Of a stretch of 39,633 nucleotides of DNA, positions 1 to 39,633 are shown piece by piece. The DNA lies in contig JASLVU010000001.1 of assembly GCA_030741225.1 (NCBI GenBank), forward strand, positions 1 through 39,633, written 5' to 3'. This stretch comes from Candidatus Poseidoniaceae archaeon (GTDB taxonomy: Archaea; Thermoplasmatota; Poseidoniia; Poseidoniales; Poseidoniaceae). A program made the translations under genes and the position numbers. Every line of letters starts with the position of its first letter. The first letter of the stretch is position 1. The notes below the pieces were generated by a model that was not told the origin of the DNA, searched no databases, and saw only the letters and a program-made list of their open reading frames with translations.

Positions 1-2335
1 TGAGACCCACTGCTGCAACAGCAGGAGGGAGAAGTTTCTCCAAAGTTGCTGCTCGTGCCAAATACAAAACCAGTGAGACAAGGCCAACGAACATCAAAAG
101 GATGAGGTTCATGGTTTTATCAGGCATGTATTCTGAGCCGGTAAGGGGTGTAGTGGTTAACGGATCCAAGGCAATCATTACGAAGAAGGCCGTCAAGAAT
201 CCCATCATCATGGTGAGAAGTTTTCCCGGCAATTGTTCTAATTGCTCCAATTGGCTTTCGGAAGCACCTTGTTGACGCTTCTTTTCCGATGATTTTAGCA
301 AAATCGCAGAAGATACAACTATGAAAAACGCCCATGAAGATGAGTGGCCATATGTCCAAGAAAAGAGGAGTGCAAACACGCCCCAAACTCCCATAAGCGT
401 CTGTGGTTTTCCTAGATGTCGTTCAAAGTATACCATCAACGAATGACCAATCAGTAAACCGCCGAGAACAAGAAGTAAGCCGTACACTGGCAAGGCACCG
501 GGGCGAACGACGGCCCAAGTAGCAATCAACGAAAGAAGAAAACTCAAGTTCCAAAGTTTAGCAAAACCTGAATCACGAAGTCGAGCGCCTATTTCTGAAA
601 ATCCAACGAGCCTTGCTGCTAGATTAAGCCCAACATGTCCGTGACGGAGATTGACCCAAATTTGTTGGACAACAAGGAGTCCCATCCAAATAGATAAATC
701 GATTTCATCGAGAGAAATAGGGAGCAAATCAATTGAAATTATCCGTGAGTCTGCGTCCGTTGCAAACATAAGAAGCCAAAGCCATGGTCCGAGAACGGCT
801 GTACCTGCAATCGAAGGTGAAGAGCGCAAGATGGCCAATCCGGAAAGGCCGAGCCACACGATTGCTTGTGTTGCCAGCAACAAACGACCGCCACTCAAAC
901 CCTCTCCAGCGGGAATAAGTAACGTCAGTAATCCGACAAGAACAAGACCGCCAAGCCAAATGACATGGTCGGATACTGATGTTTGGTTTCTCAGAAGTGC
1001 AATAGCTGTAAACAGTGATGTGAAGGCGGCATAAACGCTGTAGCCATCCAAATCGAAAGGCAAGGCTGTGTCCAATACGCCCGAACTATAAATCGACAAT
1101 CCAATCAAAAGAAAAGGCGCAGGGAGAATGAGATAAGGTGCAATGTCTTTGAGATGAACACCACGGACAACAAGATATGAGCCAGAGAATGCGGAAATGA
1201 GGAGAATAAGTTGCGCTAATGCATAGCCTGTTTCTAACCGGTGTGCGGCAATAGCCAACAATGCCCCAATCATGCCCAAACCGACCGATACCGCCCAAAG
1301 CGACGGTTTGCCGAGGCCAATGCCTTCAAACGCTTTTGAAAACCAATTCTCTTCAGAAACAAAACGAGCAGCAATCGTGGCATTGGTAGCGGTCACAAAC
1401 GTCATCAACAAGAAAAGAAGTAAATCGTCTTCAAAAGAAATTAACTCCAATCCTACGAGCTCCCAATTGTTCGATAATGCGTGGACACCAACCCAAAGAT
1501 AGGATGAAGCAATACCGAGACTGGCAAGATTTCCAGAACCGCGATAAATGGCTAAACCGTGCATCAGTATCGTGCCAAACGCAATCATTGAAGCGACGCC
1601 AAGTTCGCCGTACAGCGCCCCCGCAGCACTTCCAACAATCAGAAGGATGAGAGTCGCCTGAGCAGCAATAGCATCCTCGTCATGGCGTTGGGCAATAGCC
1701 ACATTCATTGAAACAATGGACATCAAAACGATTCCTAAGGTTTCGTTACCTCCAAATGGAGATTGGTCAAACCAACCCCAATGCCATGCATCGAGCGCTA
1801 AGCCGTAGAAAAGTTTCATCGAAATGATAACCCAGGTTACACCCAAAAGGCGCATATTTGGGTTTGGAATCCATCGTTCTCCAAGGTAAAGGCCGAAAAC
1901 GCCCATTGCAAGAAGGCCTACTCCGCTTGGAATCTCTGGAAGAACAGTTCCGACTATTGCCCCAATTGCAGACCAAGTAAGAACCATGGCGACCAAAAGG
2001 CCGAAACCTAACCTCTTCTCTCCTTCAACAGCCAAATCCGTTACACTATCGTTTTCAGGAGGTTTTGTCACGGTTCCGTCGGACTGTACTGCGCCTGCAA
2101 GATTGGATTCTTCATCGCCCGATGAAAAAAGAGACGCGACCTGTCCAACAGCAATGTCCTCGACCTCTTCAACAAGAGGGACGCGCTTTTCATCACCATC
2201 ATCTTCAGTATTCACCATGAACGAAGTAATGTCGACGCCCTGGGCTCGCTGAAAATCACGTTTACGGACAATCTCATCCATGGAGTTTGAGGGTTTTGGG
2301 ATGGAGTCGGCACCACCCTCCAACTCCTCAGTCAT
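1..2335 (-). CDS. Large polytopic integral membrane protein of unknown function; C-terminus cut by the window edge (at least 778 aa)
   Basis: Absent from the ORF track because it has no stop inside the window. Hand translation of the reverse frame from the ATG at 2335..2333 stays open to base 2. The N-terminus is soluble and acidic (MTEELEGGADSIPKPSNSMDEIVRKRDF...EDDGDEKRVPLVEEVED). Many hydrophobic segments follow, e.g. LGFGLLVAMVLTWSAIGAIVGTVL, LILLIVGSAAGALYGELGVASMIAFGTILM, IWLGGLVLVGLLTLLIPAG, LLLVLGGLLIGHSLMVYF. All short listed ORFs between 120 and 2252 lie in other frames. Confidence 0.6.
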   Translation of the reverse strand, partial: MTEELEGGADSIPKPSNSMDEIVRKRDFQRAQGVDITSFMVNTEDDGDEKRVPLVEEVEDIAVGQVASLFSSGDEESNLAGAVQSDGTVTKPPENDSVTDLAVEGEKRLGFGLLVAMVLTWSAIGAIVGTVLPEIPSGVGLLAMGVFGLYLGERWIPNPNMRLLGVTWVIISMKLFYGLALDAWHWGWFDQSPFGGNETLGIVLMSIVSMNVAIAQRHDEDAIAAQATLILLIVGSAAGALYGELGVASMIAFGTILMHGLAIYRGSGNLASLGIASSYLWVGVHALSNNWELVGLELISFEDDLLLFLLMTFVTATNATIAARFVSEENWFSKAFEGIGLGKPSLWAVSVGLGMIGALLAIAAHRLETGYALAQLILLISAFSGSYLVVRGVHLKDIAPYLILPAPFLLIGLSIYSSGVLDTALPFDLDGYSVYAAFTSLFTAIALLRNQTSVSDHVIWLGGLVLVGLLTLLIPAGEGLSGGRLLLATQAIVWLGLSGLAILRSSPSIAGTAVLGPWLWLLMFATDADSRIISIDLLPISLDEIDLSIWMGLLVVQQIWVNLRHGHVGLNLAARLVGFSEIGARLRDSGFAKLWNLSFLLSLIATWAVVRPGALPVYGLLLVLGGLLIGHSLMVYFERHLGKPQTLMGVWGVFALLFSWTYGHSSSWAFFIVVSSAILLKSSEKKRQQGASESQLEQLEQLPGKLLTMMMGFLTAFFVMIALDPLTTTPLTGSEYMPDKTMNLILLMFVGLVSLVLYLARAATLEKLLPPAVAAVGL

Positions 2336-2529
2336 GGTTGACAACCGCCCCCGTTCGTCTTCAATGCTTTCGATAATTGGGCTTGTTAGAGTAGATTTGG
2401 CAAACACAATGGTTTTTTCAAGAGTTTCAAGTTGTATTGCCGCTGTACGCCGTTTTCAGCCTGCAGAAATCAAATATTCGGAAAGTGAGGAGCCAAAAGG
2501 GACAAAGAGGGTCCGCGAAAGGACCCTCC

Positions 2530-4131
2530 ATGGCGGCAACCTACGGGACTCCGACTGGAGACCTGAAATCGCATGGAATTACTCCATCTGGAGACGTTTA
2601 TTGGAACCAAGAGGCTACGAAACTAATCGAGCTTGCTGTCGCCCGTGGAGAAGGAGAATTCAGCGCCCATCGCGCACTGGTTACAGAAACCGGAGAACGA
2701 ACTGGCCGTTCACCAAACGACAAGTTCATTGTCAAGGAAGATACCACTGTTGATGACATCAATTGGGGAGATGTAAATGTATCAACCGACCTCGATACTT
2801 TTACTCGAATGCGGGCAAAAGTGGTCGAATATCTGTCTCAACAAGATACACTGTTTGTTCAAGATTTGTACTGCGGTGCTGACTTTAGCGAAGCCTTGCC
2901 GATTCGCGTCATCAATCAAAATGCTTGGCACAACGCCTTTGCACGCAACATGTTTATTCGCCCAGATGCTGAAAGATTGGCGGTACACTCTCCTGAATTC
3001 ACTGTTATGCACGCCCCCCATCTTGAAGCCGACGCTGAAAAAGATGGATTGAATTCACATTGCTTCGTCATTGTGAACTATCAAGCAAAAGAAGTCATCA
3101 TCGGCGGTACTCGCTATGCTGGGGAAATCAAGAAATCGATTTTTTCTGTAATGAATCTCATCTTACCAAAGAAAGGTATCCTCCCCATGCACTGTTCAGC
3201 CAATACTACGGGAGAAAACACGGCCATCTTTTTCGGACTTTCAGGAACTGGAAAAACCACTTTGTCTGCTGACCCCAATCGTGCACTCATTGGAGACGAT
3301 GAACATGGATGGGGCTCAAACGGCGTCTTCAACTTTGAAGGCGGGTGCTATGCGAAATTAATTGACCTCTCAGAAGAAGACGAGCCCGAAATTTTCGGTA
3401 CCACAAGAAAATTCGGCACTGTCTTAGAAAACATCGTCATGGATTCAGATGGAGTGCCCGACTTTACTGATGTCAGTAAAACGCAAAATACTCGCGGTTC
3501 CTACCCGATTGAATTTATTGAAAACAGAACTTTGGATTCAAAAGGTGGACACCCGCAAAACGTGATTTTCTTGACCTGTGACGCATTTGGTGTACTCCCA
3601 CCAATATCCAAACTAAATGCTTCACAAGCAGCATACCATTTTATTTCCGGATATACGGCGAAAGTTGCAGGAACTGAAATCGGAGTTAAAGAACCACAAG
3701 CCACGTTTTCGGCCTGTTTTGGTGAACCATTCATGCCAATGCACCCTGGCGTTTATGCTGACCTGCTGTCGAAGAAAATGGATGAGCATAACGCTACTGC
3801 TTGGCTCATCAACACTGGATGGTCTGGCGGCGCGTATGGAGTCGGCAATCGTATGAAAATCCGATATACGCGAGCGATGTTAAACGCTGCTATGGATGGA
3901 CAATTGGATGATGTTGAATTTGTTGTTGATCCGCGGTTCGGATTTGAAGTGCCGGTTGAGTGCCCGAATGTTCCAAGCGAAGTGCTGCAACCGAGAAACA
4001 CATGGTCGGATTCTTCCGAGTACGATTCTACAGCTGACAAACTCGCTACCATGTTCAACGAAAACTTTGCTCGATATGAGGCGGGTGTTTCCGCCGAAGT
4101 CAATGCTGCAGCGCCAAAACCAATGGCCTAG
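2530..4131 (+). CDS. pckA: Phosphoenolpyruvate carboxykinase (ATP-dependent)
   Basis: Lies in ORF 2437..4131. The first ATG at 2530 gives MAATYGTPTGDLKSHGI. ATP-PEPCK hallmarks are present: RSPNDKFIV, the kinase-1a loop FFGLSGTGKTTLS, IGDDEHGW and NTGWSGG. The TTG at 2437 only adds 31 poorly composed residues. Confidence 0.9.
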   Translation: MAATYGTPTGDLKSHGITPSGDVYWNQEATKLIELAVARGEGEFSAHRALVTETGERTGRSPNDKFIVKEDTTVDDINWGDVNVSTDLDTFTRMRAKVVEYLSQQDTLFVQDLYCGADFSEALPIRVINQNAWHNAFARNMFIRPDAERLAVHSPEFTVMHAPHLEADAEKDGLNSHCFVIVNYQAKEVIIGGTRYAGEIKKSIFSVMNLILPKKGILPMHCSANTTGENTAIFFGLSGTGKTTLSADPNRALIGDDEHGWGSNGVFNFEGGCYAKLIDLSEEDEPEIFGTTRKFGTVLENIVMDSDGVPDFTDVSKTQNTRGSYPIEFIENRTLDSKGGHPQNVIFLTCDAFGVLPPISKLNASQAAYHFISGYTAKVAGTEIGVKEPQATFSACFGEPFMPMHPGVYADLLSKKMDEHNATAWLINTGWSGGAYGVGNRMKIRYTRAMLNAAMDGQLDDVEFVVDPRFGFEVPVECPNVPSEVLQPRNTWSDSSEYDSTADKLATMFNENFARYEAGVSAEVNAAAPKPMA

Positions 4132-4161
4132 AACGCACCTTGGTCGCAAACAGATGCTGTT

Positions 4162-5070
4162 TTACTCTTGCTCTAGATGTGTCTTTTCGGCGACTATGAA
4201 ATCTCTAGGTTTTGAAGGGAAAAAGAACCACAAAAGTGGAATCAAAAACATTGAAGGAAGATTTTTTCCGTACTTAAGGTCAAGATTCGATTCAAATTTG
4301 ACAAACGATTGTGAATCGGTGTCGTTAGCATCTGGAATTTCACTGCGAACCGATGAATAATTTTCAGGCTCAACCAATCCTAAATCATAACCACTAAACA
4401 TCATCTCGAAACGAACACCAGTCCACAACAAAGACGGTTTAACGCTGGTTTTTTCGTGAGCCATGGAACCTTGTTCGGTCTGAGCCACGAACGTCTCGTC
4501 AGCAAGAGTATCCTCGCCTTCGTCATCGTCTTCTTCATCACCTCCATCACCTCCTGATAAATCAAGAACATATGTCGTGGGCATCACAACCAAGAAACAC
4601 GCTACTACGCCAGCAAAAAAAACTGCTCGAAGCGTTGCCTTGAATGGGATCCCCGCAAATACCAAGCATTCACTCAAACAAAGCAGAACAAGAGATACAA
4701 GCGTTGCCTTCCGGCCATTTTTGAGCCAATCAATATCGTCATCGCCCGACTCAGTGCTCGCAGGAACATCGTCCGAAGATTCAGAAGACGAGGGTTCGGG
4801 CTGCGTTGAATTGATCGGTTCGTCGTAATCGCGAACCAGCATGTAAACAAAAAAGCGTGTTGAATTTTCCATTTTTACATCGATGAGCGTCTGTTCATTA
4901 TCGATGGCAACAAGTGCTTTGACTTTCGTCGGCGAAGGTCTCCCTTCGGTGTATTGACCTTCGAATTGTACAACCAACCAAGCCGACATAAACAAATGTA
5001 AGGCGATGAGAATGGTCCCTACAATCCTCACTCCGTCGCCGATACGCGATGGCGGCGAGCGTAGAGACAT
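4162..5070 (-). CDS. Hypothetical membrane protein (302 aa) with poly-acidic loops
   Basis: The ATG at 5070 lies 37 nt downstream of the stop of the 1000-aa surface protein gene on the same strand. About four hydrophobic helices are visible (IVGTILIALHLFMSAWLVV, ATLVSLVLLCLSECLVFAGI, AVFFAGVVACFLVVMPTTYV, LPSMFLIPLLWFFF). Acidic tracts include SSSESSDDVPASTESGDDD and GGDGGDEEDDDEGED. No catalytic motif recognised. Confidence 0.5.
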   Translation of the reverse strand: MSLRSPPSRIGDGVRIVGTILIALHLFMSAWLVVQFEGQYTEGRPSPTKVKALVAIDNEQTLIDVKMENSTRFFVYMLVRDYDEPINSTQPEPSSSESSDDVPASTESGDDDIDWLKNGRKATLVSLVLLCLSECLVFAGIPFKATLRAVFFAGVVACFLVVMPTTYVLDLSGGDGGDEEDDDEGEDTLADETFVAQTEQGSMAHEKTSVKPSLLWTGVRFEMMFSGYDLGLVEPENYSSVRSEIPDANDTDSQSFVKFESNLDLKYGKNLPSMFLIPLLWFFFPSKPRDFIVAEKTHLEQE

Positions 5071-5107
5071 AGAATCCCCCTCACGTCACTTGTACTTGAG
5101 GGTTCGA

Positions 5108-8100
5108 TTACTCTTCGTCCTTATCGGTTCTGTCTTTTCGGCTACCAGCAACTACACCAGCAAGTGCAATTACTGCGGCCATGGAAACAGGTGAAAGGAA
5201 CGGAAGCAAACCGGCATCCTCAGCCAAGTCTTCAGCAGTTGGAGGAGTTGGGTTGTCATCACCTGAGGTCTGGTTGTTGGTAGGTGTTGTTTGTGGTAGT
5301 GTGAGATTCGAGACATCAATGCCAGCTTCTTCCAAATCGGCGGTGATGTCTGCGAGGTTGTGGTTTTCAACTTCTACAATGTCATCGATGGTTGTTGCAT
5401 CAGCCATTCCGTTGGTTTGTGCATTTGCTGCAACGCCAGTCAGATAGCGAATGCTCAATTTCGCAGGTGCTTCATTGGCGTAACCTTGGGTTTGTGGACC
5501 GGTTAAGGTGTAGGCTCCATTGTCATCCATGACGTAAACTCCTACACCAACCATTGCTGCGTGTTCATTGCTCCACAGGGGCGCCCACATACCGTCGTTG
5601 TACGGGAATTCTTCGAATGGCTCAATGGTCTGCATACGATCTTCAAGATTTTCACCAAATGCTTCCAATACGGACTCTAATCCTGAATCGGCCAGAGCAC
5701 CAAACACCGCTTCGACACGGTCGCTAGGGCCCTCAGTTGACTGAACAATTGATGTGCAGTCAACCTCCGAAGCAAATGGTGTTGAAGCACCGTCACCAGT
5801 CATTGAAACTGTAAGACAATAGTCGCCTTCTTCAAGCACTGAAACTGTACCGCTATCGCTGTTATAGCCCGATTCGAGTTCAGAAATTGACTGGGTGAAG
5901 ACAACATTGTTGTTTGCATCGTGAATCGTCACGGTTGTAGTAATATCAGTGTATGCTTCATTGCCATAGATTTGATAATCCCAACCAACCATCATGTCAC
6001 TATCTGGTGCACTGTATGCGTCAGAATAGCTTAGTCTTGGACCAACCCAATTGTCTTCACAAAAACTTGAACGTTCAATTATTGGCGATGAGGCACCTGT
6101 CTCCCAAATCGACGATTCGATACACATGGTGTAAGAACCATAGGTTGATGGGACTGGAATTCCAGAGTCTGCACTCAAATATGTTGTGTCTGTGTCATGG
6201 TCGCATCCATATTCACATGCCGTCAATTCGACTGAGGAAAGAGGAGTATTGTCGGAATCCAACAGATTCATCTGGAAAGTGTAATGGTTAGCAACCCCTT
6301 CATCCTCACTTTGCGAGCAATCGACTTGGTAATTGTTGAGGAGGTCCCAGTCAATAGTTGTACCATCTTCACAAGTAAACATCTTGCTTGAGCCGTCCGC
6401 TGGTGCTTCATCGGAACCATCGGCGCAATCGTTCACACCGTTGTTAACGGCATTCCAATCAATTTGACCTGCATCATCACAAGTGAAATACACATCACCA
6501 TCGTCTACGAATGGAGTTCCTGGACCGTGGAGTTGAGACCACAGAGTGATGTTCTCGCTGTAATCAGTAAAGCCGGAGATAAGAGTTCCATTCGAATTTG
6601 GAGGAGTGCCTCCCGTGACATAAAGGTTAGAATAATCCAAGACTCTGTAGTTCTCCACATCACTTATCGATATTGCGACGTCACAACTTTGGTTCTCTGG
6701 ACAGAGGTCAAAGTTGTCAACGATATGGAATCCAGAACCAACCATTAGAGAAGATTCACCCCCCCATGAATCGATGCTGCATCGGTCTCCTGGGTCGTAT
6801 GTTCCAGGATTACTGCATGTTGCAGTATAACCTCCATCAACCGTAACTTGAACTTGGATGTTGTCCCAGTTCAAATCTTGACCTTGCATGAAACTCACAG
6901 TTGCAAGATGATTTTCTGTATCTGTTGGCGAATCTGCACTGAAATAATATATTTCGAGTGGTTCAGCATTATCTCCTGAAAGTCCAAAAAAGTCCTCGAA
7001 GGCTTCGGTGATACCATCGCCAAGGTCTTCACCGATTTGTTCGGCAAAGGCTTCTCCAGAGCCGACCAACACATGACCCATCATGAGGAACATGAGGGGG
7101 TTTCCAGGAGGGCATGTTTCGCAGGATTGGACTTGGGTCGCAAGGCCGTCTCCATCGCCAAGGTCAACGGTCATGGAATCGCCTTTATCAAAGCTAAATT
7201 CGCCTTCTGCATCCATGTCAAAGGTTCCGGAATCAGTTAGAGTGTCGGTGACTTCAAAATCAAATTCACCTGCGTCAAGCCCGAAATCTTCGGTTGGAAT
7301 ACCAGAGACTGAGAAACTGTAGTCTACGGCACCGGTATAGTCGCCATCGATAGAACCGCAGTCTTCACATTCCCAATGGAAATACTCGTTGGATGAAACA
7401 TCAGCATATACGGAGTCTGGGGAGCCCAAACGCCATTCGGAAGACGAGTCGGTAATGGAGTAGCCCAAGGTCAGTTCAGAATCAAAATCAATTGGGAATT
7501 CTTCATTGTCACCCTCAAACAGAGCATCGATATTCAATCCAATTGCTGCAGACATATCCATACTGAACTCCATATCTGCACCAACGAGATTGGAATTGTC
7601 ATCAAGATATTCTGTGTATGAGATATCGACGGTGAGAACTTGCTCAAGACTTTGAACGATGTCAACATCAAAACCGGTGGTTGGAGAGCCAAATACGGTC
7701 TCTGACCAATCGGTTTGCAAAATGGAGTCTGCTAAAATTCCATGCCTCAAAGTAACATCATCTGTTCGGCTCCAAACAGCAACGGGGTTGTCTGAAGCGT
7801 CCATGATTGTCTGAGTGGAAATATCTTCTGTATGATGCACATATACATTCGATGAACCAGTTTGAAGTTGTCCTATAATGAGATTGAAGCCGGCATCGTC
7901 CGCTGCTCCCATAACTTCACTAAGAATTTCAGGAACATCGAGGCCAGTGAAGTTTTCAAGGTCAGTATCGACGCTGCTCCAGTCGTATTCAACTCCATAG
8001 TAGAATTCAGAAGCTTCTGCAGGGGCTGCAGAAACGCTACTAAGTGGCATTAGAGCGGCAAGAAGAAGGGTGGTCATCAAAAGGCTAGGCAAAGAACTTC

Positions 8101-8110
8101 GGGTGTTCAT
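5108..8110 (-). CDS. Secreted, highly acidic cell-surface protein (1000 aa) with signal peptide, two LDL-receptor-A-like modules and a C-terminal membrane anchor
   Basis: ATG at 8110. The N-terminus is signal-peptide-like (MNTRSSLPSLLMTTLLLAALMPLSSVSAAPAEA). Composition is strongly D/E/T/S-rich with many N-x-S/T sequons. Tandem modules contain DCADGSDE and DCSQSEDE. A Thr/Pro linker (TLPQTTPTNNQTSGDDNPTPPTAE) precedes LLPFLSPVSMAAVIALAGVVAGSRKDRTDKDEE at the extreme C-terminus. Confidence 0.75.
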   Translation of the reverse strand: MNTRSSLPSLLMTTLLLAALMPLSSVSAAPAEASEFYYGVEYDWSSVDTDLENFTGLDVPEILSEVMGAADDAGFNLIIGQLQTGSSNVYVHHTEDISTQTIMDASDNPVAVWSRTDDVTLRHGILADSILQTDWSETVFGSPTTGFDVDIVQSLEQVLTVDISYTEYLDDNSNLVGADMEFSMDMSAAIGLNIDALFEGDNEEFPIDFDSELTLGYSITDSSSEWRLGSPDSVYADVSSNEYFHWECEDCGSIDGDYTGAVDYSFSVSGIPTEDFGLDAGEFDFEVTDTLTDSGTFDMDAEGEFSFDKGDSMTVDLGDGDGLATQVQSCETCPPGNPLMFLMMGHVLVGSGEAFAEQIGEDLGDGITEAFEDFFGLSGDNAEPLEIYYFSADSPTDTENHLATVSFMQGQDLNWDNIQVQVTVDGGYTATCSNPGTYDPGDRCSIDSWGGESSLMVGSGFHIVDNFDLCPENQSCDVAISISDVENYRVLDYSNLYVTGGTPPNSNGTLISGFTDYSENITLWSQLHGPGTPFVDDGDVYFTCDDAGQIDWNAVNNGVNDCADGSDEAPADGSSKMFTCEDGTTIDWDLLNNYQVDCSQSEDEGVANHYTFQMNLLDSDNTPLSSVELTACEYGCDHDTDTTYLSADSGIPVPSTYGSYTMCIESSIWETGASSPIIERSSFCEDNWVGPRLSYSDAYSAPDSDMMVGWDYQIYGNEAYTDITTTVTIHDANNNVVFTQSISELESGYNSDSGTVSVLEEGDYCLTVSMTGDGASTPFASEVDCTSIVQSTEGPSDRVEAVFGALADSGLESVLEAFGENLEDRMQTIEPFEEFPYNDGMWAPLWSNEHAAMVGVGVYVMDDNGAYTLTGPQTQGYANEAPAKLSIRYLTGVAANAQTNGMADATTIDDIVEVENHNLADITADLEEAGIDVSNLTLPQTTPTNNQTSGDDNPTPPTAEDLAEDAGLLPFLSPVSMAAVIALAGVVAGSRKDRTDKDEE
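6299..6493 (-). repeat. Two tandem degenerate LDL-receptor class A-like (calcium-binding) modules inside the 1000-aa protein
   Basis: Residues 540-568 read VYFTCDDAGQIDWNAVNNGVNDCADGSDE and residues 577-604 read MFTCEDGTTIDWDLLNNYQVDCSQSEDE. Both follow the pattern F-x-C-x-D-G-x-x-I-D-W-x5-N-x3-DC-x-x-(G)S-(D)E. The first ends in the canonical DCxDGSDE signature, encoded at 6407-6430. Confidence 0.5.
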
Positions 8111-8178
8111 AGCCGTGCCTCACTCCACGAAGAATATCAAGGTATTCCCTACAAAAAATCAGTGAATTGGCGTAAAAA

Positions 8179-8769
8179 TCACATTTTTCTACTCTTTCGG
8201 CAGATTTCAACGAAGTTTTCAAACATTTCTTTACCAAATTCCGAGTCGTTGACCTCGGGGTGGAATTGAAGTCCAAATCGATCTCCTTTTTCGTTCTCCA
8301 TACCTTGAACTCGACAAGAAGGACTGCTTGCAGTGACAAAAAAACCATCTGGGACAACGTGAACTTCATCGTTGTGAGATTCCCAGACTGTTTGTGAAGG
8401 TGCGGTATTCTCAAAAATTTGGCCCCCTCCATTTTGCAGTTCAATCTCCATAGCACCAAATTCGGGTTCTGGAGATTCTCGAGCATCTCCACCATAAAAG
8501 CGAGCCATGAACTGGTGCCCAGCGCAGATGCCCAGTATCGGAATATCGAGTTCAAGATAAGCTCCACAGTTTCCTAACTCGCCGGTTAAGCCCACCCGAG
8601 CGGCCCCCCCAGACAGAATAATTCCATCGACTTCTCGCAAATCCTCTATGGGGGTTGTATTGGCAATAATCTGTGTATCGACTTTCAAGTATCGCAGCAT
8701 TCGCCATTCGCGATGAGTCCATTGCCCGCCATTGTCGACGACATCGATAACGAGAGGTTTGTCGTTCAT
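8179..8769 (-). CDS. guaA: GMP synthase, glutamine amidotransferase subunit (class I GATase)
   Basis: Lies in ORF 8179..8829; the conserved protein begins at the ATG at 8769 (MNDKPLVIDVVDNGGQWTH). It carries the class I GATase nucleophile elbow PILGICAGHQF plus VWESHNDEV and FGLQFHPEV. The length of about 196 aa matches the archaeal split GuaA subunit A. Confidence 0.8.
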   Translation of the reverse strand: MNDKPLVIDVVDNGGQWTHREWRMLRYLKVDTQIIANTTPIEDLREVDGIILSGGAARVGLTGELGNCGAYLELDIPILGICAGHQFMARFYGGDARESPEPEFGAMEIELQNGGGQIFENTAPSQTVWESHNDEVHVVPDGFFVTASSPSCRVQGMENEKGDRFGLQFHPEVNDSEFGKEMFENFVEICRKSRKM

Positions 8770-8870
8770 GCTCACACCTGTAATTGGTGCTGTACAATCG
8801 AAGAAACTTGAACATGCCGGAGAAACCAAACGAAGAATGATTTGATGCAGCAGAACAACAACGGCGGTTC

Positions 8871-10007
8871 ATGGCGCGTGTACTGGTGATAGGAGCCGGG
8901 CTAGCGGGCCTAGCATGTGCGTTGGAGGCAACCACGGCCGGACATCATGTCGTGGTACTGGAAAGATCGTCTCGTATAGGTGGCCGTGGAACTTCTCAAA
9001 ATATCGATGGATTGCCTATAGGGTTTGGACCCCATCTGTTCTTGAAAAAAGGCCCACTGCACAACCTTGCTCGGAAATTAAGTGGAATCAAAATGAAAGT
9101 ATCTCCGATACAACTTCATCGTACCGAAATTATTGGTAGCGGAATTGTTTGTCCGACCGACAATACTCGATTGTCACTGGAACGCAAGAGATTACTGAGG
9201 AATGGAGGTTCGAACGACCCAATCGTTCAAGGGTGTCGATTTCTTTCTTGTTGGAACTCGCAACATTCTGGAGAAAGGTTTCATGCTCTTCAAAAAAGGA
9301 AACTCCTCGTCTCCAATGAAGGATGGGCGGGAATGGTTGGCAGATTAGCTGCAGCACTTGATGAAGTGGGCGTATTTATCGAGTGCGGACTTGAAGTGAC
9401 TCAGATTGACGGTGAAAAAGCAACTCTCTCAGACGGGAGAGATATTGAAGTCGATGCAATTGTATTGGCTTGTGGGCCTGCAGCGACGCGAAAGTTAGTG
9501 CGGTCATTAGACGCTGAACAATGCGATAGCGTTTTTTCAAAATTGGAAAGGACTACTGCGAGTTTTATTGAAGTGGGTCTCGACTCGAAACCATTGCTCG
9601 GAAAACAGGCTGTAGTTGATGTAGAACAACGATTTGCTGTTTTGGACTATCGTGCAATTCAACCACGGCTCGGGCTTGAAGGGAGCCATCTTTCTGCGGT
9701 TGCTGTAGGGGGATTGGCCGGAGACATCGGACCGACTTTGTATTCTTCTGCAAACGAACGGTTAGAGGCCCTTAGGTTGTTTTTGAATCAAAGGGCTGCT
9801 GGTTGGGACAAACACATCGTTCATCAATCTCAACAAGAAAAAATAACGGTTTTAGATTCTGGAGGTTTTCAAATTCCGCAAAATGCATTTGCTAATCACA
9901 AGGTTCTGCTTGCGGGTGCTTGGGTAGAAAGTGAACACGAGCTTTCCGATGCAGCAGTATTCAGCGGACGTTCTGCTGGCCGTTTGATTTCATCCCTCAT
10001 CGATTGA
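8871..10007 (+). CDS. FAD/NAD(P)-binding oxidoreductase (amine-oxidase/phytoene-desaturase-like flavoprotein); substrate unknown
   Basis: The N-terminus has a Rossmann dinucleotide-binding motif, MARVLVIGAGLAGLACALE...HHVVVLERSSRIGGR. 378 aa. Its stop overlaps the longest-ORF start of the next gene. Confidence 0.6.
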   Translation: MARVLVIGAGLAGLACALEATTAGHHVVVLERSSRIGGRGTSQNIDGLPIGFGPHLFLKKGPLHNLARKLSGIKMKVSPIQLHRTEIIGSGIVCPTDNTRLSLERKRLLRNGGSNDPIVQGCRFLSCWNSQHSGERFHALQKRKLLVSNEGWAGMVGRLAAALDEVGVFIECGLEVTQIDGEKATLSDGRDIEVDAIVLACGPAATRKLVRSLDAEQCDSVFSKLERTTASFIEVGLDSKPLLGKQAVVDVEQRFAVLDYRAIQPRLGLEGSHLSAVAVGGLAGDIGPTLYSSANERLEALRLFLNQRAAGWDKHIVHQSQQEKITVLDSGGFQIPQNAFANHKVLLAGAWVESEHELSDAAVFSGRSAGRLISSLID

Positions 10008-10039
10008 ATGCTTATCCACCGGCTACCGCTGGGAGTAAT

Positions 10040-10819
10040 ATGCGATTCGTATCGTGGAACGTAAACGGTATTCGAGCCGCTATTCGCAAAGGAATAGATG
10101 GGTACTTTCAATCGATGGATGCAGACGTCATCATGTTGCAAGAAGTTCGTGCTCTTCCCGAACAATTGCCCAAAGGATGGTCGTGGCCCGATGGCTACGA
10201 AGTGAAACTGCACTGTGCGGAAAAGAAAGGTTATTCTGGAGTTGCAACACTCTCTCGAAATGGATTTGAAAACATAAGTCGGGGAAAAGGCGGTCAAATC
10301 GATTCTGACGATTCAGAAGGGCGAGTTCTAGTTACTGAACACTCGGGTTTCACATGCATCAACACATACCTGCCCAGTGGTTCAAACAAAGCAGAGCGTC
10401 AAGAATTCAAAGAAGCTTGGATGAAGGAATGGAGGGCGTTTATCAAACCTTACTTGGCATCGGAAAGTCCCGTTGTCGTGTGCGGAGATTTGAACATCGC
10501 ACATACTGAGGACGATATCTGGAATCCAAAAGGAAATGCAAAATCGAGTGGATTCTTGCCTCAGGAAAGGGAATGGTTTACTCAACTGCTCTCCGATGGC
10601 TGGCACGATGCTTTTCGAGGGCATGTTGGCGAAGGTGAGAAAATATACTCCTGGTGGTCAAATCGTGGGCAAGCACGAGCGCTTAATCGCGGATGGAGAA
10701 TAGATTACTTTTTGCTCAATCCGGTAGCAGCAGCGATGATAAAAGATGTTCAAATCATTCGCCAAGGTGGAATCGATGTATCGGATCACGCACCGGTAAT
10801 ATTGGATTTAGATTTCTAA
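10040..10819 (+). CDS. xth: Exodeoxyribonuclease III / AP endonuclease
   Basis: Lies in ORF 10004..10819. The ATG at 10040 gives MRFVSWNVNGIRAAIRKG. EEP-nuclease blocks are present: MLQEV, GDLNIAHTEDDIWNP, WRIDYFL and SDHAPVILDL. Confidence 0.85.
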   Translation: MRFVSWNVNGIRAAIRKGIDGYFQSMDADVIMLQEVRALPEQLPKGWSWPDGYEVKLHCAEKKGYSGVATLSRNGFENISRGKGGQIDSDDSEGRVLVTEHSGFTCINTYLPSGSNKAERQEFKEAWMKEWRAFIKPYLASESPVVVCGDLNIAHTEDDIWNPKGNAKSSGFLPQEREWFTQLLSDGWHDAFRGHVGEGEKIYSWWSNRGQARALNRGWRIDYFLLNPVAAAMIKDVQIIRQGGIDVSDHAPVILDLDF

Positions 10820-11037
10820 CCGCCTTCCTCGATTTCAGCAAATTGAATCAGCAGCGCGTCAACAATATCTCTCAATTCTTGTAAATTGGAATGTTGAACT
10901 GTGACGGAGACAAACATTTCACCGTTTTCCTCTTGAGTGAAAAATTCGCAATGTGGCTGGTTTGAAGCATGTATGATTTGTTCAGCGATTCGGGAGTTGC
11001 CTCTCCATTGTATGGTCGCTTCGTGCACCTCGTCCAT
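10816..11037 (-). CDS. Small hypothetical protein (73 aa), possibly with a Pcc1/KEOPS-like fold
   Basis: It fills an otherwise empty 266-bp gap between xth and hflX, on the opposite strand. Composition is protein-like and suggests a beta-alpha-beta-beta-alpha pattern (ATIQWRG-SRIAEQIIHAS-EMFVSVTVQ-NLQELRDIVDALLIQFAEIEE), reminiscent of Pcc1. The assignment is tentative. Confidence 0.3.
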   Translation of the reverse strand: MDEVHEATIQWRGNSRIAEQIIHASNQPHCEFFTQEENGEMFVSVTVQHSNLQELRDIVDALLIQFAEIEEGG

Positions 11038-11085
11038 ACACGTTCGAAGAGGTGGGCTATTATGAGGATAACGAGTGGGTTGTGC

Positions 11086-12492
11086 ATGGCGAAGTCAAGC
11101 GACGACATTTCTGTTCTCGCAGGCACGGGTGGTGTAGTTCTTGGAGAGGCTCGCACGAATCATGAAGGAAGAAAAGCAGTTCTGTTGATTCGGGGTGATG
11201 AAGACACTTCCGAGTTTGTCGCATTGGTAGAAACAATGGGAATTACTATTGTTGAAACATTACATCAACCGGGAATTGAAGACCCAAGAGGGTACTTTGG
11301 TAAAGGTCGACTTCAAGATGTGGCCGACGAACTTTCCAGTCGCGTCCAAGGACATCCTTGGCAGAATGTTGACCTGGTCTTGATGCACACCAACGCTTCA
11401 CCAAGGCAGCTCGTAGGAGTCAGCTCTGCGGTGGAAATCGAAGTTTGGGATAGGGTTCGTTTGTTGTTGTCTTTGTTCACCTCACATGCTTCGTCACTTG
11501 AGGCTCGGTTGCAGGTGCGTATTGCACGAATGCTCAGCGATCGAACCGTATTGAGGGAGTTAGCGAATCAACAAACAACTGGAGAAAGAGCGGGGTACGG
11601 TGGAGGCGGAATTACGGCATTACAGGCCACGATTGCCAACATCAATCGAGAATTGGTTCAACTCCGAAAGCGGCAGAAAAAACACGCAGTCGCTCAATCT
11701 GAACGGCGAAAACAGCGTTCACGAAGTGGAGCCGTTACTGTTGGTTTGGCCGGATACACAAATGCTGGGAAATCAAGTTTATTCCTGGCATTGTCTGGTA
11801 AAGATGTCTTGGTCAGGGATAAATTGTTTTCCACATTAGAAACAACGATTGGGAGAATGGAGGATAGTCCCCGGGTCTTGCTTGCGGATACTATCGGATT
11901 TATCGATCATCTTCCAAGTTCTACACTGGACGCTTTTCGAGCGACTCTAGCTGAAGCACTTGAGTGCGATTTGTTGCTTATTCTCTCCGACGTGAGCGAT
12001 GCTCCTGAGGAATTGGAAAGGAAGTTGTTCACATCCCGAAATGAAATTTTTTCTCGGTTCTACGGTGAAGAAATCGAGGATGATTTCCCATGGAATTCCA
12101 ACGAGACTTCAAATGTTCAGAAGGTTCTTACCGTACTTACCAAAAAAGACCAAGCTACAGAGATGCAGCTCGATGAAGCAATCGCAACTGTGGCTGCATT
12201 AGGGCTCCCGGAACCCCTGATTATCTCATCCCATACTGGTGAAGGAATGAAGTTGCTTAAAGACGCTATTTTGTTGAAACTCTACGGGCCTCAAACCAAC
12301 TTATTGCTCCTACCTGTCCCTCCCGAAGGTGGAAGAGCCGTTGAAGGATTGGTGGCGGATGTTTATGAGGCTGGGTTGGTGTCCAAAAGAATCGAAAGAG
12401 ATGATGGTGGGGTAGAAATGCGAGTTTGGATGAACGAACAATCACTTTCTCGACTTTTAGCTCATTCCAAAAATCGCATTGAAGTGAAGTAG
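11086..12492 (+). CDS. hflX: GTPase HflX
   Basis: Lies in ORF 10969..12492. The likely start is the ATG at 11086 (MAKSSDD), with an alternative at 11062. It has an HflX N-terminal domain (GRKAVLLIRGDED...YFGKGRLQDVADEL), a coiled linker, and the GTPase motifs G1 GLAGYTNAGKSSLF, G3 LADTIGFI and G4 LTKKD. Confidence 0.85.
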   Translation: MAKSSDDISVLAGTGGVVLGEARTNHEGRKAVLLIRGDEDTSEFVALVETMGITIVETLHQPGIEDPRGYFGKGRLQDVADELSSRVQGHPWQNVDLVLMHTNASPRQLVGVSSAVEIEVWDRVRLLLSLFTSHASSLEARLQVRIARMLSDRTVLRELANQQTTGERAGYGGGGITALQATIANINRELVQLRKRQKKHAVAQSERRKQRSRSGAVTVGLAGYTNAGKSSLFLALSGKDVLVRDKLFSTLETTIGRMEDSPRVLLADTIGFIDHLPSSTLDAFRATLAEALECDLLLILSDVSDAPEELERKLFTSRNEIFSRFYGEEIEDDFPWNSNETSNVQKVLTVLTKKDQATEMQLDEAIATVAALGLPEPLIISSHTGEGMKLLKDAILLKLYGPQTNLLLLPVPPEGGRAVEGLVADVYEAGLVSKRIERDDGGVEMRVWMNEQSLSRLLAHSKNRIEVK

Positions 12493-12512
12493 GTCAAGGG
12501 CATAGCACCTAC

Positions 12513-13433
12513 ATGGCCGGTGCAGATGAGGCTGTTTCTGCTGACGAAGCAGGAATGCCAAATTACATTGACGAACTCACTGGTCTTGCCGAGCCAAAAC
12601 AGGACATGATGTTCTCCACTTCAACCACATTACTCACGCGACCTGACCCCAAAATGCACCCAATGGGTCAAGCGATTGGCGTCTTTTTGCTGTTCATTTG
12701 CTTACTGGGTTTCTTGAACGGTGTGGATTATGCCTCGCCAAATTCAGGATTGGTGCAACCAGATGATTTTGTGTACCGGCTCTCTCTCACCGCACCCGAT
12801 GAAACTGCGACCTTCCGAGGCGTAGTGTACAGTGATGAGAATAAACCACTGGAAAATGCAACCGTTTACATTTCTTGGGACGATGGGGGGTTTTGGAATT
12901 CATCGGAAGTACTCACAGATAAGAATGGATACTATACTTTTGAAAGATTGGACCCCGGACTTGCCCGAGTCGATATTATTGTCGAACGGGATGGTTTTCG
13001 GGATGTTTTTTCTAATCGGGTGCTTCTCTCGCCCCCTGCACTGATTGAACCGATAGGATTCACGACCATCGACTTTGTTGTTCCATCCCAAGAGGTGTTT
13101 GATGCTCAGCCTTGTTCAAACGGTGCTGAGGAATGTGAAATTCGCTATGTAGACTACACTCCGGAACAAAAGGAGAACCCTCTCATGGACTCGGGTGCTA
13201 AAACCATCTACATCTCGATTGGATTCGGTTTTATGGGGCTGGCACTTATTGCGACTGGATTCACCGTTTGGGCCATGAAAAATGGTTCAATCCTGGTGTT
13301 ACGTACCGCTGCAGGACTGTCTTTTTTTACCGTGGGGCATTATTACACCGCGTGTTGCTTTGGAATCGTAGCTTTTGTACTCACGTTCGCTGTTCCAAAA
13401 AGATACATTCCGATGAATGAGCCATTCCTGTGA
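12513..13433 (+). CDS. Membrane protein with a carboxypeptidase-regulatory-like beta-sandwich ectodomain
   Basis: ATG at 12513. An N-terminal TM (AIGVFLLFICLLGFL) is followed by the segment FRGVVYSDENKPLENATVYISWDD...LTDKNGYYTFERLDPGLARVDII, typical of CarboxypepD_reg-like folds. Three C-terminal TM helices follow. Confidence 0.55.
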   Translation: MAGADEAVSADEAGMPNYIDELTGLAEPKQDMMFSTSTTLLTRPDPKMHPMGQAIGVFLLFICLLGFLNGVDYASPNSGLVQPDDFVYRLSLTAPDETATFRGVVYSDENKPLENATVYISWDDGGFWNSSEVLTDKNGYYTFERLDPGLARVDIIVERDGFRDVFSNRVLLSPPALIEPIGFTTIDFVVPSQEVFDAQPCSNGAEECEIRYVDYTPEQKENPLMDSGAKTIYISIGFGFMGLALIATGFTVWAMKNGSILVLRTAAGLSFFTVGHYYTACCFGIVAFVLTFAVPKRYIPMNEPFL

Positions 13434-13494
13434 TGCAGGATGTATTGATGCGAACACCCCGTTGACTTAAGGGGTCACGGCCCAACAGAGGCTC

Positions 13495-14565
13495 ATGGAC
13501 CTCTTTACCGCAGCGTGGATGACGAGGTCTATGGATGAGGCTGTCGCAGCAGTTTTTCTGGACGAGGATGAGCAATTGTTTGCCGGTGGATGGAATGGCA
13601 GATTTAAACACTGGAATGCTGAAGGGGATCTACTTTGGTCAACTCAATTGAATGACAGGATTTCAGTTATTTTTCGGAAAGGCGACCATGTATTCGCCAC
13701 GGCAGGTCTCCATGTGACGTGTCTGCAGGCCAACACTGGGGAGAAAGTATGGAGTTATGCTCTTGAAGGCAGTGCCGATTCTCTCATTTTGTATGGGAAA
13801 AAAATGTATGCCATTTCCTCAGTATACGACATTGAGCACAATGATTTCTTGGAATCTGCAATATGGTGTTTCTCTTTTGATGGAACGCTTGAGTGGGTGC
13901 ACAAGATGGATGAGCGTCCATGGGTTGCTCTTGAATTTGAAAACCATTTATTGTTCGGTCTCGGGAGGCCAAAATGCGGACTGCTCAAATTGAACGAGGA
14001 TGAAGAACGGTTGCATATCAGCACCAATGTTGATTCTCCAATTACAAGCGGTTCGTCCTCGTCTGAACGAGTGTTGTTCGGACATGCAGATGGGACGGTT
14101 TCCAATGCAAAAGGTGATGTCGTACATATCGAAGATGCAAGTATTGAGGATATACGAACGCTCAAAGAGGGTTATGTTGTTGCTCTAGAAAACGGTGAAT
14201 TGGTTCGTAGAATTGACGCGGAAAAGGTGTGGTCGTTCGAAGGGGAACTCGTTACAATTCAAGCAGTTGGATTCACTTTTGATGGAGAAGATACGCATTG
14301 GAGTGGCCGTTGGTCGGGCTCGAATGGTGAATTGCAAGTTCGTAATTGTGATACTGGCGAACTGCTCGCCGAAGAATCTTGTACACGTTGCGAAAGTGTT
14401 TCAGCAACGGCGAACCGTGTTGCGGTCGGTTTTCAAAATGGACAAATTCATGTTTGGGAAGCTGGAATGTTTGAAAGAAGATTGCGCAACAAGAATGCTG
14501 AACAAAAGCAAAGTGTCCGTCATTCTGATTTACAAAACAAATTACGCGCTCTACGTGAACGGTGA
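13495..14565 (+). CDS. Beta-propeller repeat protein (PQQ/WD40-like), apparently cytoplasmic, with a basic coiled C-terminal tail
   Basis: ATG at 13495 with no signal peptide. Strand-turn motifs recur: GGWNGRFKHWNAEGDLLWS, CLQANTGEKVWSYAL, FSFDGTLEWV, VGFQNGQIHVWEAG. The C-terminus reads RRLRNKNAEQKQSVRHSDLQNKLRALRER. Confidence 0.55.
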   Translation: MDLFTAAWMTRSMDEAVAAVFLDEDEQLFAGGWNGRFKHWNAEGDLLWSTQLNDRISVIFRKGDHVFATAGLHVTCLQANTGEKVWSYALEGSADSLILYGKKMYAISSVYDIEHNDFLESAIWCFSFDGTLEWVHKMDERPWVALEFENHLLFGLGRPKCGLLKLNEDEERLHISTNVDSPITSGSSSSERVLFGHADGTVSNAKGDVVHIEDASIEDIRTLKEGYVVALENGELVRRIDAEKVWSFEGELVTIQAVGFTFDGEDTHWSGRWSGSNGELQVRNCDTGELLAEESCTRCESVSATANRVAVGFQNGQIHVWEAGMFERRLRNKNAEQKQSVRHSDLQNKLRALRER

Positions 14566-14570
14566 AAATG

Positions 14571-15410
14571 TCAATCTGAATCCCAAACGCTGACTGGCGT
14601 GTCTGCGACACTGCTGGAATCAATATCTGCTCCAACCGTATACTGGGGCTGCTGTTGCACTGGCATTTGACCCATTTGTTGGCCTTGTGACGGCATCATG
14701 CCTTGCTGGGGCATCATCATGCCCTGTTGAGGCATCATACCCTGCTGAGGCATGTATCCCGTCATCGGGGTTGGTTTTCCACCCGTTAATGCACCAACAA
14801 GGACAAGAATAAATCCAAAACCGCAACAACATGTTCCAGCGGTACTCAAAAGGCCGCTTCCTAGGATGCCCAATATTCCGTCAACATATTGCAGATCATG
14901 GCTGTCTTTGTCAAATACATAAAGCGGAGTATCGCTCTCAATGGTGTACTTCTCGCCTATTGAGCATGTGTAAGGGACTTCATCGGTAGAATCAATTGTT
15001 GCACAAGCATATCCAAAGACAATTCGTCCATCATCCTCTATTGGGTCGGCCCACTCGTTTTTCCATTCATTAGTAGTAGCGCAAATTATGTGTCCAGCCT
15101 CGCCCATGACGTCGTTTCCACTTGAATCTGTAATGGTAAACGTCACATCCTCACAGGCATCGGTTTGCCCATTTTCATCAGCATCTCCATACTCGCCGTC
15201 CATCATGATATACCATCCCCCAGAGCCTTGACCGTCGTCATCTGTGAACGTATAGGTGAACGAAGTTCTTGGGCCTTCAATATAATCTTCAATCTCTACA
15301 TTTTCGATGTCTTCAATCCCTTGTGCGCCTGTATTCCAAGCGAGTCCAAATGATGCTAGAGCAAGCAATACAAAGATGCCACCGACAATTAGAACGGGCT
15401 TATTTGCCAT
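14571..15410 (-). CDS. Bitopic or two-TM surface protein with an acidic ectodomain and a Gln/Met/Pro-rich repeat tail
   Basis: ATG at 15410. It has an N-terminal signal anchor (KPVLIVGGIFVLLALASFGLAW), a Cys-containing acidic ectodomain and a second TM (CCCGFGFILVLVGALTGG). The tail reads MPQQGMMPQQGMMMPQQGMMPSQGQQMGQMPVQQQPQ. Confidence 0.55.
   Translation of the reverse strand: MANKPVLIVGGIFVLLALASFGLAWNTGAQGIEDIENVEIEDYIEGPRTSFTYTFTDDDGQGSGGWYIMMDGEYGDADENGQTDACEDVTFTITDSSGNDVMGEAGHIICATTNEWKNEWADPIEDDGRIVFGYACATIDSTDEVPYTCSIGEKYTIESDTPLYVFDKDSHDLQYVDGILGILGSGLLSTAGTCCCGFGFILVLVGALTGGKPTPMTGYMPQQGMMPQQGMMMPQQGMMPSQGQQMGQMPVQQQPQYTVGADIDSSSVADTPVSVWDSD
14643..14765 (-). repeat. Imperfect tandem coding repeat (about 18 nt units) encoding (M)PQQGMM units
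   Basis: The plus strand shows reiterated catcatgccctgttgagg / catcataccctgctgagg / catgccttgctgggg units. The translation is a low-complexity Q/M/P/G tract at residues 216-256 of the 279-aa protein. Confidence 0.6.
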
Positions 15411-15430
15411 GAATGCGCCTAAGCATGAAG

Positions 15431-15470
15431 GTATTTAATGCAATAGGAGATATTGGAGCGATATATTTAT
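15431..15470. promoter_or_regulatory. Divergent promoter region with two AT-rich TATA-like boxes
   Basis: The 94-bp spacer separates divergent starts at 15410 (minus) and 15505 (plus). TTAAATAC on the minus strand (15431-15440) lies 21-30 nt from the minus ATG. ATATATTTAT (15461-15470) lies 35-44 nt from the plus ATG. This spacing fits short-leader or leaderless archaeal transcripts. Confidence 0.3.
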
Positions 15471-15504
15471 GATATCACAGTGTTAGCGATAATTGGTCAG
15501 AACC

Positions 15505-16443
15505 ATGCAGTCTATGCCGCCCCAACAAACAACCGTGAGCCTATCCGATGAAATCATGTTCAAGGATCGAGAAAAAACCACAATCAACGGATTCCTTGGA
15601 ATCGCCATTCATTGGCTTGCAGTTCCTGGACTCATTTTATTTCTCTTTGTGAGCTATGTATCTCCAATAACAGGCTTTGTAGGCGGTTTCTTGCAGTTGG
15701 CTTTGGCAATCTTATGGTTTCTGCAGTGGAACAGTTACCTCATCATCAATCCAAACGAGGCTCAAGCCTTGCAATTTTTCGGAAAATATGCCGGGACTGT
15801 TCAAAAAGAAGGTTTCCACTTTTTGATTAACCCATTGTATCAAAAGCAGAAAATTTCGTTCCGAATTCGAAACTTTGAATCTGCTAAACTCAAAGTTAAC
15901 GATGTGAATGCAAACCCAATCGAAATTGCAGCCGTTGTTGTATGGAAAGTCGTTGATGCCGCTGAAGCATTGTTCGAAGTAGACAACTATCATGGCTATG
16001 TCCAAATCCAGAGTGAAGCGGCATTGCGCGCTATGGCAACAAAGTACCCTTACGATATTATCGAAGACAAAGACATTGGCGGCGTAGCTCTTTCAAGCCA
16101 CCAAGAAGTCATTGCTCAAGAGTTGCAACTCTCTGTCGAGGCACGCCTCAAGCGAGCTGGAATTGAAGTTCTTGAAGCCCGCATCAGCCACCTTGCATAC
16201 TCTCAAGAAATCGCTCAGGCGATGTTGCGCCGTCAGCAAGCAAGTGCCGTTGTTGCAGCTCGAAGTGAAATTGTCAAAGGTGCAGTTGGAATGGTTGAAT
16301 TAGCACTTGAGCAGCTCAGTGACAAGAATATCATCGAACTTGATGAAGATAAGAAGGCAACTATGGTCAGCAACCTTTTGGTGGTCCTCTGTTCAGAAAC
16401 CGACACTACTCCGGTGGTGAACACTGGAACGCTTTACCAGTGA
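15505..16443 (+). CDS. SPFH/Band 7 (stomatin/prohibitin-like) membrane scaffold protein
   Basis: Lies in ORF 15493..16443; first ATG at 15505. Two N-terminal TM helices are followed by a typical SPFH core (NEAQALQFFGKYAGTVQKEGFHFLINPLY...IEIAAVVVWKVVDAAEALFEV...IQSEAALRAMATKY). The C-terminus is coiled (AQAMLRRQQASAVVAARSEIVKGAV). Confidence 0.8.
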   Translation: MQSMPPQQTTVSLSDEIMFKDREKTTINGFLGIAIHWLAVPGLILFLFVSYVSPITGFVGGFLQLALAILWFLQWNSYLIINPNEAQALQFFGKYAGTVQKEGFHFLINPLYQKQKISFRIRNFESAKLKVNDVNANPIEIAAVVVWKVVDAAEALFEVDNYHGYVQIQSEAALRAMATKYPYDIIEDKDIGGVALSSHQEVIAQELQLSVEARLKRAGIEVLEARISHLAYSQEIAQAMLRRQQASAVVAARSEIVKGAVGMVELALEQLSDKNIIELDEDKKATMVSNLLVVLCSETDTTPVVNTGTLYQ

Positions 16444-16455
16444 TGTGAGAACTTG

Positions 16456-16686
16456 ATGACCACAGGAGAGATTAGCCGCCTCGTCTTACCAATCGTAATT
16501 TCGGTGTTGTTGTTTGCTTACGCTGGCTATTGTTGGATTACGCAAAAAGTCCATGTTAGAGGCAAGGGCTGGAAAACAAAAGATGAAGCGCCGAAAACGT
16601 TCTATTTCACGGTTATAATCCTTGTACTCATAGGACTTGGTCAATTAGTGAGTACTGTTTTCTTTCATCTGAAATATCAGTGGTGA
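16456..16686 (+). CDS. Small two-TM membrane protein (76 aa)
   Basis: The ATG at 16456 is 12 nt after the SPFH stop. Two hydrophobic helices (LVLPIVISVLLFAYAGYCWI and FYFTVIILVLIGLGQLVSTVFF) flank a basic loop. No OB-fold, so it is not a canonical NfeD. Confidence 0.5.
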   Translation: MTTGEISRLVLPIVISVLLFAYAGYCWITQKVHVRGKGWKTKDEAPKTFYFTVIILVLIGLGQLVSTVFFHLKYQW

Positions 16687-16890
16687 ATGTTGATGGGTGA
16701 AACGAACGAGGGCATTCGAGGCGGGAAGGGGTCCGCCAAAAAAACAAAGCAGGAAAAGAAGAAAATTCTTCTTCGCCTCGACCCTACCTTGCATGAACAG
16801 TTGCGATTGTGGGCAGAACGTGATTTCCGCTCACTCAACTCCCAAATTGAGTTCTTACTCAAAAAATCTCTCAAAGGAAAGGAGGATTGA
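16687..16890 (+). CDS. Ribbon-helix-helix DNA-binding protein (Arc/MetJ family) with a Lys-rich N-terminal tail
   Basis: The ATG at 16687 directly abuts the upstream stop (16684-16686). KKILLRLDPTLHEQLRLWAERDFRSLNSQIEFLLKKSL fits the Arc-type RHH pattern: a beta strand, helix A, then S-x-N and helix B. Confidence 0.6.
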   Translation: MLMGETNEGIRGGKGSAKKTKQEKKKILLRLDPTLHEQLRLWAERDFRSLNSQIEFLLKKSLKGKED

Positions 16891-16894
16891 GTCT

Positions 16895-17149
16895 ATGCAA
16901 GAAAAACGGGGATTCTTTTCAACTTGGTTTGGCTTTAGCGGATGGCGCATCATGTCAGCAAAAGCTCAAATCTTTACACAAATCCTCTACAGGGTGATTT
17001 TTCTTTTCGGACTCGCCTGTCTTATCGTCGGATACGGTTACATCACCGGTTCAGAGCCGGGTGGATTGCCTCTAGCAGCAATGATTGTTGCTTGGTACCT
17101 TCTTTTCCAAGCGATGATCAATTTCATCTTTGTTGAAGGTTCAAGATGA
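16895..17149 (+). CDS. Small two-TM membrane protein (84 aa)
   Basis: The ATG at 16895 is 4 nt after the RHH stop and is preceded by GGAGG at 16881-16885. The product is MQEKRGFFSTWFGFSGW...VIFLFGLACLIVGYGYI...LPLAAMIVAWYLLFQAMINFIFV. The upstream part of track ORF 16697..17149 overlaps the RHH gene out of frame and is discounted. Confidence 0.45.
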   Translation: MQEKRGFFSTWFGFSGWRIMSAKAQIFTQILYRVIFLFGLACLIVGYGYITGSEPGGLPLAAMIVAWYLLFQAMINFIFVEGSR

Positions 17150-17157
17150 TACTAGGG

Positions 17158-18549
17158 TTATCGAGGCCCTGTCATCTCTTCTGGGCGGACCCAAGCGTCA
17201 AACTCCTCATTGGTCAAATATCCGAGTTCAAGTGCTGACTCCCGCAAGGTAGTTCCCTCTTCATGGGCCTTTTTGGCGATTTTTGCGGCCTTGTCGTAAC
17301 CGATATGGTTGTTCAACGCAGTAACGAGCATCAGTGAGTTCTCAAGGTGTGATGAAATATTCTCTCGAACTGGTTCGAGGCCTTCGACACATTTTGTTCG
17401 GAAAGCCGTACATGAATCGGTTAGAAGACGGATAGAATGCAACAGATTGTGAATCATCATGGGTTTGAAGACATTGAGTTCAAAATTTCCTTGACTGCCT
17501 CCAACAGTGATGGCAGTGTTGTTGCCCATGACTTGACAGCATACCATTGTCATAGCCTCTGCCTGAGTCGGGTTCACTTTACCTGGCATTATGGAGGAGC
17601 CGGGTTCATTTGCAGGTAAAGCGAGTTCTCCAATTCCACACCGCGGTCCCGAACCAAGCCAACGTATGTCGTTGGCAATTTTCATCAGCGATACTGCAAG
17701 TGTATTGAGTGCACCAGAAGCTGCAACGACTGCATCATGCGCAGCAAGCTGTGCAAATTTATTTTCAGCAGAACAGAAGGTTAAACCGGTAATGTTTGCA
17801 ATCTCGTCGGCCACCATTTGCGCAAACAGCGGATGTGTGTTCAAGCCAGTACCTACCGCCGTTCCGCCAAGGGCGAGTTCAAACAGGTCATCTAAGGCGA
17901 AATCGATTCGACGAATGTCGGCATCTAGTTGCGCAACCCAACCCGATGCTTCTTGGCCAAGAGTCAATGGGACGGCGTCCATCAAATGGGTTCGCCCAAT
18001 TTTGACAATGTCGCTCCATTCTTCCGATTTTGCGGCCAAAGCGTTACGAAGTGCCCGTACACTCGGCAAAAGTTTGTGAGTTAGCGCTTCAGCAGCCGCT
18101 ATGTGCATAGCAGTAGGAAAGGTGTCGTTCGAGGACTGTGCACGATTTACATGGTCGTTCGGGTGAACGGGCGTTTTGGAACCAAGAACGCCCCCTGCTA
18201 ATTCAATGGCCCTGTTGGCGATGACTTCGTTTGTGTTCATGTTTGATTGAGTCCCACTTCCAGTTTGCCATACCCGCAACGGAAAGTGTTCGTCAAGACA
18301 GTTGTCAACAACTTCTTGCGAGGCGGCAATGATCAATTCACCTACTTCTGAGTCCAGCTGCTTGAGAGCTACATTGGTTTTCGCCGCCGCCTGCTTCAAA
18401 ATGCCAAAAGCCCGAATGACGCCGCTTGGCATTGTGTCTTCTCCGATATCAAAATTAATGAGGGAGCGAGCGGTTTGACAACCGTAATATTTGTCTGAAG
18501 GAACTTCAAGTTCACCCATGGTGTCGGCTTCGATACGTACATCGGCCAT
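17158..18549 (-). CDS. fumC: Fumarate hydratase, class II
   Basis: Lies in ORF 17158..18636. The ATG at 18549 gives [29 protein letters not shown], which aligns with FumC N-termini. It carries the lyase-1 signature [17 protein letters not shown]; the TQ-x-E variant points to fumarase rather than aspartase. Confidence 0.9.
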
Positions 18550-18742
18550 GGTTAACCCTTGGGGGTGAACTTCTTCACAGTTCGCACCAAAGTCCCGCTG
18601 TATTGGATTGTTTTCTGTGTTTTTAGAATTCGGCACTCTGGTTACCTAAAAAGTGTTCAAACGGCCATTTATTCGATTTGGGTAAATATCAACCCATTTT
18701 GAATAATAGGCTTGTATGTTGTGCAATAGATGTATTTCTCTC

Positions 18743-19222
18743 TCACTGAAGGCTTACACGGACAATCTTCTGCGGGGTACGAGGCCTGTCGCCGGGCATC
18801 TTGTCGCATCGCTCGATTGCTCGAACAACATCCATGCCGTCGACAACTTCTCCAAACACTGCATGATTTCCATCCAACCAAGGCGTGGGTACGGTCGTCA
18901 AGAAGAATTGTGAGCCGCCGGTGTTTGGTCCTGCATTCGCCATTGAAAAAATTCCTGGTTTGTCGTGTTTGAGGTTGAGAGCGGATAATTCACATGGAAT
19001 TTTCCAGCCAGGCCCACCCGTTCCGGCATTTCTTGCCATTGGATCTGCTGAATGGGGACATCCGCCTTGAATCATGAAATTCTCAATTACTCGGTGGAAA
19101 TGGAGGCCATCATAATGGCCGCTTTCAACTAGGCGAACGAAATTCGCCACTGTATCTGGTGCTTTATCATCGTATAGCTGAATGGTAATGTTACCTGCGC
19201 TGGTCTCCATTAGGGCTTGCAT
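18743..19222 (-). CDS. ppiB: Peptidyl-prolyl cis-trans isomerase, cyclophilin type
   Basis: Lies in ORF 18743..19282. The likely ATG is at 19222 (MQALMETSAGNITIQLYDDKAP), with an alternative at 19210. Cyclophilin blocks are present: FHRVIENFMIQGG, GIFSMANAGPNTGGSQFFLT and HAVFGEVVDGMDVV. Confidence 0.85.
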   Translation of the reverse strand: MQALMETSAGNITIQLYDDKAPDTVANFVRLVESGHYDGLHFHRVIENFMIQGGCPHSADPMARNAGTGGPGWKIPCELSALNLKHDKPGIFSMANAGPNTGGSQFFLTTVPTPWLDGNHAVFGEVVDGMDVVRAIERCDKMPGDRPRTPQKIVRVSLQ

Positions 19223-19288
19223 GATGTGCCCACGAAGAGGAGGGTCAAGAGCATTCGCATCGAAAGAGCGTTGATTCAACAACCAAAT

Positions 19289-22200
19289 CTATTGATTGAG
19301 CCAAGGACGGAAATGCTGGTCTGCATACGTTCGAGCATAGTCTGCAGGATATCCTGCTGCTATCAGTTGCTGCTCATAAGCAAGTTGTTCTGGAGTGATG
19401 GTCGCATCTACTGGTTGAGGTGTGACGCCAACAGAAGCGTAAGCCATTTGTTGTTGGTCAAACAACTTCTCTTCTTTACTTGCTCCTCGTCCTCGTGCAA
19501 CCACGAAAGTCAAAGCCAAGAGTACAATTGCTGCTCCGATGATTCCGATTGTAAGGAACGACATACCCAAAACTCCGGATTCTGACTGCGTTGCATCAGT
19601 ATCTGTAGAACCATCGTCACCGCTGTTTTGAGTGGTGTCATCGTCAACAACGGTTTGATTGGTATCCGTTTGATTTTGGTCGGAATTGTCAGGGTCGATT
19701 GGGTTTGTAGGTTCGTCAATTGGGGTATCTTTCTCACACCCGTCAGGCCCTACGACCGTTCCAGCAACGGTGTCTAGACATTTGTCAATAGCGTTGCTCA
19801 CTCCATCGCCGTCATCATCAGCAGGAGGGCAACCGTTTCCACCGTCTCCTCCTGCAATCCCTGCAACATCAGGGCAAGCATCGCCGTCAATACCATCTGG
19901 ATTATCTCCGTAAGAGTCTCCATCTGTGTCGAGGGATTGAGACTTATCAAACGGCCAAAGGTCGTTGAGGTTCGAGACTCCATCGCCATCGAGATCTGCG
20001 CATCCGATTCGGTCTACTGTTGAGTTTCCGTACGTTGTAGGACAGTCATCGACCACGTTGTCACCGGTGTCGGTCGTATTGTATCCATCACGATCTTCAT
20101 CATTCGCCCACAGTTCTTCTTCGTTTTGAATGTAAAACGGAATCCCAATTTTTTCGTTGTTCGATTCATTCGATTCGGTTAATGAGTCCTCAACATCGAT
20201 AGTAAGGCGGCAATTGTAATACCCGCTTGCTTGTTCATCGACGGTTGCGTAATATTCACTGCCTGAGCCAAATGTGGTGTTGTAGACTCCGTTGACAACA
20301 ACGGTCTTTGTTGCCATTCGTGCAACTTGAGCCCCATTTGAATCGATGAGGTCAAGGTGGAGAATAATCGATGTCGAAAATGCTTCACCGCGTAGACTTA
20401 CAAGTTCCCAAGTGATTTGGTTTTCTGAGCCCGATGTGTGGTTGGTTGGGCAAACAAGTGACAAAACTGCAATGTCGGCTGGAGCGGAGTCGAGTAGGGT
20501 AATCGTAAGATTGTAATTTCCTGCGTCACCACCCGATTGTACGGTTAGAATGTAGTCTTTCGTTACGCCCTCCATGTCGGTGTTGTAAGAGTTGAAAAGA
20601 AGGCCGAACGTTGTGTTGTCTGCGCTTGCAATCGAGTTACCGTTTGCATCTTCGAGGGTTGCTGTAAACGCTAAAGCGGAGTCAGCATTGAAATCTATCT
20701 GGAAGTTCTTACCGTCGTTGATTGTAAATGTATAGACATCCGAAACGTCAAGCCCGCTGAAACACCCTGTGCCGTCAACGGTTGGGTTTTGTCCGATGTT
20801 TGAACCTGTACCAGACGATGCGTCTTGTCCAAGTCCGATATCGTTTTGCTGACCGCAATTAAATGAATTTGGATCGACGCCCTCTGTCTCGATGACGAGG
20901 GTGTAAACGCCAAGGCTGTCAAAGCCTGTAACGCTGATGTAAAATGTGCCGCCGGAGCCAGCAAATGATGTGCTGTCCGAAGTTGTCACTACTTCATCTG
21001 TAGAGCCGCCGGACCATGGACGATCAAACCATTCTCCTTGATCATCTCGAAGGTATAAATCGGCATCTTGGTCAGCGGAATTGATGAGTGTTACTGTTAG
21101 ATTTAGACCGGGAGAAATATCGATTTCATACCAATCTTCGTCATCAACATCTTCGTGGACGCATCCGGTGATGGTCATCGAAATGTCAGTACCGAGTTTG
21201 AATGCTGATGCTGCGTCGCCACCGGCGTCGCCTGATGTAATGCCTGCTTCAATAGCATCATTTTGTGCAGGGCACGAAGTTGCTTTCGTGTCGATGAGAA
21301 TCTCTTCCTCGACAGCAAATGAGTTATCTTCTTCATTCAATTCATCAATTTGCTCGTCGTAGTCAGCTACGACAATGAGGGTATAGTTTCCTCCAGGGGT
21401 GTTTGTAGGAATTACTACCGATAATTGATACATTCCACTTTCGTTTATATCAAGAGCAGGAATGGTGGTATTTCCAATCTCAATGTCGTGGTCTGCCAAA
21501 CCGGAATCAACCGACAACAAAACACTAACGAGTGCTGATGATGCAGCGAGGCGGCCAACATTGGATGCTTCGAAATCAACGGCAACATTGCTTCCTGCTG
21601 ACGAGGTTGTAAACGATGTAGCATTGTCGATTACCAAATTCGCTTTCGGTGCAGAATAATTTGTCCACACATCCATGGTCCAATTTACTCCCGTGCCTGA
21701 ACGTGACAGATTGACGTAGTATGAATCGCCAATGCCATCGTACGAGCTGCCAACGGTTGATACTCCGCCTGACCCCCCAAAGTATACGACATCTGAATCC
21801 ACAGAATTTAATCCACTGTCAACCAAGTACAAGTAAACAAGCACAGTAGATTCCAGAGTAATTGAAATTTCAATGGTGTGGTTTTCCGGTACATCAAAGG
21901 AAAAAACATCGTTCTCTTCGATTCCATCGATGCACCCCGTATACGAAGCCGTTACGTTCGTGCCAAGTGGCGCAGTAACATTCGCTTCATCTGCGGGCGC
22001 ATCGGAACCAAGTCCAGCATCATCCTTACCGTTTGGATGCAGATCGTCACATGATTCTCCAACAAGCATAACGCCGTCGGAAGCGAGGTTGTTGTTCGTG
22101 TCGTTAAACTCAGTGATGTTGTTGTAACCATCCGCCCAAACAATCCAGTAGTATGTACCGTTTGCGAGGTTGTTCGGCAAAGTAACAGACGCGTTGGTGG

Positions 22201-23053
22201 TTCGACTGGTATTTTCTGCAAGCGCCCCTTCGTTTTGAGACAATGATATGAGTTCGTCGAACTGGTCAAAAGTACGGTCGGTTGAAAGAATGAATTGAAC
22301 TTCGAAAGGATCGGATGTCGTGTTGTAAATGTTTTCGACGACATACTCAACATTTACCGTCGCCCCAGGTTGTCCAGATGCTGGTTCCGTAATCGAGGAT
22401 ATAATCAAATCAGGACGCGGCGGGGTGTTGTTGGTCCATGTTCGTAAAGTGTACTGTCCATCTCCACTGTATGCTCGAACGTTGATGTAAAAAGTCGAGG
22501 CGACACCAGAGAATGAAGTTCCTGTCGTTGATACTTTTTCAAGCGGGTCGCTGTATTCTGACCAATCGTAATCGTATTCGTTGCCGGTTGAGTCAACCAA
22601 ATAAAGATCAAAATCGGCACCAGCAGGAACTACGAGTTCGACATCAACATCCTTTCCAGTGGTTGTTGTAATTGTGTACCAGTCATCGGTATCGGTTGCA
22701 TCGACGCACCCATTAACTCCAGTCGTACCTGAATTTGGATTTGTACCCAAAGAACGTGAAGTGTTGGAGTCGGCACCAGCATCTCCATTGGAGCCCCCAT
22801 CTGTCTGAAGTGACGAGGGGGTTGGACATGCCGCTCTACCGCTGGTTGAGGTGGTCTTCGGCATCAAAATCTCAAGTGACTTCAAACCTATAAATCCAAC
22901 ATCATCAAGTGGCAATTTTGATTCTTCAATCGGAGCGATAATTGCCACATCATCGCTTTTTTCAACATCGACGAGGGCTGCGGCCAAGGGTGAAATCGCT
23001 GCAACAAAAAACAAAAAAATTAGGCTCAGGGCTGTAAAGCGGCCGTTCTGCAT
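19289..23053 (-). CDS. Giant modular cell-surface protein (about 1254 aa): signal peptide, alternating PPC-like and CARDB-like domains, TSP3-like repeats, TM anchor and cytoplasmic tail
   Basis: Lies in ORF 19289..23083. The first ATG at 23053 gives the signal peptide MQNGRFTALSLIFLFFVAAISPLAAA. Four PPC-like modules are marked by C-x-D/E...DWY or DVY...DLYL...(Y/F)Y(I/V)xV...YTL, at roughly 22436-22831, 21662-22051, 20885-21277 and 20492-20860. Three CARDB-like modules are marked by PDLIIS.., ANLVID.., ADIAVL.. and end in NDTNN / NEEDN / NESNN, at roughly 22088-22417, 21320-21649 and 20153-20482. The TM is FLTIGIIGAAIVLLALTFVV at 19496-19570. Confidence 0.8.
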   Translation of the reverse strand: MQNGRFTALSLIFLFFVAAISPLAAALVDVEKSDDVAIIAPIEESKLPLDDVGFIGLKSLEILMPKTTSTSGRAACPTPSSLQTDGGSNGDAGADSNTSRSLGTNPNSGTTGVNGCVDATDTDDWYTITTTTGKDVDVELVVPAGADFDLYLVDSTGNEYDYDWSEYSDPLEKVSTTGTSFSGVASTFYINVRAYSGDGQYTLRTWTNNTPPRPDLIISSITEPASGQPGATVNVEYVVENIYNTTSDPFEVQFILSTDRTFDQFDELISLSQNEGALAENTSRTTNASVTLPNNLANGTYYWIVWADGYNNITEFNDTNNNLASDGVMLVGESCDDLHPNGKDDAGLGSDAPADEANVTAPLGTNVTASYTGCIDGIEENDVFSFDVPENHTIEISITLESTVLVYLYLVDSGLNSVDSDVVYFGGSGGVSTVGSSYDGIGDSYYVNLSRSGTGVNWTMDVWTNYSAPKANLVIDNATSFTTSSAGSNVAVDFEASNVGRLAASSALVSVLLSVDSGLADHDIEIGNTTIPALDINESGMYQLSVVIPTNTPGGNYTLIVVADYDEQIDELNEEDNSFAVEEEILIDTKATSCPAQNDAIEAGITSGDAGGDAASAFKLGTDISMTITGCVHEDVDDEDWYEIDISPGLNLTVTLINSADQDADLYLRDDQGEWFDRPWSGGSTDEVVTTSDSTSFAGSGGTFYISVTGFDSLGVYTLVIETEGVDPNSFNCGQQNDIGLGQDASSGTGSNIGQNPTVDGTGCFSGLDVSDVYTFTINDGKNFQIDFNADSALAFTATLEDANGNSIASADNTTFGLLFNSYNTDMEGVTKDYILTVQSGGDAGNYNLTITLLDSAPADIAVLSLVCPTNHTSGSENQITWELVSLRGEAFSTSIILHLDLIDSNGAQVARMATKTVVVNGVYNTTFGSGSEYYATVDEQASGYYNCRLTIDVEDSLTESNESNNEKIGIPFYIQNEEELWANDEDRDGYNTTDTGDNVVDDCPTTYGNSTVDRIGCADLDGDGVSNLNDLWPFDKSQSLDTDGDSYGDNPDGIDGDACPDVAGIAGGDGGNGCPPADDDGDGVSNAIDKCLDTVAGTVVGPDGCEKDTPIDEPTNPIDPDNSDQNQTDTNQTVVDDDTTQNSGDDGSTDTDATQSESGVLGMSFLTIGIIGAAIVLLALTFVVARGRGASKEEKLFDQQQMAYASVGVTPQPVDATITPEQLAYEQQLIAAGYPADYARTYADQHFRPWLNQ
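19733..20104 (-). repeat. Thrombospondin type 3-like calcium-binding repeats (D-x-D-x-D-G-x-x-D-x-x-D-x-C)
   Basis: Residues 994-1117 of the giant protein read NDEDRDGYNTTDTGDNVVDDCP, CADLDGDGVSNLNDLWPFD, LDTDGDSYGDNPDGIDGDACPD and ADDDGDGVSNAIDKCLD. Confidence 0.6.
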
Positions 23054-23108
23054 AGGAAACGGGTGTTCATGGTCCGTTATCAAACCTCGGATGAGGGGTC
23101 ATGAGAGT

Positions 23109-24041
23109 TCAAGCAAATGCTTTCTCAATATCGGACGCCAAATTATCGAAACGGCCTTGCAGTTCCATCATTGCGCCATTGAATGCTTGCTCTGGGCTGA
23201 GGCTGCCATCTGTCTCATAGGTGAAAATGTATGAGCCTTCAACCGGTTCAAGAGTAATAGCATCATCAAATTCAACATCTCTGTTGGTCCCAGGGCCAAC
23301 CTGATGCAGGGCTTTCTCAAGGTCAAGAAGATGATTGACATCAGTCATTGTCTTGTCTTTACCGAAAAGTTTCGCGTCGATGGGTTTCCCATCTGAAGTA
23401 GTGAGTCCAAGGTCAAACAGAACTTTTGCCTTCTTTGGTTTGTTCAATTTAGCCTCAAAATGCTGGCGGAATCCAACAGCTGCAACAGGGGACCATTTCG
23501 AGTGTTGGCGGCCTCGACCGAGAGTTGCAAAAGCGTACAATTCAAGGAATTGACCTTTGCTTAGAACGGTCAGAGGAATTCTCTTGTGTTCATCACGAAT
23601 GTCAAACATTTGGTCTGAGATGTTGGTCAAGTCTCCAGCATAAACAGTACGAATGGTCTCTTCAGAATCTTCTGAAGGCCCTTCTTTTCGAATGTGGTAA
23701 AGAACTTGACAGGTCATGCAACCCTTGGATTCTTCTGCAAGGTCTTTGCAGTTAGGGCAGTCATCTGGATGCATCATTCCCTCGTCAGGATGTGTTGGAA
23801 TTGGAATCATAGCCAAGCGGTGTGCGATAACTTCGTCAGGCAATACATTGACCGATTCAAGAATTTCGCCCTTATTGTCTTGATTGACACCTTGGGTAAA
23901 ATTGACTTTGTCGATGGCCAATTTTGGAACATCTGCGATAAGTGCACGGCGAACTGCGTTAACCTGAGCGGCATCCGTGTTGGACAAAAGAATCCGAATT
24001 TCATTCCCTTGGGGCCAGCCATCTACGATTTGTGCATCCAT
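23109..24041 (-). CDS. rpoD: DNA-directed RNA polymerase subunit D (Rpo3)
   Basis: Lies in ORF 23109..24062. The ATG at 24041 gives MDAQIV; a TTG at 24062 would overlap the rps11 stop. Conserved Rpo3/Rpb3 blocks are present: NAVRRALIADVPKLAIDKV, EVIAHRLAMIPI and WSPVAAVGFR. The gene sits immediately downstream of rps13-rps4-rps11, as in archaeal operons. Confidence 0.85.
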   Translation of the reverse strand: MDAQIVDGWPQGNEIRILLSNTDAAQVNAVRRALIADVPKLAIDKVNFTQGVNQDNKGEILESVNVLPDEVIAHRLAMIPIPTHPDEGMMHPDDCPNCKDLAEESKGCMTCQVLYHIRKEGPSEDSEETIRTVYAGDLTNISDQMFDIRDEHKRIPLTVLSKGQFLELYAFATLGRGRQHSKWSPVAAVGFRQHFEAKLNKPKKAKVLFDLGLTTSDGKPIDAKLFGKDKTMTDVNHLLDLEKALHQVGPGTNRDVEFDDAITLEPVEGSYIFTYETDGSLSPEQAFNGAMMELQGRFDNLASDIEKAFA

Positions 24042-24058
24042 ATTATCAACCTCAAAAA

Positions 24059-24445
24059 TCAAACTCGGCGACCTCGTCGGCCACCCTTCTTCTTTGTACC
24101 GTCGTGAGCGATGGGCGTCACGTCTTCGATACGGGTAATTGTCATGCCGGCACGTGTGAGTGCACGGATTGCAGCTTGTGCTCCTGGCCCAGTGTTGTTC
24201 GAGAGGTTTCCACCAGGTGCACGGTATTTGATGATAAGTTGGGTGAATTCTTTGTCTTTAAGATCGTCAGCCATCTTCTCAGCAGCGCGTGTGGCAGCGA
24301 ACTGGCCGCCACTGTCCTTAGAAGACTTCACGACTTGGCCACCGGAGCAGGTTGTGATGGTTTCCGCACCGGTTAAATCGGTGGCAGTCATCAAAATGTT
24401 GTTGTAAGAACTGAAAATGTTAACAATTGCACGGCGAGTCATCAC
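24059..24445 (-). CDS. rps11: 30S ribosomal protein S11
   Basis: 128 aa. Contains [23 protein letters not shown] and a C-terminal [16 protein letters not shown]. It overlaps the rps4 stop by 4 nt. Confidence 0.9.
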
Positions 24446-25110
24446 TGGTCACCTCCAGTTGCATCATCGCTCGCAGAAGGTGCGCTTTCTGCTGCATCTT
24501 TGACTTCAGTTGCGAAATCAGGAGTTGCTTCTGGGTCCACTTCTTCTTCTTCGACCCCATATTCTGCTGAAGAAGCGCGTCCATCAATTGCTTTACGAAT
24601 TGGATGCTCGGGGTTTGAAGCCCATGGGCAAGAAGGATGCCATGTCAAAATTTCTTCTTCATCTCGAGAAATCGGGTACGATGGAATTGTTACCTTTTGG
24701 TTACCAATGACAATTTTCCCATGGGTGACAAATTGTCGAGCTTGCTTCATCGAAATCGCAAGTCCCTTGTAGTATACTTGAGCCTGAAGGCGTCGATTGA
24801 GAATGTCTTCTGTGCTCAACGACAAGATGTCGTCAAGTGTTGCATCCGATGAAATAAGGCCTTTGTTGTGTAAAGAGTGCAGCAAATCGTCTTTCTCCCT
24901 CTTTCCATGGGGTTCGCTGGTATCAACCATACCAATCAAGCGCATTGCTTGACGACGATGGCGGCGGAGTTGGGACTTTGCCTTCCAAATTTCTCGCATG
25001 TTCTTAAGGCCATGATTTGCTCTAATTGCGTGTTCTTCTTCGATACGAGCTGCCTTCCACGGGTGGGATGGAGTGTCGAATTTAGGTCTTGCAAACTTTG
25101 GTTCTCCCAT
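24442..25110 (-). CDS. rps4: 30S ribosomal protein S4 with an acidic C-terminal extension
   Basis: The N-terminus [18 protein letters not shown] and the S4 RNA-binding domain ([51 protein letters not shown]) are typical. About 40 extra acidic residues sit at the C-terminus. Confidence 0.9.
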
Positions 25111-25125
25111 TCATCATCCCTCCAA

Positions 25126-25593
25126 TCACTTCTTTCGGCTAACACCGAGTGTAAGGCCACCACGGCCGTTTGAACGTCCACGCTGGCCACGAACCTTGTT
25201 GCCACTAGCGTGACGAACGCCACGGTAGCATTTCATGGTTCGAAGTCGGTTAATGTCGTCTTCAAATGTAAGAGAAACTTGTTGACCGGTGAGGTGAAGT
25301 TCGTCTCCTGTCTCAAGGTCTCGTTGACGGTTAAGCATCCAGAGGGGGACTGTCTCGGCATAGCCTTCAATAGCCTCACGGAGAGTTTCCTGTTGCTCTG
25401 CCGAGAGGTGGCCGGCAAGAGATGCAGGGTCGAATCCGGTGTTCTTGCAGATTTGAATTGCTGTTCGGGGGCCGACGCCTTTTACAGCAGTTAAAGCAGT
25501 AGCAAGGGCCTTCAGTCCGTCCATATCTGTATCTGCCATACGCAAGATGTAAGAGAAATCTTCTCCCAATTCTTCTTCCTTTGGTCGTGCCAT
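25126..25593 (-). CDS. rps13: 30S ribosomal protein S13
   Basis: 155 aa. Contains ILRMADTDMDGLKALATALTAVKGVGPRTA and a basic C-terminal tail, GNKVRGQRGRSNGRGG. Confidence 0.9.
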   Translation of the reverse strand: MARPKEEELGEDFSYILRMADTDMDGLKALATALTAVKGVGPRTAIQICKNTGFDPASLAGHLSAEQQETLREAIEGYAETVPLWMLNRQRDLETGDELHLTGQQVSLTFEDDINRLRTMKCYRGVRHASGNKVRGQRGRSNGRGGLTLGVSRKK

Positions 25594-25599
25594 AGTGTT

Positions 25600-25610
25600 T
25601 CACCTCTCCT
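25600..25610 (-). promoter_or_regulatory. Shine-Dalgarno-like element AGGAGAGGTGA, 6 nt upstream of the rps13 ATG
   Basis: The minus strand reads AGGAGAGGTGA-aacact-ATG. This is complementary to the conserved 3-prime end of archaeal 16S rRNA. Confidence 0.4.
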
Positions 25611-25648
25611 CAACACGCAGTGTCAAGCAGGTTCCCGACCAACCTCCC

Positions 25649-25660
25649 CTATATCAAAAG
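25649..25660 (-). promoter_or_regulatory. Candidate TATA box (CTTTTGATATAG) for the rps13-rps4-rps11-rpoD operon
   Basis: This is the only AT-rich element in the 123-bp spacer upstream of rps13. It lies about 56-67 nt upstream of the ATG, compatible with a short leader carrying the SD element. Confidence 0.25.
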
Positions 25661-25689
25661 CGCGATGCGGCAACGCGACGCTGCGCGTC

Positions 25690-25716
25690 AAAAATGCGAA
25701 CAAAATAGGAAAAAAA
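25690..25716 (-). terminator. Oligo-T tracts (T7, T4, T5) directly after the methyltransferase stop; candidate archaeal intrinsic terminator
   Basis: The minus strand reads TTTTTTTCCTATTTTGTTCGCATTTTT immediately 3-prime of the TGA at 25717-25719. Confidence 0.35.
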
Positions 25717-27018
25717 TCAAGCCTCTTCAACGACGCAAATCACGAGAGTTTCGGAGCCTGAATGTTGGATGAGAAACGCTTCTCTACGGCCATGCCGGCG
25801 GGATAGTTGTCGATCAAAAGCACCCTGGATTTTCGGTTGAGTGTCCGGGGGGAGAGGCGCTCGAACCGTCAGTTGCGAGATATCGTTTTCCAAACATAAT
25901 TCAACCACTTCATCAACGGTCTCAAGCGTAAGTTTGGTGTGTGCAAGAGCGACTATTCGGCCAGTAGCCTGCACCATCAACCGATTGTTTTCACCGTCGA
26001 TTCGGAGGGGTTTTTGATGATGGATTTGGGGGCGACGTCCTTCGACTTCATTCCACGTGATTTCATCGGATTTGGTGACCGTGTGAATCCAATCGGTTGC
26101 AAGGCCGCTTTCGACCAATGCAGCATCAAGTATGGTCACATATTCTCCCCTTTGAGGGGTTTTCTGAGTCTGGCGAGGGATTCCGTCACCGTGCTTAATC
26201 GGGAGGCCGCCAGAAACAACTTTCGCGTCCTCAGTGATCATTGGAGGGATTCGAACAAATCGGCGAGCGTGTTGGGCTGATGCTGCTCCGCCAAGCCAAA
26301 GTGCGAGGCGGTCGATGCGCCCTCGGCCGCGCGAAGTCCAAACCCAGGTGCGTGCAATTCCTTGCCATACTTGGTCAACCATAGCCTCAACATCCAATCG
26401 CTGTTGATGTGAAAGACGAGGGGATAAATCCAACAGGATAGAAGGGCCTGCTGGCCCATGTTTGAGGTGATTTTTCCAACCTTGGAACACTTCATCGAGT
26501 CGCGGAGCCATTTCATTCAAACCGTGCGTTCTACTGTTTCTTGGTCGAGCGGGGTCAAGGTGTAAAAAGGCGATAGATGGCATCGAATGAAGTTGGAAAT
26601 GGTCGGCAATAGACGCACAAACAACCGCTCCATCTCTGCCGTCTCCGGACAGAATTCGGGTTTGGAGAAAATAATCAGTCGTACTTTCGTTGCGATAATT
26701 AGCAATTGACTGTATGTTTACTGCGCTTGCTTGAGCCCGAGCGGGATTTAACTCCACTCCAATTCCTGGGCGCTGCAACAGAGCGATGTGGGCGCCAAGC
26801 TGTATTCCACTGCCGCAGGCACAATCCAAAATATACCCCTCTGGAAGTTGAAGTTCGGTGAGCAGTTTGGAACGGGCAAGTGCAACTTGCCAAGGAGTTG
26901 CGAGAGGTTGTCCTTCATCCGCGTGATAGAACACCAATTCTTTCCCAGCAGTCTTGTCAGGGGAAAATTCAACCAACCCGTTCGTTGAGGTTATTTTGGG
27001 GTCGAAGATTTGACTCAT
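25717..27018 (-). CDS. Class I SAM-dependent methyltransferase with a long C-terminal (THUMP-like?) extension; probable RNA methyltransferase
   Basis: ATG at 27018, 9 nt after the pyrE stop. SAM motif I is ILDCACGSGIQLG, followed by an acidic post-I motif (GVELNP) and then FLHLDPARP. The C-terminal roughly 120 aa (...ISQLTVRAPLPPDTQPKIQGAFDRQL) resemble the THUMP-like tail of an uncharacterised bacterial methyltransferase family. Confidence 0.6.
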   Translation of the reverse strand: MSQIFDPKITSTNGLVEFSPDKTAGKELVFYHADEGQPLATPWQVALARSKLLTELQLPEGYILDCACGSGIQLGAHIALLQRPGIGVELNPARAQASAVNIQSIANYRNESTTDYFLQTRILSGDGRDGAVVCASIADHFQLHSMPSIAFLHLDPARPRNSRTHGLNEMAPRLDEVFQGWKNHLKHGPAGPSILLDLSPRLSHQQRLDVEAMVDQVWQGIARTWVWTSRGRGRIDRLALWLGGAASAQHARRFVRIPPMITEDAKVVSGGLPIKHGDGIPRQTQKTPQRGEYVTILDAALVESGLATDWIHTVTKSDEITWNEVEGRRPQIHHQKPLRIDGENNRLMVQATGRIVALAHTKLTLETVDEVVELCLENDISQLTVRAPLPPDTQPKIQGAFDRQLSRRHGRREAFLIQHSGSETLVICVVEEA

Positions 27019-27027
27019 CCTTTCGCC

Positions 27028-27627
27028 TCAAATTCCGGCAACGTCCGACCGAGTGAGAATGCTCTCGAAATGTATTCCTGCGTCTTCGAAGGCTTTTTTG
27101 GCACCTTCTTGACGGTCAACGATGCTGATAACGGCAACGACTTGGCATGAAGTATCGTTGTGAATTCTTTCCACTGCACGAATTGCCGAACCCCCTGTAG
27201 TCGTCACGTCCTCAACAATGATGATGTCGCCTCCTGCTTCTAACGAACTGCCCTCGATGCCCGGGGGGTTGTTGGTTTTCCTTCCGCCGCGGCCTTTCGA
27301 TTCTTTGCGAACCATGAAGCCACGGCGAGGAGAATCTGTAGACGATGTTGCAATGGCTATTGCTGTCAGCGGCACTGCTCCTAACTCGAGTCCACCGACG
27401 AAATCTGCGCCTAATGCATCCATTCGCATATTGAAGAGTTGGCCGAGCAGGTGCGTCGATTCTGGGTGCATCATCACCGGCTTCGTGTCAAAAAACCAAC
27501 GTGATTGGCGTCCACTGGCGAGAGTGAATGCGTCGTCAGTACCGCCGTCGATGAAGGCCAATTCACGAACCAATTCTACGAGACGTGCCCAATTTTGATG
27601 GTTGCGGACGCTAGAGTGAACTGTCAT
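27028..27627 (-). CDS. pyrE: Orotate phosphoribosyltransferase (type I PRTase)
   Basis: It has the PRPP-binding loop DIIIVEDVTTTGGSA, with upstream FTLASGRQSRWFFD and downstream VVAVISIVDRQEG blocks typical of PyrE. Confidence 0.75.
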   Translation of the reverse strand: MTVHSSVRNHQNWARLVELVRELAFIDGGTDDAFTLASGRQSRWFFDTKPVMMHPESTHLLGQLFNMRMDALGADFVGGLELGAVPLTAIAIATSSTDSPRRGFMVRKESKGRGGRKTNNPPGIEGSSLEAGGDIIIVEDVTTTGGSAIRAVERIHNDTSCQVVAVISIVDRQEGAKKAFEDAGIHFESILTRSDVAGI

Positions 27628-27744
27628 GGATACCCGCTCTCATCCAGCGTCAATGAACTTTGTTCTCACACAAGCAGCAAACCACATCATAAAAAAGAGG
27701 CGAGGCACTCATAAACGGTCGCCTACAAGGTGTGTTGAAGTCCC

Positions 27745-30700
27745 ATGTCGAATACAGAAAGTGGGGGCCAAAAACAAGGAATAAATCCCTTGATTGGTCT
27801 CGACATTGAACGTTTAGAGGCAGAAATGCTTCGATATCATCAATGGCTTGATGAGCACGCTGATGAAGCATACATTGTTGCTGAAAAGGCGAGAAATTTG
27901 GGTTATGATCACAAAGAATTCGTTGAAATTCCACGAGCTGCCGACCTCGCAGGAAGAACCGAAAAATTACTCGTCGAGTATCTTGATGGGTATGAAGTGG
28001 CCGAGGATATTCGCAAACTTTTGGCAGAACACGACCGAGAGACAACATCGATTATGATGGCCCAGAGTGTAGCAAGAGGGTTTCGTGAACGAGGCTACGA
28101 CCTCATCACAGCTATCGATGTTGGGCTCCGTGTTGGCCTTGCTGTCCTCACCGAAGCGGTTCTGGTTGCTCCTCTGGAAGGTATCAGCGAAGTCCGGCTG
28201 TTGAACAATGTGGATGGTTCTCAGTTTTTGTCTGTACACTTTGCCGGGCCAATCCGAGCTGCGGGTGGAACCGCTCAAGCATTAGCTGTTTTGATTGCTG
28301 ATATGATTCGCAGAGAACTCAATATTGGACATTACCAGCCGACCGACCCTGAAGTTGAACGCGTGAAAGAAGAATTCGGTTTGTATCGTGGAAATCTGCA
28401 ATACAGGCCGTCTCCTGCAGAAATTGATGAGATTGTTCGCGCATGCCCGATTATGATTAACGGAGAGTCGACTGAACGGATTGAATGTGCCGGTTATGGG
28501 CGAGTTCGAAACATCGACGAAGCACGTATTCGTGGAGGTGTTTTGCTTGTTATTGGTGAAGGTATGTGCCTCAAAGCACCAAAGATTCGCAAACATACCG
28601 AACGTCTCAAAGTCCCCGGATGGGAATTTATATCGAAATTCGCTTCTAAGGGGAAAGACTCCGAATCCAAAGGAGAAAGTGGCTCCTTCAAGTCGAGAAA
28701 AGTTCCGACGATTACGAAATTTATGAAGGACATAATCGCTGGAAGGCCTGTTTTTGGAGCACCTCTTCAACCGGGTGGCTTTCGCCTACGATACGGGCGT
28801 GCACGACCCTCTGGACTTGCCGCAGCCTCGACCAACCCCGCATCAATGCTGGCCATGGACGATTTCATTACAATAGGCACACAAATGAAAATTGAACGGC
28901 CTGGTAAGGCGTGTGCTATCACCCCTTCGGACAATACAGATGGGCCATGGGTCGTGCTAAATGATGGCAGATTCTTGCGTATTGATGATGCTCGAAGTTA
29001 TTCTGCTGTTCGTTCGAAAGTCGGGTGTGTTTGGGACAATGGAGAGTTGGTTCTTGGGTATGGAGAATTTATGGAAAACAACAAAAATTTGGTTCCAGCT
29101 GGATACTGCAACGATTGGTGGGCGAGCGATCTCCTTGAAATGCTTAATTCCGATTCGACTGTTGAAGAGTTTGCCAAATTAAGCGGGCTTTCAGTCGATG
29201 ATTTACCCGAAGGATTACCTGGGCTTCAACCAGAAGATGTTGAAAATGCAAATACTCAATTCCATATCCGCAGAAAATGGCATGCCTATTTGACCAAGTG
29301 TGTTCTAAAATGGGAACAATTCAAAGCAATTTCTTTGCGATTTAAAACTGCAATTCCAAATCCACAAAACCCTTGGTTTCTCGACCTACCCATTGAATGG
29401 GTCCCTCCTCTGTTGGAATTGTTGGAAAACGCAATCATTGAACCGATTGGAACACAGAATTCTGGTGAAAAAAAGGATGATGAAGTCTTTATGGCGCACC
29501 CTATACATGAGCCCCGGCAACTTCGAATTGTCGATGGGGTAAAAGGTTGGACGCCAAAGGTAATGGAAATTTTGAGACCTGAATCCTTTGATGACCTTTC
29601 AAAACATGAAATTCCCGGGCCGCCCCAAAGGCCCGTCAAACCGATATTCTCCAAGGAAATACCTGAAGTTTGGGCGCTCATTCAGCACGGATTTGCTAAG
29701 GCATCTGCGATGATACTCGGGCTCCGGCACCACCACGATGGTGAAGATTTGGTGATTACATCAGGGTGGCCTGCAATGTTGGAGGCTTTTGGATTTGGAG
29801 ATGGTGGTGAGAGCCCTCTTCGTATAGTCGATGCGGGTTCAAAGTTCAACTCGCGAATCAAACAATTACGTGATGCGCATGCAACCTTGTCTGAAGAGCG
29901 AGCGCGCCTAAAGGAACTTCGACAATCTCGTTCTACTGTTCGTATAGCCGCCGAAACCGATGCTCGACAGAGAGGATTAGGTATTGCAGAAACAGATGAG
30001 GTTGGGCGGCTGGCAGAAGCAAAAGTCGAAGATACTGGCCCTGCGGACCCTCAAAAATACCTCGCTGCTCAAATTCATGAAGATGATCATGCTGTTGATG
30101 GAATTCTCCAAATCATCCGTAAGATCTCCGACCTGCGTTGGGAACATGCCGCCCCAGTTCGTGTTGGGTGTCGTATGGGACGGCCAGAAAAAGCGGCGCC
30201 TCGAATAATGAATCCGATGACTCATGCTCTGTTTCCTATCGAGTTAAACGGCGGAAATCAACGATTGCTCGCAAACGCTGCTGAAAAACAAAGTATTCGT
30301 GTTCAAGTTGGGCGGCGAATTTGCAGTAAATGTGGGAAAGAATCCCCATTCATCCTCTGTCATCACCGGCTGGTAGACCCGGACGGCATGGAAAGGGTTG
30401 GCGAGCCGTGTGGCGGACGAACCAAAATGAAAGAAAACGAGAACTCTAAACGCCGCAGAAGAGGAGAATTGCAGACGGTTCGTTTGGACACAATGATTGA
30501 AGATGCTCGAATTCGTCTTGGGATTGACAGGATTCCTCGACAAGTGAAGTGTATGAAAAAGATTGCCAGCAGAGACCAAACTCCTGAGGCGATTGAAAAG
30601 GGGTTGCTTCGTGCAAAACACGAGCTCCCTGTTTTTCGAGACGGTACGGTTCGTTTCGATATGAGTGATGTCCCCATTACCCACTTCTCTCCGAGAGAGG

Positions 30701-31866
30701 TGGATGTCTCATGGCAAACATTGCATTCGTTAGGATATACGCATGACTTCGAAGGAGTCCCTCTCACCAACGACGAGCAAATGTTGGAAATTTTTCCCCA
30801 AGATTTCATCGTCAGTAAAGCAGCAGGCGATTTCTTCGTGCGTACAGCCCAATTCATTGATGAACTTCTCGTACGATACTATGGTTTGGAACCCTACTAC
30901 AATGTCGATACTCCTGATGACCTTGTTGGGCACCTCATTTGCGCTCTTGCACCCCACACCTCCGGAGGAGTGTTGAGCAGAATCATCGGTTGGGCCGACT
31001 GTTCTGGTGGATATGCCCATCCCTTGTTTCACGCTGCAAAGCGAAGAAATTGCGATGGAGACGAGGATGCTATCATGCTCCTCATGGACGGACTACTCAA
31101 CTTCAGTAGAGAGATTTTACCCGCAAATAGAGGAGGTTTGATGGATGCCCCTTTGGTTTTGACGACACGTCTCAACCCTACTGAAGTCGATAAAGAAGCA
31201 TTGAATGTTGATTCAGGGTGGTTTTACAGCCGTGATTTTTATGAAACCACACTCTCGCAACCGCATCCAAAAGAATGTGCTGAGCGAATGGATTTTGTCG
31301 AACGGCGACTCGGTTCTGTTGCTGCTGTACGCGGTTACGGCTATACTCACGATTGTCACGCTATTGACCAAGGGCCTGCACTCTGTGCATACAAGACCCT
31401 TGACACCATGATTGACAAAATGAACGGTCAATTGGACCTCGGCCATCGATTGAGAGGGGTTGATGTGCGAACTGTAGCATCGAGTGTGGTACGTTCGCAC
31501 TTTTTGCCGGACCTTAGAGGAAACCTCAATGCTTATGCGCGTCAAAAAATTAGGTGCCTAAAATGTGGCCATTCGTATCGAAGAATGCCGGTAGCAGGCA
31601 CATGCATCCAGTCAAAAAAGGAAACTGGGCGAGGACTGTCAAGCGTTGGCGTTTCAAAATCTGAAGGAGGCTTGTGTGGCGGGAATCTTGCACTTACAGT
31701 ATCTGAAGGTGCGGTGAGAAAATACATCAAAGTTACAAAGCACGTCATGGCAACATATGGTGTCGATATGTACACAAGGCAGAATGTCGAGTGGTTAGCC
31801 GATAGTGCGGATTCATTGTTCAACAACGATCGAGCGAAGCAACTCTCTCTAGCTGACTTCCTCTAA
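27745..31866 (+). CDS. polC: DNA polymerase II (PolD) large subunit DP2
   Basis: 1373 aa. DP2 signature blocks are present: NCDGDEDAIMLLMDGLLNFS, GGLMDAPLVLTTRLNP and LAPHTSGGVLSRIIGW. There are Cys-rich zinc modules (CSKCGKESPFILCHH...CGG and CLKCGHSYRRMP...CGGNL). No intein-like insertion recognised. Confidence 0.9.
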   Translation: MSNTESGGQKQGINPLIGLDIERLEAEMLRYHQWLDEHADEAYIVAEKARNLGYDHKEFVEIPRAADLAGRTEKLLVEYLDGYEVAEDIRKLLAEHDRETTSIMMAQSVARGFRERGYDLITAIDVGLRVGLAVLTEAVLVAPLEGISEVRLLNNVDGSQFLSVHFAGPIRAAGGTAQALAVLIADMIRRELNIGHYQPTDPEVERVKEEFGLYRGNLQYRPSPAEIDEIVRACPIMINGESTERIECAGYGRVRNIDEARIRGGVLLVIGEGMCLKAPKIRKHTERLKVPGWEFISKFASKGKDSESKGESGSFKSRKVPTITKFMKDIIAGRPVFGAPLQPGGFRLRYGRARPSGLAAASTNPASMLAMDDFITIGTQMKIERPGKACAITPSDNTDGPWVVLNDGRFLRIDDARSYSAVRSKVGCVWDNGELVLGYGEFMENNKNLVPAGYCNDWWASDLLEMLNSDSTVEEFAKLSGLSVDDLPEGLPGLQPEDVENANTQFHIRRKWHAYLTKCVLKWEQFKAISLRFKTAIPNPQNPWFLDLPIEWVPPLLELLENAIIEPIGTQNSGEKKDDEVFMAHPIHEPRQLRIVDGVKGWTPKVMEILRPESFDDLSKHEIPGPPQRPVKPIFSKEIPEVWALIQHGFAKASAMILGLRHHHDGEDLVITSGWPAMLEAFGFGDGGESPLRIVDAGSKFNSRIKQLRDAHATLSEERARLKELRQSRSTVRIAAETDARQRGLGIAETDEVGRLAEAKVEDTGPADPQKYLAAQIHEDDHAVDGILQIIRKISDLRWEHAAPVRVGCRMGRPEKAAPRIMNPMTHALFPIELNGGNQRLLANAAEKQSIRVQVGRRICSKCGKESPFILCHHRLVDPDGMERVGEPCGGRTKMKENENSKRRRRGELQTVRLDTMIEDARIRLGIDRIPRQVKCMKKIASRDQTPEAIEKGLLRAKHELPVFRDGTVRFDMSDVPITHFSPREVDVSWQTLHSLGYTHDFEGVPLTNDEQMLEIFPQDFIVSKAAGDFFVRTAQFIDELLVRYYGLEPYYNVDTPDDLVGHLICALAPHTSGGVLSRIIGWADCSGGYAHPLFHAAKRRNCDGDEDAIMLLMDGLLNFSREILPANRGGLMDAPLVLTTRLNPTEVDKEALNVDSGWFYSRDFYETTLSQPHPKECAERMDFVERRLGSVAAVRGYGYTHDCHAIDQGPALCAYKTLDTMIDKMNGQLDLGHRLRGVDVRTVASSVVRSHFLPDLRGNLNAYARQKIRCLKCGHSYRRMPVAGTCIQSKKETGRGLSSVGVSKSEGGLCGGNLALTVSEGAVRKYIKVTKHVMATYGVDMYTRQNVEWLADSADSLFNNDRAKQLSLADFL

Positions 31867-31939
31867 GGTTTGAGTTCGTGCACGAAACCGGAATTTACTT
31901 TTTATCAAATGAGGGGTTGTTGCCTATCGAGGGGCAGTT

Positions 31940-32515
31940 ATGGACGAGGCAACACTTGTTCTGTACGTGATACTGTATGTACTTTTACCGTTATGGGGTA
32001 TAGCGAGCATGTTGGATTGGTGGTGCCATAAACAAACCTCAATTGAATCGACTTCGGGACTTCATGAAGCGAATATTCACTGCTTGATGGGTTTTCAAAT
32101 CGCAATTCCTTTGGTACTCTCATTGATTTTTGAAGTCAATGTTTTCGTTCTCCTTTTGTGCCTTGGTGCACTTATCGCTCATGAATTGGTTGCGCATTAT
32201 GATGTCCATTACACAACCGACAAGCGCGAAATTAGTATCTGGGAAGTCCATGCTCACAATTATTTGGCAACACTGCCATTTTTCCTGTTTTTACTCATCG
32301 TCGTTCGAAAGTGGGAGGTTTTTATCGACCTTATCACACTCAACTGGTCTGGTGGATTTGGATTAGAATGGAGACAAGAACCACTTGGAGCCACTGGCAA
32401 TTACGCTGCATTTTACATCGGCTCGATGTCAATTCTCGTGGTTGTGCCTTACTTCCAAGAATGGTGGCGATGTTGGAACTACCAAAGAAAGCAAGCGAAG
32501 GAAGTGGTTGATTGA
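31940..32515 (+). CDS. Small His-rich integral membrane protein (191 aa); candidate membrane metalloenzyme
   Basis: ATG at 31940. It has four to five hydrophobic helices. Nine His residues cluster at helix ends: WWCHKQT, GLHEANIH, IAHELVAHYDVH and EVHAHNY. It is the first gene of a translationally coupled cassette. Confidence 0.55.
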   Translation: MDEATLVLYVILYVLLPLWGIASMLDWWCHKQTSIESTSGLHEANIHCLMGFQIAIPLVLSLIFEVNVFVLLLCLGALIAHELVAHYDVHYTTDKREISIWEVHAHNYLATLPFFLFLLIVVRKWEVFIDLITLNWSGGFGLEWRQEPLGATGNYAAFYIGSMSILVVVPYFQEWWRCWNYQRKQAKEVVD

Positions 32516-33648
32516 GCGTGTATATTACAAGTACAGGGATTTTTCTTCCTGGCCCATCGGTTGCTGTTGAAGAAGTCGAAAACATCCTCGGAGCAGTTCA
32601 TGGAAAACCCTCATCGCTTCGAGTCCAAATACAAAAGGCGAACAAAATACAAACTCGGCATTATGCAATTGATGAAAATCAGCAGACGACCCACAGCAAT
32701 ACTGAAATGGCTGCAAATGCTGCTGAACAATGTCTTGACAGGGCATTTATTGGTCGAGAAAAAGTCGGCATGCTCGCCGTTGCATCAACTCAAGGAGATT
32801 TGCCGGCTCCAGGTATGGCAAGCATGGTTCAAGCAGAACTCGAATTGCCCGAAATTGAAATTTTAACAACCCATGGGATTTGTTCTTCTTCGATTATGGC
32901 TCTCAAGGCAGCATGGAACAGTATGCGGCTTGAAGAGCACGAAGCGGCATTGGTTGTTTCGAGCGAATTAGCAAGCCGGTTGTTGAAAAAACAACGCTAT
33001 GAAGCCGCTACAACCTCGACTTTTGCAACAAAACGGATTGATTTCAGCACCGAATTTCTTCGATGGATGCTGTCCGATGGAGCTGGAGCTCTCTTACTTC
33101 AAAATAAACCGGCGCCGAAGGGACTCAGTCTTCGAATCGATTGGATTCGAGCATTTTCACACGCCCATGCGCTCCCTACGTGCATGAGTGTAGGTTCTGC
33201 GGGACGAAATGAAGATAAGAGAACTTGGCAAGACTACAACACATACGCTGAAGCAGAGAAAGACGGTGCATTGCTCCTCAGACAAGATGTCCGCCTACTT
33301 GAAAACCTCATGCGAATGGGAGTTGACGGATACCTACGGCTGGTCGATGAAGGTGTGAGTAATCCAAGCAAAGTCGATCATTTCTTGTGCCATTATTCAA
33401 GTCACCATTTCCGCAACAAAATCCTTGAATTGCTCGATAGAGCAGGTGTCGGAATTCCTGAAGAAAAATGGTGGACAAACCTCTATACGCGTGGAAACAC
33501 CGGTTCTGCATCGCTTTTCATTATGCTCGATGAATTCCTTCGTACCGATGAAGTCACTATTAAAGAGGGAGAAAGTGTTCTTTGCTTTGTTCCCGAAAGT
33601 GGTCGTTTCAATACGACCTACGTACATCTCACGGTGGTGAGCCAATGA
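32512..33648 (+). CDS. Beta-ketoacyl synthase III (FabH-like) family condensing enzyme
   Basis: The TTG at 32512 overlaps the upstream TGA (TTGA); an in-frame GTG at 32518 is the alternative start. The N-terminus YITSTGIFLPG matches the family. A candidate Cys-His-Asn catalytic triad is seen in THGICSSSIMAL, FLCHYSSHHF and TRGNTGSASLFIML. Confidence 0.75.
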   Translation: MSVYITSTGIFLPGPSVAVEEVENILGAVHGKPSSLRVQIQKANKIQTRHYAIDENQQTTHSNTEMAANAAEQCLDRAFIGREKVGMLAVASTQGDLPAPGMASMVQAELELPEIEILTTHGICSSSIMALKAAWNSMRLEEHEAALVVSSELASRLLKKQRYEAATTSTFATKRIDFSTEFLRWMLSDGAGALLLQNKPAPKGLSLRIDWIRAFSHAHALPTCMSVGSAGRNEDKRTWQDYNTYAEAEKDGALLLRQDVRLLENLMRMGVDGYLRLVDEGVSNPSKVDHFLCHYSSHHFRNKILELLDRAGVGIPEEKWWTNLYTRGNTGSASLFIMLDEFLRTDEVTIKEGESVLCFVPESGRFNTTYVHLTVVSQ

Positions 33649-34391
33649 AAAATGGAGAAATAAAAATAGAAACCGAACTGGAACATGAAATTGAAGTCGA
33701 CGAGGTAAGTGAGGGTTTGAATCCACATGCCCAAATTTGCTTGCAACATCTATTGCGAGTGTGGCTAGGATTTGAGCGAGACCTTGCCAAAGTTCCTCTG
33801 CTGCGACGTATCGATCTAGGGACATATACTGCTGAGGACCATCAGCTCTTTCTGTTGAATATTCGTCAGCAAGTCATTGAAGGCTCAAGATGGATTACCA
33901 GAACGGCAAGTAGCTTTGACAGAGACCATGCAGAAATTCGTTCAACAGTCATTAGTCATGCAGTTGACGAACACCGAGACTACGAGATGTTGGAAAAGGA
34001 CTTTGTCGCTTCTGGAGGCCGACTTGAGGACATACTCAGCATGGAGCGGAATATTGGTTCAGAAGCACTTCATGGATTCCTTATGCACAAGTCATCCCAA
34101 CCGAACCCAATTGATTTGTTAGGAGCGATGTGGATTATCGAAGGCCTTGGGGAAAAAATGGCAACCTCTTGGGCTGAAAGAATTCAGGAATTAACCGGAC
34201 TGGGTAAAGATTCAACTCGATTTATGACTTATCATGGACACAACGATAGTGAACATATGGAACGCTTCTATGCTACATTGGACAGTGTTTGCACCGATGA
34301 AAAGGCAATTCAGCGTATTGTCAAAACAGCAAAAGTCGTTGCCCGCCTCTATCGTTTGCAGTTGGAGGAGTTGGAACAGAGTGGCGAATGA
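33645..34391 (+). CDS. Heme-oxygenase-like fold, iron-containing redox enzyme family protein (putative di-iron oxidase)
   Basis: The ATG at 33645 overlaps the KAS III stop (ATGA). The protein looks all-helical and has carboxylate/His ligand-like motifs: HAVDEHRDYEML, WIIEGLGEKM and YHGHNDSEHMERF. Confidence 0.55.
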   Translation: MKNGEIKIETELEHEIEVDEVSEGLNPHAQICLQHLLRVWLGFERDLAKVPLLRRIDLGTYTAEDHQLFLLNIRQQVIEGSRWITRTASSFDRDHAEIRSTVISHAVDEHRDYEMLEKDFVASGGRLEDILSMERNIGSEALHGFLMHKSSQPNPIDLLGAMWIIEGLGEKMATSWAERIQELTGLGKDSTRFMTYHGHNDSEHMERFYATLDSVCTDEKAIQRIVKTAKVVARLYRLQLEELEQSGE

Positions 34392-35298
34392 AAAAGTACT
34401 GTCAAGAAAAGAGCGTCGTGCTGAACGCAGACTGCAGAAAGCCTTGGAGAAAAATCACGGGCGAATGCCTGCTTCATTGAGCGACGCTTTAGGAGGGGAT
34501 GAAAGTCTGCCCTTGGATTCAGTAGCCAAAGAGTATTGGCTGAAAGATCTTCAAAATCCCCTAAGGATTATCGTACTTCCTACGCTCAAAATCCTCTTGA
34601 GTATCACACTTCACATCACGTATTACTTGAAACGCTTATCACCAATCCAATGGCGTGCACACAGATTCTTACAATGGCAAATCTGCTTCTTCATGAAGTA
34701 TTTCGTTCGACCAGAAGCAAATATTTTGATTCTACGACACTTTCAAGCCGAAAGTAATCTGTTGAATTTTGTCATAGATAATTCGGGTAAAGACGGTGTT
34801 GCACCTGTTGAAATCTATCCAAAAGAAATTCAAGATTTAATGGTACAAACATTTGTTCATCACGATCAAGGGATATTAATGACTATGCGAGATTTGGGGC
34901 AAATGGATACTTCAAATTGGCCGATTAAAGAGAAGGATTTGTCATGGCAAAACTGGGAGCCGGTACGTATTGACTATGGTTCAAAAAAGAAAAAGTGGAC
35001 GCAATTTCTTGATTTTGAAACTGCTCACGAATTGTTCAAGACCACGTTTTGTTTCTGGTTAACCGCAAAAGAATACGAGGCGGCAATCAATTCATTCCAA
35101 TTCGACCATTCTGTAGGGATTCGAATAGATGAAATTGTTGGGGCTGCACACTTTGCAGACTTAGCATACAATCGATTCCCGATGATTCTTGTTGGGCCTA
35201 CTGGTCTCTCTTATCGTTTCTTGATGCACGGTTTCTTTGTTGAGCATGCGCATGCTCATTTGGAAAAAATTCGTTTATCGCTTGGTTTAGAAAACTAA
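34381..35298 (+). CDS. Hypothetical protein (about 305 aa) of unknown family, last gene of the cassette
   Basis: The frame of ORF 34234..35298 is used. The in-frame GTG at 34381 overlaps the upstream stop by 11 nt, whereas the ATG at 34234 would overlap the upstream gene by 158 nt. The N-terminus is basic (SRKERRAERRLQKALEK) and there is one hydrophobic helix (LRIIVLPTLKILLSITLHITYY). No motif recognised. The start is uncertain. Confidence 0.5.
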   Translation: MANEKVLSRKERRAERRLQKALEKNHGRMPASLSDALGGDESLPLDSVAKEYWLKDLQNPLRIIVLPTLKILLSITLHITYYLKRLSPIQWRAHRFLQWQICFFMKYFVRPEANILILRHFQAESNLLNFVIDNSGKDGVAPVEIYPKEIQDLMVQTFVHHDQGILMTMRDLGQMDTSNWPIKEKDLSWQNWEPVRIDYGSKKKKWTQFLDFETAHELFKTTFCFWLTAKEYEAAINSFQFDHSVGIRIDEIVGAAHFADLAYNRFPMILVGPTGLSYRFLMHGFFVEHAHAHLEKIRLSLGLEN

Positions 35299-35317
35299 GT
35301 TTCTGTGGGCAAGTGGA

Positions 35318-35443
35318 TTATTTTCGGTGATGGATAAACACGTTGCCGCAAACCTTGCACCAAATTTTGAGGCCGTCTTTGCGAGGTGTTGCTCCAGCAA
35401 CATCGATTTCAACGCCGCATGGACAAGTCGCCGAGTTCTCCAT
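35318..35443 (-). CDS. Possible small zinc-ribbon protein (41 aa)
   Basis: MENSATCPCGVEIDVAGATPRKDGLKIWCKVCGNVFIHHRK has a CxC...CxxC arrangement. It lies 38 nt downstream of trm5 on the same strand. The longer track ORF (to 35503) would overlap trm5. Confidence 0.3.
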   Translation of the reverse strand: MENSATCPCGVEIDVAGATPRKDGLKIWCKVCGNVFIHHRK

Positions 35444-35481
35444 GTTCAAGCCGATAAGGTCCCGCTTGATGAACTCAACGC

Positions 35482-36612
35482 TTAGGATGAAAGAAACATC
35501 CATGCTTCAAAACATACGAAAACCTTGGTCATAGAAAAACCCTTGACTTCATCAACAGCCAACTGCTCTACAACACCTCCAGCTGCAAGAACTGCTTCGC
35601 TAATTGAACTTTCAATATCTGATATCGCAGTACGTTCGGCAATCGCCCAACCGCGCAAAACAGTCGTATGTCCACGACTCATCAAAGGTAAAAGGGCGGG
35701 TATATGTTCTATGCTTTGGTGTGGAAGGTTTACCAGCAGCAGGTCGACTACGCCTTGATTTTTGGCATCAAGCGGCCAACTTTTCGCGTCACAACATGAA
35801 ATTTCACTCGGCTCTAAGGGTTCAGCAACATTGCCCTCGGAATCTTTTCGCCGTGAAGTAAAGTATTCAATATTCAATTCAAGTAATTCCACTGCGTCAG
35901 GGTTAAGGTCGCCTGCTAAATAGCCTGAAAGAAGGTCCGGTTCCTTTAGCAGAGAGGCCATACTCGGGCCGACACCTGCGTAAGGGTCTGCGACAACCAG
36001 CCCCCTTCCAAGTTTGTTCCGTAACTTCTTCGATGAATGAAGAGTTGCCATTCTTTGATTCGAGAGGCGGGCTGAGAAGTAAACCTTGGAAGGGTCAACC
36101 CACAAAAAATACCCGTTTTCTCGAACCCTTGTCCGAGGCGACACGGTTCCATCTCGACTTGCGAGAGGTATGAGTTCTCGAATACGAAATTCTCCCTTCA
36201 CTCCCGAATAAAAGGGAGTTCCGCAGACAAGTCTGACGTGAGGGAATTGTGTAAGCATTGCATCAGCCATCATCTCACCATACTCCCAGATTGATTCACC
36301 AAGTTTCACAATCAGAACATCGCCTTGAATTTCAAATGAACGTGGTAATTCCTCGCTATGCTCAGCAACAAAGTCTTCATCAAGATGGTCGAGCCAATTT
36401 TCAGATTTAGGGCGGACGTTAGCGGGAATATCGACATGGGGGTGCCCGTCCCAAATCGGGTCACCCTCACGAGGCGCCAACTCATTGAGAGGAATGGCAT
36501 TTGTACCATCTTCTAAATTCGTGACGCCGGCAGTGATTGAATTCCATTGCTTTGTGCGGCATAACTCGAGCCAATGTTGGGTTTGTGCCCTCGGCACACT
36601 CAAATGACGCAT
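35482..36612 (-). CDS. trm5: tRNA (guanine37-N1)-methyltransferase Trm5 (Met-10+ family)
   Basis: Trm5/Met-10 blocks are present: FEIQGDVLIVKL, WVDPSKVYFSARLSNQR, VVADPYAGVGP and LLVNLPHQS. The track ORF extends to 36909, but residues upstream of M100 (ATG at 36612) are antisense to dph5 and low in complexity. Confidence 0.75.
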   Translation of the reverse strand: MRHLSVPRAQTQHWLELCRTKQWNSITAGVTNLEDGTNAIPLNELAPREGDPIWDGHPHVDIPANVRPKSENWLDHLDEDFVAEHSEELPRSFEIQGDVLIVKLGESIWEYGEMMADAMLTQFPHVRLVCGTPFYSGVKGEFRIRELIPLASRDGTVSPRTRVRENGYFLWVDPSKVYFSARLSNQRMATLHSSKKLRNKLGRGLVVADPYAGVGPSMASLLKEPDLLSGYLAGDLNPDAVELLELNIEYFTSRRKDSEGNVAEPLEPSEISCCDAKSWPLDAKNQGVVDLLLVNLPHQSIEHIPALLPLMSRGHTTVLRGWAIAERTAISDIESSISEAVLAAGGVVEQLAVDEVKGFSMTKVFVCFEAWMFLSS

Positions 36613-36649
36613 GACACTCGCTCCATCCAAGCGCGTTGGAGGTTTGAGC

Positions 36650-37540
36650 ATGGCGGAAGATTCCTTTGTACTCCAAAACATTCCCAAAACAGGGCTTTTG
36701 CTCATCGGAATCGGGCCAGGTTCTGTCGGAGGCATGAGTCTTGAAGCGATTGAAGCTGCCAAAATGGCAGACCATCGAAGATATGAAGCGTATACCGCGC
36801 TTTGGCCGAGTGAAGAATTGGAACTTTTGGAAAATACAATCGGGCCTATCGAGCGCGTCATGCGTCCAGAAGTCGAGCAACCTGACGAAATCTTCGCTTT
36901 AGCACGCAACTCGCTGGTTGCTCTTTTGGTTGTAGGGGATCCGTTACAAGCGACAACTCATGTCGACCTTCAATTGCAAGCTCTGGAACACAACATCGAA
37001 TGTAAGGTGTTTCATGGCGTCTCTATAACCACAATTGTCACCGGCGCAGTCGGGTTGTCGAATTACCGATTTGGTCGACAAACAACCGTCACCTACCCTT
37101 ACGGTGGTTGGATTGCAACCTCGCCACTCGAAGTGATTGCAGTGAATAGATTCCGTGAATTGCACACTCTTGTTCTTCTTGACCTCGACCCTACTGGGCA
37201 AGGTACTGGAGACCAAAAGCCAATGAAACCGAGCGATGCGAAGCGTTCAATTGAATTGATGTGGGATAAACTTGGTGAACATTTGAAACAATTTGCTGAG
37301 CCTACAGAATCTCCGCTCATCGCTTCACAGGAGTTTGCATTCAAGGCATTCTTAGAGGGTGAAAAAGACAACTTACCCATCGTACTTTGCTCAGACATGG
37401 GTACACGAGAACAAGAAATCATTTTTACGAACCTTGGGGGACTTGGAGATTTAGAAGGTGGCCGGTTAAACTGCCTCATCATACCAGCATCAACCAGTGA
37501 AGTTGAAGACAAAGCCCTTCTTCGTTGGAAACAGGAGTGA
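36650..37540 (+). CDS. dph5: Diphthine synthase
   Basis: Tetrapyrrole-methylase-fold blocks are present: LLLIGIGPG, RYEAYTALW, VALLVVGDPLQATTHVDLQLQA and KVFHGVSI. The start is taken at the ATG at 36650 (MAEDSF), with an alternative ATG at 36611. Confidence 0.85.
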   Translation: MAEDSFVLQNIPKTGLLLIGIGPGSVGGMSLEAIEAAKMADHRRYEAYTALWPSEELELLENTIGPIERVMRPEVEQPDEIFALARNSLVALLVVGDPLQATTHVDLQLQALEHNIECKVFHGVSITTIVTGAVGLSNYRFGRQTTVTYPYGGWIATSPLEVIAVNRFRELHTLVLLDLDPTGQGTGDQKPMKPSDAKRSIELMWDKLGEHLKQFAEPTESPLIASQEFAFKAFLEGEKDNLPIVLCSDMGTREQEIIFTNLGGLGDLEGGRLNCLIIPASTSEVEDKALLRWKQE

Positions 37541-37546
37541 GGAGTA

Positions 37547-39633
37547 ATGGCAGAAAATATTCTTCTTTTGGCCTCATTCTTGCTGTTTATGTTTTTCTTT
37601 GCAGGGGTTGGTCTTGCATCAATGCGTGTGAAAGAAGACACTACCGATGACTATCTTGTTGCCGGAAGAGGAATGCATCCGGCTCTAGCAGCATTGTCGG
37701 CCGTTAGCACATGGAACTCAGGATACATGTTCATCGGATTTATCGGGTTTATTTTCCTCAACGGATATTCTGCCATTTGGATCGCTGCCGTCTCCACCAT
37801 AGGCCAGTTAGTGGCATGGATTTGGCTTTACAAATACATACAAAAACAAGGTGAAGAGCGGGGCATTCGCTCTTTGTCATCTCTTGTTTCAAACACAACC
37901 GGTTCTCCAGAAGCAAAAACTGCTGCTGTTCTTTCGGTTCTTTTCTTATCGATTTATGCCGCTGCGCAGTTGACTGCAGGAGGGGTCGCGCTTGAAGTCA
38001 TGCTCAACTGGTCGCCGACAATCGGGATTCTCATCGGCTTTGTTTTGGTCGTTGCTTACTGCTATGCCGGTGGAATTCGAGCCTCAATATGGACTGATGC
38101 TGCACAATCTTGTGTCATGATTGTTGGCTCCCTCATCCTGTGTTTTGTTGCGATTAAGGGCTCTGGCGGATTTTCAGGCCTCCATAACGAATTGGAAATT
38201 ATCGACCCTGGAATGGTCAACCTTTTCCCCTCAGGATTAATGTTTGGAGCAACCCTTTGGATTGCTGCGTTTTTCCTTGGGGGTTTAGGTGTTGCTGGAC
38301 AACCGCAAGTGGTGTCGCGAGTGATGACTCTGAAAGATGATAAAGCCAGAAAAGAAGCGATGGTTTGGTTTTTCGTCTGGCAAACTCCATTCATCGCAAT
38401 CATGTTCCTCATTGGCCTTGCCTGTAGAGTTTTGCTGCCCGAACTGGGCGCATCTGGCGCAGAAACTGGATTGCCGAAACTCGCTATGGAACAGTTGAAT
38501 CCCTTCCTTGGAGGATTAATTCTAGCATCTATTTTTGCTGCGACCATGTCGACTGCTGACAGTCAAGTTCTTGCTTGCACAGCCGCGATTACCGATGATG
38601 TCAAACCCGAATGGAGTCAAGACCACAAGACTACGAAGAAAGTCACCTTGGTTGTTGCTGCATTTGCTACAGCCATCTCTCTTGTCGGACAGCAATTTCC
38701 CGGTTTCGGTGATTCGGTTTTCGCATTGGTTGTTCTTGCTGTGTACGGCCTAGGGGCAATTTTTGTCCCTCTCCTGTTGGTGAGAATGACTGGGTATGAG
38801 CCCGATTCCACACACACGATTGCAATGATGATTGCGGCTATGAGTGGCGTTATGATTTGGACGATTCTCGGCTTCGGCGATGAGGTGTTTCCGTCCGTTC
38901 CAGGAATGGGCGCTGCATTTGCAACACACTTTGCATTCTGCCAGTTCCGAGACGAATCGCCTGACAATCCATTTGGTAGATTTGCAGTTCCCAAAGGTAG
39001 GCCAATGGGGATTGGGGTTGCAGTTGTTCTTCTTCTTGCTGCAACAGTTGAAGGTTCGTACTTCGCTTTCGCCCCAGACGAATCCGATGGCCCAGGGGTG
39101 CAGGGGAGTTACAACGTAACGGCTAATTTCCGCACATTAACGCTGGACAACGGTGGCGAGTACATTGCTGATGGAGAAACATTTTCTCTCAACCTCACAA
39201 CGGATTCTTTGAACGACGATTCCTTAAACATCGTTGGTGCAAAAATTTCCATGTCGTATTCAGAGGATGAGACCAGCGCCGGTTTAGGCTGTATTGTAAG
39301 CGGAGGGGCGGCTGAACCCGATACCATTACAGGCACGTTGATCCATAACGAATTCAACGGTTCAGAAAGTGGTCAAAATCAGGAAGGGGTGCCGTCTTCG
39401 CATGAAACGCTTGTTGAATGGTACAATGCTTCCATGATTGGTGATGTTTCAAATGTTACACGAGACGATATTGTTGCTGGTTTGAATTCAAACGGCGCTG
39501 GTTTAGGCCAGTATTCCATTGACTTATCCGTAGATGTAAGTATGGGTGGAGGAGAACTATGCACGCACACGGATGATGGTGAAAACGTTGATTACACCAT
39601 TGAAGTCATTATCCTTGACTACACGATTACTGA
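37547..39633 (+). CDS. Sodium:solute symporter (SSS) family permease fused to an extra TM and a sequon-rich C-terminal ectodomain; 3-prime end cut by the window
   Basis: Absent from the ORF track because it has no stop in the window. Hand translation from the ATG at 37547 stays open to 39633 (at least 695 aa). SSS hallmarks include YLVAGRGM, YCYAGGIRASIWTDAAQS, LGGLGVAGQPQVVSRVM and FAATMSTADSQVLA. An additional TM (GIGVAVVLLLAATVEGSYFAF, 39005-39067) is followed by a non-membrane domain with five N-x-S/T sequons. Confidence 0.75.
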   Translation, partial: MAENILLLASFLLFMFFFAGVGLASMRVKEDTTDDYLVAGRGMHPALAALSAVSTWNSGYMFIGFIGFIFLNGYSAIWIAAVSTIGQLVAWIWLYKYIQKQGEERGIRSLSSLVSNTTGSPEAKTAAVLSVLFLSIYAAAQLTAGGVALEVMLNWSPTIGILIGFVLVVAYCYAGGIRASIWTDAAQSCVMIVGSLILCFVAIKGSGGFSGLHNELEIIDPGMVNLFPSGLMFGATLWIAAFFLGGLGVAGQPQVVSRVMTLKDDKARKEAMVWFFVWQTPFIAIMFLIGLACRVLLPELGASGAETGLPKLAMEQLNPFLGGLILASIFAATMSTADSQVLACTAAITDDVKPEWSQDHKTTKKVTLVVAAFATAISLVGQQFPGFGDSVFALVVLAVYGLGAIFVPLLLVRMTGYEPDSTHTIAMMIAAMSGVMIWTILGFGDEVFPSVPGMGAAFATHFAFCQFRDESPDNPFGRFAVPKGRPMGIGVAVVLLLAATVEGSYFAFAPDESDGPGVQGSYNVTANFRTLTLDNGGEYIADGETFSLNLTTDSLNDDSLNIVGAKISMSYSEDETSAGLGCIVSGGAAEPDTITGTLIHNEFNGSESGQNQEGVPSSHETLVEWYNASMIGDVSNVTRDDIVAGLNSNGAGLGQYSIDLSVDVSMGGGELCTHTDDGENVDYTIEVIILDYTIT

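Follow-up and report, generated by a model that had tools for sequence, protein, structure and literature searches.

What would a marine archaeon do with a fatty-acyl condensing enzyme and three tightly packed neighboring genes? Poseidoniaceae are among the most abundant archaea of the surface ocean, and they are thought to build isoprenoid lipids yet catabolise fatty acids. We analysed a window (the whole stretch of DNA under study, 39,633 nucleotides) from a Candidatus Poseidoniaceae contig, in which four forward-strand genes at 31940-35298 are flanked by archaeal housekeeping genes. A sequence-only reading had taken these genes for a self-contained biosynthetic module.

Four overlapping genes in an archaeal contig

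The stop-start overlaps described in that reading were all reproduced from the sequence. Gene 1 is an open reading frame of 191 aa (31940-32515) whose TGA stop (32513-32515) shares the tetranucleotide TTGA at 32512-32515 with the TTG start of gene 2 (32512-33648, 378 aa). The stop of gene 2 likewise overlaps the ATG of gene 3 (33645-34391, 248 aa) in ATGA at 33645-33648. Gene 4 (34381-35298, 305 aa) starts at an in-frame GTG at 34381 and shares its first 11 nt with the end of gene 3 (stop at 34389-34391). Purine runs resembling Shine-Dalgarno sequences lie upstream of the starts of gene 2 (AAGGAAG), gene 3 (GGTGGTGAG) and gene 4 (GGAGGAG, 34364-34370). At or beside the position of the gene 4 GTG, an ATG is present in most Poseidoniales relatives, in many cases just 3' of an in-frame stop codon, and the basic N-terminal stretch that follows the GTG is conserved. 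This comparison supports the GTG as the predicted start, and the NCBI annotation gives the identical 305-aa product. Some other gene callers choose a 277-aa form that begins at Met29.

Upstream, the gene for PolD DP2 ends at 31866, and the sequence leaves a spacer of 73 nt (31867-31939, forward strand) before gene 1. The spacer contains, on the same strand, a TATA-like CTTTTTATC (31898-31906) and GAGGGG (31929-31934) immediately 5' of the gene 1 ATG, and we infer that it is probably the promoter and ribosome-binding region of the operon. Downstream of gene 4 are a convergent 61-aa open reading frame (35318-35503, reverse strand) and a Trm5/TYW2 gene.

Gene 2 resembles StlD/DarB-type ketosynthases

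Gene 2 had been described as a KAS III-like, FabH-like enzyme with an apparently intact Cys-His-Asn triad. The condensing enzyme and its triad held up, whereas the likeness proved to be to StlD/DarB and not to FabH. Enzymes of the StlD/DarB type catalyse the head-to-head joining of two fatty-acyl chains. Gene 2 matched the StlD/DarB family model NF005293 of NCBIfam with 382.7 bits (E 2e-114), below the cut-off of 450, and the DarB model NF053539 with 323.4 bits, below the cut-off of 550. All tested ketosynthase (KS) orthologues from related cassettes also fell under 450 on NF005293, at 372-399 bits, and in a neighbor-joining tree gene 2 was placed in a cassette-specific KS clade. Because the cassette KS scores lie below the StlD/DarB cut-off, the chemistry may differ from cyclohexanedione formation.

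The match to the StlD structure 5gk0 ran end to end (residues 2-376, E 9.7e-72), and the catalytic residues lined up: C124, E152, H294 and N329 of gene 2 align with C126, E154, H302 and N337 of StlD, numbered by subtracting an assumed 20-residue tag. In StlD, Cys126 is reported to be the catalytic cysteine and Glu154 the base (Mori et al. 2016). Might gene 2 nonetheless be a housekeeping FabH that starts bacterial-type fatty-acid synthesis, next to unrelated genes? Its Pfam ACP_syn_III domains would fit, as would the RefSeq name of the Pseudoalteromonas orthologue, 'beta-ketoacyl-ACP synthase III'. However, the FabH models TIGR00747 and NF006829 gave only 62.5 and 80.5 bits against cut-offs of 292.1 and 249. 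Moreover, the four genes co-occur, co-evolve and overlap, and no ACP, FabD, FabG, FabZ or FabI is linked to them, which makes this explanation scarcely credible. Taken together, these comparisons show gene 2 to be a predicted StlD/DarB-clade beta-ketosynthase/cyclase-like condensing enzyme with its catalytic residues intact.

Gene 3 is a predicted heme-oxygenase-like di-iron oxidase

The assignment of gene 3 to the heme-oxygenase-like di-iron oxidases (HDOs) was borne out by a match to PF14518 (Haem_oxygenas_2) with 37.4 bits and E 3e-9, above the Pfam cut-off of 28.9. A search with the single sequence also matched PDB entry 3dde at 3e-5, which became 1.5e-9 when the family profile was used, and more weakly MboA (E 0.096). 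In an alignment of 16 orthologues, residues E79, H105, E109, H110, D112, E117 and E166 were invariant, as was the motif H197-x3-D201-x2-H204. This motif and E166 have the canonical HDO ligand spacing, whereas the 3dde alignment gives E79, H105, E109, H110 and D112 an ambiguous register against the E...ExxH of canonical HDOs. Compared with UndA, BesC, SznF, CADD, AetD, PolF and MboA, gene 3 retains the H-x3-D-x2-H motif and a helix-3 Glu, and it has further invariant Glu and His residues. Its similarity to characterised HDOs is very low, however, and its closest solved relative, the TENA-THI4-like 3dde, has no known function. We conclude from the profile matches that gene 3 is a predicted HDO. 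To our knowledge, no characterised HDO is the partner of a ketosynthase or fused to one.

Gene 4 is a DUF6999 protein unrelated to DarA candidates

By profile, gene 4 is a DUF6999 protein, matching positions 5-274 of the 275 in PF22523 with 299.1 bits (E 3e-89) against a cut-off of 27. The product is all-helical with a single hydrophobic helix (61-81), and R119, H120, F130, N134, P147, H161, D162, D211, D242 and H283 are invariant in the family alignment, E288 nearly so. Its AF2 model (pLDDT 81.2, pTM 0.79) had no significant match and no solved structural relative in the PDB. The invariant His, Asp and Glu residues and the hydrophobic helix are our basis for calling it a putative metal-binding tailoring enzyme, with a model that matches no solved metalloenzyme.

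The size of gene 4, about that of DarA, and the resemblance of gene 2 to DarB (323 bits) could suggest a canonical DarAB(C) dialkylresorcinol cluster in which gene 4 is the DarA aromatase. In addition, Poseidoniaceae have a cluster that pipelines of the antiSMASH type flag as 'resorcinol', according to a retracted paper (PMC10434046). We compared gene 4 with DarA candidates, which were picked by their stlC-stlD-stlE-like position and not by a curated model. The Burkholderia candidate neighbors a bona fide StlD/DarB KS (599.8 bits on the StlD/DarB model) and an ACP, the Streptomyces candidate neighbors a KS, and the two are 35% identical to each other and look flavodoxin-like. Neither BLASTP nor hhalign found any similarity between them and the all-helical gene 4, and the cassette has no ACP. 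A homologue of the putative DarA was likewise absent within 8 kb in each of the 80 related loci examined. A canonical cluster is therefore very improbable, and without a DarA aromatase the cassette is not the characterised DarAB pathway.

Gene 1 belongs to an undescribed family of His-rich membrane proteins

Gene 1 encodes a membrane protein with five long helices. Profile searches with it returned no Pfam or NCBIfam match, and across its 121-member family no Pfam match was common to more than 20 members or significant. On sequence grounds it is a member of no described family. The 121-sequence alignment has invariant residues D26, H30, E43, H47, H81, H86, D88, E102, H104, H106, E174, R177 and C178, grouped at one membrane face. 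The protein has eight His, six of them invariant, and not the nine counted earlier. Its AF2 model is confident (pLDDT 94.9, pTM 0.86), and a Foldseek search of the PDB found no structural match (best E 1.1).

The sequence-only reading was reminded of the His boxes of membrane desaturases. This holds as an analogy, since the His residues cluster at predicted cytoplasmic ends of transmembrane helices as in SCD1, AlkB, UndB and the PF00487 superfamily, but no sequence, profile or structural homology could be detected. Gene 1 is half the size of those enzymes, has six invariant His where they have eight or nine, and lacks HxxxH/HxxHH boxes. Alignment to Poseidoniales desaturases with hhalign gave a probability of 0.2%, that is, no relation to fatty-acid desaturases. 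Membership in the membrane fatty-acid desaturase/hydroxylase superfamily finds no support in the Pfam, hhalign and Foldseek results. Invariant His, Asp and Glu residues among hydrophobic helices suggest a putative metal centre, in a model that matches no solved metalloenzyme.

The cassette is conserved in archaea and bacteria

We examined synteny across related genomes and found the four genes in identical order in 74 of 80 loci; in four of the other six a contig end interrupts the cassette, and the remaining two are rearranged. The carriers are about 55 Poseidoniales genomes together with Myxococcota, Gammaproteobacteria, Acidobacteriota and other bacteria (at least four bacterial phyla), so the cassette is archaeal and bacterial alike and not archaea-specific. 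In Pseudoalteromonas sp. THAF3 the whole cassette is present at 47-59% identity. The archaeal-type loci among the 80 kept come from records labelled Poseidoniaceae, Poseidonia, Poseidoniales or broader archaeal names, plus three probably mis-binned contigs. Beyond the four, bacterial loci had no gene family in common with archaeal ones, and across them the cassette is accompanied by no ACP, ligase, ketoreductase, dehydratase or thioesterase, which strengthens the proposal of a self-contained module. In about 40 Poseidoniales loci the gene directly 3' of gene 4 encodes a fatty-acid desaturase (PF00487), and two Myxococcota loci have one next to the cassette.

In comparison with the closest relative, dS was saturated for each of the four genes while dN was 0.035-0.057, and we conclude that all four are under strong purifying selection. 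Because dozens of species share this order and the tight junctions, and dN is low against saturated dS, the arrangement is not due to chance. The four neighbor-joining gene trees, which carry no support values, are congruent, and in them the archaeal copies form one clade adjoining marine Myxococcota. Since the trees agree and the archaeal copies form this single clade, the cassette is apparently of bacterial origin, and the whole operon probably entered an ancestor of its present Poseidoniaceae carriers in a single transfer.

Distant DUF6999 genes (25-33% identity) lie directly after an HDO gene, which follows a KS gene wherever the contig extends that far, and one such genome encodes a 624-aa KS-HDO fusion. 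These neighborhoods show that linkage to a KS and an HDO extends through the whole DUF6999 family and that the His-rich protein of gene 1 was added in the clade of the four-gene cassette. A plasmid of Nostoc flagelliforme carries a degenerate KS-HDO-DUF6999 remnant.

A proposed pathway to an oxidised lipid

With the evidence for and against in about equal balance, we propose that the cassette is a self-contained biosynthetic operon of bacterial origin in which DarB-like condensation is followed by tailoring by the HDO and the putative metalloproteins. DarB/StlD enzymes use 3-oxoacyl and 2-enoyl thioesters from primary metabolism, and DarB clusters that lack DarA and have products not yet known exist (PMC6836626; 10.1101/2022.10.20.513026). 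The cassette KS would likewise join these two thioesters head to head, giving a carboxy-dialkyl-cyclohexanedione-type intermediate. Poseidoniales widely carry beta-oxidation genes and transcribe them (10.1101/2020.09.16.299958). Both thioesters could come from this active beta-oxidation, so that no ACP or activating enzyme would be needed nearby. The HDO, translationally coupled to the KS, may use O2 to oxidise this intermediate, most economically through an oxidative decarboxylation or desaturation by analogy with UndA; this step would aromatise the ring and so stand in for the missing putative aromatase DarA. At the membrane, the DUF6999 and gene 1 proteins might supply electrons or oxidise the product further, by hydroxylation to a hydroquinone-like, quinone-like or otherwise oxygenated dialkyl-aromatic lipid. 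The fatty-acid desaturase that is the fifth gene in many relatives could modify the alkyl chains. The most likely product is thus an oxidised cyclohexanedione/resorcinol-type lipid, with product and roles of genes 1 and 4 predicted from this scheme. From an earlier list of olefin, resorcinol-type compound or oxidised lipid, the latter two are favoured and a simple olefin less so.

The sequence-only reading had also recognised no characterised pathway in the cassette, and the comparisons agree. Like the DarAB(C)/StlCDE systems of Pseudomonas aurantiaca, Photorhabdus, Chitinophaga and the cyanobacterial bartolosides (BrtCD), it is small and easily transferred and has an StlD/DarB-clade KS core with the same Cys, Glu, His and Asn; as with brt and stl, primary metabolism can supply its fatty-acyl thioester substrates. 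Unlike them, it has an HDO, DUF6999 and a small His-rich membrane protein in place of the DarA/StlC aromatase and the ACP, its KS falls below the curated cut-off in a clade of its own, and its host is an archaeon. CylC-type dimetal-carboxylate halogenases are associated with DarAB clusters (PMC8406957). The cyanobacterial 'DarA-less' clusters (PMC6836626) resemble it in their small size, DarB-like KS without adjacent aromatase and unknown product, and it matched no composition given there. The OleABCD olefin pathway was rejected, with no conserved OleB, OleC or OleD neighbors and no OleA model among the matches of gene 2.

Alternatively, the KS could condense its substrates head to head without cyclisation, in the manner of OleA/NocG/PpyS, to a 2-alkyl-3-keto acid. 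The HDO would decarboxylate this acid oxidatively, with a desaturase-type enzyme also acting in relatives, and the products would be hydrocarbon-type lipids (long-chain ketones, enones or olefins) and not a resorcinol. UndA-type HDOs make alkenes from fatty acids. So do UndB-type membrane desaturase-like enzymes (PMC11204201), and the sub-threshold KS, the desaturase-family fifth gene of relatives and the loci without an aromatase also agree with such a route. We nevertheless regard it as unlikely: the KS is far nearer StlD (E 1e-71 over its full length, with the Glu154 equivalent kept) than any FabH-type model, neither OleA nor PpyS is among the NCBIfam models matched, and no OleBCD genes lie nearby.

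Less likely still, the product may be a redox-active dialkyl-(hydro)quinone-like membrane molecule with a physiological role (electron carrier or antioxidant), not a signal or antibiotic, with genes 1 and 4 as ring hydroxylases. Three of the four products are putative metalloproteins of oxidative function, and two of these are membrane-associated, which points this way, as do the strong purifying selection, the wide retention in a streamlined planktonic archaeon and the position of the operon among housekeeping genes. Yet among bacteria with a ubiquinone or menaquinone of their own the cassette has a patchy distribution, archaeal-type loci among the 80 kept carry only Poseidoniales-type or broader archaeal labels apart from the three doubtful contigs, and no methyltransferase or prenyltransferase is linked to it.

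To return to DarB-like condensation followed by tailoring, a bolder and more tentative version is that KS, HDO, DUF6999 and His-rich membrane protein form an unrecognised pathway, in which the HDO and two structurally unmatched metalloprotein families may turn a DarB-type product into a new non-isoprenoid, oxygenated dialkyl-aromatic or quinone-like lipid. If true, this would be an aromatase-independent branch of head-to-head fatty-acyl condensation chemistry, with an HDO able to work with a ketosynthase, to which it is fused in one genome. It would also give a first functional context to DUF6999 and the unnamed His-rich family, both with confident models lacking a solved relative. In that case, Poseidoniaceae would produce a membrane compound derived from fatty acids and bacterial in ancestry, perhaps a marine lipid biomarker that is still unassigned, and the product could serve as a new archaeal biomarker, signal or protective lipid. 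For marine microbiology, the cassette offers a clear example of an entire bacterial operon that became fixed and has been kept across many uncultured Poseidoniaceae species. Pseudoalteromonas sp. THAF3, Halomonas beimenensis, H. stenophila and Alkalimonas amylolytica are cultured carriers, and cultured bacteria of this kind make the hypothesis directly testable.

A four-gene cassette in an archaeal backbone

The cassette comprises four plus-strand genes, gene 1 (31940-32515), gene 2 (32512-33648), gene 3 (33645-34391) and gene 4 (34381-35298), and these open reading frames and their three overlapping junctions are exactly as a sequence-only reading had described them. In the sequence, genes 1 and 2 share TTGA (32512-32515), genes 2 and 3 share ATGA (33645-33648), and gene 4 starts at a GTG (34381) that overlaps the end of gene 3 (TGA, 34389-34391) by 11 nt. 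A purine-rich, Shine-Dalgarno-like run lies ahead of every internal start, and the 73-nt spacer downstream of polD contains a TATA-like CTTTTTATC (31898-31906). Comparison with relatives identified the GTG of gene 4 as the homologous start; most relatives have ATG at this position, often immediately 3' of an in-frame stop. The N-terminal extension that follows is rich in Lys and Arg and is conserved. The identical gene 4 protein was found on 25 contigs.

The window comes from a Candidatus Poseidoniaceae (Marine Group II) archaeon, and the surrounding backbone consists of archaeal housekeeping genes. Upstream are the PolD large subunit DP2 (27745-31866), RNA polymerase subunit D and ribosomal proteins S4 and S13; a Trm5/TYW2 methyltransferase gene lies downstream, as does a gene for a probable diphthine synthase of the tetrapyrrole-methylase family. 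Cassette GC content is 0.42-0.46 compared with a window mean of about 0.47, so composition gives no clear signature of foreign origin. A 61-aa minus-strand ORF (35318-35503) has two CxxC pairs and a zinc-ribbon-like appearance, and shares 22 nt with the 3' end of the Trm5/TYW2 gene. The closest Poseidoniaceae relatives keep it in this place with 70-77% identity, and it is probably a real small gene.

Gene 2 is a StlD/DarB-like ketosynthase and gene 3 a di-iron oxidase family member

Gene 2 (378 aa) had been read as FabH-like with an intact Cys-His-Asn triad. The likeness to FabH did not hold beyond weak scores (62-80 bits against FabH model cut-offs of 249-292), whereas the NCBIfam StlD/DarB family model gave 382.7 bits, although its curated cut-off of 450 was reached neither by gene 2 nor by any cassette orthologue tested (372-399 bits). 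The DarB model gave 323 bits. Gene 2 aligned over its full length to the Photorhabdus StlD crystal-structure sequence (E 9.7e-72), and the triad was borne out by this alignment, in which Cys124, Glu152, His294 and Asn329 pair with StlD Cys126, Glu154, His302 and Asn337. A Burkholderia ketosynthase encoded between a DarA-like gene and an ACP scored 599.8 bits on the StlD/DarB family model, and in a neighbor-joining (NJ) tree without support values the cassette ketosynthases form their own clade, apart from DarA-linked DarBs.

The assignment of gene 3 (248 aa) as a heme-oxygenase-like di-iron oxidase (HDO) was upheld. The protein scores above the Pfam cut-off for the heme-oxygenase-like "iron-containing redox enzyme" family (PF14518), and its family profile matches the TENA/THI-4-like structure 3dde (E 1.5e-9). 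Residues E79, H105, E109, H110, D112, E117, E166 and the motif H197-x3-D201-x2-H204 are invariant in 16 orthologues; the C-terminal half fits the canonical HDO ligand pattern, and the N-terminal ligands are uncertain in register.

Genes 1 and 4 encode conserved helical proteins with sets of invariant residues

Over its full length, the 305-aa gene 4 product belongs to DUF6999 (PF22523, 3e-89), a small family whose members fall into 192 clusters at 50% identity within a set of 1.84 billion representatives. Even distant members retain R119, H120, F130, N134, P147, H161, D162, D211, D242 and H283, and E288 is nearly invariant. The protein has a single hydrophobic helix (residues 61-81), and its AlphaFold model is all-helical (pLDDT 81, pTM 0.79), with no significant match in the PDB. 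The Foldseek list includes the di-iron helical proteins PolF, HrmI, Dps and mini-bacterioferritin, which are a mere hint because all have E >= 2 and TM <= 0.2. A remote relationship to HDOs was rejected, since hhalign gave no match. DUF6999 is mentioned by no paper in the literature library that was searched.

Gene 1 (191 aa) matched no family in Pfam or NCBIfam. A very confident model (pLDDT 94.9, pTM 0.86) contains five long helices, and a search of the PDB returned no structural relative (best E 1.1). Across 121 homologues, D26, H30, E43, H47, H81, H86, D88, E102, H104, H106, E174, R177 and C178 are invariant. Helix boundaries place all of these residues at one membrane face, which the basic C-terminal tail suggests is cytoplasmic, and the cluster looks like a putative membrane-interface metal site. 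The sequence-only reading had counted nine histidines, of which we find eight, and had likened the protein to His-box desaturases and hydroxylases. Homology to fatty-acid desaturases was undetectable, and a miniature desaturase/hydroxylase is unsupported by Pfam scans of the 121 members, hhalign or Foldseek. Five homologues from Halomonas and Alkalimonas (P0328, P0332, P0346, P0358 and P0385) are publicly named "diguanylate cyclase"; neither GGDEF nor any other Pfam domain is present in any family member, and the name looks like a propagated mis-annotation.

The cassette is conserved across archaea and bacteria

A tblastn search of plasmids found genes 1-4 in the same order on pTHAF3_a, an 801-kb replicon of Pseudoalteromonas sp. 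THAF3, with 49, 56, 59 and 47% identity to the window genes, respectively (NZ_CP045419, 702872-706049). RefSeq names these proteins hypothetical protein, KAS III, iron-containing redox enzyme family protein and hypothetical protein. A 634-aa Big_9-like protein 3' of this cassette is not conserved at other loci.

We scanned one genome per GTDB species with a three-sequence DUF6999 alignment as query and kept the best 80 of 213 relatives. Of the 80 kept loci, 74 have genes 1-2-3-4 collinear on a single strand; four others are truncated at a contig end, and the remaining two are rearranged. Archaeal-type loci number 55 and comprise Poseidoniaceae or Poseidonia MAGs plus three bacterial-binned contigs. 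The bins of these three (L026, L043 and L051) are Verrucomicrobiales, "uncultured bacterium" and Salinimicrobium; their cassette is of the archaeal type, at about 80% identity to the window, and they are probably mis-binned Poseidoniales contigs. The 25 bacterial loci come from marine Myxococcota, Woeseiaceae, Steroidobacteraceae, Ectothiorhodospiraceae and other Gammaproteobacteria, as well as Bryobacterales, Obscuribacter and an actinobacterial bin. When flanking ORFs were clustered all against all, only the four cassette families proved common to the archaeal and the bacterial loci. Genes for an ACP, ligase, reductase, dehydratase or thioesterase do not accompany the cassette at the kept loci, which extends to relatives the reported lack of such genes beside it.

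Simple NJ trees of the four proteins, without support values, are congruent and place the archaeal sequences in one clade beside marine Myxococcota. Against the closest relative, all four genes have dN of 0.035-0.057 with saturated dS. When loci L006-L059 were compared with the window, only the nearest subclade (18 loci) had the cassette beside polD; other Poseidoniales clades have it in different genomic surroundings, so it has changed position within the order since it was acquired.

About 40 Poseidoniales loci have a fifth gene directly 3' of gene 4 (for example L034:8912-9769 and L015:8912-9664), encoding a PF00487 fatty-acid desaturase that belongs to either of two distinct types. Two Myxococcota loci also carry a PF00487 gene beside the cassette (L066:8711-9682 and L060:4800-5591), one following gene 4 and the other preceding gene 1. 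This attachment points to a long-alkyl-chain product made at the membrane. The fifth gene has been lost from the window's closest subclade; there and in the window, the convergent zinc-ribbon ORF and Trm5/TYW2 are found instead.

Distant DUF6999 members (25-33% identity) lie directly 3' of an HDO orthologue, with a DarB-like ketosynthase also preceding where the contig extends far enough. One locus, on a 5.9-Mb metagenomic contig, encodes a 624-aa DarB-like ketosynthase-HDO fusion in a single ORF (L091:3936-5810; PF08541 plus PF14518), 4 kb upstream of the distant DUF6999 gene. From this linkage, we conclude that ketosynthase, HDO and DUF6999 form a conserved core. No gene 1 homologue turned up in the longer of these distant loci, and the gene 1 family therefore appears specific to the four-gene clade. 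Nostoc flagelliforme plasmid pNFSY08 (L002, record 305558-308141) carries an unannotated, apparently degenerate ketosynthase-HDO-DUF6999 remnant downstream of a cytochrome P450 gene; its HDO and DUF6999 are partial and gene 1 is absent.

Relation to known pathways and a proposed route

The cassette is a variant of head-to-head condensing-enzyme clusters. Characterised DarB/StlD systems require a DarA/StlC aromatase (PMC6836626), and we took DarA candidates by position from stlC-stlD-stlE-like arrangements in Burkholderia and Streptomyces. These are 35% identical to each other and look flavodoxin-like. DUF6999 was ruled out as DarA, as neither BLAST nor profile comparison (hhalign) found similarity between gene 4 and the candidates and the predicted fold class differs; NCBIfam apparently lacks a DarA model, and the absence of a match for gene 4 there is therefore uninformative. 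Unlike known DarAB systems, none of the 80 kept loci has a DarA-candidate homologue within 8 kb, and unlike the olefin system OleABCD, the cassette is accompanied by no OleBCD genes. The NocG (nocuolin) cluster has a ketosynthase of another clade with FAAL/aminotransferase neighbours (PMC9486936), and the listianol cluster uses canonical DarA and DarB (PMC13192835). The cassette matches none of these characterised clusters. In the literature library searched, no paper links a DarB-type ketosynthase to an HDO or characterises resorcinols in Poseidoniales; all that came to light was a "resorcinol" cluster called automatically by antiSMASH in Ca. Poseidoniaceae, in a retracted paper (PMC10434046). 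"DarA-less" DarB clusters of unknown product are noted in a cyanobacterial review (PMC6836626).

Taken together, we consider it highly probable that the cassette is a self-contained, horizontally acquired and functional operon for lipid-type biosynthesis, and the original view of a fatty-acyl-derived module of a condensing enzyme and putative oxidases was essentially right. That it follows a DarB-like cyclohexanedione/resorcinol route with the HDO as oxidative partner is, by analogy, about an even proposition. On such a route, the ketosynthase would first join two fatty-acyl-derived thioesters head to head. Both 3-oxoacyl and 2-enoyl thioesters are intermediates of beta-oxidation. By analogy with DarB/StlD, one of each would be the substrates (PMC6836626; 10.1101/2022.10.20.513026), and beta-oxidation is widespread and highly transcribed in Poseidoniales (10.1101/2020.09.16.299958). 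Its supply of both substrates would account for the lack of carrier or activating genes linked to the cassette. The HDO, translationally coupled to the ketosynthase in the window and fused to it in one distant genome, would then most plausibly carry out, with O2, the oxidation for which known systems use DarA, perhaps as a UndA-like oxidative decarboxylation of a carboxy-cyclohexanedione to give the aromatised ring. The main alternative is condensation without cyclisation, followed by oxidative decarboxylation to ketones or olefins. Within the cyclohexanedione/resorcinol route, DUF6999 and the gene 1 protein, both of which have metal-site-like invariant residues and membrane helices, might further oxidise the product or deliver electrons; these specific roles are much less certain. 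Two of the cassette's protein families have neither a described function nor a structural relative. The cassette as a whole is conserved between domains, and cultured bacteria that carry it, such as Pseudoalteromonas sp. THAF3 and Halomonas beimenensis, make it open to experimental test.

Other open reading frames in the window

Three minus-strand ORFs, 5108-8110 (1000 aa), 4162-5070 (302 aa) and 25717-27018 (433 aa), had no Pfam match, at E <= 1e-5 for the first two and E <= 1e-3 for the third. A 1264-aa protein with a CARDB domain (19289-23083, minus strand) is probably a surface protein.
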